DNA of 64,000 nucleotides from Trypanosoma brucei (lineage: Eukaryota). Under the pieces are notes generated by a model. The model had not been told where the DNA came from. It ran no database searches and saw nothing but the letters and a program-made list of their open reading frames with translations. The position numbers and the translations under genes were made by a program. Positions 1 through 64,000 of the stretch are shown here, one piece after another. The stretch's first letter is position 1; every line of letters starts with the position of its first letter. The stretch covers positions 2,560,001 through 2,624,000 of the forward strand of contig CM000208.1 in the NCBI GenBank assembly GCA_000002445.1, read 5' to 3'.

Positions 1-351
1 CGGAGTAAACACGTACTGACTAACCCACTACAAGGAAAAAGAAAAACATTTAGCATTAAAAAGGGAAGGTAAGGTAACATACGAGGCAGGGGGTATGCAC
101 AGAGCGAATAGCAATACAGCACATCGAGTTGCTGTACAAAATCCCAACGTGCCAGCCGATTCATCTCTTCCGCACCACCATCACATCAACACCGGTATCC
201 ATGAGGAACGCTGACACGCACTCGCTCACCCACACGAAGTCCCCGTCTTTGTCTCTCGCTCCGCTTCACTTCGCTTTTTCCCTTCCACGGAGACACTCGG
301 CTAACTATGCCACAAACTTACTTACAGTGCCAGCAAATGTTGGACCGTCAA

Positions 352-1257
352 TTAGTACTCGTACTGAAAATATAACGGACTCTCTCTAGGCCTGCGTGCG
401 CGCCGAAGGGCAACTGCAGAAAGAAGTAGTAGAATAAACCCACAAGCCATCAACGCACCAACCGTTGCTGGAAGGGCTGGTCGGGTGTCCTCTACAATCC
501 TCGACCCGCACGTGTCTCTATAGATGTTCGATTCGCCGCACACCGGGGAGCAATACAACTTCGGCCACGTAATCTCCTCCAGAGTTATCGGGTCGAGCAT
601 CACATGGCCGTCGCGGGACACAAGGTAACAAACGTGTGGCCGGATCCCAGGGATGTGCCTCGTTGCATTACTAAAACAGCACCTCCCCTTTTCGAAGCCA
701 GAGCATTTGTAATTCGCCTGGATGTTGCAAATGAGCTCAGGTTGCTCCTGCACAGCCTCGCGCCACACCCCCGAAAGCATTGTATCCAAAGGAAGGATGT
801 CCATCAACAAAAGGAGAAACAAAAGACCCAAGGACAGCACCGGTACCGCTGACGCCATGAGCATCACTGAGAATAGCATCGATGGCATCTTCGACTTGAA
901 GTACACTGAGAAAATGCCGACGACTCCCAGTAAAAGGTTGAACACACCAGTACAAAGCAGAACGACCTTGAAGAGTGACCAGTGATCGCCCCAATTTACC
1001 GCCGTCGAAAACAGACCCCACACCACAAACGGTAAACATAGGGTCGCACCAAGTAATATAAAGAAGAACGAAAAGCACGAGGAACAGCAACAGTACACCC
1101 CACAGGAACGACAGCAACCGCTTTCTACCTCCTCCTCCTCGACTTGTACATACATGCTGCTCGACCAATAATCATCATTCCTAAACGCGTACGCGTCTGG
1201 CCCCCGCACATAGCCTTGGGCCGGCTCGGTCTGATCAAGCAGTTTTCCTCCGGCCAT
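352..1257 (-). CDS. Tetraspanin-like membrane protein with four transmembrane helices. TM1-3 are clustered near the N-terminus. A ~110-aa Cys-rich loop follows, then TM4 near the C-terminus. Hypothetical.
   Basis: Long minus-strand ORF of 301 aa. I read the hydrophobic segments off the translation: FSFFFILLGATLCLPFVVWGLF, LFKVVLLCTGVFNLLLGVVGIFSVYF, MLFSVMLMASAVPVLSLGLLFLLLL and ACGFILLLLSAVAL. The large loop carries 8 Cys including a CC pair. Topology inferred by eye, not by a predictor. Confidence 0.4.
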   Translation of the reverse strand: MAGGKLLDQTEPAQGYVRGPDAYAFRNDDYWSSSMYVQVEEEEVESGCCRSCGVYCCCSSCFSFFFILLGATLCLPFVVWGLFSTAVNWGDHWSLFKVVLLCTGVFNLLLGVVGIFSVYFKSKMPSMLFSVMLMASAVPVLSLGLLFLLLLMDILPLDTMLSGVWREAVQEQPELICNIQANYKCSGFEKGRCCFSNATRHIPGIRPHVCYLVSRDGHVMLDPITLEEITWPKLYCSPVCGESNIYRDTCGSRIVEDTRPALPATVGALMACGFILLLLSAVALRRARRPRESPLYFQYEY

Positions 1258-1692
1258 GCTGCGCGCCTTTCCGTTATCCCTCTCACGTTCAGTACCTTTT
1301 CTTCAACGTGTAGGTGGCCTTTCAACCTCGACAGCTGTTACAGCAAAAAACAAATCGGTTGCAACCGAGTTCGCTCACTACCTTCACGCTCACTACGGAA
1401 AGAAGGAAAAAAGTGAATGCAGACGTAGGCAGGTGTAGGCAGTTGTGTCACAACACACAAAAACGGGAAGAAACAAAGTCGCAGAAGATCCCGCGTACCA
1501 GCACTCCACCCCAACCCCCTTTAGCATCGGGCGTTCTGTACAGTCTGGAGGCGAGATCGCATGCAACAACCTCTCAGACCACCTTATTCGCCGCTCCCAA
1601 TTCAGTTCCGCAAAATATGCCCGAAATATCTAAACCAAATGGCTCGGGAGCGCACCGCTTCGGAGATGTACACCTCCCCTCCCACCCATACC

Positions 1693-4600
1693 TTATTCAA
1701 TCACTCCATAAGAGGCAGTCATGTTCCCTTGTGAAGTACTCTCGTATTCAGCATCCCATTCATACTGGTATTTCGCGCTTTCCTTACAGTATGAGACCAC
1801 AAGGACACAATAGGGGCTGCGACTTAACACATTATCGCCCATGTGGAACATGCGATAGGGATTTAGCTCCTCTTGAGACGCAGCCGCGCCCTCTGGTGGC
1901 TCCGGACCCCGTCCCATTTCCGCGCCGCACATGCTCCTTCCGTTACCCTCACTCACAGGGTAAACCATCACACGTAGCTTTCGTGCTGAACGTTCATTGC
2001 TTTGAAAATTGAGACGAAAGCGAAGGTAGACACGTGTTGGTGGCGTACAACGGCTGTTAGCACCCCCGCCAAAGCGTTGCAAGATGGATGTTCTCTCAGC
2101 CACTTTATCGATGACATGCTTGGCAGCCTCAGCCACCTCCTGCAATAGTTTTTCTTCAGCTTCCGATTCTGCCTGGGTTGCGTCCTTTTCGTTGGTAAAG
2201 TTTTCCAGAATGGAGGGCCACTGCACGCCGAGGTGAAAGCGAAGCTGCTTCCGGCTCTGATAATAAAGGAACTGCGGTTCATTGACTGTTCCATACACAC
2301 GTAACGTACCATCCGCAAACCTGCCGGACGCACCCTTCTCTGAGGACACAGGCGAACGTCGACGCAGAAGCAGCGAAAAGTAGTCCTTTACTCCCAACCC
2401 CCTTCTGGACCGCTCACACACCCGTTGGTAAATTCTGCTTCGTTTGCACCGACCATACGAAATTGGATTATATGGCTTGTTAGGAGAGAAGCACATTGGC
2501 ACATATGAGACAGCGATGTAGAGCCTCTTTGTTTCTTCACGGGGTTTATGATCCTGAAGACTGGCGTCAAACTCGTCACGGGTAACGAGAGGAGGCCCGA
2601 GCACTGCAAGCCAGGGAAGCGGTAGGTACAGACGGGGCACGCCGCTCGTAAGAGGTTGATTACCGACGCCAAGAGACGCCATCGGATAGCACGCCTTGCC
2701 GCCGCCCTCCAAGATGGAAAAGACACCGCCATCGTCGGTGCTGCTGTCACCACTAACAAGGCAACCATTAAATGAAAGTGAACCTCGACTGGAAGAGACG
2801 AGTGACTCAACCCCCAGTGCGCGCGCGACAAATTTAATAGCAGATGCGTCAGTAGGCAAAATGCTCTCTTGGCTTCCGAAGACCTCGCTAGTAGAAGAAC
2901 AGAACGAGCCGAGAAACAGTACAGGGTCCTTCGGCTCCTGACCGTCGAGAGCCTGGCCGCAGTTCCTGGGGTACACTCTGTATAGAACCGCCGAGCAGTC
3001 GATATTGGGTACGTTAACGCTGTTGAGATTTTTGTGATCATTCCCCATCAAGTTGTACACGTCAAAATTGACGGCGCCACCGTTTGTGGGTTCGCAGGGT
3101 CTGAGCATGAAGAGCAACGATAAGACCGACGACAACACACCTTCATGGGCGCAATAACTCCATTCAGCTGTGCCTCTTTGCCTTGGGACCTTTCCATCCA
3201 TCAACGATTCAACAAAGGCCCCGGCGGTGTTGCGCAGCGACACGGGCAGCCGCTCAAGGTTTGAAGCAAAGAAGTTAGGAAGGAAGGGTCGAGGCAACCG
3301 CACAAACGCCGAGTCGACGTGAAGATTGCTGGCCTGCTTTGCAGTTAGCGAGTTTTTAGAATTCACCAAACTTCGGTGGTGCTTGTGAAAGGCAGCAAAA
3401 AGCTGCCGAGGAAAGATGGAAACTACAAAAAGGGGGAGTCGTGGTGGCAGAAAAGTATCCAAAAGTTGAGGGAAAGGCGAGATGCGAGGCTCGCTACTTC
3501 CGACCCGTGTGTCACCGGTGCTCCCACCACCCTCCCATTCTGCAAGGTACCAGAAATCGCGCTTACCCGCGGACACACGAAAGACCTCGTCGATGTCCTC
3601 CTGATGGTTACCATCTGGCCCACTGCTCGCAGTTCCACCGGCCCTTGGCGCAGAGCGCAACCCACATATACCCGCACCGACGGGGAGACGACTATCCATC
3701 ATTTCCTGGGCGGTCGCTTTCTTAGCAACCATTTCGTTGTAAACATTAGTCAACCGCCTCCACCACTCTGCAACCAGGATGCTCCTTTGTTGCTGTTCCC
3801 GTGCCGTAATTTCAGCGAGCGCTTTGGCGAAGAATTTCAGCACCAGCGACGATATCATTGACCATGTGTGTCCCGGAGCCTCAGACGAGAGCTCCGCCGG
3901 CACCCACCACTTCGCTCCCAGTTCAAATAAAACACTCTTTCGCGTTCCGCGGCGATCATCGACACCCTGCATCTCATTACCCATAAGTACCAATATATCA
4001 CCCACATACCCCTGGTCTCCGTTGACAGTAGCAACTCCCACTGGAATACAAAACACATCACGATAAGCAAGTCCCTCACTCCACTTCCGCAGTTCTTCTG
4101 TAAAATCCCCCGTTTGCCGCTTGGAGTTGTCCACTTTGAAGTAGAAGTCGATTTTGGAATGATAAATCTTCTCGGATGACAGTGCATCCTTCTCGGGCCG
4201 ATCTGAATCGGCTTCCAGATCAACTGCATGCTCTTCGACCACACTCTGTCCCTCGCTTACCACTACCCCCTCGGTACCTGTCACATTTTTGCCACCAGGT
4301 ATCGAATCGTCCCCTTCATCGTCATCATCAGATGACGACGACACCTCCTCGTTATCAACCATCTCCTGCGTGTCCGACAAGAGGTAAACCGCCCGCCGCT
4401 CCAACTTTTTCTCCTGGCCTTGAAACTCTACAAATATGTCGAGGGCGAAAACCATCTCATTCTCGCGGTCCTCCAACCGCAAATCCACTGTCACCTCCGT
4501 TTGAAAAACACGATCTACTAACCGCGTCATTTTGGAGGTGTCGGCAGCGGTTGGCTTTTCAGGAGTGTATTTACCCGGCCAATACTTCCTTTGGACGACA

Positions 4601-6222
4601 CTAAGAGCCGGCGCCTCACCGGACAGAGCAACACTTGGTGAGTTGTCGTATTTAATCCTAATTTGGGCTTTGCGGCCCTGAACAACCTCCTCCGGAGGAG
4701 CGACCACGATGGTGCCGAGAGTCCTTTCCTCTTCCCTGCCAACCACTTGCAGAATAGTTTCATCAGTAAATATGGCGTCAACCTCAACACGAAGGAAGAG
4801 AGAACGGTCCTGTCCACTCATCCCAACTGATTCCAACCCACCAGCATGCGTGCTAGCCTTGGACCCAGAAGAGACTCCTATACATTCTTGGACTAGTGAC
4901 AAACTCTTGAGAGTTCCCTCGAAAGTTACATTCTGCCGCACCGGTGCCGTAATACTCCAGATCGTACGCATGGGACGCTCCACGTGAGTGCGCAACGGAC
5001 GACTTTCGCAACTCTGGAATATGTTACCAGCGAACATTGTGGCTTTCCACAGCGCAGCCAAGGTCGGGCCCTCAAACCACGCCTGACCCAAGAAACTTTC
5101 GAGGGCACGTTCAATGCCGCCAGGACCTGGTGAGCCACCAAGTAGCCAATCCCTGGCGCCCCCACTTGGGGCGACTGGTCGAGAGAAAATGGTACGACAA
5201 CGCTCACTGGCAGCACGTAAAATATCATGGAAGTTACTTGACCGCGGCACAGCCGCCTCCACGACCTGGCGCACAAGTCCGTGACCCTGACGCACCAACG
5301 AGCACCCAACGTCTTCAGTGGCATCTCCTTCCCGGGCAAACGACGTAACACGAACAGTTGACCGCACGCACCGCAGTTGGTCGTGTGAAAAGAGCTGGGT
5401 GCTATTAGCGACCTCCATTTCTGAGGGAGAGAGAGAGTGAACACAAACCTCAACCTGGGAAAAGAGGAGGTTCTTTTGAGCCCACCGCAGCGCCGCATAA
5501 CCCCCATCCGTTGAGGTGGAGTAACACTGCACAGCATCAAGAATGACAAGCTCCGGTAGCGGTGAGGCACCACATTCGGCTTCGCCATTGGCTGCCCCAT
5601 TACTTGTGTCCGCATTGATGCTCTCGTGGCTGGTTGCACCCCCGTTGTCATCAGCCGATTTATCGGCCCAGTGCACTACATACACATCTCCGCGCAACAC
5701 ATCGACAACCCTCCCAGCAACCACCTTACGGAACAACCCGCTGCTCTCATGCCGAGACATATCTCCCGCCCATGCGCAGGGAATCGCGGAAGCCGCACCG
5801 ACCTTCACGGGTTCTCCCAGCGCCCCTCGCTTCTCAGCATCGATAAGATCCTCAAGCCGAAAGCAAATGGGCCGTATAATACGACCAACCCCGAGAAACA
5901 ACAACGTCTCTTGCAGCGATGCCCATTCCGTTGCCTGCCCATTGGTGGAGAAAATGATGTCCCCATAACCGAGAAGTGGGAACTCTGCGTAGTAGTCTTG
6001 ACGCAGATATTTATGCGAGGCATCACGTATCATCGAAACCGCCTTATCAATAGCGCACTCGAGCACTGGCGCCGTGCCACGTGGCACATCCACAGCCGAC
6101 AACTCACAGCTGATGACTCGGCGGTACAGCGGAACTCTAACGTTGAAGACATTTTTAGCAAGCCAACAAATTGAATTAATGGGAACCAGTACCCCATCCC
6201 GCTTAACGAGGGGAGTTACCAT
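1693..6222 (-). CDS. Large conserved hypothetical protein (1509 aa) with an internal acidic Ser/Asp-rich segment. I recognise no catalytic motif.
   Basis: Uninterrupted 4.5-kb minus-strand ORF, same strand as all neighbouring genes. Codon composition resembles the other genes. Acidic stretch SSSSDDDDEGDD. Antisense ORFs in the same span are short. Confidence 0.5.
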   Translation of the reverse strand: MVTPLVKRDGVLVPINSICWLAKNVFNVRVPLYRRVISCELSAVDVPRGTAPVLECAIDKAVSMIRDASHKYLRQDYYAEFPLLGYGDIIFSTNGQATEWASLQETLLFLGVGRIIRPICFRLEDLIDAEKRGALGEPVKVGAASAIPCAWAGDMSRHESSGLFRKVVAGRVVDVLRGDVYVVHWADKSADDNGGATSHESINADTSNGAANGEAECGASPLPELVILDAVQCYSTSTDGGYAALRWAQKNLLFSQVEVCVHSLSPSEMEVANSTQLFSHDQLRCVRSTVRVTSFAREGDATEDVGCSLVRQGHGLVRQVVEAAVPRSSNFHDILRAASERCRTIFSRPVAPSGGARDWLLGGSPGPGGIERALESFLGQAWFEGPTLAALWKATMFAGNIFQSCESRPLRTHVERPMRTIWSITAPVRQNVTFEGTLKSLSLVQECIGVSSGSKASTHAGGLESVGMSGQDRSLFLRVEVDAIFTDETILQVVGREEERTLGTIVVAPPEEVVQGRKAQIRIKYDNSPSVALSGEAPALSVVQRKYWPGKYTPEKPTAADTSKMTRLVDRVFQTEVTVDLRLEDRENEMVFALDIFVEFQGQEKKLERRAVYLLSDTQEMVDNEEVSSSSDDDDEGDDSIPGGKNVTGTEGVVVSEGQSVVEEHAVDLEADSDRPEKDALSSEKIYHSKIDFYFKVDNSKRQTGDFTEELRKWSEGLAYRDVFCIPVGVATVNGDQGYVGDILVLMGNEMQGVDDRRGTRKSVLFELGAKWWVPAELSSEAPGHTWSMISSLVLKFFAKALAEITAREQQQRSILVAEWWRRLTNVYNEMVAKKATAQEMMDSRLPVGAGICGLRSAPRAGGTASSGPDGNHQEDIDEVFRVSAGKRDFWYLAEWEGGGSTGDTRVGSSEPRISPFPQLLDTFLPPRLPLFVVSIFPRQLFAAFHKHHRSLVNSKNSLTAKQASNLHVDSAFVRLPRPFLPNFFASNLERLPVSLRNTAGAFVESLMDGKVPRQRGTAEWSYCAHEGVLSSVLSLLFMLRPCEPTNGGAVNFDVYNLMGNDHKNLNSVNVPNIDCSAVLYRVYPRNCGQALDGQEPKDPVLFLGSFCSSTSEVFGSQESILPTDASAIKFVARALGVESLVSSSRGSLSFNGCLVSGDSSTDDGGVFSILEGGGKACYPMASLGVGNQPLTSGVPRLYLPLPWLAVLGPPLVTRDEFDASLQDHKPREETKRLYIAVSYVPMCFSPNKPYNPISYGRCKRSRIYQRVCERSRRGLGVKDYFSLLLRRRSPVSSEKGASGRFADGTLRVYGTVNEPQFLYYQSRKQLRFHLGVQWPSILENFTNEKDATQAESEAEEKLLQEVAEAAKHVIDKVAERTSILQRFGGGANSRCTPPTRVYLRFRLNFQSNERSARKLRVMVYPVSEGNGRSMCGAEMGRGPEPPEGAAASQEELNPYRMFHMGDNVLSRSPYCVLVVSYCKESAKYQYEWDAEYESTSQGNMTASYGVIE

Positions 6223-7187
6223 ACGATTTGCCCGTTATGTGAAACCTCAGAATAAATGAAAACAACCGCGACGACACAGTGTGACACACACGGAAGAAAA
6301 CAAGGTGGGGCGCCCACAATAAAGGGACGTCAGAGAGACAAAGGGAAAAAGAGGTAAAGGGAGCAAGTCTTCCAAAACGTACGACGTTAGACACCGTCAC
6401 GCACCCCACACGTGGAACCACACAAACATTCCAGGGGAAAATAAAATACAGATACTTGAAAAACTGTCTTTCACGGTCAAAAATACTCAGCGATGCTGCT
6501 TCAGCGAAGTGAGTGTTGAACACCCAAATGAACCAAAACTGGGAACCTTGCGAAGCCAAAGAAAGCAGCTGATCTGACTGAGCAGGGGACCACATGGATC
6601 GAATCGAGGTATGCAATAATTTCCCTCATCTCACCCAAACAGTAGGCAAACCCTCGGCCATGATCAGGTTGGCGGGGCCCAAATCCCTCGCCGACTGAGT
6701 GTGGAAAGACGCATACGAAGACATTCTTGCTATAACTGTCACCACCAACCCACATTTAATGCATGCAAAGCCACCGATGCATTACATAACAGCAACCTAA
6801 CACGACCGCGCACCAAACCCGCCTGTATGGATAAGAGACCTCAGGTCTGCTGTCACGGTATAATCCTCCCTCCATCTCCGGGGTCGCTATGCATGCCACG
6901 CAAACGATAAAACCAACAGCAAAAATTGGAACGATACGAAATACGAGTAGTTGCGAAGACGATAACGATGAGTTTCGACAGCGAATCAAATGAAACACAG
7001 AGCTAGAGGCATTAATCCCCACCAAAAAAATAGGTGAAATTTTTTGGCGCATGCCCAGCTATGCGGTCCACAAAAAAAAAAATCTCCCTCCCCCCTCAAG
7101 CGCACTGCCGCCGTTTCCCTGCAACACAGATGATGAGCAGAGGCCAAAACCCCGCATGCTTTTGCTTGTGCGTCCGCATACAAACAT

Positions 7188-8891
7188 TTACACAACAAGG
7201 TCGTTCGTTGAATATTCCACAATGACATAATGCAGGTCCCGTGCATTTCCCTCTCTCATGCGCCTGAATGCCTCCTCGCTATCCAGAAAGGTCTCCCCTG
7301 ACAGCGTACAAAAGTACTGTGTCGAGGAGAAGAACGAGGGACATGCTTCAAGATCCTGCCTTGACCGAGGAAACATAGGAGTGGGCGCACTCGTCTCACT
7401 TGTGTCAACCACTGGCACCCCCGCACCTGAAGAATCGATTATTACCGGTGCAAGAAGACGGAAGGAAACCACATCGAAAGTTGCGTGTGCCACAAAAGAC
7501 ACAACTCTCCATGATTCGCGTAATGCCTGGAATACTGAAAGACTGGAAGGGAAATAACAACTAACAACGGCGCCGCCACCTTTCATCTGGGGTGAAATCC
7601 CAATCCGCACCCCTTTGCATTGCCCACTATCCTTGTTTCCATACGCACCAACCAGCACCTCCCGTAGAGCGTCACAACCCGCCCCGCGGAGAGTTGATAC
7701 ATCTTGACTGATCGTAATCTCTAGCATGAGCGAGCCCTTTTGCTGCACCCCTTCGACCTCGTGGCCCCCCTCGACAGGTCTTTCTCCCTTCGGTTTCCCC
7801 CACTTCAGCACATTCCGCAGCCACGGCAACAACTGAGATCCCGTCCGCCGCTCCGAGAGGTAATGCCATCCATCAAACTCAGGGCGACTGAACCGAAGCG
7901 CCGCAGCAAACATGGAGAAGAGTGGTGCAGCGCTCAACCACAAAGTACGGACGGCACTTGAGCAAGAACCTCCGCTCGGATAATGAGATGTACACGGTTT
8001 GAAATGCTTCCCATGATCAAGACACTCAGTCCTCTGTGTAGAAAAGGTGTCGGGGGTCACAGAGAAGTGATGACGAAGTGCTTCGCTCACGCCACTGAGG
8101 CCGTGCGCCGTCCCCGGACACGCAAAAGCCTCCTCCGAAAGAGTGGAAGCAACCTTCCCGTGTACGTCATGCTCAAGAACTTCCACACGGCTACCGTCGA
8201 CAGTGTAACCTATACAATGACATTCATGGAATGCACGACCCCTTGACGCGTCCACGGCCCGCCTTGCGCTCCAAAACGGGTCGAGGGCCCCGCCATCTAC
8301 AGCTATTGCTGAATGATAAACGACACAAGGAATGCGTTCCAGTTCATCGAAAGCAGCGAGAACCTCGCGCCGGACAACTGACGCCACATTACCGGCAGTT
8401 AGCTCCGTCGCCTCATGGTAGAACACAACAGGAGCGTCCACAAGCTCTACCTCATCGGTACTAACCAGCGGCGATAGGCAGTGCTGCAGCTGTCCCCTCA
8501 ATTTCCTGGGAAAATTGACTAGAACCAGCTTGGGCTTAAAGTTGGTTTTCGCTCCTGTTGCACCCAGCGTCGTGTTCTCACCCCCGTTCAATAGCCGTCG
8601 ACCCTCCCCGCCCCACAAAAGCTGTGGTGAGCCTCTGCTGCTGCTGCGCCATGCGGAATAGATGGTGAAGGCACCCATACACAAAATGCCCATCCCAACA
8701 ACGAACGACTCCTCTCGGCCAGTCGATGAGCCGCCCTCAGTACTCAATGGGGTTTCATCATCGACAACTGGAGGGGTGGCGACGCCGCTGGCTTTAGTGG
8801 TAGATGGAGTGGCAGGGCCCGCGACACCGCTACTGGTCCCAGTAGCGGTAGACGGTGTAACACGAACCCGATCCAGGTCCCTGAGTCCCAT
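7188..8891 (-). CDS. Hypothetical type-II membrane protein. It has a Ser/Thr/Pro-rich stem, a single TM (GMGILCMGAFTIYSAW) and a globular C-terminal domain that may be glycosyltransferase-like. The start is taken at the internal Met (MGLRDL...). The full ORF extends to 9122.
   Basis: The ORF runs 7188..9122, but the first 77 codons are low-complexity and AT-rich. They overlap a plus-strand purine-rich (minus-strand polypyrimidine) stretch at ~8940-9060, typical of a trans-splice-site region. ATG at 8891 (revcomp of 'cat' 8889-8891) is the more plausible start. The function is not recognised. Confidence 0.45.
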   Translation of the reverse strand: MGLRDLDRVRVTPSTATGTSSGVAGPATPSTTKASGVATPPVVDDETPLSTEGGSSTGREESFVVGMGILCMGAFTIYSAWRSSSRGSPQLLWGGEGRRLLNGGENTTLGATGAKTNFKPKLVLVNFPRKLRGQLQHCLSPLVSTDEVELVDAPVVFYHEATELTAGNVASVVRREVLAAFDELERIPCVVYHSAIAVDGGALDPFWSARRAVDASRGRAFHECHCIGYTVDGSRVEVLEHDVHGKVASTLSEEAFACPGTAHGLSGVSEALRHHFSVTPDTFSTQRTECLDHGKHFKPCTSHYPSGGSCSSAVRTLWLSAAPLFSMFAAALRFSRPEFDGWHYLSERRTGSQLLPWLRNVLKWGKPKGERPVEGGHEVEGVQQKGSLMLEITISQDVSTLRGAGCDALREVLVGAYGNKDSGQCKGVRIGISPQMKGGGAVVSCYFPSSLSVFQALRESWRVVSFVAHATFDVVSFRLLAPVIIDSSGAGVPVVDTSETSAPTPMFPRSRQDLEACPSFFSSTQYFCTLSGETFLDSEEAFRRMREGNARDLHYVIVEYSTNDLVV

Positions 8892-9263
8892 AAGCTTGCA
8901 ACACCTCACTGAATGGTAGGCACAGTCACACACGGGAAGCGCAGAAATAGATCGGGAAAGGGGAGCAGCAGGAGGCAAAGAACAAACACAAAAATGAAAG
9001 AAACAGCCAAAAAGGGATGAGGAAAGGAAATGGCGTGAAAACACAAATCCACACAGGCGGTAAACATAATCATCACAACATTTGAAATGTAAAAAAAAGT
9101 ATTGGTAGTTGTACAGTTTCATCCAACTTGCTTTGTATATTGCCGCGCCGTATTCACATAAAAACTTTTCTTTCCTTGCAATAGTTAATCAATGGCTGTT
9201 GTGCACTGAATTTGGAACGTGAAAAGAAATTTTACAACCCCTATAAACTACACCTCCCCCTCC

Positions 9264-12200
9264 CTAGTACAGAACGTCACCATCGCCGTCCTCACTAGCA
9301 TTGTCCTCCACGTCAAGCTCATCGAAATCATCGTCATCGTCGTCGTAATCGTCATCATCATCCTCGTCATCATCCTCGTCATCGTTGTCCCCGCTAGCAC
9401 TCGATTCACAGTCTTCGCCAACATCTCCAGCCACAACCTGGTCGTCATCGTCGTCATCGTCGTCGTCATCGTCGTCATTGGACGATTCATCATCACTGAT
9501 TACTCCGTGAAGCGTTGAACCGCTGACTGCCGGCGGAGCATCACCTAACCGCGGTTGCAGACTAAGTGTACGAAGCACCTCCGCCCGAAGCTCAGCCAGC
9601 GACACGTTGAACGAACAGGACTTTTCACGATTCATGCCCTTCTGATCTGTACGTCGCTCCTTCCGCGTCGCAAGAGCGTACGAACCTCCAAAATTTGCAA
9701 TTATATGTGTCTGAATACCATCGGATGAGCCAGCTGTTGCAAGAATAAGCCATGCTCGCTCAACTAGAGCCCTGTAGCCCGAGGAGCTGTCACTGAAGTT
9801 TGTCGAGAGAAGTCCAACACCACGGGCAAGCCGAGCCCCCATGTTCTCGAAATGACGAGTGCCGTAGGAAACTTCCCTCAGGGTAGTTCCACTAACGCCC
9901 TCAAACGCATTGGCCTTCGATTGCTGTCGCTGGTCGTGGTAATCCCCAGGTTTCATCAATCCTCGCATGTTACAACCGGGTAAGCCCTCAATGGCATCGT
10001 CCAACCCTCCCATCATCGTTGCCTCCAGAGTGTAGCTCATGCGTATCCCAAACTGGCGATACATCACTACCCTCCCTGTGTGTCGTTTACTCTTCTGCAC
10101 CGCGAAAGAGCACTGCGGCAGGGAGAAAGCTGCGGAAAGCTGACTCAGCAAAATGGGTAGCAACTTCTCAGGGGTGACTGAATCTGCAGCCGGAGACGCA
10201 GTGGAATTTAGAGACTGCTTGCGATTATTGGACGAAGGGATCGAATAAGCCGACCCCACAGTACCAGGGATTGACGCAGGCAATTTCACAGCGGGCCTCT
10301 TCTTAGACGTTGCGACCGAGCGCATGCAACCGTACATCAAGAAATTTTTTGAACGCGAGTGACCATGAAGATCCACAAATAGTGGTACGCGGCGCTGCTC
10401 CTTCTCAATAATGTGCCGCGCAATTTGCTTCAACGAATACACTACTGGGTTGGTCGCTGGATTTGGATTCGCGTAGTCACGGTTAAGGTCGGCACCGCCA
10501 ATTGAGCAGCGGTGATTTCCCAGAACGACACCATCAGGATTCAGCATGGGGATAACCTTCCACACATATCGGTTACGAAGGGCATGAGAATTATCTCGAT
10601 TAGACAACAGGAAAGACATAAGACCGCGAAGGACCCAACTGGAGTTGCTCTCCCCTGGATGAACACGGGCTGTAACAAGTAGAACAGGACGTTCCTTTAT
10701 GGGTCTGAACTCCTCTGGATCCATATTGCTCGAACCGAGCTTCCTCTCCCTCGGCGTTTCCGCCACCTCTGTGTGAATAGCACTACTGTCGTCCTCAACG
10801 CCAACATTGCCACGGATGTCACTTGCTGTCAGCGTCAAAATGGGCACGGGAAGTCCACCAGGAGTGCAACACAGCTCCTGCACCGCAAACAGAAGGGAAG
10901 GACCAAACACCGCGCTTGCTTGAAGCTTCCACCGCTCAACGTCGGACAGTAGGTTCGAGTAGGTGTACGGGTAACAGTTTGCGATAAACACGCATCCCTT
11001 CCTCTCAGGAAACTGGATACTGAAACTGAGCGTATAGCAATGTGACGGTTCCTCCTTCCGTTGTGACGAGCGTTTCTTGTTCGTTGCCTTCTTTTTCTTT
11101 GGTCTATCAGAGCTCTGCTGTTTATTACTATTCTTTGGTCCCTCGCCCTCCTCCACCGACGGTGCAGGGGAGTTGTCGACAGCAGGAGTCGTGGTGGAGC
11201 GGGCCGGCCGCTGATAACTGTTCCTGTAGTAAAAGATGTCGTGCCCGCAGTGCTTCCATTGTGGAGCTTGCGATGCCGCCCCCATAGAACCTGATGACTC
11301 AAAGAACAACATAAGGGGTTGTTGCCCTTCATTGAAAGTTGAACTGGATTTCTCCATGTTGAGAATGTTAAAATGGTACGTCGCCCCAGGTGCGTAATCC
11401 TCCACACTGAAGCAGAACCACTGAACATGACAATTTGTATTAGTATCTGGGCTTAACACAAGATCGTACTCCATGTCATCGACAGCGATCGCGCGCTGCA
11501 GGTTACCGCTCTCAAAATTGGACCTAAACTTTAAAACGCCTTTGAAATCCCCGGACGGAAGCGGCGGAGGGAACCTCAGCGAACTCTCTAACCTCTTCGC
11601 CTCCCTGTCACACATATTAAATACATCCTGCGGTTGTGACGCCACGGTCAACGGTGGCCTCTCGTAGACAACACAATCAGAAAATCGCGGACACATGCTC
11701 AAACGCCCTATTAGTCGTTTCATCACTCGTACTCGCGTCTCCAAAGATGGCTGAAGAAGCAGCTTCGGCTGTTCATCGAGGGAAAGGGAGTAATCGCTGC
11801 TCAACACGGGGTGATCCGCTGCCGGACGATCCGATGAGACAAATTCTTGACATAATGGTATGCCTTCGTCAAAAAAATCCCAGGGCAACCCATTTGGGGC
11901 GGTAAATGTAGACGGAATATGTGCTGCTCCAGCCATCGCCGAAGCATTTGCAGGCGGGAGCAGAGACATATATCCCCTGGCACACCTGTCAACGCGCAAC
12001 TCTGGAGAAAAGAAACTAGGTTCCGCGTCCACCAGAGGGGGCGCGTGCACTTCGGTCGCAACCTTCGCGCCCGGAGGGAGATGAATATGCGACAGGGAAT
12101 CCTCCTGTTCCCCCCGTGCCTTCCGCTGATGCTGAGGGAGCAAAGGCAGGGTAGGAACAACACGCACTGTGGAAGAGACTTGCTCAACACATTGCAGCAC

Positions 12201-14000
12201 ACTTAACTCGCCAGGAAGAGTAACGATGCCAAAAAGTTTGTAAAATGCCAAGAACAGCTTGTGCCAATGTGTTGCGGGGTGCTTCATGGCCTCAGAAGCG
12301 GCCACAGCCCCAGACACAAGCGAAGAGAGAGCCCCTGACTCATCATGCAACTGTTCATTGCAGCCAGCATCCATTTCAGTCACAACATGCAAAACGTCAA
12401 GAGCCGAAAGCATAAGATCTCCATTTTCTGCATGTAGTGTGCTGAACGCAATTAGAAGATCGACAACGCGCTGTTGCCGAGCCACCTCTAGTCCCCGTTT
12501 GCTGCGCTTCATATTGCAACAAAGTCTAGAAAGCAGCTCTACTGACCATAAGCCAAGTGCTTCTATGCACCTGTCAAGGGGAGTGTGAACCGTACGTTGC
12601 GAGGCAGGGGATTGAACGAGATGACTTTGCACCATTCTCCCAACCTGAATGGAAAGTGTAACGCCTTGCAAACACATGGATTCGGCAATCGAAGAACACG
12701 CTGACAATTGATAAAATGCAACAAACATATGCAACAGAGCATCGGAAATATTCTTGACGCACCCGACTGCGGCCATGCGCTGGTGGTAATTAACGCTAGG
12801 GAGGGAAGTGACACTATGAGAAGCGATAGAATCCTCGCCGGAGATATCCATGTTTGTCAACATCTTCTGAATTGTTGCAAAGAGTTGCCTTGACGCGCGC
12901 AAAAGTAGAGACAGAAGCCTTAAACGCCGCACCGCGCTAAGCACCTTTCCACTCACCGTCCCACATAACCCCATCAGTAGCGCCACCGCCTCATATACGC
13001 GCACGGGCCCCAGCGAACGCAAGGGTATGGTATGAAACACTAAATTTTGCACCTCCTGCCCTCCAGACTCGCTGTCACAGTAATCATCATCAGCCAAGTT
13101 ACGCGAATCCTTACGTGGATTGTCCCAGCGGACCTTGAGTGCGTCCGTGAATGCGGGATCGTACACCTTAAGAATAGAGTCGCACAACCTGGGAAGCTGC
13201 AGCCGAGCACACAAACGCACAACGCGTTTGCGGCGCCGCGAAGGCAGCGAACGAAGCAAATTGAAAACCAAAGTTAATGCACTACATGCGGCGTTCTCGT
13301 CTGAAAGGACCAGTTCAGAGTCCAACACATCCATCAAGATGCGCCATGAAGAGTTCTTCTTGTTGCACAATGCTTGCCAACCATTCTTCACAACTCGGGG
13401 TCGCCCGTTTGAATGCAGTGCGCCCCCGGAAAAGAACCACTGATGCAACTCATATATGTGACTGTAGAGACTAAGTCCAGCCGTCACAGACAGACTACCA
13501 AATCCACCACCAAAACTGGACGCGGCGACGTTCCCACTCTCACTTAGCAATTTTCCACTAAAGGAGGTGCACGCAACACGCATCTGGCGTAAATACATAC
13601 TGACTACCGAGTTTCCCCTGCTAGAAACCGACCGAACAGCTGCGGCAACGGAGCGCCCGTTGTCGAGGCCCGCAGCAGTAATTTGCCCGGGAGAATACAT
13701 CATCTTGACAGGCGCTATCCACAACACGGGTGGAAAAGGGTCCCGAAGAGTTGGTTGTTGCCCAACATCTCCATTACTTTTGGCGACGTGTTTCGTAGAG
13801 TGCTTCGACATCGCCGCCTTACTTCCTCCCCTCACCGGGGACCGCCTCGAGCACGAGGTCGCCATGGTGCCGTTGGCTTTGCAGGGTTCGAGAAGTGCAC
13901 CTGTTGACGAGCGGCCTCTTCCGCAGCCTTCTCCGCATTTGACTTCCTTCTTCTCGCGCTTGCAAACCCTTGCCATTACGAGAGCAATTTTTGCTAACAC
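9264..14000 (-). CDS. Cytosolic carboxypeptidase-like zinc metallopeptidase (M14 family, Nna1/AGTPBP1/CCP type). Long N-terminal helical-repeat region and a poly-Asp/Glu C-terminal tail.
   Basis: Translation contains the M14/CCP motifs HPGE (ARVHPGESNSSW), NPDG, DLNRDY and DLHGHS in the right order and spacing. The 1578-aa ORF ends in ~70 residues of D/E (SNDDDDDDDDDDDDQ...DDDDDYDDDDDDFDELD). The start Met is uncertain and several in-frame Mets occur near the N-terminus. Confidence 0.6.
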   Translation of the reverse strand: MLAKIALVMARVCKREKKEVKCGEGCGRGRSSTGALLEPCKANGTMATSCSRRSPVRGGSKAAMSKHSTKHVAKSNGDVGQQPTLRDPFPPVLWIAPVKMMYSPGQITAAGLDNGRSVAAAVRSVSSRGNSVVSMYLRQMRVACTSFSGKLLSESGNVAASSFGGGFGSLSVTAGLSLYSHIYELHQWFFSGGALHSNGRPRVVKNGWQALCNKKNSSWRILMDVLDSELVLSDENAACSALTLVFNLLRSLPSRRRKRVVRLCARLQLPRLCDSILKVYDPAFTDALKVRWDNPRKDSRNLADDDYCDSESGGQEVQNLVFHTIPLRSLGPVRVYEAVALLMGLCGTVSGKVLSAVRRLRLLSLLLRASRQLFATIQKMLTNMDISGEDSIASHSVTSLPSVNYHQRMAAVGCVKNISDALLHMFVAFYQLSACSSIAESMCLQGVTLSIQVGRMVQSHLVQSPASQRTVHTPLDRCIEALGLWSVELLSRLCCNMKRSKRGLEVARQQRVVDLLIAFSTLHAENGDLMLSALDVLHVVTEMDAGCNEQLHDESGALSSLVSGAVAASEAMKHPATHWHKLFLAFYKLFGIVTLPGELSVLQCVEQVSSTVRVVPTLPLLPQHQRKARGEQEDSLSHIHLPPGAKVATEVHAPPLVDAEPSFFSPELRVDRCARGYMSLLPPANASAMAGAAHIPSTFTAPNGLPWDFFDEGIPLCQEFVSSDRPAADHPVLSSDYSLSLDEQPKLLLQPSLETRVRVMKRLIGRLSMCPRFSDCVVYERPPLTVASQPQDVFNMCDREAKRLESSLRFPPPLPSGDFKGVLKFRSNFESGNLQRAIAVDDMEYDLVLSPDTNTNCHVQWFCFSVEDYAPGATYHFNILNMEKSSSTFNEGQQPLMLFFESSGSMGAASQAPQWKHCGHDIFYYRNSYQRPARSTTTPAVDNSPAPSVEEGEGPKNSNKQQSSDRPKKKKATNKKRSSQRKEEPSHCYTLSFSIQFPERKGCVFIANCYPYTYSNLLSDVERWKLQASAVFGPSLLFAVQELCCTPGGLPVPILTLTASDIRGNVGVEDDSSAIHTEVAETPRERKLGSSNMDPEEFRPIKERPVLLVTARVHPGESNSSWVLRGLMSFLLSNRDNSHALRNRYVWKVIPMLNPDGVVLGNHRCSIGGADLNRDYANPNPATNPVVYSLKQIARHIIEKEQRRVPLFVDLHGHSRSKNFLMYGCMRSVATSKKRPAVKLPASIPGTVGSAYSIPSSNNRKQSLNSTASPAADSVTPEKLLPILLSQLSAAFSLPQCSFAVQKSKRHTGRVVMYRQFGIRMSYTLEATMMGGLDDAIEGLPGCNMRGLMKPGDYHDQRQQSKANAFEGVSGTTLREVSYGTRHFENMGARLARGVGLLSTNFSDSSSGYRALVERAWLILATAGSSDGIQTHIIANFGGSYALATRKERRTDQKGMNREKSCSFNVSLAELRAEVLRTLSLQPRLGDAPPAVSGSTLHGVISDDESSNDDDDDDDDDDDDQVVAGDVGEDCESSASGDNDDEDDDEDDDDDYDDDDDDFDELDVEDNASEDGDGDVLY

Positions 14001-15725
14001 GTGGAATATGTAAGTTCGCTTTCCCTTTGCCCGTTAGTTACTCTATAAGTTCTCTAAAGGCCGGAAAACGGGGATTACCTCCCCTCTACGTCCCTCAACT
14101 GCGGTCGTACAAGGGGTTAAGCGACCACTCACCGCTAGCGAAGGTGAAGGCATGTCAAAGAAAAAAGTTTCAACGGCAATCATGAGGGAAGTTGGGAGAG
14201 GAGTGCGGCATCAGACAGCAGATTGAAAAGTGAAGGTGCGTACACCTCGCAACGGTTTAAATACCATGAAAAGGGCAACGCACCAGTGATAGCGGCTTAC
14301 AAATCCTGGGCACGGCACCAAAGTTCTCGAAAACAATAAAAAGTGATACGAGACATGATTGTCTTCACCAGTGATTAACTGCTGTGCAGAAGAGACCCCA
14401 TATTCCACTTTAAGAACGACAAATTGTGGTGCGGGTTGCTGCATCTAAAAAGAATAATGGCGGCAGAATGTTCCCACAACCCGGCACAACTCTATTGACA
14501 CAAGCAAACTCACAACATCAAAACAACAGAGTGCAGCCAAATCAGAAGGAACTGCTTACAAAAAAGATTGTACCCATATCAACATTGTGCGAATCACTCG
14601 AGTAGTCCACACGGATATGAGGGAAGAGGGGAAAAGTCGCAGAGCACACAAATGGCGACCCATCCGCGGCCTCACTTCCTGAACAACCGTGTTGTACGCC
14701 TTTTCTGGGAAAGAATGTTGAGGTCACAGGCAACTGGAGAAGTCGGCTGCACATACCCGTGTTTGTGCTTAGAAATATTACCACATGTGTCTGCCTCACG
14801 TTGCATGTAACCAAACACAAGCAGACATATACATATCACTCACGTTAAGTAACGGATTGCAGTCCTCTCTCTTCTTCCCCACTGAGCAGCCAACCACAAA
14901 AAACAACCCCAACAAGCGGTTTTTTGGTTTCCCTCTCCAGCAATGCCCGCTGGTGCTCTCCCGCCTCAATGGCAGCAGGTTACATACGATAAACTTAAGG
15001 CGATGGCTTCAGACTACAGCATGAAACGCCTCAGATACGCATCCAACAGGATAATAGAGTTCGTCTGAAGGACTACAGGGCAAAGGGAAGACAAGGCAGA
15101 AGCGGCAATGATGTTGTACTAAGGCGCGCGTCACGTAAAAGAGAAGAGTGATGATAAATGTGAGAGATGTACAAGGAATATATAAGAAATGAGTGTTGTA
15201 AGCATCCTTCTCGAGCATTGACAAGGAACCAACCCCCAGTGCTTGCCCTCCGCTATTGTAAACAAGGGAGCTACCGTGGGAAAAAGAAGGACACCTCGAT
15301 AAAATAAACAAAACGAATAAAGAGCAGGAGCACTTTTCGCTCTCGTGGAAAGAGAGTCGGCCAACCAACCCACGCATAAAACCCTCCTTCCTGTGGTAAA
15401 GGAGAAAGGGAACGAGGCGAGGCGAGGAAGTGTAAACAAACAAGAGAAAAAAAAATAGTATGCGAGAGGGAGAGAAAACAAAAAAATATATTTTATATAA
15501 ATAAAACTAGCAAAAGAGGGAAATAAAAACAATCCTCGTCAAGTAAATTAAGAACGACACGGCGTTAAACCAAAAAGTAAAGAAACAGTAACGACGTACA
15601 AGAAATGCTGTAGTCGAAAGGAGAGAGAGGATGATAAAATAAATAAGGATGGGCGTAAGAATCGACACGAATGCATTAATACAAACAGTCAAATAACCAT
15701 CTGGCAAACGAGTTGATGGTTGCAT

Positions 15726-17582
15726 TCAGTGCACTGTGTTAACGTACGGTGCGCGGGGAAGATGGCACGAAGAGATGGCACCGGTATTTCTCAGTTCATG
15801 CTCATCAGGGTGTAATTGGGGTCTTGGGCGGGACCTTGACTGACTCTCAAGGAACCTGCGCAGCAGCATTAACAGGGTCACTGAAGGAAGGACGTACACC
15901 AGCGGTTGCCACCAGCATCGATGCCTCAGAAAACACAAAAGATTGAACCAACTGCACTGTTGGCACTGCGACTCCCCCTTTGCCTCCTCACTGTACCGTC
16001 CATTTTCAAAGGTGCTGCCACCTTGAGAGCCATTGCTTGGTTTGAGCGCTTTAACACCGAACGAAATAGCGCGGGTGTCCACAACGTCGCCCCTGGCGTT
16101 TCTCAGCGTTGCATTGCATTTGGCCTCTCCCTCAATACTGTCCTGTACGATCAGAGTGAAACGTCGCTGCGCTGATCCTTGTAGGGGTATGTACACAGTT
16201 TGGGCAACCATCGGCTGAACATTAACCGTACACTCGCCGACAACAACCGTGTACTGTGCCTCGATGTCCCCAGTGTTAAGAACCGTCACGGTAATGGTGC
16301 TTCCCCGCGAATAGGAATGCACCACCTTCCCTGAAACGGTTGCACCAACAATCACACCCGAGGACACAGACAACACAAAGTTTAACTTATCAGCGGATAT
16401 TGTTATCGTCACCATCGTTGATAATGTTCCTGTCACCTGGTAAGCCACAGCTGGGGCACTGGCATTGGCCAGTGGGTCAAAACCAAAAGGAGCGAAAAAG
16501 CGAGCCATATATTTCCCTTGTTGCCCCTTAGTCTCCGCTTCCAAGTCCCGATCACGATAATCCTCCAGTTGATTCGCCAAGCAAGCGCCCGGATACGCGT
16601 CACACCGGCTCCCCTGAGTGGCGAAACCCTCATATGACACGCCCACTTTATTACATTCGGTGCCACGAATAGAAACAAGGTGGGTGTCAACAATAATCCA
16701 TTCGTTATACCCAGCACCCACTCGCTCATGACCCCGCGGTTCAGAGGGGATAAACAACATCTTTCCCGATAGGTCAAGAGGCATTTCTGGGGGTGCGAAG
16801 TCTCCTATAAGACGTGCAGACGCGCCGAACTCTGTCGACGTGGCGGTCAACTTATCCGGCCCCAAAGACATCGTGAACTCCTTTGAGCCCGTGGAGCCTC
16901 CCCCAGTGCTGTTGTTCCCACTTGACAATTTCACCTGCAATTCATACCATACAACACCTCGACCAATGGTATAGCCACCGTACCAGAGGTCACTGAAACG
17001 AAGGCATGATGCCATTCCAGTATCCCCCGTCACGCTGCAAGTTCCAACGCTGCGGCTAGTTGGGTTGCAAATTCCTGACAATGCACAAGCGCCACATAAG
17101 CAGCAAAAACCTTGACTGTACGGAATCACATCTCCTCTCCGATCACGCGCCACGCCGCATGTCGCGGATCCAGGGTTGGAAGAATCGTCGCACCAACTGC
17201 TTGCACTTGTTCTGAGACGCTGCTCATATGGTTTGGCATTGAAGTTTCTTATGTAATAAATAGGATAGCGGTACTGCACCGGTGATTTTGTCGTCACTAG
17301 GCGGATTGGTTCAAACTCGACACGCTTTCCCTTTTCGTCACCCGTTTTGTCAACTGCCTCGCGGAGAAGAACAACCTCTTCAGCCTCAATTGTTTGCTCG
17401 CTGCCCACGGAGAGCCCCACAACCATCTTCTTTTCACATGGAAACGGTTCCCCATTACTACTGCGCTCGCAGTACTCGATGGACGACGAGGCCACAAATG
17501 CCGCCTCAGTGCAGGGGAAAAGGCCGCTTGTCGTCACAAGGACGACGAGCACAAAAACAGATGATAACGTCTCCGTCGGCAT
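15726..17582 (-). CDS. HAP2: HAP2/GCS1-like gamete membrane fusion protein. Signal peptide, Cys-rich ectodomain, C-terminal TM and basic tail.
   Basis: N-terminal hydrophobic signal (SSVFVLVVLVTTSGLF) and a large ectodomain with many conserved Cys. It includes the sequence QGFCCLCGACALSGIC, which matches the HAP2-GCS1 domain FCCxC signature as I remember it. A hydrophobic segment lies near the C-terminus. Identification from memory of the family, not from a search. Confidence 0.5.
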   Translation of the reverse strand: MPTETLSSVFVLVVLVTTSGLFPCTEAAFVASSSIEYCERSSNGEPFPCEKKMVVGLSVGSEQTIEAEEVVLLREAVDKTGDEKGKRVEFEPIRLVTTKSPVQYRYPIYYIRNFNAKPYEQRLRTSASSWCDDSSNPGSATCGVARDRRGDVIPYSQGFCCLCGACALSGICNPTSRSVGTCSVTGDTGMASCLRFSDLWYGGYTIGRGVVWYELQVKLSSGNNSTGGGSTGSKEFTMSLGPDKLTATSTEFGASARLIGDFAPPEMPLDLSGKMLFIPSEPRGHERVGAGYNEWIIVDTHLVSIRGTECNKVGVSYEGFATQGSRCDAYPGACLANQLEDYRDRDLEAETKGQQGKYMARFFAPFGFDPLANASAPAVAYQVTGTLSTMVTITISADKLNFVLSVSSGVIVGATVSGKVVHSYSRGSTITVTVLNTGDIEAQYTVVVGECTVNVQPMVAQTVYIPLQGSAQRRFTLIVQDSIEGEAKCNATLRNARGDVVDTRAISFGVKALKPSNGSQGGSTFENGRYSEEAKGESQCQQCSWFNLLCFLRHRCWWQPLVYVLPSVTLLMLLRRFLESQSRSRPRPQLHPDEHELRNTGAISSCHLPRAPYVNTVH

Positions 17583-18220
17583 GTTCAGCTTCTCTCGGGA
17601 TTTACACCCAAAGCAAGTACCGCGCCAGCAAACTGTGAGCCTTTATGTGTTAGCCTTATTATGTCTAAATACTAAAAACAACAAGTAGCACGTGGATGCG
17701 TGTGTAAACAATGAAAAGATCAGTGTGATTCAGTATTTGAGCATGTGACAACGACAGAGCAACGGAGCTGTGGAAATACTGCCAGGAAAGTTGAATCAGA
17801 ACCGGCCAACGAAGCTCCAAACAATCAAGGATTCTAATGAATTAAAGATGCAATAAATTAACTGTTGGTGTGAATCTGGCAATGAGGCGCTACAAAATAG
17901 CAAAAAGGAAGGCAGAAAAAAGAAAGGGAGATAATGTGCAATCAACTTACTTTATAACAACTTCTACTCCGTGCTGTACGGTTCGCAGCGGTGCAAAAAA
18001 TCGAAGATATTCTGGTGCTTTGAGCACACAGGCGGAGTTAATGTGAGGATAAGCAGTAAGCTGGCGATGGTCACTTCATTCTGCATCCATCGACCACACC
18101 TCCACCATGGGAATACGCGTTGTTTCCTCTCCTCTTCGTAAAAGTATACAATGACGTTGTAGTTTCCGATATTGCAAAGCTTTCCCACTCCATAACAAAT
18201 CTTACGGCCAACTTTTGCGA

Positions 18221-18865
18221 TCACTTTTCCCGCGGAACCTCCTCCACAATCACCTCCGCCTCCGGTATGTTTTCCCTCACTGATGCTTCTTTTCTCGCAT
18301 CCTCCTCGAACTCCACCTCTATCGCACCCTCAGTGTTGTAGTCACCAACAGTTTCCTTAGGCAACACGGGATCATCATCCTCCAATTGCTTCTCAACAAA
18401 GTCCTTTGAAAGCTTCCCTGTGCTCGGATCAAACATTAACTTGGCGCCCCTGGCAACCTTCTTTCCCTTTTCATTCTCTCCGACACCAAATGCCATCATT
18501 CCCATTTGCGGCATCCCATCCCCACGCTGAATGCTTTCCATCATCGCTTTCATGGACTCACGCACCTCCGGTGTGAGAGATTGGTTTAACTTCTGGTGCA
18601 TGTCCTGAAGCATGGCAGGGTCCATGGTGGGGCTCCCCCCTACGAAGCGGCCATCGAAGAAATCTGAGGGAGACGACGAAGATCCATTAAATGAACCTTT
18701 CTTCGCCTGCGTAAGGATCTTTGCAAGGGCATCCGCGTCAGTGGGGTAACCACCGGGCCCACCACTGAAGCCACAGCCTCCGCTGCCACATTGCCGCAAC
18801 CAAAAAGTCGATCGTAACAGAGATGATGATGTGCTCGAGAGCCGCAACCGCAACGAATTGCGCAT
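18221..18865 (-). CDS. Hypothetical protein (214 aa). The N-terminus is basic and Ser-rich (possible organellar targeting) and the C-terminus is acidic.
   Basis: Minus-strand ORF in the gene array. No recognisable domain. Coding assignment rests on ORF length, strand consistency and spacing. Confidence 0.4.
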   Translation of the reverse strand: MRNSLRLRLSSTSSSLLRSTFWLRQCGSGGCGFSGGPGGYPTDADALAKILTQAKKGSFNGSSSSPSDFFDGRFVGGSPTMDPAMLQDMHQKLNQSLTPEVRESMKAMMESIQRGDGMPQMGMMAFGVGENEKGKKVARGAKLMFDPSTGKLSKDFVEKQLEDDDPVLPKETVGDYNTEGAIEVEFEEDARKEASVRENIPEAEVIVEEVPREK

Positions 18866-19194
18866 AGCGCTTCCTTTACTATGACTCTCAGAGGCTCACG
18901 TGGGGAGATAAGCAACACAAAGAATCAGAGGTGAGAAAAGGTGAGGGAACGAGCTTTGCGCATCCAATGACAAGGAAAAAAATCAAAAACTAGAAACACC
19001 TGTTCATTCACCGTCGCAGAGGCGCAAATAAGCGGGTATATACGTCGACAACTATAACCAAACGGCAGCTCCACAGCCCAATGCACAGCACTACCACGCA
19101 GGCGCCTCGGCCTAAATGATTGTCCTCCCCTCACACATCCACGGCCGCGGTGTGATACGGTGTACTGTCTCGTGTCAATGTTAGGGCCAACACA

Positions 19195-19196
19195 AG

Positions 19197-19227
<31 letters not shown>

Positions 19228-19248
19228 ACACAAACAAACAAACAAACA
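19195..19248. repeat. (CA)n followed by (CAAA)n simple repeat.
   Basis: cacacacacacacacacacacatacacacacaaacaaacaaacaaac. Confidence 0.9.
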
Positions 19249-19508
19249 GTTACCCTCTGCAATCTCCACGGGCCACTGCGCGCACCTCTCCCGCTGAGAG
19301 GGGTGGGTCAAAAAATAAAACAACAATTCACCCACGAACGATAAATCCGCCATACCGACACATGGCCTGGCACACCTCATCACCCTCGCCTGCAAGAGGG
19401 GACAGAATGAAACATAAAAGGCAAAAGTCTAGCTTCCTGCATCCCTCTGCACGCGAATCAAAGGATCTCCCAAACTATCTCCACCGTGTGCTAAGTGCTA
19501 AACGCCCA

Positions 19509-20966
19509 TCAAACAGGAGTAGGACTTGTCAACGGTACCGCAGTTGGAAATGTTTGACCTAATAGACTTCCAACATGACTCGAAACCTGTGACAGGTGGT
19601 AAACATTACACACCCCACGCCCCTCAATGACGGTTACCTGACCAACACCGCCACTCAAATCTCCCTTTTGAAGCGTTCCATAATTGGGAATCGAAGCTTG
19701 GGCCCCGCCCGCCCAAAGTGCCGGGTCAGTGCTGACCAACGCACTGCGCTCACTACTAACTGAAGAAGCGTAACGTAATTGCTCCTGTTCGGGGTACGCA
19801 GCAACGGGTAACAGGCGGCAGAACCAACGGGCTATGAAGTTTGCGTGGATGTGCTCACCGTCTGCGTCACCATCACCAAATACCTGATGAAGGTTCCCCT
19901 TGACACCGATATCAAAGGGGTTGACGGGAGGGCGAACACATATGCCTTGTTCGATCTGTGTCTGCTGGATGACGAGGTCAAGCGTCGTTAAATTCCGCCG
20001 AGCAAGTCCCCAGTGCTTCCTCAGCAACGAACCAGAAAGGATGAGAAAAATAAACGCCTCCAAAAAGCAGACGTACACTCCTAAGAACGGGGGACACACG
20101 CCGAATTCCTCAAAGAGACTCAGCTGCGCGACAGCCTGAGCGCTCACAACCAAATCTTTCGCGCGCAAGTGGGGGCGGTCCAGTGCCTCCGCCTCTGCCC
20201 AGCACTTTCTACTGTCCCAAGCCGGCATATCAACCCGGCGGTGCCTCACCTGGCCATTGACTGCCTCGTAGTGCTGCACGGCAAAAGAGCTACAGGCCAA
20301 AAGCAACAGGAGAACCACCCAAAGGGTACATAAAAATGTATAAAATATAACGAGAAGGTACAATTTGTAGTTGAAGAAGCCCACGCAGCGTCCGATCCAT
20401 GGGCAATGGTGATCGTACTTCAGTACGCAACGGCGGCATCGGCTACAGTGGTGTGCCCGCTGTGGCTTGTAGTGGGCACAAACGGGACAGTGATGTTGTG
20501 CTCCTGACACCTTGAGTGCGAGTGTGGCACTTTTGGGGGCACCCTTGTGGTATGCATACGGCACACGGCCGGGATCTGTCGTCGCCGCCGCCACATACGC
20601 CCACACAGTGAAACTGAAAAGCACTGCAGAAACTCCAAACAAACCCCAACTCCCAGCTGAAATACTAAGCAGGTGCTCTACATGCAAAGGGGTTGCAGAG
20701 GTCGGTTGCCGGATTCCCCTTATGAACGGCTGCAAAAACGCTTGTCCCAACGCATCGAGCAACCGAGGGAAAATGAACACGCAGAACGAGAAGATAGAGT
20801 ACGAAGTTAGTAAAAAAAGCGCGGGGAGAATAAAGGTTTCGGCACTGATACGCCGACCACAACACATACTACGTGTCTTCCGCGTCCTTTCCTCTGGGTG
20901 AAGGTAATAATAATGGCGATGTGGAAACGATGCGTGCCCTGCACGCCAGGGGACTGCGTCCGACAA
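19509..20966 (-). CDS. DHHC-type palmitoyl acyltransferase (zf-DHHC).
   Basis: Canonical DHHC Cys-rich domain: CPVCAHYKPQRAHHCSRCRRCVLKYDHHCPWIGRCVGFFNYKLY. It is flanked by hydrophobic TM segments. The ORF may start at an internal Met (MCCGRR..., codon 34) rather than at 20966. Confidence 0.8.
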   Translation of the reverse strand: MSDAVPWRAGHASFPHRHYYYLHPEERTRKTRSMCCGRRISAETFILPALFLLTSYSIFSFCVFIFPRLLDALGQAFLQPFIRGIRQPTSATPLHVEHLLSISAGSWGLFGVSAVLFSFTVWAYVAAATTDPGRVPYAYHKGAPKSATLALKVSGAQHHCPVCAHYKPQRAHHCSRCRRCVLKYDHHCPWIGRCVGFFNYKLYLLVIFYTFLCTLWVVLLLLLACSSFAVQHYEAVNGQVRHRRVDMPAWDSRKCWAEAEALDRPHLRAKDLVVSAQAVAQLSLFEEFGVCPPFLGVYVCFLEAFIFLILSGSLLRKHWGLARRNLTTLDLVIQQTQIEQGICVRPPVNPFDIGVKGNLHQVFGDGDADGEHIHANFIARWFCRLLPVAAYPEQEQLRYASSVSSERSALVSTDPALWAGGAQASIPNYGTLQKGDLSGGVGQVTVIEGRGVCNVYHLSQVSSHVGSLLGQTFPTAVPLTSPTPV

Positions 20967-21865
20967 TACCTAAGCTAACTTTACCAGACGGTACCTAAAG
21001 GTATACAGGCAACAAAAAAAAAAGGAGATTGAGATATAGCGACACCCTTTATCACATGGAAATGTGTGTACGCGTGCACACTATTGCAGCACCTGCTTCC
21101 ACATTCATGCCCTTTCCGGCATCATGCCACCCCTCCTCTCACAGATTCTGTGCCAGCCGTCCGACGTTCCAAATACGTATGCAAAAAACACAGCCAAAAA
21201 TTACACCAGAGCAGTAACCGCTCCCATAAAAGAGCGAAGTCAAGTAACGACATAAAACAACGTGGATCAAAATAACCGATGAAAAGAAATCGACCCACTT
21301 AGTGTGCCCCTCTGCGCACATCTTCGGGAGTTGACCGTCCAGCATTTAGTCAGCGGTGAGCGAGTGTCAAAAAACTCGATGGAAAATTTGCTGGTCACAA
21401 AACAAGGTGGGTGCCAGGCATCAGCTGGGAAAGCATAGAGACCATCACCACTTCACAGTGTGCAGAGAGAAAAATACTTCCACGCACTTCGAATATTTCT
21501 CTTGAGACTAGCGATCAGTCCAGACAAAGCATCGGCAGGAAGCAAAAAACACTCAGCGAAACAGCGACAGAAGTAACGTTCAACCATGGCAACCAAATGT
21601 AACATCTTAATAGGATTTGAATAACTTCCAAACACCAGGACCTAACACAAGCACCAAACCTGAGGTGACGCCAACGGAGCCTGCACAAAAAAGGTGTTTA
21701 TACCACCACAATCGATCTAGTGAGGGTCGCGCAGATAACTTTGACGCTAGAAGATGATGCAAAGTACATTCTCCTTCTCCCCCGCGGCAAAGTCTACCGC
21801 GGACACAAAGCACCCTACCAGTAATGGATAACGAAGCCAACGCCTAAACCCCTCAGTTCGTTTGC

Positions 21866-22398
21866 AATGACGATAAACGCAAGGTGATGGCGTTCTCTGC
21901 CGCCAACTAACCACAAACCGTTACGCTTAAGGGGGTGGGCGCACACATACACACACCTCAGCCAGTGAGGTAAACGGGAAATCACTACGTGACACAACGC
22001 CAATGAGAGAAAGGGGAATAAGCCCTGAGGTACAGCTCGCCACTCGCGGTGCACTCGAGGGCGCTGACTCAACACCACACAATCTTTGAAACCGCCTCCT
22101 CCTAGACTACAGGAAAGACACCGCGCATACCGGTGGTACCAGCGCATAAATGTCCCCATATCACCAGCCACATAGTGACACGACTTTAAGGCTTGCTGAA
22201 AAATGCACCTAGCCAGCCTGACTGGGTGCTGTAATGAAAGTAACTAGGTAGCAATCTTTGCTGGAAATGAAATAGCACGCTCCTAGCAGACAGATGGAGA
22301 AAGCAAACAACATTATCCACAACATCGCAACCTTTCAACTTCCGCTCCGGCTCAGAAAAATGGTACCCTACATGCTTCGACATCAAAGGGCGAAACGA
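21866..22398. repeat. 533-bp dispersed repeat, copy A. It lies in the intergenic region between the DHHC and ADAT1 genes.
   Basis: ~99.4% identical (3 mismatches) to 38840-39372. This also explains the duplicated short ORFs 21815..22171/38825..39145 and 22186..22386/39160..39516. Confidence 0.9.
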
Positions 22399-22872
22399 TA
22401 TTCTGTGCGTGCAAACAATCGCTCGTAATCAAAATACAGGGGAAAAATCCACAGGGTCGGTCATCCGCAAATCCACAGAATGGCATTCAGCAAGTTTTTC
22501 AGCAAACGAGTTAGGTGTCCCTCTTGCGACCATTACTCCGAGCGACTCACCAACAATCTCGTGCAAACGAACTGTGGTCACTTACCTATTGGAGTGCAGA
22601 ACAAACCCAGCAAGCAAACCCATTTCCCCAACCATAGAAATTTCATAGTGCCGCATCGACGTTAAACACTGACGGAGTTGGCACTGGTTAGATGTGGAAT
22701 GTGCCCCGACTGTATTGTGTTAGTGGCTAACTGCAATTCGATGGATAATGGATTGACTTGTGGAACGGCAGCAGCATACCCCGGAGACGGCCAAGTGAAG
22801 CCCGCAACCCCACCACTGCAACAGATATGTGCGACCAAACATTTCCCCCATGCAGACTTGGTCAGCCATACA

Positions 22873-24738
22873 TCATGCAACGCGTTGCTCCCGCTTTTCT
22901 ACCCAAAGCAACGGAAGTTTACGTCCTAGCCCCTCCTTCCACACCTCGTCAAGGACGGACTCTCCGGCACGCTGCGACCCCTGTAGCCAACAATGCACGG
23001 AGTCACCAGATGCGATGTTCCTCCCTATTTCCGCCATGTCACCAACCGACACAACCCGCTGAGGAATATAAAGCGAATAATTGCCAACTCGCCTAGTTTC
23101 GTGATCAGCTTCACCCTCCGTTGGAGGAAAGGCCTGTAACCTACGACAGCTTTGATGATATCTCCCCGAAACCGTCCGGGCAATTTCCCGCTGCCTTAAT
23201 GCCATCCACAACCTAGAGAGTGGAAACCGAGACGCTATCCCCTCCAGTAGCGCAGCGGTATCAGGGTCAGGAGGTTTTGCTCCCGAATATACGTCCGATT
23301 GAAGCTGAAGCAATTGTTGCACTGTGCGATTCATACTTTGCTTCGTTACGCCACGTGGAACACCAGCCTTGGTGTTCAACGCTGCGGTGCTCTCTTCGTT
23401 CCAGCGCAAAACGCACCGCACGACGAGGCCCTCAAGTTCCCCCCTACGCCTTTTCGCACCCGCGGAACAGGGAACAACTTGATTTCCATCCTCCACTGTG
23501 GCCCACGCAGCACGGGACCAGCATGATTCATCCTTTCTTTTGGGCGCACCACCGTTTCCCAGAGGGGTATCGTCCCCACTCATGCCCACCAGGATCAAAC
23601 GGAGGGCGGACGATTCAAAATCACAAACATCCACCTGCGGAAATGGCGAACCACCTCGCACAGGCTCGTTTGTTCCCTCAGAGGGAGCACCTAGTTCCCC
23701 AGGGCGAAGACGAGGACAAAAACAATGCAAGCGGCTATTTAGGCCCTCTCTTGCTTTCTCTAGAGGGGAAAACGCATTAACCGCTACACAGTTGTCACTA
23801 ACAATGCTAACCTTTCGCGGAAGCCACACCGCCGCCAGGCGGATGGGCTCCGGAAACAGTCGCGTTCGTCTTCGGCCCTGGATGCCCAAGCAGTGCCAGC
23901 GAAGCAATTTGTCCGAACACGACATGCAGAGGTTTTGCCGACCCTTCCCCGGTTTGACACGGGCTACGAACGGCATATCGTCCACCGGCCAGCACCGGTG
24001 AGCAGCTACCCGGTGGCCATAGCAAACGGTAAAGGAGCCGGGACCATCAAACACGCGAGCGTCCACAAACTCAGGTAGGGTCTTGCCATCGCAGCGAGAT
24101 ACATGCTCCTCTCCAACGAGCAAAGGGTTGCTATCCAATCCGCCGTCGAAAAGGGAACGGCCGCTAGGCGTACTCAGGAGCACATGAGCCCCGCCGAATG
24201 GGGTAGACATCGCACCGCAGGGATACTCTGTGCACACCAAGTGCACGCTCACGCCGGGCCGAAGACGGAAACACTCCCCCACTGCATCACAACTTGCGTC
24301 ACCGCCGGAGAACTGAGGAAAACAATGGTGACGCTCAACGGCAAAATGAAGTCGGTCGTCACCCCGTGAAAGATACGCTGCTGCATCCAGAAGGAATGCC
24401 ACGAGGCCACGCCGGGCCATAACCTCCGCGTGCCCGTCTCTCAGCATCAAATCGGCCTCAACAGTAAACTCCACTGGTTTGTAACCCACACAACGCGTCC
24501 CACTTCCCAACGAGACGCACACAAAACTAGGACCACTAATTTTATCACAGGGAGAGGCGCGGGGCAGTCCTAGCACAAACCCTGCTACCACCTCCCCCCT
24601 ACCATCCAGGGCACTAATTGCACTACAGTCCCAACCAAAACCACGCGGTTGAGAACGGAGGGCTATAGCAAATGCCTCAAGAGGAGTGGCACAACCCGGG
24701 AAACAGTCGTGAGGCACATCCACATGCATCCACTCCAA
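22873..24738 (-). CDS. tRNA-specific adenosine deaminase, ADAT1/ADAR-type (A_deamin domain).
   Basis: Deaminase zinc-ligand and catalytic motifs appear in canonical order: DGHAEV (His/Glu), EYPCG and CMSCSDKLLRWHCLGIQG (the SCSDK..RW signature of ADAR/ADAT1 deaminase domains). Confidence 0.65.
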   Translation of the reverse strand: MEWMHVDVPHDCFPGCATPLEAFAIALRSQPRGFGWDCSAISALDGRGEVVAGFVLGLPRASPCDKISGPSFVCVSLGSGTRCVGYKPVEFTVEADLMLRDGHAEVMARRGLVAFLLDAAAYLSRGDDRLHFAVERHHCFPQFSGGDASCDAVGECFRLRPGVSVHLVCTEYPCGAMSTPFGGAHVLLSTPSGRSLFDGGLDSNPLLVGEEHVSRCDGKTLPEFVDARVFDGPGSFTVCYGHRVAAHRCWPVDDMPFVARVKPGKGRQNLCMSCSDKLLRWHCLGIQGRRRTRLFPEPIRLAAVWLPRKVSIVSDNCVAVNAFSPLEKAREGLNSRLHCFCPRLRPGELGAPSEGTNEPVRGGSPFPQVDVCDFESSALRLILVGMSGDDTPLGNGGAPKRKDESCWSRAAWATVEDGNQVVPCSAGAKRRRGELEGLVVRCVLRWNEESTAALNTKAGVPRGVTKQSMNRTVQQLLQLQSDVYSGAKPPDPDTAALLEGIASRFPLSRLWMALRQREIARTVSGRYHQSCRRLQAFPPTEGEADHETRRVGNYSLYIPQRVVSVGDMAEIGRNIASGDSVHCWLQGSQRAGESVLDEVWKEGLGRKLPLLWVEKREQRVA

Positions 24739-24993
24739 AAATAAGGCGGGGATGGACGCGACGCCACCCAGAGAAAACTACTCCTAAATCCCAACAAAAT
24801 AAGTGAAAAGGCAAGAGAGAGAGAGAGAGAGTATTACGTCAACACACGCACACACGCAAGCTGGAGTATAATATGCACATTACATGTGTCACATCAAAGT
24901 AAGACCACTGGCACCCGTTTGAAGAGTTGTAACCCCAGTTATCCCTGCTAACGGGGCACAGCTGGCAGCATCGCTTAGAAGTGGATCACACGC

Positions 24994-26001
24994 TCACTGC
25001 CCCGATTGAGGGAATAAGCGGTCAAGTAGTGTTTCCGCGAGGTATGCGGTATGTTGCTGACTCAATCGTGCATCAAGCGGCTGGCCTGACTCGAATGCAC
25101 GAAGCAGAGCCGCATCTCGCGTGGATAACATGGATGACTGCATGGTGCCCCACAGGCGGGCGTTATTTTGTGGGTTACTCTGGAGGTACTCCGACGCCTT
25201 CAACGGATCAACAGTCCACAATGCGCTGACAAAGCCCAGCAAGGGCACGATTCGAGACTCAATTAGTACTTTCTCCTCGGGTTCAAACGCAGTCCGAAGA
25301 CCATGCGTGCTACCGAGCCCCACCACGAGTGCTGAAGGTATGGAAGACTCACACTCCAGACAATGTAACACAGTCCCTACAAGTTGATGCCGAGACGGGT
25401 AAGATATGCAGAGAGGATCCAGCAGTGCGTCGCTGAAAGAAATGAGGCGCGTGGCGCCAAATGGAAAACAAGGACTTCCAAAGATGAAGAGAATATCGCT
25501 TCCTCTTAAGCCACGATGAGCCAAGAGAACACGTTCTAGTGACTCACCCACCATGACGACCGGAACACGCGGCTCGAGCAGCGCGCATCGCCGTGGGTTG
25601 TTGTGCTCACCTAGAAGCAGACGGTCACACCACACACCCATGTAATCCGACACCCTCTCAGAATCCCAAGTCTGCGCGTTTCGACACGGCCTGCGGAACC
25701 GAGAGCCACTGTGACTGCAGGTATGCCTTGCAAATGGTCCGTATTGGCGGAAAGCGTACCGCTCGCGAGTCCTTCCCTTCGCATCTCTTGCTTGAATGCG
25801 GTTTTCATCTGGGTTCTGTACGTCACTCGGGGAAGGGGCACATGTTTCTAGTATTTTCCTTGCAACAAGTCTGCCTAGAGCCCCCCGCGCCTCGCTGCCT
25901 TGCTCATCGTTTAGGGTTCCAATGCAGACAAGAAGACGCTCCACAGCGGGATTGGCAATCGACAGCCTGACCCGCAGGGCCACCGAACTTGGCATCGACA
26001 C
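24994..26001 (-). CDS. Hypothetical protein (335 aa).
   Basis: Minus-strand ORF with normal spacing to its neighbours. No recognised motif. Confidence 0.4.
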   Translation of the reverse strand: MSMPSSVALRVRLSIANPAVERLLVCIGTLNDEQGSEARGALGRLVARKILETCAPSPSDVQNPDENRIQARDAKGRTRERYAFRQYGPFARHTCSHSGSRFRRPCRNAQTWDSERVSDYMGVWCDRLLLGEHNNPRRCALLEPRVPVVMVGESLERVLLAHRGLRGSDILFIFGSPCFPFGATRLISFSDALLDPLCISYPSRHQLVGTVLHCLECESSIPSALVVGLGSTHGLRTAFEPEEKVLIESRIVPLLGFVSALWTVDPLKASEYLQSNPQNNARLWGTMQSSMLSTRDAALLRAFESGQPLDARLSQQHTAYLAETLLDRLFPQSGQ

Positions 26002-26433
26002 CTTTTCCAGTTCACACTAGTGGATCAGTTTCTGCTTCAAACTAAGGAAGGGAAATAAAAAAGGGGCCGAGTACTCCCCCAAAGACAATACGGTGCGCAG
26101 GGGCGTAGACACGCATCCACGGAACCGGTAAAACACTACGTTACGAACGTCAGACACGTTTTCTTTCATTCCTCATAAGTCGTAGACAGTGATCTCTTCT
26201 GATGTTGTACTACCGTAAACACGACAGAACCTTTGTTGTTGTCGTTGACTCTGGCACGCACTCGCAGGCGAAAGAGTTCAGCCTGTGGAAAGGAACAAAA
26301 CTTACGACCTGGCTACCTCAACCCAGCGTCTCGCCTACTTATCATTTACTTCATTATTTACCCGCTTGACGCCAGTTTCCAGCGCTTGGCGGAACGGGGT
26401 GGGTATGCTACTAATATTCCCGTAAATAGGGTT

Positions 26434-27396
26434 TTACACCTTCTGACTGGCATCACCTGCCACTTCAGCGGGAGGCGCGGGCGCGCTACAATCTCCTTCC
26501 GCTATCGCCTGCTCCCGACGCTTCTTCTCCATTTCTTCCTTACGAGCACGAAGCTGTGCATCCCGGACCTCACGTATTTTTCTCCGCGTGTTCACTAATA
26601 CGGTGTCCTCCCTATCCTCCCGCAGAAAAAGAGTGGCGCCCTCCAACTCGGACGCCTGCAGTTCCGTTATGGCACGGGCAGCGTCTTCCGGGGTGACAAA
26701 TTCCACCACAGCTCTTCCCCCTGAGAAAACTTTGCAAAAGGTGACCTCCCCCGCTTGACGCAAATGATCCTTGAGTGTGTGCCAAGTAGTTTCGTCGGAA
26801 AGTCCAGACACCTGCACACGCTGACCCACCAATTTCTTAATGCCATCAATCTCCACCTCCACCGCGGTAAGGGTTAACGGATCCACACGCCGCACAGGGG
26901 GGTTGAAGCTAGGGGGGGCAGCAGTCCATGCCTCCTCGTCGACCACGTTTGGTTGGCCCCAGACGCCATCATCCGCACCACCACGACCGCGTCGGAAACC
27001 ACCACGACCACGGTTTGCCCGAGCACCGGTAGCTGCACCGCGCCACCCGGCATCGCCGTCGTTCCACGGGTTACTGAAACCATGAGCACTTCCACCCCGA
27101 CCAGAGCCCCAGCCGCCGTTGCTGCCCCCACCAGAGCCACGGCCTCCTCCACCAGAGCCCCAGCCACCGCCGCCTCCTCCACCAGAGCCCCAGCCGCCGT
27201 TGCCACCTCCGCCAGAGCCCCACCCACCGCCGCCTCCTCCACCAGAGCCCCAGCCGCCTCTTCCACCGCTGCCACCGCCACCGCTACCATTGCCTGGGCC
27301 ATCGTCGGATCCCCATCCCCCACCAGAAGAGCCACCCCCCCACCCTTGGAGAAAGGCCACCGTGGCATTCAGCACCCTAACAGGTGTGCGCTTCAT
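26434..27396 (-). CDS. RGG2: RRM-domain RNA-binding protein with an N-terminal Gly-rich GWG/RG-repeat region. It resembles the mitochondrial RNA-editing accessory factor RGG2.
   Basis: The N-terminal half consists of (GGWGSGGGG)n-like repeats, about 8 GW motifs, plus RG/RGG. The C-terminal half has an RRM-like fold (LVGQRVQVSGLSDETTWHTLKDHLRQAGEVTFCKV...RAVVEFVTPEDAARAITEL). Length is 320 aa. The architecture matches my memory of TbRGG2. Not search-verified. Confidence 0.5.
   Translation of the reverse strand: MKRTPVRVLNATVAFLQGWGGGSSGGGWGSDDGPGNGSGGGGSGGRGGWGSGGGGGGGWGSGGGGNGGWGSGGGGGGGWGSGGGGRGSGGGSNGGWGSGRGGSAHGFSNPWNDGDAGWRGAATGARANRGRGGFRRGRGGADDGVWGQPNVVDEEAWTAAPPSFNPPVRRVDPLTLTAVEVEIDGIKKLVGQRVQVSGLSDETTWHTLKDHLRQAGEVTFCKVFSGGRAVVEFVTPEDAARAITELQASELEGATLFLREDREDTVLVNTRRKIREVRDAQLRARKEEMEKKRREQAIAEGDCSAPAPPAEVAGDASQKV
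27090..27340 (-). repeat. Imperfect 27-bp tandem repeat encoding the GGWGSGGGG units of the RRM protein.
   Basis: Periodic ccaccagagccccagccgccg... on the plus strand. Confidence 0.8.
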
Positions 27397-28972
27397 ATCA
27401 CTGAGTAAAAACTCAAAATAAAAAAGATGCGCGCCGCGCTTTTACAATATCCTTACTTCTAAACCCACTTCAGCAAGGATTGTATTTTTTTTAAAAAAGA
27501 GACCACATACACGAGAGAACGCATATGTATTATAATGGCGTCAACAAAGCACAAACACTCCATTTTTTCGCAGGTCTTACACTTGCACAACGTAATTCAT
27601 GATGACGAAACCACACAGACCTCCCCTGGGGAAAGCAAGACAGCAAGCAAACGAACAACAGTCGCCGCACCAACCGGTGCAGTGAGATGTACCGAAAGTA
27701 CATAACGCTCGCCTAAGTTCTTTCCTTAACCTCACACAAACGGAAAGCAAGCAAAGTCAAAAAAAATAAAAGCAGAAACCGCTACCACCACTTCGAGGGG
27801 ATTTCACTGAAACAACGCTACAGCTGAAGTTGGAGAAAGAAATTCCCCCACCTCTAGATTCCAAGCGGCTGCTGCGACGCTAACAAAAACGTGTGAGGAC
27901 GGGGAAGAGACAACACCCGACAACTCCATGTTCCTGGTGGGTTACACATAACAAAGCGGTGGTTGAAATGAGGGTGACAGTGCCTATTAGTCTAAAGAAC
28001 CACAGCTGCAGCTCAGAAACAGCTGCGAGGCCTCAGCCAAGTGGAGCACATCCTGCCTGTAACCCAGGCTCCTACCTGACTCAGGTCACAGCGAAAACAG
28101 GCACCGAAAAGGCGACAACCGCGGGGACACCCACACCCAAACTCACATAGGCGGAGCAATCGCGAGCAATAAGTTAATACACGCCGCATGCAGCACAAAC
28201 CCAGCAGCTAGCCGTATTCGGCTCACTAAACGCGAATAAAAAATGGAAGTGTCCAGATGTGCCCACAAAACATCACTTGTTGAAGCAGGGAGTTCATTTG
28301 ATAGAAAATCCATGGATGCAGTTCTCAGCTGAAAGAACATGTTGGCAGCCACCCGAGGTAGCGTCTCACACACAATACGCCTCCACTCACCGTGCAGTAC
28401 CCTTCCACAGAAATAAATGGGGATATGACAAAATTTGAGGGAACAACATGATACACCACCGCCCACTTCATATACCGTCTTTTTCTTGTGCAAGAACGCA
28501 TATGCACAGACATATGGCGGTAGAACCGCGGGGCACACGGGGAAACTAACCATATGGTATATGCAAACAAGCGCACAAAGGTAACTTGAAAACTACATCT
28601 CAAAAAACATGCCCAGCAAAGGACCAACCAGCGCTAAGGGGCAATCGCACAATCATCGCATATTTGGACAATAATTAGGGTAAAGCGCCTGAACAAGTGT
28701 AAGACCAGCACGTACACCCTCCGCGTGGCACTCACTGCAGCTGAAAAGACTGAAGTGTAGGAAGACAGGGAAGAAACACCTTTCTTACAACAGCCCTCAC
28801 CATCTGCAGGGATAGAAGCTACACCGTATCTCCTCTACGTGTGGCAGAAACAGATTAAGTTGCTAGTAGCCATAGCAAGTAAAAAGACGTAACAGCAGCC
28901 ACAAAACGTTATGAGTGCCCGGACATCTGCAAACTTCACAGGCAATATGTTTCAACAGAACAGCATGTATGA

Positions 28973-30682
28973 TTACAAATGTATGATATTGTGGGGTAAA
29001 AGTACGTCGGTTACCGTTCGTCTGCACTTGGGGCACTTCCGTTTAATTTTCTTCATCGCCAATTTTCCAATGTCCACGACACCCTTGGGCTCACCCGCAA
29101 CGCGCTCTTTAGAGTTCTTCCCAAACGGGCACAGCAGGCACCCACAACAACTGGACTCTTGTGCCTCCGCTGCCCCTGCCTCCCTGTTGTCAGCATCCAC
29201 ATGTGCGCCGCTAGGATTTCCTGCATGCTCACCATCAGCGGAGGAGACACTTTGCAGAGCCTCCTCGGCACGAACCTGAGAATCGGATGCGGCCGCAGAG
29301 CAAGTTTGTTTAGGCAGACGTCTGGGGCTTATTGTTCGTTTCTTTTTAATATTTAGGCACGCGTAACAGTAAAAGTGACCACATGGCAGAAGAACAATAA
29401 TCCCCTCGTCCTCCGCATGGTAATCAGAATCATCGCATATACCTCTCTCACCGGGTGGCCTGGAACCCTGAACCGCGTCAACAAGTGAGAGAAGTGACCG
29501 CGGGCGTAATGCCAGCTCACACCCTGCGCAATAAAACTCACCGCTCAGACAGGGGCCATCTCCACCCTCCTCTTGTATTTGCTTGCTTGGATCGGATCTG
29601 CGAGTCGTGCAAAAACAACAAATACATCGAAGCAAGGGGCAACATCCTGAAGAGCCACCCTCTGCAGAAAGACCATCGGCAATGAACCCATGGCGTCGCA
29701 CCGCGTAATGCGCAGCCACCTCTACCTGTCGCATTCCGTTCGCTACAATCGTGTTGTCACGATAAGTTGCACAAGCACGGGAAACCCAAACGCAAGAAAT
29801 GATCCCTATCATAAAAACAAACGACGAAAATAGGGCAAGCATCTGCTGAAGTGATCCAACAAATGTCGGACCCACGCCCTCTCCGTTGCTCAGACAGGCC
29901 GAACAAAATCCTGGAGATACAATACCTTGAAGATTTTGGCAGCTATCTCCCTCACTGGAAGGTATGCAAGACTGTGAGCCACAACACCACATACAATCCT
30001 CCAGGCCGCTCGCCGCGTCACCAGAAGCCAAACACAAACCGCACGTATCTGCATAGTGGCACCGCGAGGGGCACGTCTCTCCTACAGCGATAGGACGACC
30101 GCCTTTAGAGCACCCGCTCGTATTTCTCACGCACCGGTGCTCTTCACAGCACCATCCACAGCCATCATTTTGGCTGAGGCATTCATCAACTGTCAGACGA
30201 TGCGAACAGGTGTCAGAGGCACAGGCAAGATCACTGCCGTCGACTTTACAGTACGAGCCCGCCTCACAGCATGTAACATTTCGTTCATCAGCACAGCACT
30301 CCTCACTTTGACCACAAGACCCCACAACCCTCCCAGGGAAACCGCAGCACTTACTTCCCCCAGATACACAATAGTAGTAAGCTGGGCCTCCGCAGCATAT
30401 GGGCGCAAACGAAGGGCAATACCCGTCCCCACATCCAACGAGCCCACCCACTGAGAGGCTCTCGTTGCTGCTTAGTCTATTCACCACCTGACCAACACCA
30501 GCTGAACCGTTCAACGCCACGAGCCCCCTTACGACAGGCCAAACAACATTACTCCCCTCCGTCCTAGATGGTGTCGGCATCTCAAGCCACACATCATCCT
30601 TCAAAATACTCCGCTTGTGATCCGCTGAAGCTACCCGCACCAGCAGAAACGGTACCGAAAACAATGTTAGCCACAAGGACAT
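28973..30682 (-). CDS. Cys-rich type-I membrane protein. Signal peptide, Cys-rich ectodomain, one TM, and a cytoplasmic RING/zinc-finger-like C-terminus. Hypothetical.
   Basis: Signal peptide MSLWLTLFSVPFLLVRVASA. Ectodomain with more than 40 Cys in repeated CC/CxxC patterns. TM LALFSSFVFMIGIISCVWV. Cytoplasmic tail with LLPCGHFYCYAC (RING-like) and a terminal CPKC..CxxC pattern. Confidence 0.45.
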   Translation of the reverse strand: MSLWLTLFSVPFLLVRVASADHKRSILKDDVWLEMPTPSRTEGSNVVWPVVRGLVALNGSAGVGQVVNRLSSNESLSVGGLVGCGDGYCPSFAPICCGGPAYYYCVSGGSKCCGFPGRVVGSCGQSEECCADERNVTCCEAGSYCKVDGSDLACASDTCSHRLTVDECLSQNDGCGWCCEEHRCVRNTSGCSKGGRPIAVGETCPSRCHYADTCGLCLASGDAASGLEDCMWCCGSQSCIPSSEGDSCQNLQGIVSPGFCSACLSNGEGVGPTFVGSLQQMLALFSSFVFMIGIISCVWVSRACATYRDNTIVANGMRQVEVAAHYAVRRHGFIADGLSAEGGSSGCCPLLRCICCFCTTRRSDPSKQIQEEGGDGPCLSGEFYCAGCELALRPRSLLSLVDAVQGSRPPGERGICDDSDYHAEDEGIIVLLPCGHFYCYACLNIKKKRTISPRRLPKQTCSAAASDSQVRAEEALQSVSSADGEHAGNPSGAHVDADNREAGAAEAQESSCCGCLLCPFGKNSKERVAGEPKGVVDIGKLAMKKIKRKCPKCRRTVTDVLLPHNIIHL

Positions 30683-31458
30683 GCCTGGCTATGGAAATGC
30701 AACAACTATGTCATGTTCAAAGAAACATTATAGAATGGAAAAAGTATCGAAAATATCACAAAACGAGGCAACTAGCCCGTGGCACACAACAGCGAATACG
30801 TAACACACCCCACAAATGGCAAACAATATACCTTACACATAAAAAAACAGAAACTCTAAATTAGCAACGCATCAATCAGCGGAAAAACAAACAAATCATG
30901 ATGGATGCATAGCTTCTAAGCAATCAACTTCCCTTGCGTCGGAGAGTTAAAAAAGGTGCAAAGCGATCACAGCAATCATAAAAAAAGATGGCGTAAGCAT
31001 CCCCCACCACGAAACTCACACTGCTGTCAGCAATTACTGCTTTATCTGTTGATGAAAAAGTACTTCCCTCCCCCTGTAAATATAAAAAAAAAAAAGAAGA
31101 GACGGCTGTCACAACAAAAAATAGGGGAGCAACCAAGGTTAATCTTCACCAACTTAGCGTCAGCGAAAGGGCCGCAAGGGGGACACGTGTTTCCGTTTAA
31201 GAGAGGGCACACGTGAGGCACTACAATTATAAACTCACACGCGAACCCACATAGTGAAAAAGTAAGATTAAATAATGCATTCTGTATGTTTAAAAGATAA
31301 CAAAAGCGAAGGAAATTTTCGCCTCACATTCTCCCTACCAGGGGAAAGCGTTGAGCGCTCATGGCGTAGGCTGTACAACAAACTGCCATGTGCACTGAAA
31401 GGCCACCATCACACACATTGCACCTTCCCAAAGTTGCTTTCCCCGGAGAAGCGGTGGT

Positions 31459-34170
31459 TTATAGATAATGCATTGTTGTCCGCAAGTTGCCCCCCAGCGT
31501 TTTCAAATTGGTGAGCGCAGAATACTTACGCCCATACTCCGCTGCGCACTTCAGGGGGAGGGGTAGCGGAAGCGCATCGGTTTTGTTAGGATATAGAAAG
31601 CACATCCCGTACAGGAGAGCCTGTAGCTCTCCAAGATCGAATCCTTTCCGCTTGGAGACGACATACAGCGTAGAGCGGGCGTGACCAAGGGTGCAATTTG
31701 CGCCGGTGAGAAAGAATGCCTCACCAAATTTTTTGTCCGCACCTTCCGCTGTAACGAAACCGCGTGGGGCGTTGCAGTACATCGTGCGGTCATCAGGGGC
31801 TTGGAAAGCAAAGCGCGAGTGCTGATACCGCTGGCCAGCCACAACCGCCCAGCTGCTTCCCTTGAGCACCTCACTCAGGACGTCGACGTCACTCTTGCGG
31901 GCATCAAGCAATTCTCCCTCCGAGGCACAGCCACGCAGAACCAGGTACGCCGACACAGCATTTCCCTTGCTCGTGAAGTGGCTTTTTGCTTCTTGCACGA
32001 ACTCCCCCATCTTCTTAGATATCACCTCGGATGGAGTTGGGGGCCCCCCCTCAGACATCGATGTCGTGTCACAGTCGCTGCCGTCGGCATACAAGGTCTC
32101 CTTCCTGCCATTCACTTGATAATGGTTGCAGTAGGTCGACCACTGTGTGCCCTTCACGTAGAATGACACGAAAGCAACCGCGAAGAACTCCTGCCTGACG
32201 GCGGAAGACTCCGTTGCAACCGAGCGTTGATCCCTCCCAACATCGGCGGCTATTATTAATATTCCGCCGGATGGGTCAGCCTTCGCTAGCTTCGGACAAA
32301 CTTGGTTCACATCTAGGGTCCAATTGAGGCGACCGGTTTTTGCGCATATTTGTTGCGCAACGGCCATGACAATCGACAACTCACGACCTCCCGTTAGGTC
32401 CTTAGCCACGACTTGGCTAAGGGCACCGCCGCCCGACCATGATGCCTTCCACTCTGCATACGGCTCCCTCTCGGGTCGCCGCAGGAACGTCACACCAAAA
32501 ATGTTCTTCCCCAAGCGGCCCTTCGCCTCTTTCAAGCTTCGAACGGGGATGGAATCCCCGAAATTTAGTGGGGCGCTCATGCCATCAAGGTACTTCTTTA
32601 TATTACCGACGACAACAGTTCCCTGCTTGTTGTTTGTTTCGTCATACAATACGACGTCGACTGTCTGTCGCGCACCGGGGTGCCTAAGGTCTTTGAGCTC
32701 CTTCACGAAACCCTGTTGTGAGCTCTCGCTTTGAGGGTTCACTCGTCGAAAACCGTCACCCTTTGGTATCAATATTTCCGGGGACTTCAGCACCTGACCA
32801 TCCACGGAAACGAAATCCTTTCCAAAGGATATTCCGTACGCCTCCAAGAACTTCACGACCCTCCCCCCTTCGTGTTGGATTAGACGTTCAATGACACGCC
32901 TGAGGCGTTGAACACGATCATCAGGAAATATGGAGCACAGCTGCGGAAGTTGCCTTCGGTCTTGCTCATTCAAGGACATCTCGTGCAGCACCTGAGGTGG
33001 GACAAGCACCACCCGCCGCCCGTCGTTCGTCCGGCACTTAAAAAGTGCTTGCTGTGGCTCAATATGAATCCCGTACCGGTCGCGGAAATACTCCACATAT
33101 GTCTGTGACGGGTTTTGTTTGAGGCCCGCTGCATCGCAGGCCTTATTGTCCGTAATATCAAGGACGGTATACATAGTAGCACGGGATTTGTCCACCACAC
33201 TGTATACCTTTTTCTTAATGAAACGCTCGGCGAGCGCTCGTCGGATACTACCGCGTGCTCGCCTCCTTTCATCCTCCATCGCCGTCAAACAGTCCATGGC
33301 CGACGCCACGGGAAGGGAGACGTCCAGCTGCAGGACATCGTTTTCTTTGCCACGGATTACTGTCGAAAACGCCTTCACAGAAACTGCCTCAAATATAGAG
33401 ATGGTTCCTGTGGCATTTTTTTTTCCGTTTTTCAGGTCTACAAACTTTGTACCGACCTTTTCCTCATAACATTCCTGAACGGCACTACCGATCACGCAGT
33501 TCAACTCCATTGTCCTCTCTTTGGGGTTCAACGAACATGATGTCGCCTGCTTCAGCGTAAGCGTGTATGTGTATGTCACCGTTTTCCCCTTCCCTTTGCG
33601 CGCGTTCACGGTCAATTCGTAATTATATTCCTCCACGGGAAGTCTAGTGGGACATATTATCGATGACCCTGTGCAGACGCACATGTTGACGTCAAATGCG
33701 TCTTCGCTACCGCTTTCCTTTCTCATTTTCAACAACATATTCTTCGATGCGAGCACTTTAACCCTTTCCCTGAGGTCGGGTGCCCCATCTTTCATTTCAA
33801 TGGAAAGGGGGTAAATGAAGGCACATTTCCTCGGGTCGATGTACAGAGGGAGGAGGTTTGTCCATGCCTCCACTGGCCGGTCGTACATCCCGGCTTTCGC
33901 AAACGAAACCACCGCATCCCTCTCACGGGTCTGGCCAGTCCGATACGCCCCGTCACCAAAGCCTCCACCACGTCCACCACGGTATCCACCCTCGCCTCCA
34001 CCACGTCCACCACGGTATCCACCCTCGCCTCCACCACGTCCACCACGGTATCCACCCTCGCCTCCACCACGTCCACCACGGCGTCCACCCTCGCCTCCAC
34101 CACGTCCACCACGGCGTCCACCCTCGCCTCCACCACGTCCACCACGGTATCCACGTTCCCAGTCAGACAT
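31459..34170 (-). CDS. AGO1: Argonaute (PAZ/PIWI) protein with an N-terminal RGG-repeat domain. AGO1-like RNAi effector.
   Basis: The N-terminus has six 11-aa GGRGGGEGGYR repeats (33-bp DNA repeats). The C-terminal half has PIWI-like sequence (...LIIAADVGRDQRS..., ...RSTLYVVSKRKG..., ...PLPLKCAAEYGRKYSAL...). The 903-aa length and RGG+PAZ+PIWI layout match T. brucei AGO1 as I recall it. Confidence 0.75.
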   Translation of the reverse strand: MSDWERGYRGGRGGGEGGRRGGRGGGEGGRRGGRGGGEGGYRGGRGGGEGGYRGGRGGGEGGYRGGRGGGFGDGAYRTGQTRERDAVVSFAKAGMYDRPVEAWTNLLPLYIDPRKCAFIYPLSIEMKDGAPDLRERVKVLASKNMLLKMRKESGSEDAFDVNMCVCTGSSIICPTRLPVEEYNYELTVNARKGKGKTVTYTYTLTLKQATSCSLNPKERTMELNCVIGSAVQECYEEKVGTKFVDLKNGKKNATGTISIFEAVSVKAFSTVIRGKENDVLQLDVSLPVASAMDCLTAMEDERRRARGSIRRALAERFIKKKVYSVVDKSRATMYTVLDITDNKACDAAGLKQNPSQTYVEYFRDRYGIHIEPQQALFKCRTNDGRRVVLVPPQVLHEMSLNEQDRRQLPQLCSIFPDDRVQRLRRVIERLIQHEGGRVVKFLEAYGISFGKDFVSVDGQVLKSPEILIPKGDGFRRVNPQSESSQQGFVKELKDLRHPGARQTVDVVLYDETNNKQGTVVVGNIKKYLDGMSAPLNFGDSIPVRSLKEAKGRLGKNIFGVTFLRRPEREPYAEWKASWSGGGALSQVVAKDLTGGRELSIVMAVAQQICAKTGRLNWTLDVNQVCPKLAKADPSGGILIIAADVGRDQRSVATESSAVRQEFFAVAFVSFYVKGTQWSTYCNHYQVNGRKETLYADGSDCDTTSMSEGGPPTPSEVISKKMGEFVQEAKSHFTSKGNAVSAYLVLRGCASEGELLDARKSDVDVLSEVLKGSSWAVVAGQRYQHSRFAFQAPDDRTMYCNAPRGFVTAEGADKKFGEAFFLTGANCTLGHARSTLYVVSKRKGFDLGELQALLYGMCFLYPNKTDALPLPLPLKCAAEYGRKYSALTNLKTLGGNLRTTMHYL
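33957..34160 (-). repeat. 33-bp tandem repeat (x6) encoding the RGG domain of AGO1.
   Basis: The unit ctcgcctccaccacgtccaccacggtatccacc is repeated almost perfectly. Translation GGRGGGEGGYR. Confidence 0.9.
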
Positions 34171-37100
34171 TTTATTTAAATCCTTTTTATTAAGTTGCTT
34201 GTTTGCTTTTTTAGTTGATGACTGAAAGAGAACAAATAGTTTTTATCCTTTTCGCGTTCAACCTGATTACCCGTTCTGTGTTCAAACAAAAGAAAAGATC
34301 AGGTTGAAAGTTTTTTCTGGTAACTTTTTCCCAACAAATAATGAATACTGCTTTTTCATGCCGTTTTTTCCATAATTGATATCACATGTGAGTAACTCTT
34401 AACTGTATATGTCACTCGAACGTCGGGGTTGCTTACCCTATGAATGTGCGCGCTCTGTCGCCGAGTGCCATCATTTTGCTGCTACGAGTAAGTTTCCAGT
34501 CAGACAACATTACGAAAGTACTGCTCCTTCTCTTTGACTCTAACGTTGAGGCTTCTTCACAGACCCTCGTCTAAAATATCGTACACCTGAAACTACCGCA
34601 TGGGTGACCATATATAATACGAGTGTACAGTTGGCGCAAGAAAGAAATTACCACATAAACGTATCTTATTTCGTAAGACGTCGTTCTTCATAGTAATTAC
34701 TTACATGTCAGCCTTGCCATGCGTCAAAAACTGTGCATCCAACTTCTGTCGTCAACTTACCTTGTAATAAGGGTACCAATACATTGTATCCTTGTACAAT
34801 AAGGCCACTAAGTGCAGACCCAAGACTCGAATATGAATAATAAGGGATGAACAGAGCCTACCTGAGTATACTGAGGAACAGTAGCCTTCTAGAAAATACC
34901 TAGGTTACCGTAAAGGTATCAGCACGGCACTTCTATATTGTTCAGTCCAAATATATACCCCTATGACGTTATCACATCAAAGACACGCCCGACGGGGCGC
35001 TACACAGGGTCATCGTACTCATCTTTGAAGAGTGCTAATAACGTAAGTGTAAGGCAATAAACACGCACTTCACAATTATTGCGTGTTTAAACCACCAGTA
35101 TTCCCCGGTGTTTTCCCCGCCCTTCGTTGCCAGTGAATTGAAAGCAATTGTACTGCGTGCTGTTCCTATATTAGTATGTCATTATTGGGATAAGATCTTC
35201 ATAACGAAATCCAAACAATAAGCATTAGTACTCCCAAAACAGCATGCCGAACAAATTGTTAAGGAACAGAAAAGGTCGCATAAATAGTTTTCGAAAAATA
35301 ACAACAGCAATGATATGAAGCGACGTTATCAGTTACGGTGTAAATCTGTCAGTAACAGCTCAAGTGACCCCCGATTACTTGTGCGACGTATCCAACGCCA
35401 ATACTACGGTAACGTAATAGCTAAAATTATTGTGTTCACAACTTTTTCCACCTTTAGATGTTGTACTTGAATGCTTTCAACAATACCGAATAAAAGTATT
35501 TTGAACAACAGAAAAACAGTATAGATAACCATGTCATCGGAAGAGAAGCAGCGATAATCAGTAACAAAATGGACTTGCGACTCCTAACAGAACACTGCGG
35601 CTGGTTAACGGATCCAGTAGTTAAATCAATGCGGGGTACAACAAAGATTTCTTCTAACCACTAACACGATTGTAATGAAAAATAAACAAAAATGTTTCCA
35701 ACGAAAGATGTGAAAAGGAAAAATTCTCAATACCTAATAGGACCATTGAAACACAAGCTCACCATCAAATTCCACGGACTCATAATTCTTAGCATCATTA
35801 GAAGTGATCGATTACACCGTGGACAGCCTGGCAAACATGAAGGGAAAACTGTCCTCCATTCCTTTGTTCTGCCAACCCCCACCTGCCCACAAATACGAAT
35901 ACAACAAAAACCATTAACCGCACACCTCACCGGCGCAACCCGTATGATTCTCGTTGTGAAGAAAACCATCTTCCGCCAAAACAAAGTAACCGATCCCCCG
36001 TGACGGCCGCAAATTACGGGACCGTTTTATCAACTAATCAACCTACGCTTTCAAACAAAACACTCGTAAACAGCAATCACCAAAGCAGGCACTAATATAT
36101 ATATATATATATAGACAGCATGACAGGAGGTTATTAAAATGGCATCACAGTCTCACGAAGCCCTTTTAAGGGAGTGGACAAAAATATACGCATTGTGAGC
36201 CCCCTTTGCCACTAGTAATCCCACACTGCTAAAAAAGTGGAAAACAGTTCGTCACGAGTTGGAGGGAAAGGGGAATTGTCCTTCCCACATGCGTAGCCTA
36301 TACCGGCGACAAAACAATGGGGAGGAAGCAATGTCAAGTTTGTTTAAAACATCCACGGGGGACGTTGTAGCACCCACCCTAAAGGGAATACTGGTAACTA
36401 TGATTTAAAAAAACTCAAGAAGCACCAAGCAGTCACTGGTCACATGTAAATAGTAAGTTCCTAACCTTTTACACCGTATGTCCTCAGCAACCCAATGTCC
36501 CTTTAACAACAGTAAGGTAGAGAAAATCAATAACCAGACAGCTATTTATCATTTTACTTTTGAAAAAATGTGGAGATATGATAATAAGTTCACCAAATGA
36601 TTTAACTATAATTGATATTCCAGATTATTTTTAAATTTGACTCCCAAAGACTCGACTACATGGAGACACATATGTGCAAACGGGCAAATTCCGGGAGATG
36701 CAAACTTCTGTATAAATTTTTGTGATGATTGCTGTAACAATGCTGATGTTCGATGCTTGTGCTATCTCCCTTCGTTCATTTCCAGAGCACAGATCGCAGA
36801 CGGAATGTTCCCTTTATAAACGATACGTTGGCACTACAAGGTACCACAATGGAACATCAACAGGATACTGGTAAAAAACGCAAACGAAAAACGAAAAGTC
36901 ACGGTGGTACGCCCTCCCGTACAAGGCAAACTGGTAGGGGCCTTGAGCAGCCGTTTATACCGTGTATTTGAACCCACAAGCGTACATTGCTAAAATATTA
37001 ACAAGATTAAGCGTCAATGCGGTGAAATCCAGAACCCCTCACAAAGTTGAACCCAGCACTGTCGTAAAGTCCATGCCCTTCAATAAGCATTCATATATTT

Positions 37101-38839
37101 CATGGGCCACAGGGGAGTTAGGACAACAGCAGTCGGCACACAGCAATCAAAGCACGGGCTGTGACAGTGAAGAGAGTGATATACCTGGTGGATCGCATAC
37201 CATCCATGCAAAACGTGGCCTAGGCACAGGAATACTAGACAAAATAAAGCAAAGTTATAAAACTTGCCGGAAGTAGCACAGTGATAATGACAGTACACTC
37301 TCGGGGAAAATATTCACACCAGACAATTTGAAAGCGAACTCCAAGCAACAATGTTCTCATTACATAGATATCAGGCTGCGGGGGTGACATACCGGCAACG
37401 CAATTTTAAAAAAATAGAACAGATGAAAAATATTTAACAAACGACAAAAAACATACAGAAAACAAGTTTCCTATTTTGAGAATTAATATATTTCCCGTTC
37501 AAAACACGCAAAGCCAATTCCGAAAATGGAGCGGCAAAAAAAAAAAATGGAAAATACCTCTCAGGTATCCGGAGCCAAACCACGGCATGTACTCAGTATG
37601 TAAGATGCGTAAATAGCTTTACACGATCGAAATTTGGCAATGCTGTTGTTTTGACTCTATGTAGAAGCGGTCATGTCACAGCAACGGTCAAAAATACTCC
37701 GCGAAACCGATGACCACCAGAACCTCTAAGTGGATTCTGGAAAACAAAAACAAAATCGCCGATTTAAAATAAAAGATGCCCTTTTCGAAATTTTGTTCTA
37801 AAGGCTGCCTGTATCGAGTGAACGGATTTTGTGGCGAGGCTCTTCCCCTTTAGCAGTTCCTTCATAAGCACTCGCGTAGCAAATATCTTAACAGTAGAAT
37901 AATAATGCGTTACCTTCAGAAAGCACAGAAATACTTCATTACCGGGCTCAGAAGGAGATTGCAATTCCACTGAAACCCTTTAGCGGATCCGTAACAAAGA
38001 ATTCGGCGTCTTCCCCTACAACCCCAAAAACGATAACGCAGCACGCCACTATAGTTGCACACCCCCAAAAGGAAGGAAATGACTCTTTCTCCCAAATGAA
38101 TAGGGGAACATGGCTTTACCGGTAATATGCTTCCGAAAATACGGCAAACCAGCATAGACATTTGCTGACACAACACCTCACACAAGGGTAGTCATATGCT
38201 GCGCACCAAAGTGTGCCCCTATGCCGCGACGTTTTAGAATCTTAATTCACTCCGTGCGCACTTCGGTAGCTCAATATTCCAGTGTTTACTCTAAAACAGA
38301 GCTAGCTTCTACAGCAAAGCCAGTCTCCCGTCAGACAGCAAGAAGCCAGAGCAATGCGTTGACGAGAAAACGATGCAAATTTCCTTACACCGACCGATAG
38401 TTTTTTTCGGTAGGATAAAAAAAACTGGTAATATTAAATGGTTCCAGCTTATATTAATGCAGCCCTTCCAAGGCCTTCTCCAACTAAAATATATACAGCC
38501 AATTCTCAAAAAATAGGAGAGGAAACGCAGTGACTCCGTTACTTAACTGCGTATCGAGACGGCTGCGTTGATGGTATCGACAAATGGGTTAACGAAAACC
38601 CCACCACGAGCAACGATCAGCACCGTTGTCACAAACGAAGAATAGCAAAACACATTCATATGAAGAAACCCACGTATCCCACCCGGAACATTTGTCGAGG
38701 GGCAGAGCAACGATAAAACCAACTGTTAGTGACGCCTTGTGTAAAGTGGTTTCGTCATTGTGTTGAAAACAATAAACAGTTGGAAGAAACCAGTATATGA
38801 GAGCGGTAACGCACTCACGACGTATCAGCTAAATAGGGA

Positions 38840-39372
38840 AATGACGATAAACGCAAGGTGATGGCGTTCTCTGCCGCCAACTAACCACAAACCGTTACGC
38901 TTAAGGGGGTGGGCGCACACATACACACACCTCAGCCAGTGAGGTAAACGGGAAATCACTACGTGACACAACGCCAATGAGAGAAAGGGGAATAAGCCCT
39001 GAGGTACAGCTCGCCACTCGCGGTGCACTCGAGGGCGCTGACTTAACACCACACAATCTTTGAAACCGCCTCCTCCTAGACTACAGGAAAGATACCGCGC
39101 ATACCGGTGGTACCAGCGCATAAATGTCCCCATATCACCAGCCACATAGTGACACGACTTTAAGGTTTGCTGAAAAATGCACCTAGCCAGCCTGACTGGG
39201 TGCTGTAATGAAAGTAACTAGGTAGCAATCTTTGCTGGAAATGAAATAGCACGCTCCTAGCAGACAGATGGAGAAAGCAAACAACATTATCCACAACATC
39301 GCAACCTTTCAACTTCCGCTCCGGCTCAGAAAAATGGTACCCTACATGCTTCGACATCAAAGGGCGAAACGA
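38840..39372. repeat. 533-bp dispersed repeat, copy B. It lies inside the 12-kb gene-free region.
   Basis: Same orientation as copy A, which is 17 kb away. The flanking sequence is unrelated. No poly(A) tail or target-site duplication is evident. Confidence 0.9.
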
Positions 39373-41281
39373 CGTACGCCACGCGGCGCAGTCGGCAAGA
39401 GAATCTTTGGCGCTACCCCGCAGCCCCTCGCCACTCTGGAACCTTCGCAGCGCCGTGCTAAGTGGAAGTGCACTGGCAGGCCCCTTTCCCCCCTCTCGGG
39501 GATCAAGCACCAACAAGTGGAAGGAGGTCGGCAGCCCGCACTCCGCCCCCCACCCCTCTCCCTCGTGCAGGCACTTGGAACGCTTACTGAACTATGCCGT
39601 TGCCCTCCTGTTAAGAGTGGGGTGGTCTTTCAACCAATTCAACGTTCACCACCTTCCCACACCCCAGAGGGTATTAGGTGCGAAGATCAGCCGATACCAG
39701 CCGCGCCGCCAAGTGGCACACGTGTCAGCTATGTTTTCCGGACTGATTTCGTTCCTTTTGCGTTCGTTTTTGGTGTTTGACTCTTCGACTTGTAGAAAGG
39801 CCTCTTACGTAGCAGGATCCCTCCGCACACCCGGTGGTCGCGGAACACAGGCACAACGTCTCTGCCGCAGATCCCAAAGGCGATAATTTTCTGATTTATC
39901 ACTTTGTCAACGCGCCCTGTTTGTCTGCAAATGGACACGCACTCGTACCGACACTTTGAGCATCCCCCTAGTTCTCAGTACTATTTCCTCCGAGAAAGGA
40001 TAACTATGAATGCTTCTGCCGCGGTTAGTTTGTGGCTGGTCTCCACGTTGCTGGCCTTTGGCAAGGAGTGTTAGCCCCCTCTTGACCCAGCCACGAACCC
40101 ACAATGCACACCCTGCGCTAGGCTTGGTTATGCACCTACGCTTGCGTCGAAAGGACCCTTGTGTGCCACTGTGCGGGAGCTGTATGTTTCGTTGTTTGTG
40201 GCTTATCTACTCCTATGTTGTCTTTTGGCTGGGTCAATCCGCATTTGGATTGCATTGCTTTACCGTTAGTGACGGGGTCTTTCTTTGGCCGCATTTTCAT
40301 CCAAGAAAATCCGAATTTGACTGCATTTTCCTCCGCGAGACCCACTGAGCCATTTCTTTCAGTCAGAAAGAGTTTTTGACTACGGCGCTTCGTCAGCACG
40401 CGAAAGTTGACGCCACACCAGCCCTTTCCGCCCGTGGAACAAACAATGTGCGGACCCCACATCCCAGGGATGTTCCACCCGTTGTTCTTCGAATAATTGA
40501 GTGCCTCTGGACTCCGATTGTTCTGGCGCTACGGAGGGATCGGTCACCAAGTTGGCGCATGTCATTACTAAGTGGCGTATGGGATGGTGTTGCCTCGGCG
40601 TTCCCTCGTCGGCTCCACCGGCTGCTGAGTGGCAAGGCTGAACTACGGCCCGCCTGCTAACTTTGCGGGCCGATCTTATCAAGTATGCCCATTTCGAAGC
40701 GTTTCTCTTGCCGCCTTCGGGAATCGAGCAGAGTCATATGAAGGCGTCCGCACCTGCGCTGCGGGGTGGTTCCGTTCAGCATTTGTTTGTGGGGACACTT
40801 ATCCTCTTTTCCATTTCGGCCACCTCTTCCCCCGTAGAGAGGGACTGCTGGCGACGTCCTGCCCGACGTCCTGCCCGACGTCCTGCACCCCATCGTTTCA
40901 CTTCTAATAATAGTTACAAAAGTGTGTGTCTGTACGGCAGTGCATATTTCTCCAGTCCCCAATCGCTTCGGTTGCTTTTACTCTTCTGAAGCACGGTTCA
41001 GAGGCGGTTGCTCAGTGCACTTCCATGGAAATAGCGCGCACAGACAGGATATCAGTTGTTTGTCTGAGCTGACGCGGGCATGAAACAGTATCATGCGGTG
41101 CCTTTTGACGGTAGTGACCAAATGTGTCAAGGCCAGCCTCGGGGAATCGTTTTGCTGTTCCTGTTGTGGCTCCTACTTTCCGTGGGGAGGGTAAGCGGAA
41201 GCGAACGTGTCAGTTCAAGGAATTGGAGAAGGTGCACTGTTACGCGGACAAATTCACGTCCGGGAATACTCCAACTAACAA

Positions 41282-41381
<100 letters not shown>

Positions 41382-43415
41382 CTAACCCTTTTTCCCCCTG
41401 CCATGTGCCACACTGACAAAAGGGAGGGAGGGGAACTGTTAAACGGCAACCTTGACTAGGTTTAAGCCCCGAATTTCGCGTCGCCTATTCGCTACGCGCG
41501 ACTACTGTGTGTGTTAGAATTATCGTATTCTTTGTTCATTAATTACTTTTTTTTTTCTGCCTGTGTGTAGAGGATTTTTCGTGCGTTATGAGGGACGGTT
41601 CAGTGAAATGCACTTTCGATTGTTCTGTCGTCGCCGACATTTTTGTCTTCATCGGTGAGGTGTTTTTACCTAATTGGTTGCCCTACTGGTTCCTATATAA
41701 TGCGATGCCGCCCATGAAATATTGTGCTCTTTTCATATTTTTTTAACGTTAATCTTTTGCGACCTTTGCGAAGAACAAGAGCAACTTCTAATGGTAAACA
41801 GAACGATTCCACAACAAAGAAAAGGAAATACAAATAGGCGTAAAAGTTTGATTTCTGTAAGAGAACCAAAAAAAAACACAGAAAGAAAAGGGTGTAAAAA
41901 CAACTGATGTAAGAAAGAGAGAGAAATCTGCAGCAAGTACTGAGGGGGGTAATGGGGGAAAAAACGGAGACGACGCGCCGGCATTTCGAACCTCCTTTGA
42001 GTTTGCGGTTGCTTACGTGTGTGTGTGTGTGTCCCGTTTGCCTACACTCCCCGCCCCCGGGTGCGTAAATAAGGCGACCCCCCCCCCGTCCCTACATCAG
42101 CGAACTGCGCAGGAAGAACCCATGTATATACTTCTCCTCCTTACTGGTTGTGGATGAAAGGATCGTCACCTCTCAGGTTTGCATTGCGCAAGATCGTACC
42201 AGCTTGACGCCTTTCCGAGTGTGCATTGCATGTGCCAAATTACCCTTACGGTGCGGACCGTCGCGTTTGGGGCGAGATTCCTGTAGGCGTCTTGTGAAAA
42301 AGCTGGCCCCGTCCAAGTGTTCGACGGCGCGTCCCGTAATACGACAAATGTGAACAGAAGGGAAGGCTACCGGTAGTGGCCGGGTTCGTGAACCATTAGG
42401 AGTCGTTCCTGAAAATGGCGCGCCAGCGCAGCAACCCATTCACTAGAGGTTTGGATGAATGAAGAACTCTACCTGTACAGGGGTTGTGGATTTAGTGTGT
42501 GACAACATAACTCTCCAACGGCAGTTGACACATAAAACTCAGTTCCTCGTAAATGGCAGCTGCGCAAGGTGCTCCCCTTAATTCGCCGCTTGTGTGATGC
42601 GCTTTGCGGCATCAAACCAATAATGGGGGGAAATGTATTTTCCGTCCTGTATATGGACCCGTTTTTAAGTAAGGATGAACTTTTTAAGGTGCGAAACACC
42701 GGCGTAAATTTCCTCTCTATGACTCCAACATCCTCCAAGCTTCCTCGGATCACTTGGTGTGGGAGCATGGCCCCTAACCTCTTTGCAAAGCTCGGCCAAA
42801 ATGTATGGCCTTGCGTTGCTTCATCTCCGGATGATTCGTGTAAAAAGAAATCTGCGTGTCTTCTATAGGGTTGAAATCAGTTAATCTCCTTGATTCGTGT
42901 CCAGGCGTACGTGTGTGTGTGTGGATTAAAAGCGGCTGTTCATGCGTATGCTTTTTCTTTTTCAAATTAAGGAAGAAAGGGGAAGACATTTTTTAAAACC
43001 ACGCGGAGAAGCGGTGAAATACTAGAAAAAGGCTCCTCCGTTCCACAAAAGTTTGTTGCATATTTTAATGCAATCAGAAAACTGGTGTATCAGTGGTGTG
43101 GAAATCAACCATCAGCATTCCAAACCAAAGATCCGCATCCTTGCAAGTTGTGGTGCCGATTTTGACGCAGCATTCCATCGGACTGCCTTTTTTCTTTTCC
43201 TAACGCACCACTTACCAATTTCCAAAGGTAAAAAAACCACAAAAAATCAAATGGCTGCTAAAAGGGCTTTAACTCCGACTTGTTTGCTTTATCGTGGCAA
43301 AACACGAACAAGCAACACGGTGTCAGTCATCGGAAAGGTGTTGCCAGCGACGGCGCCACTCCGACAGAAACGAAGCAGTAGCGGCTCGTTAGGCAGAGAC
43401 GCTCTGGCGCTCGGT

Positions 43416-43488
43416 TCCTCCCTGGCGCAGTCGGCAGCGCGTTAGGCTGTTAACCTACAGGTCGTTGGTTCGAATCCAACGGGAGGAG
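43416..43488 (+). tRNA. tRNA-Asn (anticodon GTT)
   Basis: Hand-folded cloverleaf. Acceptor TCCTCCC pairs with GGGAGGA. D-arm GCGC/AGTCGGCA/GCGC. Anticodon stem TTAGG/CCTAC around loop CTGTTAA. T-arm GTTGG/TTCGAAT/CCAAC. Discriminator G. Followed by a TTTTT Pol III terminator. Confidence 0.8.
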
Positions 43489-43556
43489 TCTTTTTGCTGC
43501 CCACCTCCGAAAATTCTGGAGGTCACTTTCGCTATAAAGGAAGAACTGAAGCTGTT

Positions 43557-43628
43557 GCAAAAACAGTGGACGAGTAGGGGTTTGAACCCTAGGCCTCCTG
43601 TATGCAAAACAGGCGCTCTACCACTGAG
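43557..43628 (-). tRNA. tRNA-Ala (anticodon TGC)
   Basis: The revcomp reads GGGCGTGTAGCTCAGTGGTAGAGCGCCTGTTTTGCATACAGGAGGCCTAGGGTTCAAACCCCTACTCGTCCA. It has a G3:U70 Ala identity pair, anticodon loop TTTGCAT, and a T-loop TTCAAAC. A downstream TTTTT terminator lies on the minus strand. Confidence 0.85.
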
Positions 43629-43740
43629 CTACACGCCCTTCAACACGGCTAAATCCGTAATATCACATGAGGTTGTTTAGCAACCGTTGTGTACCATCAC
43701 GTAAAGTGGTGTGCTGTGATTGGCGAGAGGGCGTGGCGGT

Positions 43741-43813
43741 GCTCCAGTGGCCTAATGGATATGGCTTTGGACTTCTAATCCAAAGGTTGCGGGTTCGAGT
43801 CCCGTCTGGAGTA
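43741..43813 (+). tRNA. tRNA-Arg (anticodon TCT)
   Basis: Acceptor GCTCCAG pairs with CTGGAGT (G1:U72). D-arm GCCT/AATGGATA. Anticodon stem TTGGA/TCCAA with loop CTTCTAA. T-arm GCGGG/TTCGAGT/CCCGT. TTTT terminator downstream. Confidence 0.75.
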
Positions 43814-43871
43814 CGTTTTCGTGTCCAAAATTATTTCATATTTGTTCGTTTCTAGTTGTTTGCCGGAGAGC

Positions 43872-43943
43872 AGCCTTCCTAGCTCAGTGGTAGAGCGCAC
43901 GGCTTTTAACCGTGTGGTCGTGGGTTCGATCCCCACGGAAGGC
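43872..43943 (+). tRNA. tRNA-Lys (anticodon TTT)
   Basis: GCCTTCCTAGCTCAGTGGTAGAGCGCACGGCTTTTAACCGTGTGGTCGTGGGTTCGATCCCCACGGAAGGCG. Perfect 7-bp acceptor. Anticodon stem CACGG/CCGTG with loop CTTTTAA. T-loop TTCGATC. T-run downstream. Confidence 0.85.
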
Positions 43944-44029
43944 GCTTTTCTACACTGCCGCTTAAGCTAATTTCTTTGCTGGGTACGACATGTAAGCGTT
44001 AGAGGCTTGCTTGGAGGAGGGTTGGCGGT

Positions 44030-44102
44030 GCCCCCGTAGCCCAATGGATAAGGCGTTCGCTTCCTAAGCGAAAGATTGCGGGTTCGAGTCCCGCCGGAGG
44101 TA
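44030..44102 (+). tRNA. tRNA-Arg (anticodon CCT). One acceptor-stem mismatch (C4:A69), so it may be a variant or pseudo-tRNA.
   Basis: GCCCCCGTAGCCCAATGGATAAGGCGTTCGCTTCCTAAGCGAAAGATTGCGGGTTCGAGTCCCGCCGGAGGTA. Anticodon stem TTCGC/GCGAA with loop TTCCTAA. T-arm GCGGG/TTCGAGT/CCCGC. TTTT downstream. Confidence 0.65.
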
Positions 44103-46332
44103 GTTTTCCGGTGCAAAAACTTGCGGATATATGAGATGGTCGCGCGAACGTGGCAGAAGCCGCAGCGGCGTTTGGATTTGGCGGGTCCTTTTTGCGGTGA
44201 ATGCTTGCGGGTTCATAAAACATCCGCGTTGAACCCCGTTTACGCGTGTCGAGGCCGGGGCATACAAATATGACGCCACTTCTTTGGCGCGGCTCCTCGA
44301 GGCTTGGTTGGTTACGCAAGCTCCCAAGCCCGCGGCGATTCGTTGGAAATTTGAGGAGAGGCCCCGATGTGTTCGGCGCTGGCGTTGAGGCCATTGCGAC
44401 GGAAGCTCTACCGGATTTTTGTGTTAAAGGCGCCACAAGTCCGCAAAACCCACTTCACCCTCTGTCGATGCGTTGTTGCGCCAACCAGGGTGGCACAGGG
44501 TGGAGTGGGGGGGGGGGGGGAGAAAAAGATAACCTGTTTTTCGGCGTGTGGCCACACAGTCATGGAGTTTCTTGTACTCAAGCCACGCTTTGCCTTATGA
44601 ATTCTTTCTTTAGGCCCTTGGTTTGTACGATGTCCACTGGCAGGGACAGGGGTTGAAGAAGTCACAACCATAGGAGATGACGACGGTTATTATCATTATT
44701 ATTATTATTTTTTTTTTTTGCGGGGGGCTTTGAAGCGCAGAGACACACACCAATGAGCACGTGTATGCGGTTTCCCCCAAAACTTTCCCCATCCGAGTGT
44801 GTTGCTCCGACGGATTGCCTTACATTACTGAAATTCACGACCGTAAGGGTGAGTCCCAGCCGGCTTCAGCGGCCGCACTGGGGGAGGGGGGAGAGATTAA
44901 GTTGGTCGGGTTTTCTCTTTCCACGCCATCGGCAAACAGCAAAATGGGCAACAGGGGTTAGGATACTCTGCAGAGACGGATCGTACGGGAAAGAGGGGGG
45001 TGACACATTTGCCTTCTAATTCAACACTTGACAATGGCTACGGGAAATTGGGACCATTTTGATCCTCTTGTTCCGCCGAACAACAAAACCAGAAATAACT
45101 ACCCGTTGCCACCTTCAGCGGCTACATATATATATATATTTATGTAAATTTATATGAAGCACACACCGCAGCAACCGGGGCTGTGCCGCTCGGTTGCCCA
45201 TCCACTTTTTTGTGCGTGGGCAACTGGGAAATGGAAGGGAAGGGAGGGGAAGGGTGATGTGTGGAGGAGAGCTCAGGGGATGCCATTCCTTCATCCATCA
45301 AGGGGACTGATGTAATATTTGAAAATGTTACGCGAACCTTCCCACGGCTGCCTCCTAACCTTCCGCCACGTTCTCATCTGCCATAGGCAAATGAAGGTTG
45401 CGGAGCCAAACGAGCGGGGCAGTGCCCTTTACGTAGTCTTTTATCTTGAGCAGACGGAACCGGAGGACGGGAAGGGAACCGTTACACGCGGGACGCGTAG
45501 TTGTGTGCCACAGGCCGTCATTGCCGTTGATATCATCTGCTCCATCTCGGCCATTCCATGTCTAGCCATCAGAGACGACCCCGACCCTCTCTCCACGCGC
45601 TTCTCACTTGCGAGACAAATGACACCGTTTCAAGCTTCTTAGCTATTCACATGGTTCCGATACAGGGGTGCCGAGCCGACTCTCCTCCTCTTTCCGCCGT
45701 GGCCCAAGTTTCGTATCACTTCCATCGAAGTACATGGGTTCGCACTTCGGCCTCGCGTGGATAAATGCCTCTCTCGTCTTAAAAAAAAAAAGAATTGCTT
45801 TGTTTCCTCTCCCCGCGGAAGCGAATATGGGGTGTCCCTTGCTTCGTCATGCAACCTCCTTGACAGGCGGCGGTTCTTTCAAGCTTTACTCTTCGCAAGG
45901 GGGAAAACGTACATGATGATATGATCATTCAAGGACGCAAGAAAAAAGGGGACACCCACACATATACGTATATATACATATTTTTGTACATGTGTCAGCG
46001 CATCTGCATATCATGTCTTGTGGTAAAAACGATGTGCTACAGCTGTTGGGCCTTCCCTGCGAGGAGGAAGTGTACGCTCGTAATTTCAACCCCTCATTTG
46101 TCTACTGAGCACGCACTCATGAGAGGAATGGAAGGAAAGGGGGGGGGGGGGAAAGTAAAACTATGAGGCGCACGGCACATACACGCAGGAGTAGAAATAA
46201 CGGCCACACGTTTATGCTTGACGTCGTCACTGCGACAATACCGTCAGCTTTGGGCCAGCAGAAAAACAACACTCCTTCACCACGCGTGTCCACTTTAACC
46301 GCGGCAAAAAAAGTTCTGCACCTGTTGATGGG

Positions 46333-48045
46333 TTAACGAGGTGATGAAAAGTGCCTCAGAAGTTCTCTTAGTTGCTCAGAACGTACGGCGTCGTGCGTGT
46401 AACGCTGGAGGTCTCCTAAGATCTTTGCAAGCACCTCATCGCGAGTCCTTCCTGACCATCCCCAATTGTCGTATTGCCTCCGGAGCTCCGAATCCTTGAG
46501 AAACCGAAACGCAATTGATTCCCCCAACTCGCCCTCTTCACTGCCCCCTTCCAATGGCGTGACGCCTTCGCCCCTCATGTCGGAGTCTTGTACATCACTT
46601 CCCACTGCTTCTGGGGTTGCCAACAACTCACCTTCATCCAAAAATCTTTCTTTGGGGGCACACGGGCTCTTCTTCCCTTCTTCCTCATCCTCATCCTTCC
46701 ACTTCGCACCATCGGAGAAACTTACATCGACAACCGGCGAATGCTTCTGCAGCGCAAGTCGCACAAGATGCAAAACACTCTGCTTGTTTTTCGTCTTCAA
46801 AGTGTTCACCTCAGCGGACTGATATCTTTTCGGTTGGTACTGCATCACGTTTCCACCATAGAAAAGATTATATTCTTGAAAAAGTTCGTGGCGACAGAGA
46901 TCTCCACAGGTGGGACGCTGCTGAGGGAAAAAGGCAAGGCAGCTGGATATCAAATCAATCCATTTCTGCTGCCGATCCCGCGTTGTGTGCAATCGCCACT
47001 GCTCGTTCATCATTCCAACCAATCGTGAGGGACGTGGAGCGCTCCGGAGGAGATAATTTTGAGCGTTTCCCACAGGCATGAATCTTCGTATATCATCATG
47101 GCTAGGTGTCCCAACAATGTTAAGAATCACTTCTAGTTGTGTGCTAGCAAGTTGTCCATCCCACACCCCTTGTTCATTAAGGGCGGATTCAACATTAAAC
47201 AAAGCTTTCCCTGTAACCATTTCGAAAAGGATGCAACCCACCGACCACACATCAATCGACGGCTCCCCTCCCGAGACATTGGTAACGATCTCAGGTGGCC
47301 TGTAATAGCGCGTGCAGACATAAAAGGTGTCACTTGCTTGGGCGTCCCGTGCAAGGCCAAAATCGGCTATGAGCGCCGTTGATTTGTATGGATCTTTACC
47401 ATGCAAACGAACCAAAATATTTTCTGGCTTTATATCTCTGTGGACGATATTACACTTGTGCAAAAAATCCAAACCAAAACATATCTGAAATGCAAAAACA
47501 ACAGTGACCAGCTCAATGAATTCATCTGTCATGGCCGGTTTACTGCCTGAAGATGATACGTGCTTTATAAAATAGAGCAAGTCACCCTTCATCAGAGGCA
47601 TCACTATATGGAGACTAAATTCGTCCTCTCCGCTCAAGCGATTCACCATAGAAAGGACTTTATCATGGTATTTGGAAAGCTCGTCATTGCGGCTTTGATT
47701 AGGGTATTGAGGCCCTGCGGCGTCGAAGCGGCGGGCGTCCACCAGTGTCGTTGCCCCGTCCCTACCACCTTCATCCTGAGAGAGCACGTTGTCAGCACCG
47801 CTTGGGGTCGCAAACATGTCAAAGTACCCAATCACGTGAGGATGAGCGTCATGGAGGAAAGACATTATATCTATCTCTCTAACGAGGCGGGCGCTTTCCT
47901 GGTTTACAAAGCGCGAAGGGATTGTCTTCACGGCAACATGTTCTCCTGTGAAACGATCTACGTGCTCGCTCACAATACCGAATCCACCCTTGCCAACGAC
48001 CGCAACGTGCTCATACCGCCAAGCGAGTAACGGGACATTGTGCAT
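46333..48045 (-). CDS. Serine/threonine protein kinase, CMGC-like (MAPK/CDK-related) catalytic domain with long inserts.
   Basis: Kinase subdomains are present: VGKGGFGIV...VAVK, HRDIKPENILV, DFGLARD, YVCTRYYRPPE, DVWSVGCIL. Confidence 0.8.
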   Translation of the reverse strand: MHNVPLLAWRYEHVAVVGKGGFGIVSEHVDRFTGEHVAVKTIPSRFVNQESARLVREIDIMSFLHDAHPHVIGYFDMFATPSGADNVLSQDEGGRDGATTLVDARRFDAAGPQYPNQSRNDELSKYHDKVLSMVNRLSGEDEFSLHIVMPLMKGDLLYFIKHVSSSGSKPAMTDEFIELVTVVFAFQICFGLDFLHKCNIVHRDIKPENILVRLHGKDPYKSTALIADFGLARDAQASDTFYVCTRYYRPPEIVTNVSGGEPSIDVWSVGCILFEMVTGKALFNVESALNEQGVWDGQLASTQLEVILNIVGTPSHDDIRRFMPVGNAQNYLLRSAPRPSRLVGMMNEQWRLHTTRDRQQKWIDLISSCLAFFPQQRPTCGDLCRHELFQEYNLFYGGNVMQYQPKRYQSAEVNTLKTKNKQSVLHLVRLALQKHSPVVDVSFSDGAKWKDEDEEEGKKSPCAPKERFLDEGELLATPEAVGSDVQDSDMRGEGVTPLEGGSEEGELGESIAFRFLKDSELRRQYDNWGWSGRTRDEVLAKILGDLQRYTHDAVRSEQLRELLRHFSSPR

Positions 48046-48388
48046 GACGCTTTTTACTACCTCTCCTTTTTAGATGTTCTCTGACCTTTTGTGCGCGGTT
48101 ATCGTTACACATGTATGAAACGCGATGCCCCCACCTCAAACGCACCCTCACGCGCACAGTGAGCAGGTGTGCGTGTGAAAGAGGAGAGGGGTTGGGAAAG
48201 AGAGCGGTTTACGAACCAATGCCGCGGGTGTTGTAGCGTTGAAGTAACACCATATATCAATGAGGGGTCTGGGTGTAGCACACATACCTCGTTTTTTGTG
48301 CTCTTTATTCATTTCGTTAGTTACGTTGGCTCAGTTTGATTTCCCTTTTCCTTTCTTTACCAGAACCACACGGACCTTCCTTCGCCTT

Positions 48389-50443
48389 TTAACCATCGTT
48401 AGCCTTCTCCTCCTTGTCTTTCTTCACCTTCTTCACTTTCTTCCTTTTGTCGAGGAGTGCGAATGCAGCGTCCAACTCAGCTAGCTGCCTTTGACGGGTT
48501 TCTTCCTCCTTTTCCTTCTTTAGTGCAGCAACATCTTTTCCAGCACCTTCTCGGGCGAGGCGGCTGTTCAGCTGCTTCTCTTCCGTCGCTATATGTCGTT
48601 CCTTTAGCATTTTCTTCTCCTGCTCCTCAAACTCCCTGCGCACTTTATTCTTATAGTCGTTGAGTGACCCGTTAAACGGACGGACATTCTGGTTACCCGC
48701 TTCCCATATCTGCATATCTGTCTCTTCAATCAAACGCGCGTCGTGAGTAACAACCAGAACCCCTCCTTTAAAGTTTTTAATTGCATGACAAAGGGCTTCA
48801 ATGGATTCCACATCCAAGTGGTTCGTCGGCTCATCAAAAAGGAGGAAGTGAGGTTTCTCAGCGCTAATTGCAGCTAACGCTACTCGTGCCTTCTGCCCAC
48901 CGCTTAGTGTTGCAATCTGGTTCTTGTGCACGATACCTTCCAGGCCAAAGCTTCCAAGCTGGCGTCGCGCCTTGTCCTCCTCGCGGATTCCAAGGGACTG
49001 AATGAATTCCACCGATGTCTTTTCCAGGGGCAACTTGTCAACGAAGTGTTGATTGTACCGACCAATGCGGACTTTTCGATTCATCGTGATAATACCCTCC
49101 GTGGGCTCCAATTGCCCCGTCAAGAGGCTCAGCAGTGTACTTTTTCCGATGCCATTGGGGCCGCAAAGTGTTATACGGCTGTCGGCCCAAAGTGCACAAC
49201 TAACCTTGTGGAAGAGAACCGGACCTCCAGGATAGTTAAACGAGACATCCTCTAGCTTTACTATGTAACCATCTGGCAGTTCCGGCGGCTCGGAAAAGGG
49301 GAAGTTGACGATATAGTCGCGGCGTTTCTCCAAATATATTGGGTCCAGGCGGCCGGTGCGCACTTGGTCTTTAATCCACTCATCCACCTGAGCATTCGAC
49401 ATGCCATTGCGCTTTTTCTCGTTGATGGTCTTGTTGAACGTTGCATACTTCTTGTCGATCTCTTGGTGTCTTTGGCGCAGTTGTTCGTCGAAGCCACTGA
49501 AACCGCCACGGTAATAGTTCAGTTGGTAGTTTTCAACGTGAACCATGTGCGTGCACACCTCATCCAGGAAGCCTGCATCGTGCGAGACAACAACCAGAGT
49601 CTTTGGTCTCCGCGCCTTTTCATTATACTGCTCACAGAGGTATGACTCCAACCAAATGACGGCGTTTAAATCCAAATGGTTTGTCGGTTCGTCCAACATG
49701 AGCACATCGGGCTCAATGAAGACGGCGGCCGCCAGGGCAATGCGCTTGCGCCAGCCACCGCTAAAGCTGCTCGTTGGACGCTCATGCCACTCCGTAGGGA
49801 AGCCCAACCCAAACAGAATACGCCTGGCACGGGCCTCGGCCTGTGCAGCACCCATTATATCCAGCTCTTCCTCTAAGAAGTTCAGGCGCTCCATCTCTTC
49901 ATGGGAGAGTTCCGTCTTTTCATGAAGTTGGGCTGCCTCACTTGCAAACTCTCTTTGCTTTTTGTGGCTTTGAAGAACAGCCTGGACGGCGCTCACCTCG
50001 GACTCATGAAATTCTTGTTCCTGCTCCACGAGTAACAGCTCCAAATTTGACTGCACAGGGAGCTCCCTTGAACTTAGTAGCCTAAGAATAGTAGACTTAC
50101 CACGGCCGTTCGGCCCCATCAACCCGTACCGTGCGCCCGCCGACAACCGCACTTGTGTGTCCTTGAAGAGAACTTTCCCGTTAACAGACACGGCAACACG
50201 CTGTAAGGAAATGTCACGAGACCCCTCAGTCCCCTTGTCGTGTTCCCATGTCACCGAAAAGGGATTGTCACCATCCTTATTAACGCAGTTTGCTTGCTCT
50301 CGCAGCTGCCGCTGTTCTTCTAGTAGCTTTTCAGTCCTCTCTTGCTTTTTGCGGTCCTTCCGAGAAAGAACTGAAACCTTCACATCACTATCACCCAAGA
50401 CATTGGCATCTCCCACACATCCAGCAGTACTAAGCGAAGACAT
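48389..50443 (-). CDS. ABC-F family ATPase (two nucleotide-binding domains, no transmembrane domain; GCN20/ABCF1-like translation factor).
   Basis: Two sets of Walker A (GPNGRGKST / GPNGIGKST), ABC signature (LSGGWRKR / LSGGQKAR) and Walker B (LMLDEPTNHLD / LLFDEPTNHLD) motifs. No hydrophobic TM segments. Lys/Glu-rich C-terminus. Confidence 0.85.
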   Translation of the reverse strand: MSSLSTAGCVGDANVLGDSDVKVSVLSRKDRKKQERTEKLLEEQRQLREQANCVNKDGDNPFSVTWEHDKGTEGSRDISLQRVAVSVNGKVLFKDTQVRLSAGARYGLMGPNGRGKSTILRLLSSRELPVQSNLELLLVEQEQEFHESEVSAVQAVLQSHKKQREFASEAAQLHEKTELSHEEMERLNFLEEELDIMGAAQAEARARRILFGLGFPTEWHERPTSSFSGGWRKRIALAAAVFIEPDVLMLDEPTNHLDLNAVIWLESYLCEQYNEKARRPKTLVVVSHDAGFLDEVCTHMVHVENYQLNYYRGGFSGFDEQLRQRHQEIDKKYATFNKTINEKKRNGMSNAQVDEWIKDQVRTGRLDPIYLEKRRDYIVNFPFSEPPELPDGYIVKLEDVSFNYPGGPVLFHKVSCALWADSRITLCGPNGIGKSTLLSLLTGQLEPTEGIITMNRKVRIGRYNQHFVDKLPLEKTSVEFIQSLGIREEDKARRQLGSFGLEGIVHKNQIATLSGGQKARVALAAISAEKPHFLLFDEPTNHLDVESIEALCHAIKNFKGGVLVVTHDARLIEETDMQIWEAGNQNVRPFNGSLNDYKNKVRREFEEQEKKMLKERHIATEEKQLNSRLAREGAGKDVAALKKEKEEETRQRQLAELDAAFALLDKRKKVKKVKKDKEEKANDG

Positions 50444-50490
50444 TATCCTTCAATATTACCTCGCAACAAGTTCAAACAAACAGACAAAAA

Positions 50491-50635
50491 ATGAATCAGT
50501 TTCAGTAAAAGAAATGAAACAGGCGGGCAGGAAGGGAAAGGAACGTGAGGTGGAGTCGGTTTTCGAATGCCGTACCACGTTTTTCCATCCCCCATGCCTC
50601 GTCTCCTCACATTCATATGTGACACAGGACATCTG
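50491..50635 (-). repeat. 145-bp direct repeat, copy 1 of the HSP83 intergenic/polypyrimidine element. Here it lies immediately upstream of the ABCF start.
   Basis: ~97% identical to 53249-53394 (atgaatcagtttcagtaaaagaaatgaaacaggcgggcaggaagggaaagg...catatgtgacac). On the minus strand it is a polypyrimidine tract. Confidence 0.85.
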
Positions 50636-50650
50636 CAATGATATGAAGAT

Positions 50651-50693
50651 TAATAATAATAATAATAATAACAATAATAATAATAATAACAAT
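50651..50693. repeat. (AAT)n microsatellite in the HSP83 3' flank.
   Basis: taataataataataataataacaataataataataataac. Confidence 0.9.
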
Positions 50694-50998
50694 AGCGGTG
50701 ATGATAATTGTAAATATACACACACACACACATATATATATATATTTACTCATACCTCTCCGTGTAAAAAACAATTAATAATCACTGTTAGAAACGACAG
50801 TAGGAAAACGAGAAAACAAAACAAAAACAAAACACCCTAACTTTCCGCTTTCTCACCCTCACATACTTTCTCAAATGGAAAGGACAGAGGAATCCGTCTG
50901 CGCGTGAGGGAGAGAAAAAAAAAAGAGAGGGGGAGAGTGAAAACACGAAACGAAAAACGTCAGATCATATAGGTGAATGTGTATCACACGGCTGCCCA

Positions 50999-53113
50999 TC
51001 AGTCCACTTCCTCCATACCCGACGCACCAGTACTGGAGTTGGCGGCAGCAGCGGCAACGGGTGCCTGCGCTTCCTCCTCTTCCGCATCATCGTCGAGTGA
51101 GAGACCCAATTTGATCATGCGGTGGATACGGTCAGCGTATGCCGTGGGGTCATCAAGTGTAAACCCGGATGTCAGCAGCGAGGTGTCGAAGAGGAGGAAT
51201 ATCAGGTCCTTGGCGGCCTTGTCGTTTTCGTCGGCCTCCACGCGTCGTTTCAGCTCCTTGACGATGGCGTGCGTGGTGTTGATCTCCATGGTCTTCTTCG
51301 ACATCATGTACGCAGACATGCTGGAGTCTCGCAGAGCCTGGTTGCGCATGATCTGTTCCATGTGTGCACTCCACCCGAACTCTGATGTCACGAGAATGCA
51401 TGGTGATGTTGCCAACCGGTCGGACACCACCACCTTCTCCACTTTGTCACCAAGTACCTCTTTCATTGCCTTGCACAGCCGCTCGTATGATGCCTTCTCT
51501 TCTTCCCGCTGTTTCTTCTCTTCCTCCGTCTCCTCGAAGTGTACACCCTCCTTTGTGAGGCACGCGAACTTTTTGTCCTCAAAGTCCTTCACTTGCTGCA
51601 TCACATACTCGTCGATGGGGTCAGTCATGAAAAGTACCTCCATGCCGCGGCGCTTCGCCTGCTCGATGAACGGAGACGTTTCGAGCTTCTTCTTGCTGTC
51701 ACCCGTCACATAGTAGATGCACTTCTGACCATCCTTCATGCGTGTCACGTAGTCCTTCAATGTCGTCATCTCCTCACCGGATTCCGAACTGTGGAAGCGC
51801 AGCAGTTCCATCAGCTTCTTGCGGTTTGTGCTGTCTTCGTGGATGCCCAGCTTCACGTTCTTGCTGAACTGTTCGTAGAACTTCTTGTAGTCCTCCTTGT
51901 TCTCTGCGAGCTCCTCGAAGAGCTCCAGGGCCTTCTTCACAATATTCTTACGGATCACCTTGAGGATTTTGTTCTGCTGCAGGTTCTCACGGGAGATATT
52001 TAGTGGCAGGTCCTCGCTGTCCACCACACCGCGCAGGAAGCCGAGCCACTCGGGGCACAGGTCCTCACAGTTGTCCATGATGAACACGCGGCGGACGTAT
52101 AGCTTGATGTTGTTGCGCTTCTTGTTTGGTTCGAACATGTCAAAGGGTGCGCGCTTCGGGAGAAATAAGATAGCCCGGAACTCCAGCTGGCCCTCCACGG
52201 AGAAGTGCTTCGTAGACAGCTGCTCTTCCCAGTCGTTCGAGATGGCCTTGTAGAAGGAGGCGTACTCCTCCTTTGTTACATCTTTCGGGTCGCGCGTCCA
52301 CAGTGGCTTGTGCTTGTTCTGCACCACAAACTCCTGCTTCACTTCCTTCACCTTTTTGGTTTTCTTTTTCTTGGCATCGGCATCATCGCCGTCCTTCACC
52401 TCTTCCACCTTTGGCTCCTCACCTTCCTCAGCCTTTTTGGCGGCCTCTTCGTCTTCGTCTTCATCTGTCACCTCCTTCTCAGTGGTGTTCTCCACCATTA
52501 ACTCGATGTCGTAGCCGATAAATTCGGAGTGTTTTTTGATGAGGTCCTTCAGCCGCCGCTCCTCCAGGTATTCCTGCTGGTCTTCCTTCAAATGCAAGAC
52601 GATACGCGTACCGCGCTTCAGGTCACAGTCGGGCGTGGAGGTTACAGTGAAGGTACCACCTGCAGAGGATTCCCACGTGTAGGCATCGTCCTCGTTGTTC
52701 TTCGACACAACGGTTACGCGGTCTGCGACAAGGTAGGCAGAGTAAAATCCGACGCCGAACTGCCCGATCATGCTCATATCGCCACCGGCCTCCAATGCCT
52801 CCATGAATGACTTGGTACCGGAGCGAGCAATCGTACCAAGGTTGTTCACCAGGTCGGCTTTCGTCATACCGATGCCACTGTCCTCCACCGTCAGTGTCTT
52901 ATTTACTCGGTCGGGGATTACGCGAATGCGCAAATGGGGTTCATCTCCGAGCACGGACTGGTTCGTCAGACTCTGGTACCGGATTTTGTCGCACGCATCT
53001 GACGAATTACTAATTAGCTCGCGAAGAAAAATTTCCTTGTTTGAATAGAAGGTATTAATAATAAGGGACATTAGCTGATTGATTTCAGCCTGGAATGCGA
53101 ATGTCTCCGTCAT
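50999..53113 (-). CDS. HSP83: Heat shock protein 83 (HSP90 family), cytosolic.
   Basis: 704-aa translation with the HSP90 N-terminal ATPase motifs ([37 protein letters not shown]), a charged linker and the C-terminal MEEVD. The sequence matches T. brucei HSP83 as I remember it. Confidence 0.95.
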
Positions 53114-53248
53114 CTTGGCCGTTTATATGTTATCTCTCTGTATGTGCGGGTGTCGTATAACAAGTGCTTATTTTTATCTACACTATACCTGGTTATTCAA
53201 CGAAATTTCACCGCAGTTAGTGACAGAAACGCGAAGAATAGGGCATTT

Positions 53249-53394
53249 GATGAATCAGTTTCAGTAAAAGAAATGAAACAGGCGGGCAGGAAGGGAAAGG
53301 AACGTGAGGTGGAGTCGGTCTTCGAATGCCGTACCACGTTTTTCCATCCTCCATGCCTCGTCTCCTCACATTCATATGTGACACCGAACAATTT
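53249..53394 (-). repeat. 145-bp direct repeat, copy 2. It holds the HSP83 upstream polypyrimidine/trans-splice region.
   Basis: Near-identical to 50491-50635. It lies ~135 nt upstream of the HSP83 ATG on the coding strand. Minus-strand sequence ...cctttcccttcctgcccgcctgtttcatttcttttactg.... Confidence 0.85.
53261..53300 (-). promoter_or_regulatory. Polypyrimidine tract (trans-splicing/polyadenylation signal) upstream of HSP83.
   Basis: Minus-strand CCTTTCCCTTCCTGCCCGCCTGTTTCATTTCTTTTACTG ~150-190 nt upstream of the ATG. The same tract at 50500-50539 precedes the ABCF ATG by ~60 nt. Confidence 0.55.
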
Positions 53395-54016
53395 TTACTT
53401 TTTTTGTTCCTTTTTTTTTTTAAGGTACACTTGTATAAACGGTTTATTATTTTTTTTATGTTAAGTTTCTTTTACGTTTATTTTTGTTGTAGTTCTAATT
53501 AAGTGTGAAGTGTGGAAGGAAGTGTCGTGAGTTTTTTTTTTACTTCGTATCGTTGTTCCTTTTTTTTCCCCCCTGTTGTGGTGTTTTGTTTCATAATCTT
53601 GTTCCTTTAAGGAGAAAGGAAGATGAGGAGGATATCAACGGTACTCATTGTGTACATTTGTTGTTTCTTTTGTATTTGTAATACCAACAATTTTCTTTCG
53701 TTATTTTTCCTTTTTTTTTCTCGTTGTTCATTACCTGCTTTTTTTGTATTTCGTTGTCGAGTTATATATATGTATGTTTTGTGTTAACGTGTAAAATACA
53801 TAAATGGTTGTGTACACGCACACTAGCATTGATATATTAACCGAATAAAGTGTACAATAAACGAGATGGAAGATACTAAAGAAGGGGGGGGGGAGAAATG
53901 ACAGGATTTCTGCTCAATTGCGACAAACGAATAGCGTGGTAGCATTGCTAATTGCTCTCCTGCAGATCGTTTGTGCTTACGATACAAGTAAATTACACTA
54001 AAAATAAGAACCTTTG

Positions 54017-55768
54017 CTACCGCAACTCGTCTTCAAGGAGCGAGACTGGCGGGGGTGTAGAGCATTCTGCACGCTGAGGTGACACACTCGGCCAAAATAC
54101 GCGCCAAAACTTTAGCAGCTCGTCTTGTGCCGTACATATTCTTTGCATATCAGGTGCGATGGTTGGACACGTAATGTCTGAACTAGTGTTGGGCGAACCA
54201 AGAGCTCCAATTAAGTGAAGGTTACTACTTTGGCGCAGCTGAATTTGGCCCTTCCCGCGGTGGGTGGTTGCCAGCTCACCAACATCTGGTGGAGCCACAA
54301 TTCCGCTTATGGGGTGCATAGTGTTTATTGCCCGTGTGATAAAGTGGCAACCACCTGTGAACCCTTCATCTTCGGTCCTCGGCGCCGAAGGAACATTTGT
54401 GGTTGGTGCATTTGTGTCGACATAACACATCATGCCATCCTGGCCACCCGTGTACATCTTGCTACGCTTGTCGGGGTCCCAGTGTATGGCTGTTACGGGC
54501 CCGCTGTGGACACTGTCAAAGACATATCGGGGACAGTTCGCGCGTCGTGCATCCCAGACACGCACCGCACCATTTGCGTACCCAGCGGCTAAATAAAAAG
54601 GTTCTTTGGTGCAATAGTTCAAGGATGCAACGCCGTTAGCATGGCCCTCGTAAACTGATATCAGTGCATTTTTGGTTCGTAGGTCAAATACGTACACCCC
54701 ACCGGTCCCAGAATTTAACCCAACGGAGAGCAGCGGGCCGTTCGCTGCAATGTACGATGGCCGCGCTTTGCCGGAGAGACACGTCTGTAACGTACGAAGA
54801 AAACCCACTTGGTGACAATCATAAATGGCAACAGGTCCTTCGTCAAGCGCAAGCGCGACACAGGTGCACCCATCCAGCCAATGCACCGCACGAATTGTCG
54901 CATGCTCCTCTAGGCAAACAATTTGGGAAGCCTTCGCGGTTTCGGCATCCCATCCGTGAAGACCGTTTTTCAGCCCTATGATGAGCTTGTTATTGGTACC
55001 CCAATGCAGCAGCTGCGATACATCTGAAGGAAATTCCGGAGCGTCCAGCGTACGCTCGGGAGTGGTAAACATCACCCGCTGCGTCGGAGCCTTGCCGGGT
55101 TTTATCTTTTTCAGCAGCATTGCTCTTCCAGTCGGTGCATGAGCGAACAATGGGGCGACAGCCGTTCTAGTTGAGTTTGTGTTCGCAGAATACTCGCAGT
55201 GTTTGGGACCATCATCCTCTGTTGGGCTGACGGAGCCAGAGATTGTACGACCCCCGCCACTGCTCGCCAAGTTCGGGGCCACAAGACTACGAAGTGAGTC
55301 TGCGTTGTTAAAGCCCAACACCTCACCACCAATTTTGCGTTGCTTTTGCGTGCTTTCGCTGCTCAGCTGTTCGGCGAGCACTTCGTTGTACATGGAAGTC
55401 ACGTACGACGAGTCATCTGACACAATGGACTCGGAGAAGTGGCTGGAAAACGAAGCTCCAGCAGAATGAGGAAGTGACAACACTCCGCTGGCACCCACTC
55501 CTGGGCTGAGCACAAGGGGTGGAGTTGGCGATGTTGTTAGGTTGTACGCAGATACCACCATGTCCATCCCTTCACGCTGCGGTATGTGTCTTGATAAACG
55601 CACCGGTGGGGTTTCGTCTTCCACTGGCGACCGACTCATCATCCGTGGGTTGTTGGTCGACAATTTCTGAAGTGGAGTACTGCTGCAAAGTTGCGCATGC
55701 CTTTTGGACCGGAATTCTGAAGCTGTTGAATCATATTCTGCCTGCGCCCAATGTCTCATTACCTTCAC
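54017..55768 (-). CDS. WD40-repeat protein (hypothetical).
   Basis: The C-terminal half contains several WD-like units (..GHANGVASLNY.., ..GAVRVWDAR.., ..HSGPVTAIHWDPD.., ..TGGQDGMMCYVD..). The Ser/Pro-rich N-terminus is low complexity. Confidence 0.5.
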   Translation of the reverse strand: MKVMRHWAQAEYDSTASEFRSKRHAQLCSSTPLQKLSTNNPRMMSRSPVEDETPPVRLSRHIPQREGMDMVVSAYNLTTSPTPPLVLSPGVGASGVLSLPHSAGASFSSHFSESIVSDDSSYVTSMYNEVLAEQLSSESTQKQRKIGGEVLGFNNADSLRSLVAPNLASSGGGRTISGSVSPTEDDGPKHCEYSANTNSTRTAVAPLFAHAPTGRAMLLKKIKPGKAPTQRVMFTTPERTLDAPEFPSDVSQLLHWGTNNKLIIGLKNGLHGWDAETAKASQIVCLEEHATIRAVHWLDGCTCVALALDEGPVAIYDCHQVGFLRTLQTCLSGKARPSYIAANGPLLSVGLNSGTGGVYVFDLRTKNALISVYEGHANGVASLNYCTKEPFYLAAGYANGAVRVWDARRANCPRYVFDSVHSGPVTAIHWDPDKRSKMYTGGQDGMMCYVDTNAPTTNVPSAPRTEDEGFTGGCHFITRAINTMHPISGIVAPPDVGELATTHRGKGQIQLRQSSNLHLIGALGSPNTSSDITCPTIAPDMQRICTAQDELLKFWRVFWPSVSPQRAECSTPPPVSLLEDELR

Positions 55769-56351
55769 TGCTCGCCAAACCTAACTATTGAAAAAATTTC
55801 CTTTCCACCCTAATTGTGTATGTAGTTGTCCATCACAAAGACATGAGTGTGCGCAGAATGAAGGAGCAAGCAGGTTGATTAATAATCACAGCAGTAAAGG
55901 AAATGTTAACAAAGGGAGGGGGATACAGAGGGGGTTCAGCTGGGGCCTGCGCGAACAGCGCAATAACATGTGAACGAATTAGGCAGTTGGGTGTCGTTGC
56001 TCAACCGATAACGATCCAACGTGCACACGTACGCAGTTGCACTACACTGCTTGATATACTCAAAGAAATATTTCGTGGTGTAATATTCCTCTCCTCGCCG
56101 CTATACCCCTCCACCCCAACTGCAGCGTAGACCTCCACAGCCACACTCTTCTGCTCGCTTTCTCACCGTCCTGAGCACAGTTAAGGAGAGACCACTTGCT
56201 TCCTCCTTTACCTCAGACGGCAGAAGCACTTCCTCGAAGAAAAAAAAATTCAGTTGAGTGAACAGGGGAGAACATAAACATGTAACGGACGTAAGCGAGA
56301 TCGCAAGTTGTCCCGCGATCGGTGCCGCAACACCGTTCCACGTGCCACAGA

Positions 56352-57368
56352 TCACCTCCTACGTGGCGGTTCAATCGGGTTATAAACATCTTTTCTGAGT
56401 GACTGCTGTCTCTCGTGGAAGTGTTGGCAAAGGTGTCGCATCACCGCGTACGTTTTACCATCACTACCCTTCTTTAGAAGTGTCTCGGCAAAGTACGGGA
56501 AGATGTCCCAGTAATAGTCCGGAGGAACAAAAAATTCCAATCGGGCTAGAAGCACCACTGCAACTATGTCCCCTGATAGTATTGAGATAAATACGGGCTT
56601 TGCGCAGTTGGTGAGCATGTTCTTCACCTGGTGCTGTGGCTTAGCATCACGATACCCAAAGAAGTGCACAAACTGCTCAAACTGTGTGTGCCGTTGTTTC
56701 CACCGCCTGGATATCTCTGTGAAAACGCGTGTGCGATTATCTCGAATCCAGTCAAACTTAAGTATGCTGTTTAGCTCCTGCCACTGCTTATGTTCCGTAA
56801 TCTTAGGCAGTGGGAGGTGGTAACCCTCTCCGCACAGGTATTCGCGAATGAGGGACACAATGTTGGGGTGACGCTCGGCTAATACTCGCAGCCGCAGTGA
56901 GCTCTGCTTGGCCTCAAACACAAGAGTAAGTTGGATTAGCCCCCACACGACGTTTCCAGACTGCAGAAGCACTGCGCTGAGGCGGTTCGAAGCTGCCCGA
57001 CGCACAGCCCCGGCGACGATACCACGAACCTCTTCACATGCTTCGGGCCCGTTGGCACACTCGGGGCAGAGGGGTTGCCGGTTCCCTTCAATTAAAGCAC
57101 GCGTTCCATCAACGGGCTCCCGGCCATCCTCCACTAGTTTCGCCACATGCTCAACATCGAGTACCTCGTGGGCGTGCGGAAGGCGTGCGAAGAGGGCGGC
57201 GAAATCCACCGGGAGGGCCGATGCCGACGGCACACCCGTCCGAGGGGCGCGTCGGATGCTTTCAACCACGGAGAGTTCAATGCGCTTCAGCTCCGCGCGG
57301 CTGTAGACCCGCCTATGTGAATGCGCCAGTGCAAAAGTTGGGAAGAACGGCGGCGCTTCGGGGTTCAT
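56352..57368 (-). CDS. Hypothetical protein (338 aa).
   Basis: Minus-strand ORF with consistent spacing. No recognised motif. Confidence 0.4.
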   Translation of the reverse strand: MNPEAPPFFPTFALAHSHRRVYSRAELKRIELSVVESIRRAPRTGVPSASALPVDFAALFARLPHAHEVLDVEHVAKLVEDGREPVDGTRALIEGNRQPLCPECANGPEACEEVRGIVAGAVRRAASNRLSAVLLQSGNVVWGLIQLTLVFEAKQSSLRLRVLAERHPNIVSLIREYLCGEGYHLPLPKITEHKQWQELNSILKFDWIRDNRTRVFTEISRRWKQRHTQFEQFVHFFGYRDAKPQHQVKNMLTNCAKPVFISILSGDIVAVVLLARLEFFVPPDYYWDIFPYFAETLLKKGSDGKTYAVMRHLCQHFHERQQSLRKDVYNPIEPPRRR

Positions 57369-57982
57369 AACCTCCGCCGCCTATGAAAAATTGGGCAAAA
57401 ATAATAATAATAAGTGTAGACGTAGCAGCAGACATACGTATAGAGGCAAGCAGGAACACTGGTTGTAAAGTATGTGCATGTGCAAGTGGGTGTTTAGGTA
57501 ACATTTGGCGCTTGCGACACGCTTATTCAGCAAAGAGTTGCAATGCAGGGCGAATGGAAGAGGGTGGAGTGGGGAAAGATGTTGATACGTTACCGCACAT
57601 TGTCAACTTCTCCCTTCAGCGTATACACAAACATGGAACAGCAAAAACGATGGGTGAAGCACGGTTGGCTGTTGATTGGGAGAGGAGAACATTAGAAACA
57701 ACCGCACAAACTGGGATGTCGAAGGCAGACGAAATCCATGTCGCAGTGTTGATAACAGTGTCACGGGGCGAGCGCGCTGCTTGGTCCATCAATTAAACTG
57801 CATGGAATGCCCCCACAAAATTGCAAGTCCCGTTGAGGGCTGATGACGTGGTGGGGAAAGGATAAGCGGGATCGTTTCATGGTTGAAGCATTTTTCCATT
57901 CGATTCGTTGTCGCGCCCTCGATTTTTGTGCATTCATAGGTGAGGAAATGGTGTCGAATGAGCAGACAAATATTCCTATTTG

Positions 57983-58879
57983 TTATCTTCCGCGCGACTT
58001 TTTCACCGCCACCTGATCTGGAAGAAATCGTCGTTCCCCCACCCATGGAGGTCTAAATGTGTACATCAAATGACCGTCTTCAGTAACTACGTCCCATCCC
58101 TCTGGCACTTTTTTTAAGTCAAATGCCCGCACAACGTCACATCTCTTCAGTAGCGCGTTCATATAACGCAGTGCCGTCACTGGATTACGGACAGCGTCTA
58201 AATTCATGAAAACAACAATTAGGTCCTCCGCACTGGAAACGACCATGGGATCTGCTTCCGGCCAATCTGCGGCAACCGCCTTATAGAGCCTGGCGACGCA
58301 ATCTCCCAACATATACCGAGTGGGTTTGTCCAGTGCGTTCTTACCTCCAGCAACAAACCGGCAGGCGATACGTTTGTAGCAGCTCATAAACTGACGCTGT
58401 CTTTCGATCTCACGTGGGCGATCATAGGGATCGGAGGCCAAGCAATAAGCTGTAAAGGGGTTGTTGTAACGACGGTGTCTCCTGAACGCAGCAGCTGACG
58501 CCAAAAAGGATCTTTTTTCCTCTTCAGAGTCCACCGATCCTAATGTGCTCTGTCTCTTTTGTTTGTCTTTTTGGCCTGTGCGCTTGTTTTTCGCCCTCTG
58601 GGGAAGTGATGGTGGATACATTGAATCCCCTGGGCTTAATGCTCCGTCATTGCACGTTGGGAAGGATATATTAGGCATCGAAGACACACCACTTTCGTAT
58701 GACGGTTGCCCCACCGATGGCAGGGAAGATGGCGCAAACATGTGCGACGTCCCGCTGCTACTCGGCCTCGCACACCTCGACATGAGCGCTACCCGAAACC
58801 GTGACTCCCGGAACCCTCCGTTCCGCAATTGTCCTGTGCGGGATGTCCTTGATTGCGAGACACTTCTCCGCTCCTTCAT
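57983..58879 (-). CDS. Hypothetical protein (298 aa). The N-terminus is basic and Ser-rich.
   Basis: Minus-strand ORF. No recognised motif. Confidence 0.4.
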   Translation of the reverse strand: MKERRSVSQSRTSRTGQLRNGGFRESRFRVALMSRCARPSSSGTSHMFAPSSLPSVGQPSYESGVSSMPNISFPTCNDGALSPGDSMYPPSLPQRAKNKRTGQKDKQKRQSTLGSVDSEEEKRSFLASAAAFRRHRRYNNPFTAYCLASDPYDRPREIERQRQFMSCYKRIACRFVAGGKNALDKPTRYMLGDCVARLYKAVAADWPEADPMVVSSAEDLIVVFMNLDAVRNPVTALRYMNALLKRCDVVRAFDLKKVPEGWDVVTEDGHLMYTFRPPWVGERRFLPDQVAVKKSRGR

Positions 58880-60357
58880 CGTAGTGTGGAGGGCTGAAAT
58901 TGCGCGGCCTACGCTCTACCTTACCTCCCCTCTCCCCTTCACTTGCCAGCGTAACCTTACTTTGGCGTCGTTTTTGCAAGTTGACCAAGCAATGATGGAG
59001 GCTGCTGGGGGACGATCACGGTCAGCAAAAAAAAAAAAAAAGAGATGCCAAGGGTGTAGAGTAAGAAAAAATACCCAAAAGAAGACTGTAAGTTGGGGAG
59101 CATAAAGGGATAAAGGGAGCCATGCCGCTGTTAAAAAGGTCCGCGCCTCGTCCGTAGGGGGCATGTATGGATATGAACGAAAAAATGTACATTCATGTAC
59201 CGGCACGAGCGAGACTTTAGGTGGAAAACACGGGTTCCCGAGAAGGGGCGGGGAAAAGAAAACATTCTACAGGTGCAAAGTAGGAAGTTATTCTTCACTT
59301 GGCACATGACACAAATGAAGCAGACTACAGTGCACTCCTCCTGCAATTAGTCTCGACCGCTCGGTTCTGTATTATGCGAGTGGTAAGAAAGAGTCTCCTG
59401 TAGAGCTCCAGAGAGACGAATTGCTTTTCAAACGGCAAAACACACGAGCACCGGACTACCGGAGGGATGGGAAGCGCCTCCGGTAGCTGAACGACAAACT
59501 AGGACGCTTTTGACACTCCATGACTGGGATTTATCCATCGTTCGAAATGTGTTCCTCAAAGCACCTAAGCCGTTCCAGCACATCCGCTCCTCCACATTTA
59601 CACTTCGCGGTGCGATACAGAGGAATGAAAGCCAGTGAGGGGCGGTCATACGCCACAAGATCGCTACTTTCTTTGAAGATTACATCAACCGGCTGAGAAA
59701 AGGAAAGGTTTAGGAGGAAAAAAAGGGGGTAAATAAGAGAATAGAAAAATAGCAGCAAAATCAATTTATTCCAGTCCCAAATCCAGAATTCTTCATAGCC
59801 ACAATTTTTTTTTCAAAAAAAAAAAAATGCCCCCACTGTTGTCCCTGTACAGGTCCTCAGCCGCCAGCTGAGTATCCATGTTATTTGGCACCCTGGTCTC
59901 TCTACATCCTTTTTAGAAACTTCCCGTTTGCGTTTGTAGCTCCCCCTTTGGTTCTTCAGTTATTTTCATCCCCCCTCCTCATTCCCCCTTAGATTCTACG
60001 AGGTACTGAAGTAAGGATAGCAAAAGAATAATAAAAAGGAACTATTACTAACGACCAATCGGCCCCCTTCGGACTCAGCCGTGACATTTCTTTCAGCACA
60101 CTGGCACACCAAATCATGTGAGTCGTACGCGGGTGCGAAAGGAAATTAACGTGCCAATCCAATGCGAAAGGCTGGTGAAGTCAAATGCGATGAGGGGTAT
60201 ATCAAGAGAGAAAGGGACTGGGGGGGGGGGCGGGAAAGCCCAAAACAACGACAACAGAAAAAAAAAAGAAAAAATAGAAAAATAATGATAAAGCAGCTTT
60301 AAAAGAAAAACCCAACAACAAATTTCTCTGACTCCCGCTTTAAGTCCTTCTACCTTC

Positions 60358-63213
60358 TCACACCTCCACCAATGACGACAACAATGCATCTTCCTTAATC
60401 TCGCTGCACAACCGCCGACGGGCAGCCTCCCTCGAGTCACCGTCGCCCTCCCCACTTTCCAACTCGCGGATGCGCTTTGCATACTCCGTCACCCGTTGCA
60501 CAACCTCCGGCGTGGCGGTGGAAAAGAGCGCCTGAGCGCGGTTCTTGGTTTCGTCTCCCCCGAAATCCTCCAACTCCACAGCCTTCTGCCGCGCGGAATC
60601 GAGCACGTCGTCGGGAATGTGCGCGAGTTGCGCCACGTACAATCCGTAGCTGCGCCCGCATGGCCCTGGTTGAAGTTGGTAAGAGAAACGTAAGGTCCGA
60701 GCGGCAGTATCCACATCAGCGCCGAAATGAACGTTCCGCACGTTTGTATGTCGGGCCGCAAGTTGTGTCATTTCGTGGAAATGAGTTGAAAAGAGAAGTG
60801 CAGACTTTGCGTTGACTGCCACCTCCTGTGCAATGGCCCAGGCAAGACCGAATCCATCGTACGTTGACGTCCCCCGGCCCAGTTCATCTACAATGGCCAG
60901 AGTCTGTTGGGTGGCGGAGTTGAGCATAGCCGCGGACTCGAGCATTTCCACCATGAAGGTAGAAACTCCTTGCGCAAGGTGGTCTGTCGCGCCAACACGG
61001 CACATGATCGCGTCACGGACAACAATATCCGCTGAATCCGCGGGAACAAAGCACCCAGCTTGGGCGAGTGCGACACAAACACCAATGCTCCTCATGAAAG
61101 TTGACTTACCTCCCATATTTGGCCCAGTTATTATAAGGGCATTGGCCTCGTTGGTAAGTTGTACAGTATTCGGTGTGAAGGCGGGCTGCCGCAGTTCAAC
61201 AAGGGGGTGTCGGGCGTTCACAATGGTCAAAATAGCACCATTGCTGTTGTTGTCAACGTTTCCTTTCACCTCCTCACTCTGTGGTGCCCTCACGGTGGGA
61301 CGCACCATCGGCCGCGACGAATCCTTCACTACGAGTGCCCACGCCGCGAACACATCCAATGCTGCAAGTAGCTCTTTCGCATCATCAAGGACCGGGAGGT
61401 ATGTAGCTACAGTATCAACGAGCTTTTTTTTGAGGACCTGCTGACGTGTCTTGTAGTCCTCAGTAATGCCCTTATACTGCTCGCTCAGCGATGATAATTG
61501 CCCGGATACGAACCGTACGCCATCCTTTGCTGTGCTTACCGTTATGAACTCTTTGCTCGTGCGCACCTGGTGGTCATCTTTCCGAGGAACGCGGAAGACA
61601 TAACCGTAACTAGCGTGATATTCACACTTCATTTGTTTTTCAGTCCATCCGCACTGTTTCAGCACACGGTGGTTTTCTTTTTCAATCGCCTTCACAAGAT
61701 TCTGACGCTGCCGCTCCAGGAAGCTGAGGTCATCGTCAAATTCAGGGTTAATACGCACGGTATTCTCATCTGACAAGTCAACGGTTGCATTTATCAACGT
61801 GCGCAGATTTGAAAGATGCTCGCTAATGTCTTCCAGAGGTGTCACGTATCCCTTCAAAAGTAAGCTGCTGTCGTGCCCGCCGTGATATGTTCGCAGCACA
61901 TCGACCGCTAGGGGTACAGTATTAGCGAAGACAAGAATAGATTGCAGGTCCTTGAGAGCCACTGTGCGGCGTTGCAACTTTCGGTTCAACCTGTCCATGT
62001 CAGTGCAGCGCCGCAGTACCTGCGTGATCAGCGCATCCCTTAGGATTGGACTCTCCACCATTATCTGTACAAGCGAGAGCCGTTGATTTATATCTTCGAT
62101 GCTCCGCAACGGTTGGAGTAGCCACTGCTGCATCAGTCGCGACCCCATACCCGTAGTACAGCGGTTCAACCACGAGTAAATAGACGTTGGCATCGATCCT
62201 CGTGCCTCTGGCTTTCGGTGGATTATATGCAGCGCCTCGATGGCTGCCGCATCCATCTTCATGAACGTAGAAGGGACAACATGCTTAAGGTAAAATGTAT
62301 GTTGATTAGTGGAATCGAATGGATCTATGGCGGATTCTAGAAGGCTTTCCAAAGCCCTGGAAGCAAGAGGGAAGCTATTTAAACCATGTCTATCTTCCGG
62401 CACGCGAAGAATCCCTTCGAGCGTGCTAAGTAGCTCTCCATTCGGGCCAGTGCTGTTACGCTTCGTGGCCCTGGACTTCTGCTTTCCATGAGGTAGATTA
62501 CTTTGTCCACGCTCTTGGAGCGTAATGTTCGCTCGTTCACAGAGCTGCTTGAGTGCTCGTAACAAATCACTCTGTTCCCTACTTTCGTCAGAGTCTGCAG
62601 CCTTCTCACCCGTATTATTCATCGAAAAGTCAGTGTTAGAGTACAGCAGCTGCTTCAGGTTACACTGCGCCATAAGCACATCAAGGTTTGTTAACTGTGG
62701 TGTGTCATGATATTCCGCGTACGTAAGTGTCCGTAGTGTTGTATTGAGCGCTGCGTAACCCACCCGGACGTGCTGTCCACCTGGGCCATTAACCCTATTT
62801 GCTTTATCGTCAATAACCACACTCCCAATTGCCATGAGTTGTATCTCTGCGTCTTCGAAGGCAAAGAGCATTGCTTCGAAGTCTGCAATGTGCCCAGGGG
62901 AGCCGCGCCGCATGCAAACATATCTGCCGCCGCTCGTCTGTCGGTCGTATTGTTCAACAGAAACACCGCGTCGAAGCAGGCAGTCACGTATGACTTCGCG
63001 GGTGATGCTGTCATTAACGGCGACGGCATCCACTCCGCTCCAGTTCTTCAGAACGGCAGTGGACTTGACATATTCACGCGCCACGAGTGAAGCCCAGCTG
63101 CCTAGAATAAAACAGCCAGCCGATGCACGCGAGAACAACCGCAAGCAGGAAGTATCATCGCCACCGGCACCATTAAAGGCCTGCACCACCGCCGGGTCGC
63201 GGTCGTCACTCAT
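60358..63213 (-). CDS. MSH2: DNA mismatch repair protein MutS homologue MSH2.
   Basis: MutS domain V ATPase motifs: Walker A GPNMGGKSTFMRSIGV, TFMVEMLE, and DELGRGTSTYDGFGLAWAIAQ. 951 aa. N-terminus without a Phe-x-Glu mismatch-binding motif, as in MSH2. Length and position match T. brucei MSH2 from memory. Confidence 0.85.
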   Translation of the reverse strand: MSDDRDPAVVQAFNGAGGDDTSCLRLFSRASAGCFILGSWASLVAREYVKSTAVLKNWSGVDAVAVNDSITREVIRDCLLRRGVSVEQYDRQTSGGRYVCMRRGSPGHIADFEAMLFAFEDAEIQLMAIGSVVIDDKANRVNGPGGQHVRVGYAALNTTLRTLTYAEYHDTPQLTNLDVLMAQCNLKQLLYSNTDFSMNNTGEKAADSDESREQSDLLRALKQLCERANITLQERGQSNLPHGKQKSRATKRNSTGPNGELLSTLEGILRVPEDRHGLNSFPLASRALESLLESAIDPFDSTNQHTFYLKHVVPSTFMKMDAAAIEALHIIHRKPEARGSMPTSIYSWLNRCTTGMGSRLMQQWLLQPLRSIEDINQRLSLVQIMVESPILRDALITQVLRRCTDMDRLNRKLQRRTVALKDLQSILVFANTVPLAVDVLRTYHGGHDSSLLLKGYVTPLEDISEHLSNLRTLINATVDLSDENTVRINPEFDDDLSFLERQRQNLVKAIEKENHRVLKQCGWTEKQMKCEYHASYGYVFRVPRKDDHQVRTSKEFITVSTAKDGVRFVSGQLSSLSEQYKGITEDYKTRQQVLKKKLVDTVATYLPVLDDAKELLAALDVFAAWALVVKDSSRPMVRPTVRAPQSEEVKGNVDNNSNGAILTIVNARHPLVELRQPAFTPNTVQLTNEANALIITGPNMGGKSTFMRSIGVCVALAQAGCFVPADSADIVVRDAIMCRVGATDHLAQGVSTFMVEMLESAAMLNSATQQTLAIVDELGRGTSTYDGFGLAWAIAQEVAVNAKSALLFSTHFHEMTQLAARHTNVRNVHFGADVDTAARTLRFSYQLQPGPCGRSYGLYVAQLAHIPDDVLDSARQKAVELEDFGGDETKNRAQALFSTATPEVVQRVTEYAKRIRELESGEGDGDSREAARRRLCSEIKEDALLSSLVEV

Positions 63214-64000
63214 AATACTTTTTACAGTTGTTGCTGACTACACATCCGTTGGGATAAAGAGATAGAACCAGTGAAAAGGGTTTGAAAGGAAGGGAAACAG
63301 TAACGCCTAACGTTGAGGTAGACGTGGAGAAGAGCACAGTGTTGACCTAGCCTCGCTCAAGCACTTCGGCACAGAAGAAAGGACTCGGCAGAGAAGCGTT
63401 TCATCCACTACCTTTGCCTGTAGCTGCCTTCCCGCTGTTCGGCATCGCATGCATCAGACCGACATCGTGTCGACGGTAGTTCAACACTGATAAACAGTGC
63501 CGTTATCTGATGACCTCCACGATGCACTATTTCCCTCATGGCAGGCCTCCTAAATATCCACCAAATTGCGAGCAAAACGTTAAGAACTCCACGGCGCCCT
63601 GGTGCGGACAGTGGAGGTGGCAACAAGAACATCGAAGATTCCCTCATTCCACATCTGTGCAGCGTCATCAGAGGAGGCGCTGTTTTCTCCTGGACTCGCT
63701 GCTATTTAAAGTATCATGTGCCCCCGTGATGTTCGTCAATATTTACCTTTAGCCCATGAAAACACAACTGAAGGGTGGAAAAAAAGGGTAGAAGCATTTG
63801 AATAGCGACAAAGCTCTCATATTGCTTTTAACAGGGTGACCAGTTTTTGTGCATGTTCGTACATATGTTACATATACGCACGCATAGAAGCTTCCCTCCC
63901 CTTTTCGTTAAGTCTTTTAAAGTTAGTTGAACCTTACGCTCAGAAAATGGGTTACACCCTCCACATAACTGACACAACTTGCCTACAACGGGCTCGTTTA

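What the first reader, a model, noticed from the sequence alone, without database searches (positions are those of the whole stretch)
21866..22398. 533-bp dispersed repeat, ~99% identical in two intergenic sites 17 kb apart
The copies at 21866-22398 and 38840-39372 differ by only 3 substitutions, and both lie in the same orientation in non-coding spacers. Such identity implies recent duplication, gene conversion, or a functional or mobile element. It lacks a poly(A) tail and target-site duplications, which argues against a RIME/ingi retroposon. It carries only short, unrecognisable ORFs. It could be a non-autonomous repeat, a small-RNA (for example snoRNA) cassette processed from the array transcript, or an assembly-level duplication.
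Basis: seen in the sequence. Interest (0 to 1): 0.6.

Follow-up and report, generated by a model that had tools for sequence, protein, structure and literature searches.

The report
Two-copy non-coding spacer repeat, homogenised
A 533-bp stretch of non-coding spacer DNA sits twice, 17 kb apart, on Trypanosoma brucei chromosome 10; the copies appear to stay nearly identical by copying from each other, they carry an RNA splice-acceptor signal that is used in cells, and nothing else suggests a special function.

Summary
Window 21866-22398 and 38840-39372 are 533-bp direct repeats with 3 C/T differences, sharp edges and unrelated flanks.

The window is T. brucei TREU927 chromosome 10 (v4 coordinate = window + 2,560,000). 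Copy A lies between an ADAT1-like gene and a DHHC gene. Copy B lies 4.7 kb upstream of AGO1, at the head of a transcription unit that starts next to a tRNA cluster.

It is not an assembly artefact. Both sites are occupied in three other Trypanozoon assemblies, one of them PacBio.

- **No retroposon signs:** there is no poly(A), no target-site duplication and no Pr77 hallmark (the positive control worked).
- **No snoRNA signs:** there is no Rfam hit and no C box.
- **No structure, coding or constraint signal:** folding is no more stable than shuffled sequence. Variants are mostly non-synonymous. Tb927-gambiense divergence inside the unit (1.5-1.7%) is at least that of neighbouring spacers (0.74%).
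- **Gene conversion between the sites:** the copies are closer within a genome (0-3 differences) than between subspecies (8-9). The same two 4-SNP haplotypes occur at both sites.
- **One functional part:** a polypyrimidine tract plus AG. Kolev et al. 2010 place the spliced-leader 5' end of transcript Tb10.NT.124 there, but their reads cannot tell A from B.

Genome-wide copy number could not be measured. Ordinary; low interest.

The parts
21866..22398 (-). Repeat copy A (533 bp). It starts 474 nt downstream of the ADAT1-like stop codon and ends 998 nt upstream of the DHHC start codon. The transcribed strand is minus.
   Evidence: flanking genes
38840..39372 (-). Repeat copy B (533 bp), 4669 nt upstream of the AGO1 start codon, inside the 9-kb ORF-poor stretch between the tRNA cluster and AGO1.
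39235..39284 (-). Polypyrimidine tract (39284->39259, ttgtttgctttctccatctgtctgct) followed by AG dinucleotides. The AG at 39236-39235 immediately precedes the mapped 5' end of Tb10.NT.124 at 39234.
   Evidence: sequence; Kolev 2010 Table S7
22261..22310 (-). The identical polypyrimidine tract and AG in copy A (AG at 22262-22261, putative exon start at 22260), 612 nt downstream of the ADAT1-like stop codon. Use of this site in vivo is not resolved.
   Evidence: sequence; read-mapping caveat
37330..39234 (-). Tb10.NT.124, a novel spliced and polyadenylated transcript of 1904 nt at 0.2 RNA per cell in procyclic cells. Its first 395 nt are unit sequence.
   Evidence: Kolev 2010 Table S7; coordinate offset checked
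34317..37262 (-). Tb10.NT.123 (37262->35595) and Tb10.NT.122 (35473->34317), further low-coding transcripts that tile the AGO1 upstream region.
43415..44103 (.). Cluster of five tRNA genes that separates two minus-strand transcription units. Kolev 2010 Table S14 classes the AGO1 unit as starting 'next to tRNA'.
39268..39780 (+). Tb10.329.0010 / EAN78476, 170 aa, 'hypothetical protein, unlikely'. Its first 35 codons are unit sequence, it is antisense to the transcription unit, and no transcript was detected.
22873..24729 (-). ADAT1-like adenosine deaminase gene, upstream neighbour of copy A.
31459..34170 (-). AGO1 (Tb10.406.0020 / Tb927.10.10850), the first gene of the transcription unit downstream of copy B.

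Best explanation
The unit is a low-copy dispersed duplication of ordinary transcription-unit spacer DNA. It has been found so far only in the T. brucei group. A 533-bp piece was copied at the DNA level from one spacer into another 17 kb away on the same strand; this step is inferred, probably templated repair of a break. Since then the two copies have repeatedly corrected each other by non-allelic gene conversion. That, and not selection on the sequence, is why they are 99-100% identical within a genome. The only functional content shown is a polypyrimidine tract plus AG that acts as a spliced-leader acceptor. In copy B it would be the first processing site of the AGO1 transcription unit and would give the 5' end of the rare non-coding transcript Tb10.NT.124. 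In copy A the same signal lies in the ADAT1-like/DHHC spacer. Shown here: the repeat itself, its presence in independent assemblies, the concerted-evolution pattern, the absence of retroposon, snoRNA and coding signatures, and a mapped acceptor site in the unit. Inferred: the duplication mechanism, its direction, and the lack of any further function.
For: Both sites are occupied in DAL972, TeAp (PacBio) and OVI, plus a Logan contig for site A. In gambiense A equals B (0 differences), yet both differ from Tb927 at 8-9 sites. Tb927 A and B differ at 3 sites. At unit positions 409/413/432/449 the haplotypes ACGT and GTAC both occur at site A (Tb927 and TeAp versus gambiense and Logan) and at site B (Tb927 and OVI versus gambiense and TeAp). 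Tb927-gambiense divergence is 1.50 and 1.69 per 100 bp in the unit against 0.74 pooled over 8.1 kb of other spacer, so constraint is not detectable. Fold z-scores are -0.18 and +0.42. No meaningful Rfam hit was found and there is no C box. The Pr77 profile finds nothing, while the control hit has E=7.9e-13. Haplotype differences in the internal ORFs are mostly non-synonymous. ORF-based searches find only the two gambiense 'unlikely' ORFs at sites A and B. The start of Tb10.NT.124 (2599234 = window 39234) follows an AG after a polypyrimidine tract inside copy B. Base composition of the unit matches minus-strand spacer.
Against: Genome-wide copy number could not be measured because no T. brucei genome is searchable here. 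A third, more diverged copy is not excluded, and the cluster of 4 substitutions in 41 bp could even hint at one. Power to detect purifying selection is low at about 1% divergence. The gambiense copies being identical could partly reflect consensus calling in a Sanger assembly scaffolded on Tb927. The spliced-leader reads of Kolev 2010 (28 nt aligned, multi-mappers placed pseudo-randomly) cannot say which copy is spliced. T. congolense, the most informative outgroup, could not be fetched.
Confidence: 0.68

Rival explanations
1. The unit is a functional non-coding module kept in two places by selection. It could be the 5' exon of a lineage-specific long non-coding RNA, a 3'UTR or processing regulatory element, or a precursor of a small RNA not yet in Rfam.
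For: The unit contains an acceptor site that is used and forms the first 395 nt of Tb10.NT.124. Both copies lie in the sense orientation of their transcription unit. Neighbouring Tb10.NT.122 behaves as polysome-associated. Identity is high in every strain examined.
Against: Divergence between subspecies is not reduced relative to spacers. Folding gives no structural signal. There is no Rfam match and no C box. There are no homologues in the syntenic T. vivax or T. cruzi spacers. Tb10.NT.124 is very rare, at 0.2 RNA per cell. The supplementary files of the siRNA-locus survey that were held as text have no entry for this region. Gene conversion alone explains the identity.
Confidence: 0.14
2. 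The unit is a non-autonomous mobile element: a degenerate RIME, SIDER or DIRE-type retroposon, or an unknown DNA element, that inserted at both sites.
For: Its size is similar to RIME and SIDER2 (about 500-550 bp). The edges are sharp and the flanks unrelated. It lies in spacers, where SIDERs typically lie.
Against: There is no poly(A) or A-rich end, no target-site duplication and no terminal inverted repeats. No Pr77 hallmark is found anywhere in or near the unit, although the same profile finds one in T. cruzi L005. Only two copies are detectable through ORF clusters. There is no similarity to anything else in 64 kb.
Confidence: 0.05
3. The duplication is simply very recent and has had no exchange between copies. 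The identity reflects young age only.
For: There are only 3 differences in Tb927, and no homologue is found outside the T. brucei group.
Against: Both sites were already occupied in the common ancestor of brucei, gambiense and equiperdum. Within-genome differences (0-3, or 4 in TeAp) are fewer than between-subspecies differences (8-9). The same two haplotypes segregate at both sites, which a single duplication cannot produce.
Confidence: 0.1
4. The second copy is an assembly artefact, a collapsed or mis-joined contig in TREU927.
For: The locus-tag prefix changes from Tb10.406 to Tb10.329 between AGO1 and the ORF that overlaps copy B. From my own knowledge these prefixes mark original contig names, so a contig boundary probably lies nearby. 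The OVI short-read assembly breaks at copy A.
Against: Independent assemblies, including a long-read one, carry both copies with both unique flanks and copy-specific SNPs. The OVI contigs end 32 bp into copy A from each side, which shows that both junctions are real.
Confidence: 0.01

Closest known systems
Concerted evolution by gene conversion in T. brucei duplicated sequences (Jackson 2007, BMC Evol Biol, PMC1855330)
   Same: Paralogues look more alike within a genome than orthologues between subspecies. Variation and homogenisation coexist. Non-coding parts can be as homogeneous as coding parts.
   Different: That survey concerns tandem gene arrays. [quoted passage not shown] Here the two copies are non-tandem, 17 kb apart, purely non-coding and only 533 bp long.
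RIME / ingi / SIDER / DIRE non-LTR retroposons of trypanosomatids
   Same: The length is about 0.5 kb, the location is in spacers or 3'UTR regions, and more than one copy exists.
   Different: There is no Pr77 5' hallmark, no poly(A) tail and no target-site duplication. Only two copies are detectable.
Trypanosomatid snoRNA gene clusters
   Same: Both are repeated non-coding units of several hundred bp embedded in Pol II transcription units and processed from the polycistronic precursor.
   Different: There is no Rfam snoRNA match at E<=10, no C box and no tandem arrangement. Complementarity to rRNA could not be tested.
Intergenic trans-splicing and polyadenylation signal regions of trypanosome transcription units
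   Same: A polypyrimidine tract followed by AG lies upstream of a mapped spliced-leader addition site.
   Different: Such signals are normally unique spacer sequence. Here the whole signal region is duplicated verbatim at a second locus.
Direct repeats that flank genes and mediate amplification or deletion in Leishmania (Ubeda et al. 2014, recalled from memory, not checked here)
   Same: Two direct repeats of about 0.5 kb bracket a 17-kb block of genes, which includes AGO1.
   Different: No recombinant junction, circle or copy-number change was seen or could be looked for. The phenomenon is not described for the T. brucei core genome.

Membership tests
RIME/ingi/SIDER/DIRE retroposons | Pr77 (77-79 nt) hallmark at the 5' end | tested here: not met
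   An nhmmer profile of 5 published Pr77 consensus sequences gave a best window hit of E=15, with nothing in or near either copy. The same profile hit T. cruzi L005 9604-9683 at E=7.9e-13.
RIME/ingi/SIDER/DIRE retroposons | 3' poly(A) or A-rich tail and flanking target-site duplication | tested here: not met
   The ends read AATGACG... and ...GAAACGA. The flanks of A and B share no direct repeat.
RIME/ingi/SIDER/DIRE retroposons | Many dispersed copies in the genome | not testable with these tools
   No T. brucei genome can be searched here. Indirect evidence: ORFs within the unit cluster only with the two gambiense ORFs at sites A and B.
C/D or H/ACA-like snoRNA cluster | Match to a curated snoRNA covariance model | tested here: not met
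   Rfam at gathering threshold finds only tRNAs. At E<=10 only chance-level hits appear (E of 2-7, far below the gathering scores).
C/D or H/ACA-like snoRNA cluster | C box RUGAUGA (with a D box CUGA) | tested here: not met
   None of the 28 RTGATGA matches in the window falls in either copy, on either strand.
C/D or H/ACA-like snoRNA cluster | Guide complementarity to rRNA; a small stable RNA product | not testable with these tools
   No T. brucei rRNA sequence or small-RNA-seq data are available here. The supplements of the small-RNP RNA-seq paper are not held.
Paralogues under concerted evolution (non-allelic gene conversion) | Paralogues more alike within a genome than orthologues between genomes, with conserved flanks proving orthology of the sites | tested here: met
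   Gambiense A versus B shows 0 differences and Tb927 A versus B shows 3. Tb927 versus gambiense shows 8-9 differences at each site. The flanks are collinear at 99% identity.
Paralogues under concerted evolution (non-allelic gene conversion) | Polymorphism shared between the paralogous sites | tested here: met
   The haplotypes ACGT and GTAC at unit positions 409/413/432/449 are each found at both site A and site B in different strains.
Trans-splice acceptor region | Polypyrimidine tract followed by AG, with spliced-leader reads mapping just downstream | tested here: met
   The tract runs 39284->39259 and the AG lies at 39236-39235. Tb10.NT.124 starts at 2599234, which is window 39234. Caveat: the reads cannot distinguish copy A from copy B.
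Assembly artefact | Second copy absent from independent assemblies | tested here: not met
   Both copies are present with unique flanks in DAL972 and TeAp (PacBio). In OVI, copy B is complete and both junctions of copy A are present.
Protein-coding gene or small ORF | Homologues, or an excess of synonymous change | tested here: not met
   phmmer against 1.84 billion representatives finds only the T. brucei cluster itself. In the 65-aa ORF, 3 of the 4 haplotype differences change the amino acid; in the 114-aa ORF, 2 of 5 do. The 114-aa ORF is rich in Cys, Trp, His and Arg.

The most novel reading that the evidence does not exclude
The two direct copies are more than passive duplicates. One reading is that they serve as recombination substrates bracketing the 17-kb block that carries AGO1, an hnRNP-like RNA-binding protein gene and ADAT1-like. 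This would allow occasional excision, loss or amplification of the RNAi Argonaute locus, as direct repeats do in Leishmania. A second reading is that the unit is a T. brucei-specific processing or long non-coding RNA module placed at the head of the AGO1 transcription unit and reused in a second spacer, with gene conversion maintained because both copies matter.
Probability: 0.06. Interest if true: 0.6.

Novelty: new member of a known kind. Interest (0 to 1): 0.22.

Why it matters
The biological importance is modest. The case is a clean, small example of ectopic (non-tandem) gene conversion in the T. brucei core genome, where concerted evolution has been described mainly for tandem arrays.

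It also has a practical consequence. The 5' end of the published transcript Tb10.NT.124, and any short-read signal over the unit, is ambiguous between two loci. Short-read assemblies also break there.

If the repeats ever recombined, the product would delete or amplify the AGO1 block, but nothing here shows that this happens.

Tried and rejected
- **Plexin/PSI homologue search:** it returned only the query's own cluster because the word index saturated, so the search was wasted.
- **T. congolense ADAT1 look-up:** not on record, so the closest outgroup could not be examined.
- **Pfam on six-frame translations of 34-43 kb:** It was replaced by tblastn and tblastx against T. cruzi and T. vivax genes and spacers, which found only microsatellite matches and no pseudogene relic.
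- **Exact look-up of the internal 65-aa ORF:** intended to find further sites; nothing is on record.
- **Supplements of four papers:** Siegel 2010, Nilsson 2010, Michaeli 2012 and the siRNA-locus paper either held no files or had no entry for this region.
- **Older, larger duplication:** tested by aligning the flanks against shuffles and rejected.
- **Retroposed mRNA copy:** rejected. The unit extends 138 nt upstream of the acceptor site and has no spliced leader or tail.
- **Promoter reading:** rejected. Copy A lies in the middle of a transcription unit with no internal start listed.
- **Direction of copying:** left open. Unit base composition is nearer to the flanks of site A, but this is too weak to decide.

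Full report
**Observation.** They differ at three positions (unit positions 205, 254 and 327; C in A, T in B), which gives 99.44% identity in direct orientation. Word-7 BLAST of the two neighbourhoods finds nothing else in common apart from (CA)n microsatellites. Smith-Waterman scores of 60-600 bp flanks on either side do not exceed shuffled controls. The unit therefore has sharp edges and unrelated flanks. Neither end carries an A/T run, and no direct or inverted terminal repeats are present.

**Where this is.** Eight ORFs of the window are exact matches to proteins of Trypanosoma brucei brucei TREU927 chromosome 10, EAN78466-78481. All genes lie on the minus strand. A cluster of five tRNA genes sits at 43415-44103.

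The gene at 31459-34170 is AGO1, Tb10.406.0020 / Tb927.10.10850. Copy A lies between an ADAT1-like deaminase gene (22873-24729) and a DHHC gene (19509-20867). Copy B lies 4.7 kb upstream of AGO1, in a 9-kb stretch without credible ORFs.

The supplementary tables of Kolev et al. 2010 (PMC2936537) fix the offset: v4 chromosome coordinate = window + 2,560,000. Tb10.329.0010 at 2599268-2599780 equals the window ORF 39268-39780. The poly(A)-site table also fits the stop codons of Tb10.406.0050 and Tb10.406.0060.

**Not an assembly artefact.** Loci were fetched around the gene that lies between the two copies, from three other Trypanozoon assemblies. All of them carry the unit.
- T. b. gambiense DAL972 has both copies.
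- T. b. equiperdum TeAp (a PacBio assembly, with homopolymer indels) has both copies.
- T. equiperdum OVI has copy B in full.

In OVI, one contig ends 32 bp into copy A from the upstream side and another starts 32 bp into it from the downstream side. Both junctions therefore exist, and the short-read assembler simply broke there. A Logan contig from another T. brucei run also carries copy A.

**Concerted evolution.** In gambiense the two copies are identical to each other, yet both differ from the Tb927 copies at 8-9 positions. In Tb927 the copies differ at 3 positions.

Four linked sites (unit positions 409, 413, 432 and 449) exist as two haplotypes, ACGT and GTAC. Each haplotype is found at both sites.
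- At site A, Tb927 and TeAp carry ACGT, while gambiense and the Logan strain carry GTAC.
- At site B, Tb927 and OVI carry ACGT, while gambiense and TeAp carry GTAC.

One duplication followed by independent divergence cannot give this pattern. Sequence exchange between the two sites can.

Divergence between Tb927 and gambiense inside the unit is 1.50 and 1.69 substitutions per 100 bp. The pooled value over 8.1 kb of other spacer in the same alignments is 0.74, and in CDS it is 0.3-1.0. The identity of the copies is thus not due to detectable purifying selection.

Jackson (2007) described concerted evolution as pervasive in T. brucei tandem arrays, but largely limited to them, with ectopic conversion rare. 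This case is a small non-tandem, non-coding example.

**What the unit is not.**
- **Known RNA family:** Rfam at gathering threshold finds only the tRNAs. At E<=10 the unit gives only chance-level hits, and the whole 34-46 kb region gives nothing relevant.
- **C/D snoRNA:** no RUGAUGA C box lies in either copy on either strand.
- **Structured RNA:** folding energies are indistinguishable from shuffles on both strands, with z-scores of -0.18 and +0.42.
- **Retroposon:** a profile built from five published Pr77 hallmark consensus sequences finds nothing in the window (best E=15). The same profile detects a hallmark in the T. cruzi locus at E=7.9e-13. With the lack of a tail and of target-site duplication, this excludes RIME, ingi, SIDER and DIRE membership on the features that could be tested.
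- **Coding sequence:** the internal ORFs (65 and about 100-114 aa) are annotated 'hypothetical, unlikely' in gambiense. Their strain differences are mostly non-synonymous. They have no relatives beyond their own T. brucei cluster in either protein search.
- **Conserved element:** the syntenic ADAT1-DHHC spacers of T. vivax and T. cruzi show no DNA or translated similarity to the unit.

**What it does contain.** Kolev et al. list AGO1 as the first gene of a minus-strand transcription unit whose start is 'next to tRNA' (Table S14). They also list three novel spliced, polyadenylated transcripts that tile the AGO1 upstream region.
- Tb10.NT.124 runs from 2599234 to 2597330 (1904 nt, 0.2 RNA per cell).
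- Tb10.NT.123 and Tb10.NT.122 follow it. NT.122 has a longest ORF of 32 aa and was seen on polysomes.

The start of NT.124 is window 39234, inside copy B. It is preceded by AG at 39236-39235 and by a pyrimidine-rich tract at 39284-39259. The unit therefore carries a spliced-leader acceptor, and in copy B this would be the first processing site of the transcription unit.

The plus-strand AT skew also turns to the sign typical of minus-strand transcription units just at copy B. Copy A has the identical signal, with AG at 22262-22261, 612 nt after the ADAT1-like stop codon.

One caveat matters. Kolev et al. aligned 28 nt of each spliced-leader read and placed multi-mapping reads pseudo-randomly. 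The nearest A/B difference is 68 nt from the junction. The data therefore show that the acceptor is used in at least one copy, but not which one.

**Mechanism.** The best-supported reading has three parts. First, a DNA-level duplication moved a 533-bp piece of spacer from one site to the other. The mechanism and direction are inferred, and unit composition is slightly closer to the flanks of site A. Second, recurrent non-allelic gene conversion has kept the copies alike; the pattern is shown, the process is inferred. Third, a trans-splice acceptor came along as incidental functional content. I give this reading 0.68.

The rivals are as follows.
- A selected non-coding module or small-RNA precursor: 0.14.
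- A young duplication without exchange between copies: 0.10.
- A mobile element: 0.05.
- An assembly artefact: 0.01.

**Limits.** No T. brucei genome or T. congolense sequence could be searched, so copy number rests on indirect ORF-cluster evidence. The four clustered substitutions in 41 bp could reflect a conversion tract from an unseen third copy. Identity of the two gambiense copies might be inflated by consensus calling.

**Verdict.** The feature is real, but it is an ordinary low-copy repeat. It is not described as such in the papers I could search. Its practical consequence is ambiguous read mapping and breaks in short-read assemblies.

Noticed in passing
window 50491-50631 and 53250-53390: A second dispersed repeat of 141 bp at 97% identity with 2759-bp spacing. 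Each copy lies just upstream of the start of one of two adjacent ABC-F-type ORFs (48389-50443 and 50999-53113, both minus strand). It is probably the shared 5' region of a tandem gene pair.
   Followed up: no
window 39248-39288 (unit positions 409-449), and 22274-22314 in copy A: Four of the roughly nine substitution sites seen among strains cluster within 41 bp, inside and next to the polypyrimidine tract, as two fully linked haplotypes (ACGT and GTAC). Pyrimidine content is preserved. The cluster could be a conversion patch from an unseen diverged copy or a multi-nucleotide event.
   Followed up: partly
window 41283-41379: A perfect (CA)48 microsatellite, which reads (GT)48 on the sense strand, lies between the tRNA cluster and copy B in the putative transcription start region. 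GT-rich elements have been linked to Pol II initiation in T. brucei; this link is recalled from the literature and was not checked here.
   Followed up: no
window 39500-41000 versus 34500-39500: Plus-strand AT skew is negative upstream of copy B and positive downstream of it. GC content drops from about 54% to about 41%. Copy B therefore sits at a compositional boundary at the head of the AGO1 transcription unit.
   Followed up: partly
window 34000-34154 (AGO1 5' coding end): A 33-bp tandem repeat array (4.7 copies, 96% matches) encodes the Arg/Gly-rich N-terminus of AGO1. AGO1 length differs among strains (903, 914, 892 and 881 aa), which suggests repeat-number polymorphism.
   Followed up: no
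L003 18285-18316 and L007 1-32 (T. equiperdum OVI contigs CZPT02001073 and CZPT02001685): Two contigs of the OVI assembly end exactly 32 bp into copy A, one from each side. This looks like a k-mer-length overlap typical of a de Bruijn graph break at a repeat. Copy B was assembled through.
   Followed up: yes
L005 9604-9683 (T. cruzi, minus strand): A full-length Pr77 retroposon hallmark (E=7.9e-13) lies just upstream of the T. cruzi ADAT1-like gene. In that species it indicates an L1Tc, NARTc or DIRE-type element in the syntenic region.
   Followed up: no
L005 7742-9079, 12160-13131 and 13132-18930: T. cruzi has extra genes in the region syntenic to the window: a GST/glutaredoxin-domain gene upstream of its ADAT1-like gene, and a 323-aa ORF plus a 5.8-kb gap between ADAT1-like and DHHC. 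None has a counterpart in the T. brucei window.
   Followed up: partly
window 34317-35473: Tb10.NT.122, immediately upstream of AGO1, was reported by Kolev et al. 2010 to co-sediment with polysomes although its longest ORF is 32 aa.
   Followed up: no
window 27091-27306: An imperfect repeat of about 30-bp period lies within the hnRNP-like RNA-binding protein gene (Tb10.406.0050, 26434-27396), which encodes a Gly-rich low-complexity region.
   Followed up: no

Follow-up and report, generated by a model that had tools for sequence, protein, structure and literature searches.

A tRNA-bearing spacer between AGO1 and a CMGC kinase gene on Trypanosoma brucei chromosome 10, a probable head-to-tail junction of two transcription units

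In the stretch of 64,000 nucleotides of T. brucei DNA analysed here (the window), the neighbouring genes of AGO1 and of a CMGC kinase are separated by 12,162 bp, and the question is why a spacer of this size, containing a group of tRNA genes, lies inside an array of genes encoded by a single strand. We propose that it is, very probably, the head-to-tail junction of two Pol II polycistronic transcription units of chromosome 10. This boundary is real but ordinary, since it has already been described as one of the catalogued examples; that Pol II terminates and re-initiates at such tRNA loci is textbook knowledge for T. brucei, and no discovery.

The spacer and its flanking genes

The window belongs to chromosome 10 of strain TREU927, the v4 coordinate being the window position plus 2,560,000; three annotated ORFs agree with the v4 coordinates at this offset. 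As an earlier note on this DNA had indicated, AGO1 and the kinase are both encoded by the minus strand, like every one of the 20 long ORFs that were treated as genes of the window. The AGO1 product is identical, in 903 residues out of 903, to the argonaute-like protein of TREU927; an exact-protein look-up returned no match for AGO1 or for the 102-aa ORF discussed below, and an identical AGO1 is present in the homology database. The gene identity of the kinase comes from the literature (PMC10415143); T. equiperdum has the identical protein, and the one of T. b. gambiense is 98% identical. Among protein-coding genes, the kinase is the last in the upstream Pol II transcription unit, and AGO1 is the first in the downstream one. 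Between the ATG of AGO1 and the 3' end of the nearest processed RNA, Tb10.NT.122, pyrimidine-rich tracts and AGs are located, and on the kinase side of the tRNA genes (44104-46332) no ORF, Pfam match or Rfam match was observed. The features of the locus are reported in Table 1.

Table 1. Features of the AGO1-kinase interval, in window coordinates
Feature	Position	Strand	Evidence or remark
AGO1 (Tb927.10.10850 / Tb10.406.0020)	31459..34170	-	PAZ and Piwi domains
AGO1 splice-acceptor and 5' UTR region (putative)	34171..34316	-	Pyrimidine-rich tracts and AG dinucleotides
Tb10.NT.122, processed transcript	34317..35473	-	Kolev 2010 Table S7: 1156 nt, 1.81 RNAs per cell
Tb10.NT.123, processed ORF-poor transcript	35595..37262	-	Kolev 2010 Table S7: 1667 nt, 1.25 RNAs per cell
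Tb10.NT.124, processed ORF-poor transcript	37330..39234	-	Kolev 2010 Table S7: 1904 nt, 0.2 RNAs per cell
533-bp repeat	38840..39372		Self-BLAST: 99.4% identical to 21866-22398, same orientation
Tb10.329.0010, 'hypothetical protein, unlikely', 170 aa	39268..39780	+	Trypanozoon-only cluster; no transcript
Candidate Pol II transcription start region	39235..43414	-	4.2 kb, tRNA cluster to first mapped splice-acceptor site
(TG)48 microsatellite, sense strand	41277..41382	-	TRF: (CA)48.5 on + strand
tRNA-Asn(GTT)	43415..43490	+	ARAGORN, Rfam
tRNA-Ala(TGC)	43566..43638	-	ARAGORN, Rfam
tRNA-Arg(TCT)	43741..43814	+	ARAGORN, Rfam
tRNA-Lys(TTT)	43873..43945	+	ARAGORN, Rfam
tRNA-Arg(CCT)	44029..44103	+	ARAGORN, Rfam
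Kinase 3' UTR and Pol II termination zone (putative)	44104..46332	-	Between kinase stop codon and sTTR_16 tRNAs
CMGC kinase	46333..48045	-	Pkinase domain

The spacer is outsized, as had been claimed, if compared to the 18 remaining spacers of the window, which range from 59 to 1,906 bp. The longest start-to-stop ORF of the interval 34171-46332 measures 170 aa (39268-39780, plus strand), again in agreement with the earlier note. The longest stop-free stretch, 213 aa, is just above the 95th percentile of shuffled sequences, which gave 116-202 aa; the absence of long ORFs is what is expected for a random sequence of this composition, and the oddity of the spacer is its length rather than its lack of ORFs. 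Concerning the composition, the part described as AT-rich has indeed a GC content of 0.412 (34171-38800). The proposed GC/CpG-rich island, on the other hand, was not borne out: the segment 39400-41100 shows a GC content of 0.544 and a CpG observed/expected ratio of 0.89, close to the coding sequence of the window (0.532 and 0.96, respectively), and this ratio is not raised with respect to the background of the window, being 0.96 in the whole spacer and 0.88 in the other spacers. Finally, the spacer had been called gene-free, which is correct for protein-coding genes but not for transcripts, as three processed minus-strand RNAs cover the region between 34317 and 39234.

Hidden genes and mobile elements

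The coding-like GC content at 39.4-41.1 kb and the 213-aa stop-free stretch could be taken as traces of a protein-coding gene that was frameshifted, misassembled or recently pseudogenised. However, the codon-usage scan of the spacer revealed no coding signal and no run of codon bias, no similarity to the proteins of the window was found, and a tblastx comparison with four other species, at the syntenic loci, matched only the tRNAs and low-complexity sequence. Similarly, the six-frame stop-free segments of 34171-43414 contained no Pfam domain, including those of reverse transcriptase and endonuclease; by codon usage, Pfam and tblastx, no pseudogene, retroelement domain or conserved peptide was found in the spacer. 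Moreover, the independent assemblies of two related taxa, T. b. gambiense and T. equiperdum, contain the same sequence, the spacer being colinear in them with 98.4-99.6% identity. The sole annotated ORF, Tb10.329.0010, is not a genuine gene, being reported with no detectable transcript in Table S2 of Kolev 2010, and the 102-aa ORF has no homologue beyond the T. brucei group. The presence of a concealed gene is, therefore, largely refuted, and we give it only a very slight chance.

A different origin of the spacer, or of most of its T. brucei-specific excess length, would be a decayed mobile element (ingi, RIME, DIRE or similar), the boundary function being confined to the tRNAs. In fact, the leader between the tRNAs and AGO1 reaches 9.2 kb in T. 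brucei, against lengths of 3.2-4.7 kb for T. theileri and 4.2 kb for T. conorhini. Beyond the tRNAs, it has no sequence in common with these species, and it contains a dispersed repeat of 533 bp. Against this stand the missing Pfam domains just mentioned, the three discrete processed RNAs produced by the AT-rich 5 kb, and the structure of the repeat itself, which has sharp ends but no poly(A) tail, A- or T-run, target-site duplication or duplicated flanks. With neither coding remnants in the six-frame segments of 34171-43414 nor these hallmarks in the repeat, the spacer does not resemble ingi, RIME or DIRE, and a mobile origin appears distinctly unlikely.

The repeat includes the splice-acceptor site of Tb10.NT.124. 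Its presumed similarity to a retroposon 5' signature had raised the suspicion of a RIME/ingi element, which was rejected for the structural reasons given above and from its ORF. In T. b. gambiense only two copies of this ORF are annotated, and it has no homologue beyond the T. brucei group; by this count of annotated copies, the repeat is not a high-copy element. Snippets of its sequence gave no match in the literature. We also considered a pseudogene paralogous to the gene beside the second repeat copy (22873-24738), and discarded it, as the protein and DNA similarity stops at 533 bp.

The tRNA cluster and the probable transcription-unit boundary

The cluster announced in the earlier note consists of five tRNA genes (43415-44103), on which ARAGORN and Rfam are concordant. 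They score 62.9-72 bits against Rfam RF00005 (threshold 29), and each is followed by a T-run terminator (T4-5). tRNA-Ala(TGC) is the only one co-oriented with Pol II transcription. A search for other ncRNA genes (snRNA, 7SL, snoRNA) with Rfam, at the gathering threshold and at E<5, returned only the tRNAs and sub-threshold noise.

That transcription terminates and re-initiates at this internal tRNA locus, as had been suggested, is supported by published genome-wide tables, in which Lister 427 is the source of the data on chromatin and termination, and procyclic-form cells of those on RNA. Table S8 of Staneva 2021 lists tRNA Asn, Ala-tgc, Arg-tct, Lys-ttt and Arg-cct at Chr10_core 2645688-2646379 of Lister 427, with order and spacing that agree with the window, and all five overlap a single termination region, sTTR_16, and all the RNAPIII/TTR-associated factors. 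According to the same study, Pol III genes acting as boundaries often coincide with head-to-tail TTRs. In Table S14 of Kolev 2010, a minus-strand unit extends from Tb10.406.0020 (AGO1) to Tb10.406.0650 and is assigned to the start class 'next to tRNA', which rests on the enrichment of 5'-triphosphate RNA, and the upstream unit ends at Tb10.329.0030. The latter is probably the kinase, judging from the gene numbering beside Tb10.329.0040 (ABC protein). The base J expected in the earlier note is in line with Table 1 of Cliffe 2010, which reports it at 10 of the 10 head-to-tail junctions of chromosome 10.

It could be argued that no boundary exists and that Pol II reads through, the spacer being a long kinase 3' UTR followed by an AGO1 5' leader with embedded tRNAs. 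Both flanks are indeed on the same strand, and in T. brucei not all the tRNA genes with bound factors fall at a TTR (Staneva 2021), so that tRNAs alone are insufficient. Nevertheless, the annotation of these five tRNAs within sTTR_16, the separate listing of the AGO1 unit with its own start and the base J at all the junctions of the chromosome leave continuous read-through hardly credible. The locus, instead, combines same-strand flanks and Pol III genes in the spacer with an annotated TTR and a unit starting downstream, the last two drawn from the published tables.

Along the sense (minus) strand, our model of the junction begins with the upstream unit (HSP83, ABC protein, CMGC kinase), which would finish after the kinase, with Pol II halted at, or just before, the five active Pol III tRNA genes. 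These, occupied by TBP, RPC1 and other factors, would form a nucleosome-depleted roadblock in chromatin that would carry H3.V, H4.V and base J. Pol II would then re-initiate within about 4 kb downstream of the tRNAs, and the new primary transcript would give rise to Tb10.NT.124, 123 and 122 (AT-rich, ORF-poor, trans-spliced and polyadenylated) and, subsequently, to the AGO1 mRNA. The tRNA genes, their TTR annotation with the bound factors, the 'next to tRNA' class and the three RNAs are established by our analysis or by published data on the locus; the exact position of initiation, the mechanism of the roadblock and any contribution of the (TG)48 tract are what we infer in this model.

The first trans-splice site downstream of the tRNAs is at 39234, and the candidate start region between them contains no processed transcript among those listed by Kolev 2010. 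The (TG)48 tract is the longest G/T-only run of the sense strand in the 64 kb (106 nt); it sits 2 kb past the tRNAs, before the first splice site is reached, and T. conorhini has a TG-rich run at a comparable place. By analogy with the GT-rich dispersed Pol II promoters (Wedel 2017), this run on the coding strand may be a GT-rich promoter element. Unlike those promoters, however, the tract is a simple dinucleotide microsatellite of polymorphic length (shrinking to some 36 nt in T. b. gambiense), its surroundings are not GT-rich overall (sense-strand G+T fraction 0.45-0.58 in the candidate start region), and its promoter role is putative.

The spacer might also, or mainly, be a replication origin or a chromatin-domain boundary, through loading of ORC or cohesin at the tRNA genes. 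ORC1/CDC6 sites map to the boundaries of polycistronic units, and cohesin enrichment has been reported at those of T. brucei that contain tRNAs; contacts between tRNA genes, though, are observed in only about 25% of the tRNA regions, and we regard this role as unlikely. It is compatible with a transcription-unit junction and not exclusive of it.

The AGO1 leader and comparison with known systems

The longest ORFs in the three RNAs measure 32 (Tb10.NT.122), 80 and 102 aa, and the GC content of the three RNAs is 0.41-0.44 versus 0.53 in coding sequence. Directly upstream of each 5' end there is an AG, with a polypyrimidine tract. The 32-aa ORF of Tb10.NT.122 (34593-34691), recomputed here, agrees with Kolev 2010, in which Figure S6 and the main text report that this RNA co-sediments with polysomes. 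Being trans-spliced, polyadenylated, of low coding potential and with no conserved peptide, the three RNAs can be counted among the T. brucei lncRNAs (Kolev 2010; Guegan 2022), with which they share splice-acceptor and poly(A) sites, low GC, low abundance and short ORFs; the polysome co-sedimentation of Tb10.NT.122, instead, is atypical for the set as defined in Guegan 2022.

We compared the syntenic regions of other trypanosomes; the T. congolense orthologues have no contig on record. T. theileri and T. cruzi, too, carry the tRNA cluster downstream of the kinase. The cluster of T. conorhini is split, with Arg-CCT downstream of the kinase and a rearrangement breakpoint inside the cluster, and in T. 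vivax the 10 kb that follow the kinase orthologue contain no tRNA. tRNA-Arg(CCT) is the kinase-proximal tRNA in every examined species that has the cluster. The order of tRNAs, ORF-free leader (3-9 kb) and AGO1 is kept in T. brucei, T. theileri and T. conorhini, and AGO1, wherever found, is the first gene after a multi-kilobase ORF-free leader. Conserved non-coding elements were searched for in the leaders of four species, and only microsatellite and T-run matches were obtained.

It is doubtful that the ORF-free leader separating AGO1 from the tRNA barrier works as a functional module and is more than filler. We observed that a leader is present in three Trypanosoma lineages despite its unconserved sequence and the rearrangement inside the T. 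conorhini cluster. If it were functional, the three processed RNAs, of which Tb10.NT.122 is polysome-associated and has a 32-aa ORF, could set the level of AGO1 expression in T. brucei or buffer it; possible routes are the exclusion of AGO1 from the H2A.Z start domain, or an action as regulatory lncRNAs or as mRNA of a micropeptide.

The main value of the analysis is that of a check, in which a boundary recognised from the raw sequence alone was confirmed by published ChIP-seq and RNA-seq catalogues. The small additions made here are comparative, namely the synteny of the cluster, the T. conorhini breakpoint and the maintained position of AGO1; they fit the view of boundaries as long-lived units of genome organisation and preferred points of rearrangement, and raise no new question.

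The tRNA-gene insulators and roadblocks of yeast and human offer a parallel, as their Pol III complexes give nucleosome-depleted barriers and recruit cohesin or condensin; the barrier considered here, however, separates polycistronic units and not single genes or heterochromatin domains, and T. brucei has no identified TFIIIC orthologue. The closest counterparts are the head-to-tail junctions at Pol III genes of T. brucei itself, which combine a single TTR with a non-divergent TSR (Siegel 2009, Kolev 2010, Müller 2018, Staneva 2021). The locus resembles them in its same-strand flanks, in the tRNA cluster, in sTTR_16 with its factors and in the unit starting 'next to tRNA', with no essential difference, and adds to them the long leader and the three ORF-poor RNAs.

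Probable termination and re-initiation at the tRNA cluster

The gap between the AGO1 and kinase genes is very probably a boundary at which Pol II terminates and starts again. The annotation as a termination region (TTR) with bound factors, the class of the following start and the processed RNAs are established for this locus. Since three features annotated by Kolev et al. 2010 (PMC2936537), namely Tb10.329.0010, Tb10.406.0140 and Tb10.26.1080, coincide exactly with ORFs of the window at an offset of 2,560,000, the window corresponds to 2,560,001-2,624,000 of TREU927 chromosome 10 (GeneDB v4), and published coordinates could be transferred to it (see the table). The AGO1-like ORF carries PAZ and Piwi domains and is identical at 903/903 residues to the Trypanosoma brucei brucei TREU927 argonaute-like protein; its Arg/Gly-rich (RGG-type) repetitive N-terminal region is encoded, just inside the start codon, by 5.9 tandem copies of a 33-nt unit (97% matches).

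Features of the window, with GeneDB v4 coordinates where available
Feature	Window	v4	Strand	Description
Tb10.406.0140	7188-9122	2567188-2569122		Annotated ORF
Tb10.NT.121	14259-15118		-	Novel transcript
533-bp repeat, copy outside gap	21866-22398			Intergenic
AGO1	31459-34170		-	Tb927.10.10850; Tb10.406.0020, argonaute-like protein
33-nt tandem repeat	33961-34154			Within AGO1
Gap	34171-46332			AGO1 to kinase; v4 2594171-2606332, roughly Chr10_core 2636400-2648600 of Lister 427
AT-rich part	34171-38800			GC 0.412
Tb10.NT.122	35473-34317	2595473-2594317	-	1156 nt; 1.81 RNAs per cell
Tb10.NT.123	37262-35595	2597262-2595595	-	1667 nt; 1.25 RNAs per cell
Tb10.NT.124	39234-37330	2599234-2597330	-	1904 nt; 0.2 RNAs per cell
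533-bp repeat, gap copy	38840-39372			Intergenic
Tb10.329.0010	39268-39780	2599268-2599780	+	170-aa ORF
(TG)48 microsatellite	41277-41382			
tRNA cluster	43415-44103			Asn-GTT (+), Ala-TGC (-), Arg-TCT (+), Lys-TTT (+), Arg-CCT (+); ARAGORN, Rfam
Kinase	46333-48045		-	Tb927.10.10870, CMGC-family
Tb10.26.1080 (HSP83)	50999-53113	2610999-2613113		HSP90 ORF
Tb10.NT.125	59141-59692		-	Novel transcript
Tb10.NT.126	63349-63767		-	Novel transcript

According to Table S8 of Staneva et al. 2021 (PMC8559703), Chr10_core 2645688-2646379 of Lister 427 carries tRNA Asn, Ala-tgc, Arg-tct, Lys-ttt and Arg-cct, in the order and with the spacing of the five genes on which ARAGORN and Rfam agree here. In that source all five overlap the Pol II termination region sTTR_16, of the single, head-to-tail type, and all RNAPIII/TTR-associated factors are bound at 5/5 of them; it also reports that TTRs between head-to-tail units often lie at genes of Pol I or Pol III, possible obstacles to oncoming Pol II. 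The same table gives the anticodon of tRNA-Asn as 'ggt', probably a typing error, against GTT by ARAGORN in all species examined (window 43415-43490). In Table S14 of Kolev et al. the minus-strand unit that begins with AGO1 has a start of the class 'next to tRNA', and the preceding unit is entered as 'Tb10.26.0740 - Tb10.329.0030, minus, Divergent'; we infer that Tb10.329.0030 is the kinase, because it neighbours Tb10.329.0040, the ABC protein. Moreover, in wild-type cells 10/10 of the head-to-tail junctions on this chromosome carry base J (chromosome 10 in Table 1 of Cliffe et al. 2010, PMC2896530). Given these three data sets, the interpretation offered in the earlier note, that Pol II terminates and re-initiates at this internal tRNA locus marked by base J, is correct and was already in the literature; the feature is real and catalogued, and our minor additions are the comparative observations and a two-copy repeat of 533 bp.

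Simple read-through by Pol II, which would have to accommodate both the factor-bound sTTR_16 and the separate start of the AGO1 unit, is thus highly improbable. An additional replication origin or cohesin site, compatible with a Pol II boundary, is a rather unlikely extra function of the same interval. For the boundary itself we propose, as the reading with the best support, that Pol II of the HSP83-ABC-kinase unit would stop at or before the tRNA cluster, occupied by Pol III and depleted of nucleosomes, in chromatin carrying H3.V, H4.V and base J; it would re-initiate from a non-divergent start region in the following ~4 kb, the three ORF-poor processed RNAs would be its first products, and the AGO1 mRNA would come next. 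A Pol III terminator (4 or 5 T in a run) follows each of the five tRNA genes. Within the upstream transcription unit the heat-shock array sits at the distal end; a single HSP83 (HSP90) copy is present in the v4 window, whereas T. b. gambiense has at least three in tandem ahead of its ABC gene (L002 1-7029), and the array is probably collapsed in the window.

Composition of the gap and search for a hidden gene

The gap is unusually long, as the earlier note had claimed, measuring 12,162 bp where the 18 other spacers of the window range over 59-1,906 bp, and no start-to-stop ORF within it exceeds 170 aa. Its longest stop-free stretch, 213 aa, compares with 116-202 aa in shuffled sequence, so that the lack of long ORFs is as in shuffled sequence and the oddity is the length of the spacer within a gene-dense array. 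The AT-rich character of the part next to AGO1 was confirmed. By contrast, the supposed GC/CpG-rich island at 39.4-41.1 kb did not hold up: its GC content of 0.544 and CpG observed/expected ratio of 0.89 resemble those of the coding sequence of the window (0.532 and 0.96), and it is distinct only relative to its AT-rich neighbour.

A protein-coding gene in the gap, for instance one split by a frameshift or an assembly error, was looked for by codon usage, Pfam, tblastn and tblastx, and no sign of it was found. In a codon-usage scan trained on the genes of the window, coding-like runs were absent from both strands (mean -7.6, against +10.4 for real genes); Pfam searches with every six-frame segment of 34171-43414 that runs for 40 aa or more without a stop returned low-complexity artefacts only; none of the 20 window proteins matched the gap by tblastn; and in tblastx comparisons with the orthologous T. 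theileri, T. vivax, T. cruzi and L. mexicana loci, only tRNAs and microsatellites matched. An assembly artefact is disfavoured, because the gap is colinear in T. b. gambiense DAL972 (98.4-98.5% identity) and T. equiperdum (99.4-99.6%). Tb10.329.0010 is annotated as 'hypothetical protein, unlikely' and appears without a detectable transcript in Table S2 of Kolev et al. A hidden protein gene can therefore be given very little credence. Searches with Rfam at permissive thresholds found no further RNA genes in the gap. The description 'gene-free' thus stands as far as protein-coding genes are concerned, but not for transcription, since Table S7 of Kolev et al. places three processed minus-strand transcripts there.

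The boundary in other trypanosomes

Orthologous loci were retrieved through homologues of the kinase and AGO1. In T. brucei the tRNAs lie 2,229 nt from the kinase stop, the cluster spans 689 nt, and 9,244 nt separate its last tRNA from AGO1. T. cruzi has the same five tRNAs, in the same order and orientation, 376 nt after the kinase stop; the contig ends 2.7 kb further on and AGO1 was not recovered. T. cruzi is not known to retain AGO1. In T. theileri, Arg-CCT, Lys, Arg-TCT and Ala begin 639 nt after the kinase stop, tRNA-Asn is missing, and an extra inverted tRNA-Ala(TGC) is found 1.4 kb past the cluster (L003 14416-14487); the distance to AGO1, 3,150-4,664 nt, is uncertain, as it includes two N runs (L003 14598-15000 and 16116-16511). 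The T. conorhini cluster is divided between two contigs: Arg-CCT adjoins the kinase, 307 nt from its stop (L008 4808-4880), while Lys, Arg-TCT, Ala and Asn (L009 5299-5838) precede AGO1 by 4,162 nt on a contig with different upstream genes (UbiA, hydrolase); a rearrangement breakpoint therefore lies inside the cluster. No tRNA occurs within 10 kb of the kinase in T. vivax, where a stretch of ~9.9 kb that follows the kinase orthologue (L004 11702-21598) has no called gene or tRNA, and where we noted an uncalled antisense ORF of 427 aa without Pfam match (L004 15574-16857). In L. mexicana the neighbours differ.

The tRNA boundary is old within Trypanosoma, because the cluster is found at orthologous loci of other species, and wherever it was recovered AGO1 is still the first gene behind a leader several kb long and devoid of ORFs. 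The leaders have no common sequence across species outside the tRNAs. The extra ~5 kb of the T. brucei leader are, by this comparison, lineage-specific. A decayed mobile element would account for such added length and is compatible with the boundary; we consider this origin unlikely.

The two copies of the 533-bp repeat, 99.4% identical and in the same orientation, lie in separate intergenic regions with 17 kb between them. The repeat was considered as a RIME or ingi end and rejected, having sharp ends without a poly(A) tail or target-site duplication. Its 102-aa ORF is annotated just twice in T. b. gambiense, each time as 'hypothetical protein, unlikely', and homologues beyond the T. brucei group were not found.

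Candidate start region and processed RNAs

Because the three processed RNAs start downstream, with the first splice site at 39234, Pol II initiation should lie in the 4.2 kb between that site and the tRNAs (43415). This region contains the (TG)48 microsatellite; no other stretch of the 64 kb has so long a sense-strand run of G and T alone. Wedel et al. 2017 showed GT-rich elements of the coding strand to be capable of driving both Pol II initiation in one direction and the deposition of H2A.Z, and by analogy a promoter role of the tract could be considered as a weak lead. The tract is polymorphic in length, with ~48 units in TREU927 and ~13 in T. b. gambiense (about 36 nt, L002 16664-16699), and the candidate region overall is not GT-rich (sense-strand G+T 0.45-0.58). 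A TG-rich run lies 0.8 kb after tRNA-Asn in T. conorhini, and T/G runs occur in T. theileri. The tract also breaks assemblies, the T. equiperdum contig stopping at this (CA/TG) microsatellite (end of L001).

The processed RNAs Tb10.NT.122-124 (GC 0.41-0.44) follow one another across the AT-rich portion of the gap. On the minus strand an AG directly precedes each 5' end, with pyrimidine-rich sequence upstream, as expected for a trans-splice acceptor; that of Tb10.NT.124 falls within the gap copy of the 533-bp repeat. The breaks between consecutive RNAs measure 67 and 121 nt, as is usual where polyadenylation is coupled to the splice site that follows. Recomputed from the sequence, the longest ATG-ORF of Tb10.NT.122 is 32 aa (34691-34593), the figure stated by Kolev et al., who report that this RNA co-sediments with polysomes and shifts under translation inhibition. 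Their Table S7 also lists novel minus-strand transcripts in other spacers of the window (Tb10.NT.121, 125 and 126). In general, the RNAs of the gap fit the description of T. brucei lncRNAs by Guegan 2022, which are trans-spliced and polyadenylated, with lower GC content and abundance than mRNAs.

What the first reader, a model, noticed from the sequence alone, without database searches (positions are those of the whole stretch)
43416..44102. Compact mixed-orientation cluster of five tRNA genes with a head-to-head Ala/Arg pair
Five tRNAs sit within 690 bp. Asn-GTT (+), Arg-TCT (+), Lys-TTT (+) and Arg-CCT (+) are antisense to the surrounding array. Ala-TGC (-) is divergent from Arg-TCT, with 112 bp between their 5' ends. 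Each tRNA is followed by a T-run, which is the Pol III terminator. In trypanosomes, Pol III small-RNA genes (U-snRNAs, 7SL) are typically placed divergently ~100 bp upstream of a tRNA whose A/B boxes act as their promoter. The region upstream of tRNA-Asn (about 43050-43320, minus strand) and downstream of Arg-CCT (44110-44600) should be scanned for such a partner. Arg-CCT has a C4:A69 acceptor mismatch and may be a variant.
Basis: partly seen in the sequence, partly recalled or inferred. Interest (0 to 1): 0.5.

Follow-up and report, generated by a model that had tools for sequence, protein, structure and literature searches.

The report
Known trypanosome five-tRNA gene cluster
This is the already catalogued five-tRNA gene cluster on Trypanosoma brucei chromosome 10, which sits at a published stop site for RNA polymerase II between two gene arrays, and no hidden small-RNA gene lies beside it.

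Summary
Each is followed by a T4 or T5 run. The Ala/Arg-TCT spacer is 102 bp, not 112 bp.

The window is T. brucei TREU927 chromosome 10, 2,560,001-2,624,000. The published coordinates of locus "chr10-III" match at an offset of exactly 2,560,000. In strain Lister 427 the same five genes overlap the annotated RNA polymerase II termination region sTTR_16 and are bound by the RNA polymerase III-associated factors.

The order and orientation are the same in T. cruzi, and the core is shared with T. theileri and L. major.

The proposed divergent small-RNA partner is not supported. Rfam finds nothing in the flanks, and B boxes occur only inside the tRNAs. The one free companion site is interrupted by four T-runs within 91 nt and is not conserved. 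The flanks diverge 4.6% between T. b. brucei and T. b. gambiense, against 0.8% background and 0% in the tRNAs.

Head-to-head tRNA pairs at 72-142 bp are routine in this genome. The Arg-CCT C4:A69 mismatch is real and specific to the T. brucei lineage, but this is the only Arg-CCT gene and it is expressed.

Verdict: ordinary and already known.

The parts
43416..43488 (+). tRNA-Asn (GTT); T5 terminator at 43491-43495
   Evidence: ARAGORN; RF00005 at 63.9 bits; A box TGGCGCAGTCG and B box GGTTCGAATCC; fully paired acceptor stem and T5 run at +3; published as Tb10_tRNA_Asn_1 at 2603416..2603488. A second Asn-GTT gene exists on chromosome 8.
43567..43638 (-). tRNA-Ala (TGC), the only gene of the cluster in the same sense as the Pol II array; T5 terminator at 43559-43563 (minus strand)
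   Evidence: ARAGORN; RF00005 at 68.6 bits; G3:U70 is present, and a U6:U67 mismatch is conserved in every species examined; B box GGTTCAAACCC; it is the sole Ala-TGC gene in T. brucei.
43639..43740 (.). 102-bp spacer between the 5' ends of the divergent Ala-TGC and Arg-TCT genes
   Evidence: Length taken from the gene coordinates. The sequence is not conserved among species. The length is 87 bp in T. cruzi and 131 bp in T. theileri, and 76 bp in L. major. Predicted folding is unremarkable, with z-scores of -1.3 and -0.75. The 200-bp bin 43600-43799 shows 10 differences between T. b. brucei and T. b. gambiense.
43741..43813 (+). tRNA-Arg (TCT); T4 terminator at 43816-43819
   Evidence: ARAGORN; RF00005 at 68.6 bits; G1:U72 wobble shared with Arg-CCT in all species; sole Arg-TCT gene in T. 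brucei.
43873..43944 (+). tRNA-Lys (TTT); T4 terminator at 43946-43949
   Evidence: ARAGORN; RF00005 at 72 bits; sole Lys-TTT gene in T. brucei; the acceptor stem is fully paired here, whereas T. cruzi and T. theileri have a U4:U69 mismatch.
44030..44102 (+). tRNA-Arg (CCT) with a G1:U72 wobble and a C4:A69 mismatch; T4 terminator at 44104-44107
   Evidence: ARAGORN; RF00005 at 62.9 bits. The C4:A69 mismatch occurs only in T. b. brucei and T. b. gambiense; T. cruzi and T. conorhini have C4:G69 and T. theileri has U4:G69. It is the sole Arg-CCT gene in T. brucei. tRNA-Arg(CCT) is detected by tRNA sequencing, with a bloodstream-form-specific pseudouridine at position 32 (PMC9283944).
43230..43320 (-). 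The one position where a divergent Pol III partner could sit (95-110 bp upstream of tRNA-Asn); tested, and no gene was found
   Evidence: T-runs lie at +19 (T4), +58 (T4), +75 (T6) and +85 (T7) measured from 43320. No Rfam hit at E <= 10. No conservation with T. cruzi. The 200-bp bin 43200-43399 has 10 differences from T. b. gambiense. The fold z-score is -2.8 for the 91-nt stretch and 0.03 for the 58-nt core.
46333..48045 (-). Protein kinase gene, the last large ORF of the Pol II unit that runs into the cluster
   Evidence: ORF list; Pkinase domain; 98% identical to a T. b. gambiense kinase. The orthologous kinase lies next to the same tRNAs in T. cruzi, T. theileri and T. conorhini.
34171..46332 (.). 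12.2-kb stretch without a large ORF that contains the cluster: 2.2 kb on the kinase side and 9.2 kb on the Argonaute side
   Evidence: ORF lists; none of ten ORFs from this stretch has a Pfam hit. GC skew turns positive only across 41.5-45.5 kb. A perfect (CA)48.5 repeat lies at 41283-41379. The tRNAs are annotated as overlapping sTTR_16 in Lister 427.
31459..34170 (-). Argonaute gene (RGG repeats, PAZ and Piwi domains), the first large ORF after the gap
   Evidence: ORF; PAZ and Piwi domains. A PAZ/Piwi gene occupies the same position in T. theileri.

Best explanation
This is tRNA locus 'chr10-III' of Trypanosoma brucei. It holds five independent RNA polymerase III genes, each with its own internal A-box and B-box promoter and its own T4 or T5 terminator. 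Between them they supply the cell's only genes for tRNA-Ala(UGC), tRNA-Arg(UCU), tRNA-Lys(UUU) and tRNA-Arg(CCU), plus one of its two tRNA-Asn(GUU) genes. The cluster lies between two RNA polymerase II gene arrays that run in the same direction. It coincides with the published termination region sTTR_16. Pol II arriving from the HSP83/ABC/kinase side stops there, and transcription starts again further on, towards Argonaute. The step I infer rather than show is causality: that the Pol III factor complexes and the nucleosome-free DNA over the tRNA genes form the roadblock. There is no companion small-RNA gene, and the head-to-head Ala/Arg-TCT pair is simply two ordinary tRNA genes sharing an upstream region.
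For: Gene identity: ARAGORN and Rfam agree on all five genes. A and B boxes are present in each gene, and B boxes occur nowhere else in 64 kb. Every gene has a T-run terminator. Locus identity: the published coordinates and 3' trailers match the window at an offset of exactly 2,560,000. Sole-copy status comes from the full T. brucei tRNA gene list. Selection: there are 0 substitutions in 363 tRNA sites between T. b. brucei and T. b. gambiense, against 4.6% in the adjacent 100 bp. Conservation: the order and orientation are the same in T. cruzi. The Arg-CCT/Lys/Arg-TCT/Ala core is present in T. theileri, and Arg-CCT/Arg-TCT/Ala is present in L. major. Boundary role: all large ORFs are on the minus strand, the ORF-poor gap surrounds the cluster, and the GC skew reverses locally. 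Supplemental Table S8 of PMC8559703 lists all five genes as overlapping sTTR_16 and bound by all eight RNAPIII/TTR-associated factors. The same paper states that termination regions between head-to-tail units often coincide with Pol I or Pol III genes that may block Pol II.
Against: Nothing contradicts the gene identities. For the roadblock idea, T. vivax has no tRNA within 10 kb downstream of the orthologous kinase. T. conorhini shows only Arg-CCT within the 1 kb available. The boundary, if it is conserved, may therefore not depend on this cluster. The chromatin and termination evidence comes from the literature on another strain and was not tested here. The exact Pol II restart position inside the 9.2-kb gap is unknown to me.
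Confidence: 0.93

Rival explanations
1. A so far unannotated Pol III small RNA (snRNA-like, vault-like or other) lies in the flanks and uses the A and B boxes of tRNA-Asn, or of another tRNA in the cluster, as its upstream promoter, as U6, U3 and 7SL do.
For: The arrangement exists in this organism: 95-109 bp separates U6, U3 and 7SL from their tRNAs. tRNA-Asn has a free upstream side. The 91-nt stretch 43230-43320 (minus strand) folds somewhat better than shuffled sequence, with z = -2.8. Rfam cannot detect families that have not been described, and I could not establish where the T. brucei vault RNA gene lies.
Against: No Rfam hit appears at gathering threshold in 64 kb or at E <= 10 in 42000-45500. 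T4, T4, T6 and T7 runs lie within 91 nt of the expected start, and T4 is a working terminator length in this very cluster. There is no conservation with T. cruzi, although the tRNA beside it is 100% identical. This is the most diverged part of the region between T. b. brucei and T. b. gambiense, at 4.6% against 0.8%. The other four tRNAs have no room upstream. The known snRNA and 7SL genes are listed elsewhere in the genome. The published locus map lists no small RNA here.
Confidence: 0.03
2. The Arg-CCT gene is a decaying or defective variant because of its C4:A69 mismatch and G1:U72 wobble.
For: The mismatch is real, and this gene has the lowest Rfam score of the five at 62.9 bits. The fully paired state C4:G69 is found in T. 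cruzi and T. conorhini. AGG codons could in principle also be read by tRNA-Arg(UCU); this rests on general wobble rules and was not tested.
Against: It is the only Arg-CCT gene in the genome. The tRNA is detected and modified in vivo. The gene is bound by the Pol III-associated factors. It is identical in T. b. gambiense, while its flanks have diverged. G1:U72 is shared by both Arg tRNAs in all species examined. Single acceptor-stem mismatches also occur in Ala-TGC (all species), Lys-TTT (T. cruzi, T. theileri) and Arg-TCT (T. cruzi).
Confidence: 0.05
3. The tRNA genes only happen to lie in a Pol II termination region. Termination is set by chromatin marks (base J, H3.V, H4.V) or by other sequence, not by the Pol III genes.
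For: Most annotated termination regions in T. brucei (133 of 154) have no Pol III gene. T. vivax lacks tRNAs at the syntenic position. tRNA clusters in trypanosomatids are mostly non-syntenic.
Against: Twenty termination regions coincide with tRNA or snRNA genes, and a specific factor set is enriched there. This particular cluster has kept its position beside the kinase from T. brucei to T. cruzi, even though its flanks are not conserved at all.
Confidence: 0.25

Closest known systems
T. brucei TREU927 tRNA locus chr10-III (Tb10_tRNA_Asn_1, Ala_1, Arg_1, Lys_1, Arg_2; Padilla-Mejia et al. 2009, PMC2695483), which is Lister 427 Chr10_core 2645688-2646379 in sTTR_16 (Staneva et al. 2021, PMC8559703)
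   Same: It is the same object. The anticodons, strands, gene coordinates (offset 2,560,000) and 3' trailers are identical.
   Different: Nothing differs. The Lister 427 table prints the Asn anticodon as 'ggt', which appears to be a typing error for gtt.
Syntenic clusters: T. cruzi (contigs Tc8001 and 4041; here L004) and L. major chr33-I (Arg-CCT, Arg-TCT, Ala-TGC)
   Same: Same genes and same relative orientations, including the divergent Arg-TCT/Ala-TGC pair, and in Trypanosoma the same neighbouring kinase.
   Different: The spacers differ: Ala/Arg-TCT is 87 bp in T. cruzi, 76 bp in L. major, 131 bp in T. theileri and 102 bp here. L. major lacks Lys-TTT and Asn at this locus. T. theileri has a second, inverted Ala-TGC in place of Asn.
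Trypanosomatid divergent tRNA/small-RNA transcription units (U6/tRNA-Thr, U3/tRNA-Arg, 7SL/tRNA-Lys; Nakaar et al. 1994, as cited in PMC3273796)
   Same: A tRNA gene faces away from a neighbour about 100 bp upstream. The Ala/Arg-TCT spacer of 102 bp falls close to the 95-109 bp of those units.
   Different: Here both partners are complete tRNA genes with their own internal promoters. The spacer length is not held constant between species, and no small-RNA gene is present.
tRNA genes as chromatin boundaries or roadblocks for Pol II (yeast tDNA barrier elements; from general knowledge and as discussed in PMC8559703)
   Same: Pol III factor-bound, nucleosome-depleted tRNA genes coincide with the end of a Pol II transcription unit.
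   Different: In trypanosomes the unit that ends is a polycistron of many genes, and the site also carries kinetoplastid-specific marks (base J, H3.V, H4.V). Causality has not been shown for this locus.

Membership tests
Eukaryotic nuclear tRNA genes (Pol III type 2 promoter) | Cloverleaf sequence and structure that matches the tRNA covariance model | tested here: met
   RF00005 scores of 62.9-72 bits against a gathering score of 29, over the full model length, for all five genes. ARAGORN gives the same calls.
Eukaryotic nuclear tRNA genes (Pol III type 2 promoter) | Internal A box (TRGCNNARNGG) and B box (GGTTCRANNCC) at tRNA spacing | tested here: met
   There are five exact B boxes, all inside the tRNAs. 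Each pairs with an A box with a gap of 32-33 nt; four A boxes are exact and the Asn A box has one mismatch.
Eukaryotic nuclear tRNA genes (Pol III type 2 promoter) | T-run terminator just downstream, and no encoded CCA | tested here: met
   T4 or T5 runs start 2-4 nt after the discriminator base, and the trailers do not begin with CCA. The trailers match those in Table S2 of PMC2695483.
Eukaryotic nuclear tRNA genes (Pol III type 2 promoter) | Expression and Pol III occupancy | not testable with these tools
   Literature only. All five genes are bound by the RNAPIII/TTR factor set in Lister 427, and tRNA-Arg(CCT) is detected by tRNA sequencing.
Trypanosomatid divergent tRNA/small-RNA Pol III unit | A small-RNA gene on the opposite strand with its 5' end about 95-110 bp upstream of the tRNA | tested here: not met
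   No non-tRNA Rfam family at gathering threshold or at E <= 10. Only tRNA-Asn has free space upstream, and no gene-like feature is found there.
Trypanosomatid divergent tRNA/small-RNA Pol III unit | A transcribed body of at least 60 nt free of Pol III terminators | tested here: not met
   T4 at +19, T4 at +58, T6 at +75 and T7 at +85, measured from the expected start.
Trypanosomatid divergent tRNA/small-RNA Pol III unit | Sequence conservation of the small RNA among trypanosomes | tested here: not met
   No conservation with T. cruzi upstream of an identical tRNA-Asn. Nothing outside the tRNAs is conserved with T. theileri. Divergence from T. b. gambiense is highest in this stretch.
Pol II termination region between head-to-tail polycistronic units (sTTR) | Flanking protein-coding arrays on the same strand, with a non-coding interval between them | tested here: met
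   All ORFs of at least 200 aa that carry identified protein domains are on the minus strand on both sides, and the gap runs from 34171 to 46332.
Pol II termination region between head-to-tail polycistronic units (sTTR) | Enrichment of H3.V, H4.V and base J, loss of Pol II, and a start region downstream | not testable with these tools
   Literature annotation only: the five tRNAs overlap sTTR_16. The local reversal of GC skew at 41.5-45.5 kb is compatible with this but is weak evidence.

The most novel reading that the evidence does not exclude
The only tRNA-Arg(CCU) gene of T. brucei encodes a C4:A69 mismatch that its relatives lack. This could mean the transcript is repaired after transcription. 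C4-to-U editing would give U4:A69, as happens in some plant mitochondrial tRNAs (recalled from memory, not tested here), or A69-to-I editing would give C4:I69. Alternatively the mismatch could be used for regulation, in line with the stage-specific pseudouridine 32 reported for this tRNA. A second, more modest possibility is that the steep rise in substitutions next to the tRNA genes (4.6% against 0.8%) reflects mutagenesis linked to transcription or polymerase collisions at trypanosome Pol III / Pol II boundaries in general.
Probability: 0.05. Interest if true: 0.55.

Novelty: already known. Interest (0 to 1): 0.1.

Why it matters
It matters little as a discovery, because the genes, their layout, their synteny and their overlap with a Pol II termination region are all published. 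The check has three uses. It removes a plausible-sounding lead, the hidden snRNA or 7SL partner. It shows that head-to-head tRNA pairs about 100 bp apart are routine in this genome. It also records that four of the five genes are the sole source of their tRNA, so the locus is probably essential, and any experiment on the Pol II boundary must supply these tRNAs from elsewhere.

Tried and rejected
1. I ran Rfam at gathering threshold on the whole window and on six related loci, and at E <= 10 on 42000-45500 and 40800-42100. Only tRNAs were found, plus sub-threshold noise: antisense-tRNA 'Plastid-ycf2' hits, and a SCARNA2 hit caused by the GU repeat.

2. I tested a U5-like reading of 43241-43298 (minus strand), which has a CCCUUUUAGC stretch and a GAUUUUUUG Sm-like stretch. 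I rejected it: there is no Rfam U5 hit, the fold is no better than shuffled sequence (z = 0.03), and there are three substitutions against T. b. gambiense, one of them in the Sm-like stretch. The real U5 gene is listed at chr10:1906846-1906907.

3. I looked for orphan 'tRNA-like' A/B box elements across 34.2-46.3 kb with one mismatch allowed. Apart from two spurious pairings that borrow box-like matches within or beside the tRNA genes themselves, there was a single pair, at 41414-41469. I estimate about 0.3 such pairs by chance. It has no tRNA-model hit.

4. I searched the flanks for conserved non-coding blocks by blastn against T. theileri and T. vivax. Only the tRNA block and low-complexity repeats matched.

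5. I scanned ten ORFs from the gap against Pfam and found no hits.

6. I tried to locate the T. brucei vault RNA gene in the literature. The key paper (PMC6816085) is not held, and the papers that are held give no locus. The supplement of PMC3273796, which holds its small-RNA list, is also not held.

7. I fetched Leishmania and Phytomonas kinase loci. They carry no tRNAs within 10 kb, so the Leishmania comparison rests on the published table.
Full report
**Observation.** ARAGORN finds exactly five tRNA genes in the 64-kb window, all within 687 bp:

| tRNA | Strand | Coordinates |
|---|---|---|
| Asn-GTT | + | 43416-43488 |
| Ala-TGC | - | 43567-43638 |
| Arg-TCT | + | 43741-43813 |
| Lys-TTT | + | 43873-43944 |
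| Arg-CCT | + | 44030-44102 |

The Rfam tRNA model independently matches the same five places over its full length at 62.9-72 bits, against a gathering score of 29. No other Rfam family reaches threshold anywhere in the window. Each gene has an A box and a B box at tRNA spacing, and the B-box consensus occurs nowhere else in the window. Each gene is followed within 4 nt by a T4 or T5 run. All large ORFs are on the minus strand, so four tRNAs are antisense to the protein-coding array and Ala is sense.

**What and where it is.** The neighbouring proteins are an Argonaute (RGG repeats, PAZ, Piwi), a protein kinase, an ABC-type ATPase and HSP90. The kinase is 98% identical to a T. brucei gambiense protein. 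Supplementary Table S1 of Padilla-Mejia et al. 2009 (PMC2695483) lists these genes for T. brucei chromosome 10:
- Tb10_tRNA_Asn_1 GTT 2603416..2603488
- Ala_1 TGC 2603567..2603638 (complement)
- Arg_1 TCT 2603741..2603813
- Lys_1 TTT 2603873..2603944
- Arg_2 CCT 2604030..2604102

These equal the window coordinates plus exactly 2,560,000. The 3' trailers in their Table S2 are the ones in the window. The window is thus TREU927 chromosome 10, 2,560,001-2,624,000, and the finding is the published locus 'chr10-III'. That paper lists no snRNA or 7SL gene in this locus. It does place U1, U3 and 7SL on chromosome 8, U6 on chromosome 4, and U4 and U5 at 1.87-1.91 Mb of chromosome 10. U2 is a chromosome 2 gene.

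The same table shows that this cluster holds the only Ala-TGC, Arg-TCT, Lys-TTT and Arg-CCT genes of the genome. Only Asn-GTT has a second copy, on chromosome 8.

**Conservation.**
- T. b. gambiense has the identical five genes.
- T. cruzi has all five in the same order and orientation, directly downstream of the orthologous kinase.
- T. theileri has Arg-CCT, Lys, Arg-TCT and the divergent Ala between the kinase and Argonaute. In place of Asn it has a second, inverted Ala-TGC 1.4 kb further on, with near-identical flanks.
- T. conorhini shows Arg-CCT next to the kinase, with no other tRNA in the 1 kb left on the contig.
- T. vivax has no tRNA within 10 kb downstream of the kinase.
- L. major chromosome 33 has Arg-CCT, Arg-TCT and the divergent Ala-TGC, as already shown in Fig. 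5C of PMC2695483.

Outside the tRNA genes nothing is detectably conserved with T. theileri, T. vivax or T. cruzi.

**The partner hypothesis.** From the published coordinates, the spacers between a tRNA and a divergent small-RNA gene are 97 (U6), 96 (U3) and 109 (7SL) in T. brucei. In L. major they are 97, 97, 98, 95 and 109. Five lines of evidence count against a partner here.

1. Only tRNA-Asn has free space upstream. Ala and Arg-TCT face each other, and Lys and Arg-CCT have another tRNA 59 and 85 bp upstream.
2. A Pol III transcript starting at the expected position (43306-43320, minus strand) would meet T4 at +19, T4 at +58, T6 at +75 and T7 at +85. T4 is the terminator length of three genes in this same cluster.
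3. A permissive Rfam scan (E <= 10) of 42000-45500 gives nothing beyond the tRNAs and noise. The stretch does not fold exceptionally.
4. The stretch is not conserved in T. cruzi, although the adjacent tRNA-Asn is 100% identical.
5. Between T. b. brucei and T. b. gambiense, the substitution rate falls with distance from the tRNAs:

| Region | Substitutions / sites | Rate |
|---|---|---|
| tRNA genes | 0 / 363 | 0% |
| Non-tRNA, within 100 bp | 24 / 524 | 4.6% |
| 100-300 bp | 12 / 400 | 3.0% |
| 300-1000 bp | 21 / 1389 | 1.5% |
| Non-coding beyond 1 kb | 61 / 7446 | 0.82% |
| Coding sequence (kinase and ABC) | 32 / 3768 | 0.85% |

The near-versus-far Fisher test gives p = 5e-10. The flanks are the least constrained part of the region, which is the opposite of what a functional RNA gene would show.

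The region downstream of Arg-CCT lies on the 3' side of a tRNA, so it could not hold a divergent partner in any case. It has no A/B boxes and no Rfam hit.

**The head-to-head pair.** T. brucei has ten divergent tRNA-tRNA pairs with spacers of 72-142 bp (median 95.5). L. major has fifteen, thirteen of them at 72-85 bp. The Ala/Arg-TCT spacer is 102 bp here, 87 bp in T. cruzi, 131 bp in T. theileri and 76 bp in L. major, and its sequence is not conserved. The pair is an ordinary instance of a common layout, and its closeness to 100 bp in T. brucei is coincidental.

**The Arg-CCT mismatch.** The acceptor stem is G1:U72, C2:G71, C3:G70, C4 x A69, C5:G68, C6:G67, G7:C66. G1:U72 is shared by both Arg tRNAs in every species examined. 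At 4:69, T. cruzi and T. conorhini have C:G and T. theileri has U:G, so C:A is specific to the T. brucei lineage. Single acceptor-stem mismatches are frequent in this cluster:
- U6:U67 in Ala-TGC in all species
- U4:U69 in Lys-TTT of T. cruzi and T. theileri
- A6:C67 in Arg-TCT of T. cruzi

This is the sole Arg-CCT gene. The tRNA is detected by tRNA sequencing with a bloodstream-form-specific pseudouridine 32 (PMC9283944). The gene is occupied by the Pol III-associated factors. A pseudogene reading is therefore unlikely. Post-transcriptional repair of the pair is not excluded, but nothing points to it.

**How it works.**
- Shown here or taken from the cited literature: there are five independent Pol III genes with internal promoters and T-run terminators. 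They sit in a 12.2-kb ORF-poor interval between two arrays on the same strand, the kinase ending at 46333 and Argonaute starting at 34170. Ten ORFs from that interval have no Pfam domain. GC skew reverses only across 41.5-45.5 kb.
- Published: in Lister 427 the five genes (Chr10_core 2645688-2646379) all overlap the single termination region sTTR_16 and carry all eight RNAPIII/TTR-associated factors (PMC8559703, Table S8). That paper and PMC5359979 state that termination between head-to-tail units often coincides with Pol III genes, which are nucleosome-depleted and may block Pol II.
- Inferred: the factor-bound tRNA genes are the cause of termination here, and Pol II restarts somewhere in the 9.2 kb before Argonaute. 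The absence of the cluster at the syntenic site of T. vivax leaves room for the alternative that termination is set by other marks.

**Verdict.** The feature is an already described tRNA locus at an already annotated Pol II boundary. Interest is low. The only things not already in the literature I could read are side observations: the substitution gradient around the tRNA genes, and the lineage-specific mismatch in a sole-copy tRNA.

Noticed in passing
window 42400-45100 compared with L001 (T. b. gambiense): Substitutions between the two subspecies rise steeply towards the tRNA genes: 0% inside them, 4.6% within 100 bp, 3.0% at 100-300 bp, 1.5% at 300-1000 bp, and 0.8% further away and in coding sequence (Fisher p = 5e-10). 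This resembles the raised mutation rate reported for tRNA gene flanks in other eukaryotes (from memory). Only one locus was tested.
   Followed up: partly
window 43567-44102; L003, L004 and L008 orthologues: Single acceptor-stem mismatches are common in these sole-copy tRNAs: Ala-TGC has U6:U67 in all species, Lys-TTT has U4:U69 in T. cruzi and T. theileri, Arg-TCT has A6:C67 in T. cruzi, and Arg-CCT has C4:A69 only in T. brucei.
   Followed up: yes
window 43719-43740 and 44008-44029: The two Arg tRNA genes of T. brucei share the 7-nt leader TGGCGGT immediately upstream of position +1, with looser similarity back to about -22. tRNA-Asn has TGGCGCTCGGT in the same place. The leaders are unrelated in T. 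cruzi and T. theileri. This could be a gene-conversion tract or a lineage-specific upstream element.
   Followed up: no
window 41283-41379: A perfect (CA)48.5 microsatellite, which reads (TG)n on the coding strand, lies 2 kb beyond the tRNA cluster in the Pol II direction. Its length differs from T. b. gambiense. GT-rich tracts have been linked to Pol II start regions in T. brucei (from memory, not checked).
   Followed up: no
window 34171-43415: The 9.2 kb between the tRNA cluster and the Argonaute start has no ORF carrying a Pfam domain. The 34.5-38 kb part is AT-rich, at 39-43% GC. It is presumably the Pol II restart region and the Argonaute 5' region. Its divergence from T. b. gambiense is as low as in coding sequence, about 0.8%.
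   Followed up: partly
L002 (T. vivax) 11701-21701; L008 (T. conorhini) 4881-5933; L003 (T. theileri) 12902-14487: The cluster is not invariant. T. vivax has no tRNA within 10 kb downstream of the orthologous kinase. T. conorhini shows only Arg-CCT in the 1 kb available. T. theileri carries an inverted duplicate of Ala-TGC, with near-identical flanks, in place of Asn.
   Followed up: partly
published coordinates of L. major and T. brucei tRNA genes: Divergent tRNA-tRNA pairs have a sharp lower limit of 72 bp between their 5' ends in both species. In L. major, 13 of 15 pairs lie at 72-85 bp. This suggests a minimum footprint for two back-to-back Pol III initiation complexes.
   Followed up: partly
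window 34000-34154: A 33-bp tandem repeat (4.7 copies, 96% matches) encodes the RGG-rich N-terminus of the Argonaute protein.
   Followed up: no
window 44500-44520 and 44680-44719: A G-run of about 14 and an (ATT)n tract followed by T12 lie 400-600 bp downstream of Arg-CCT, between the cluster and the kinase gene.
   Followed up: no
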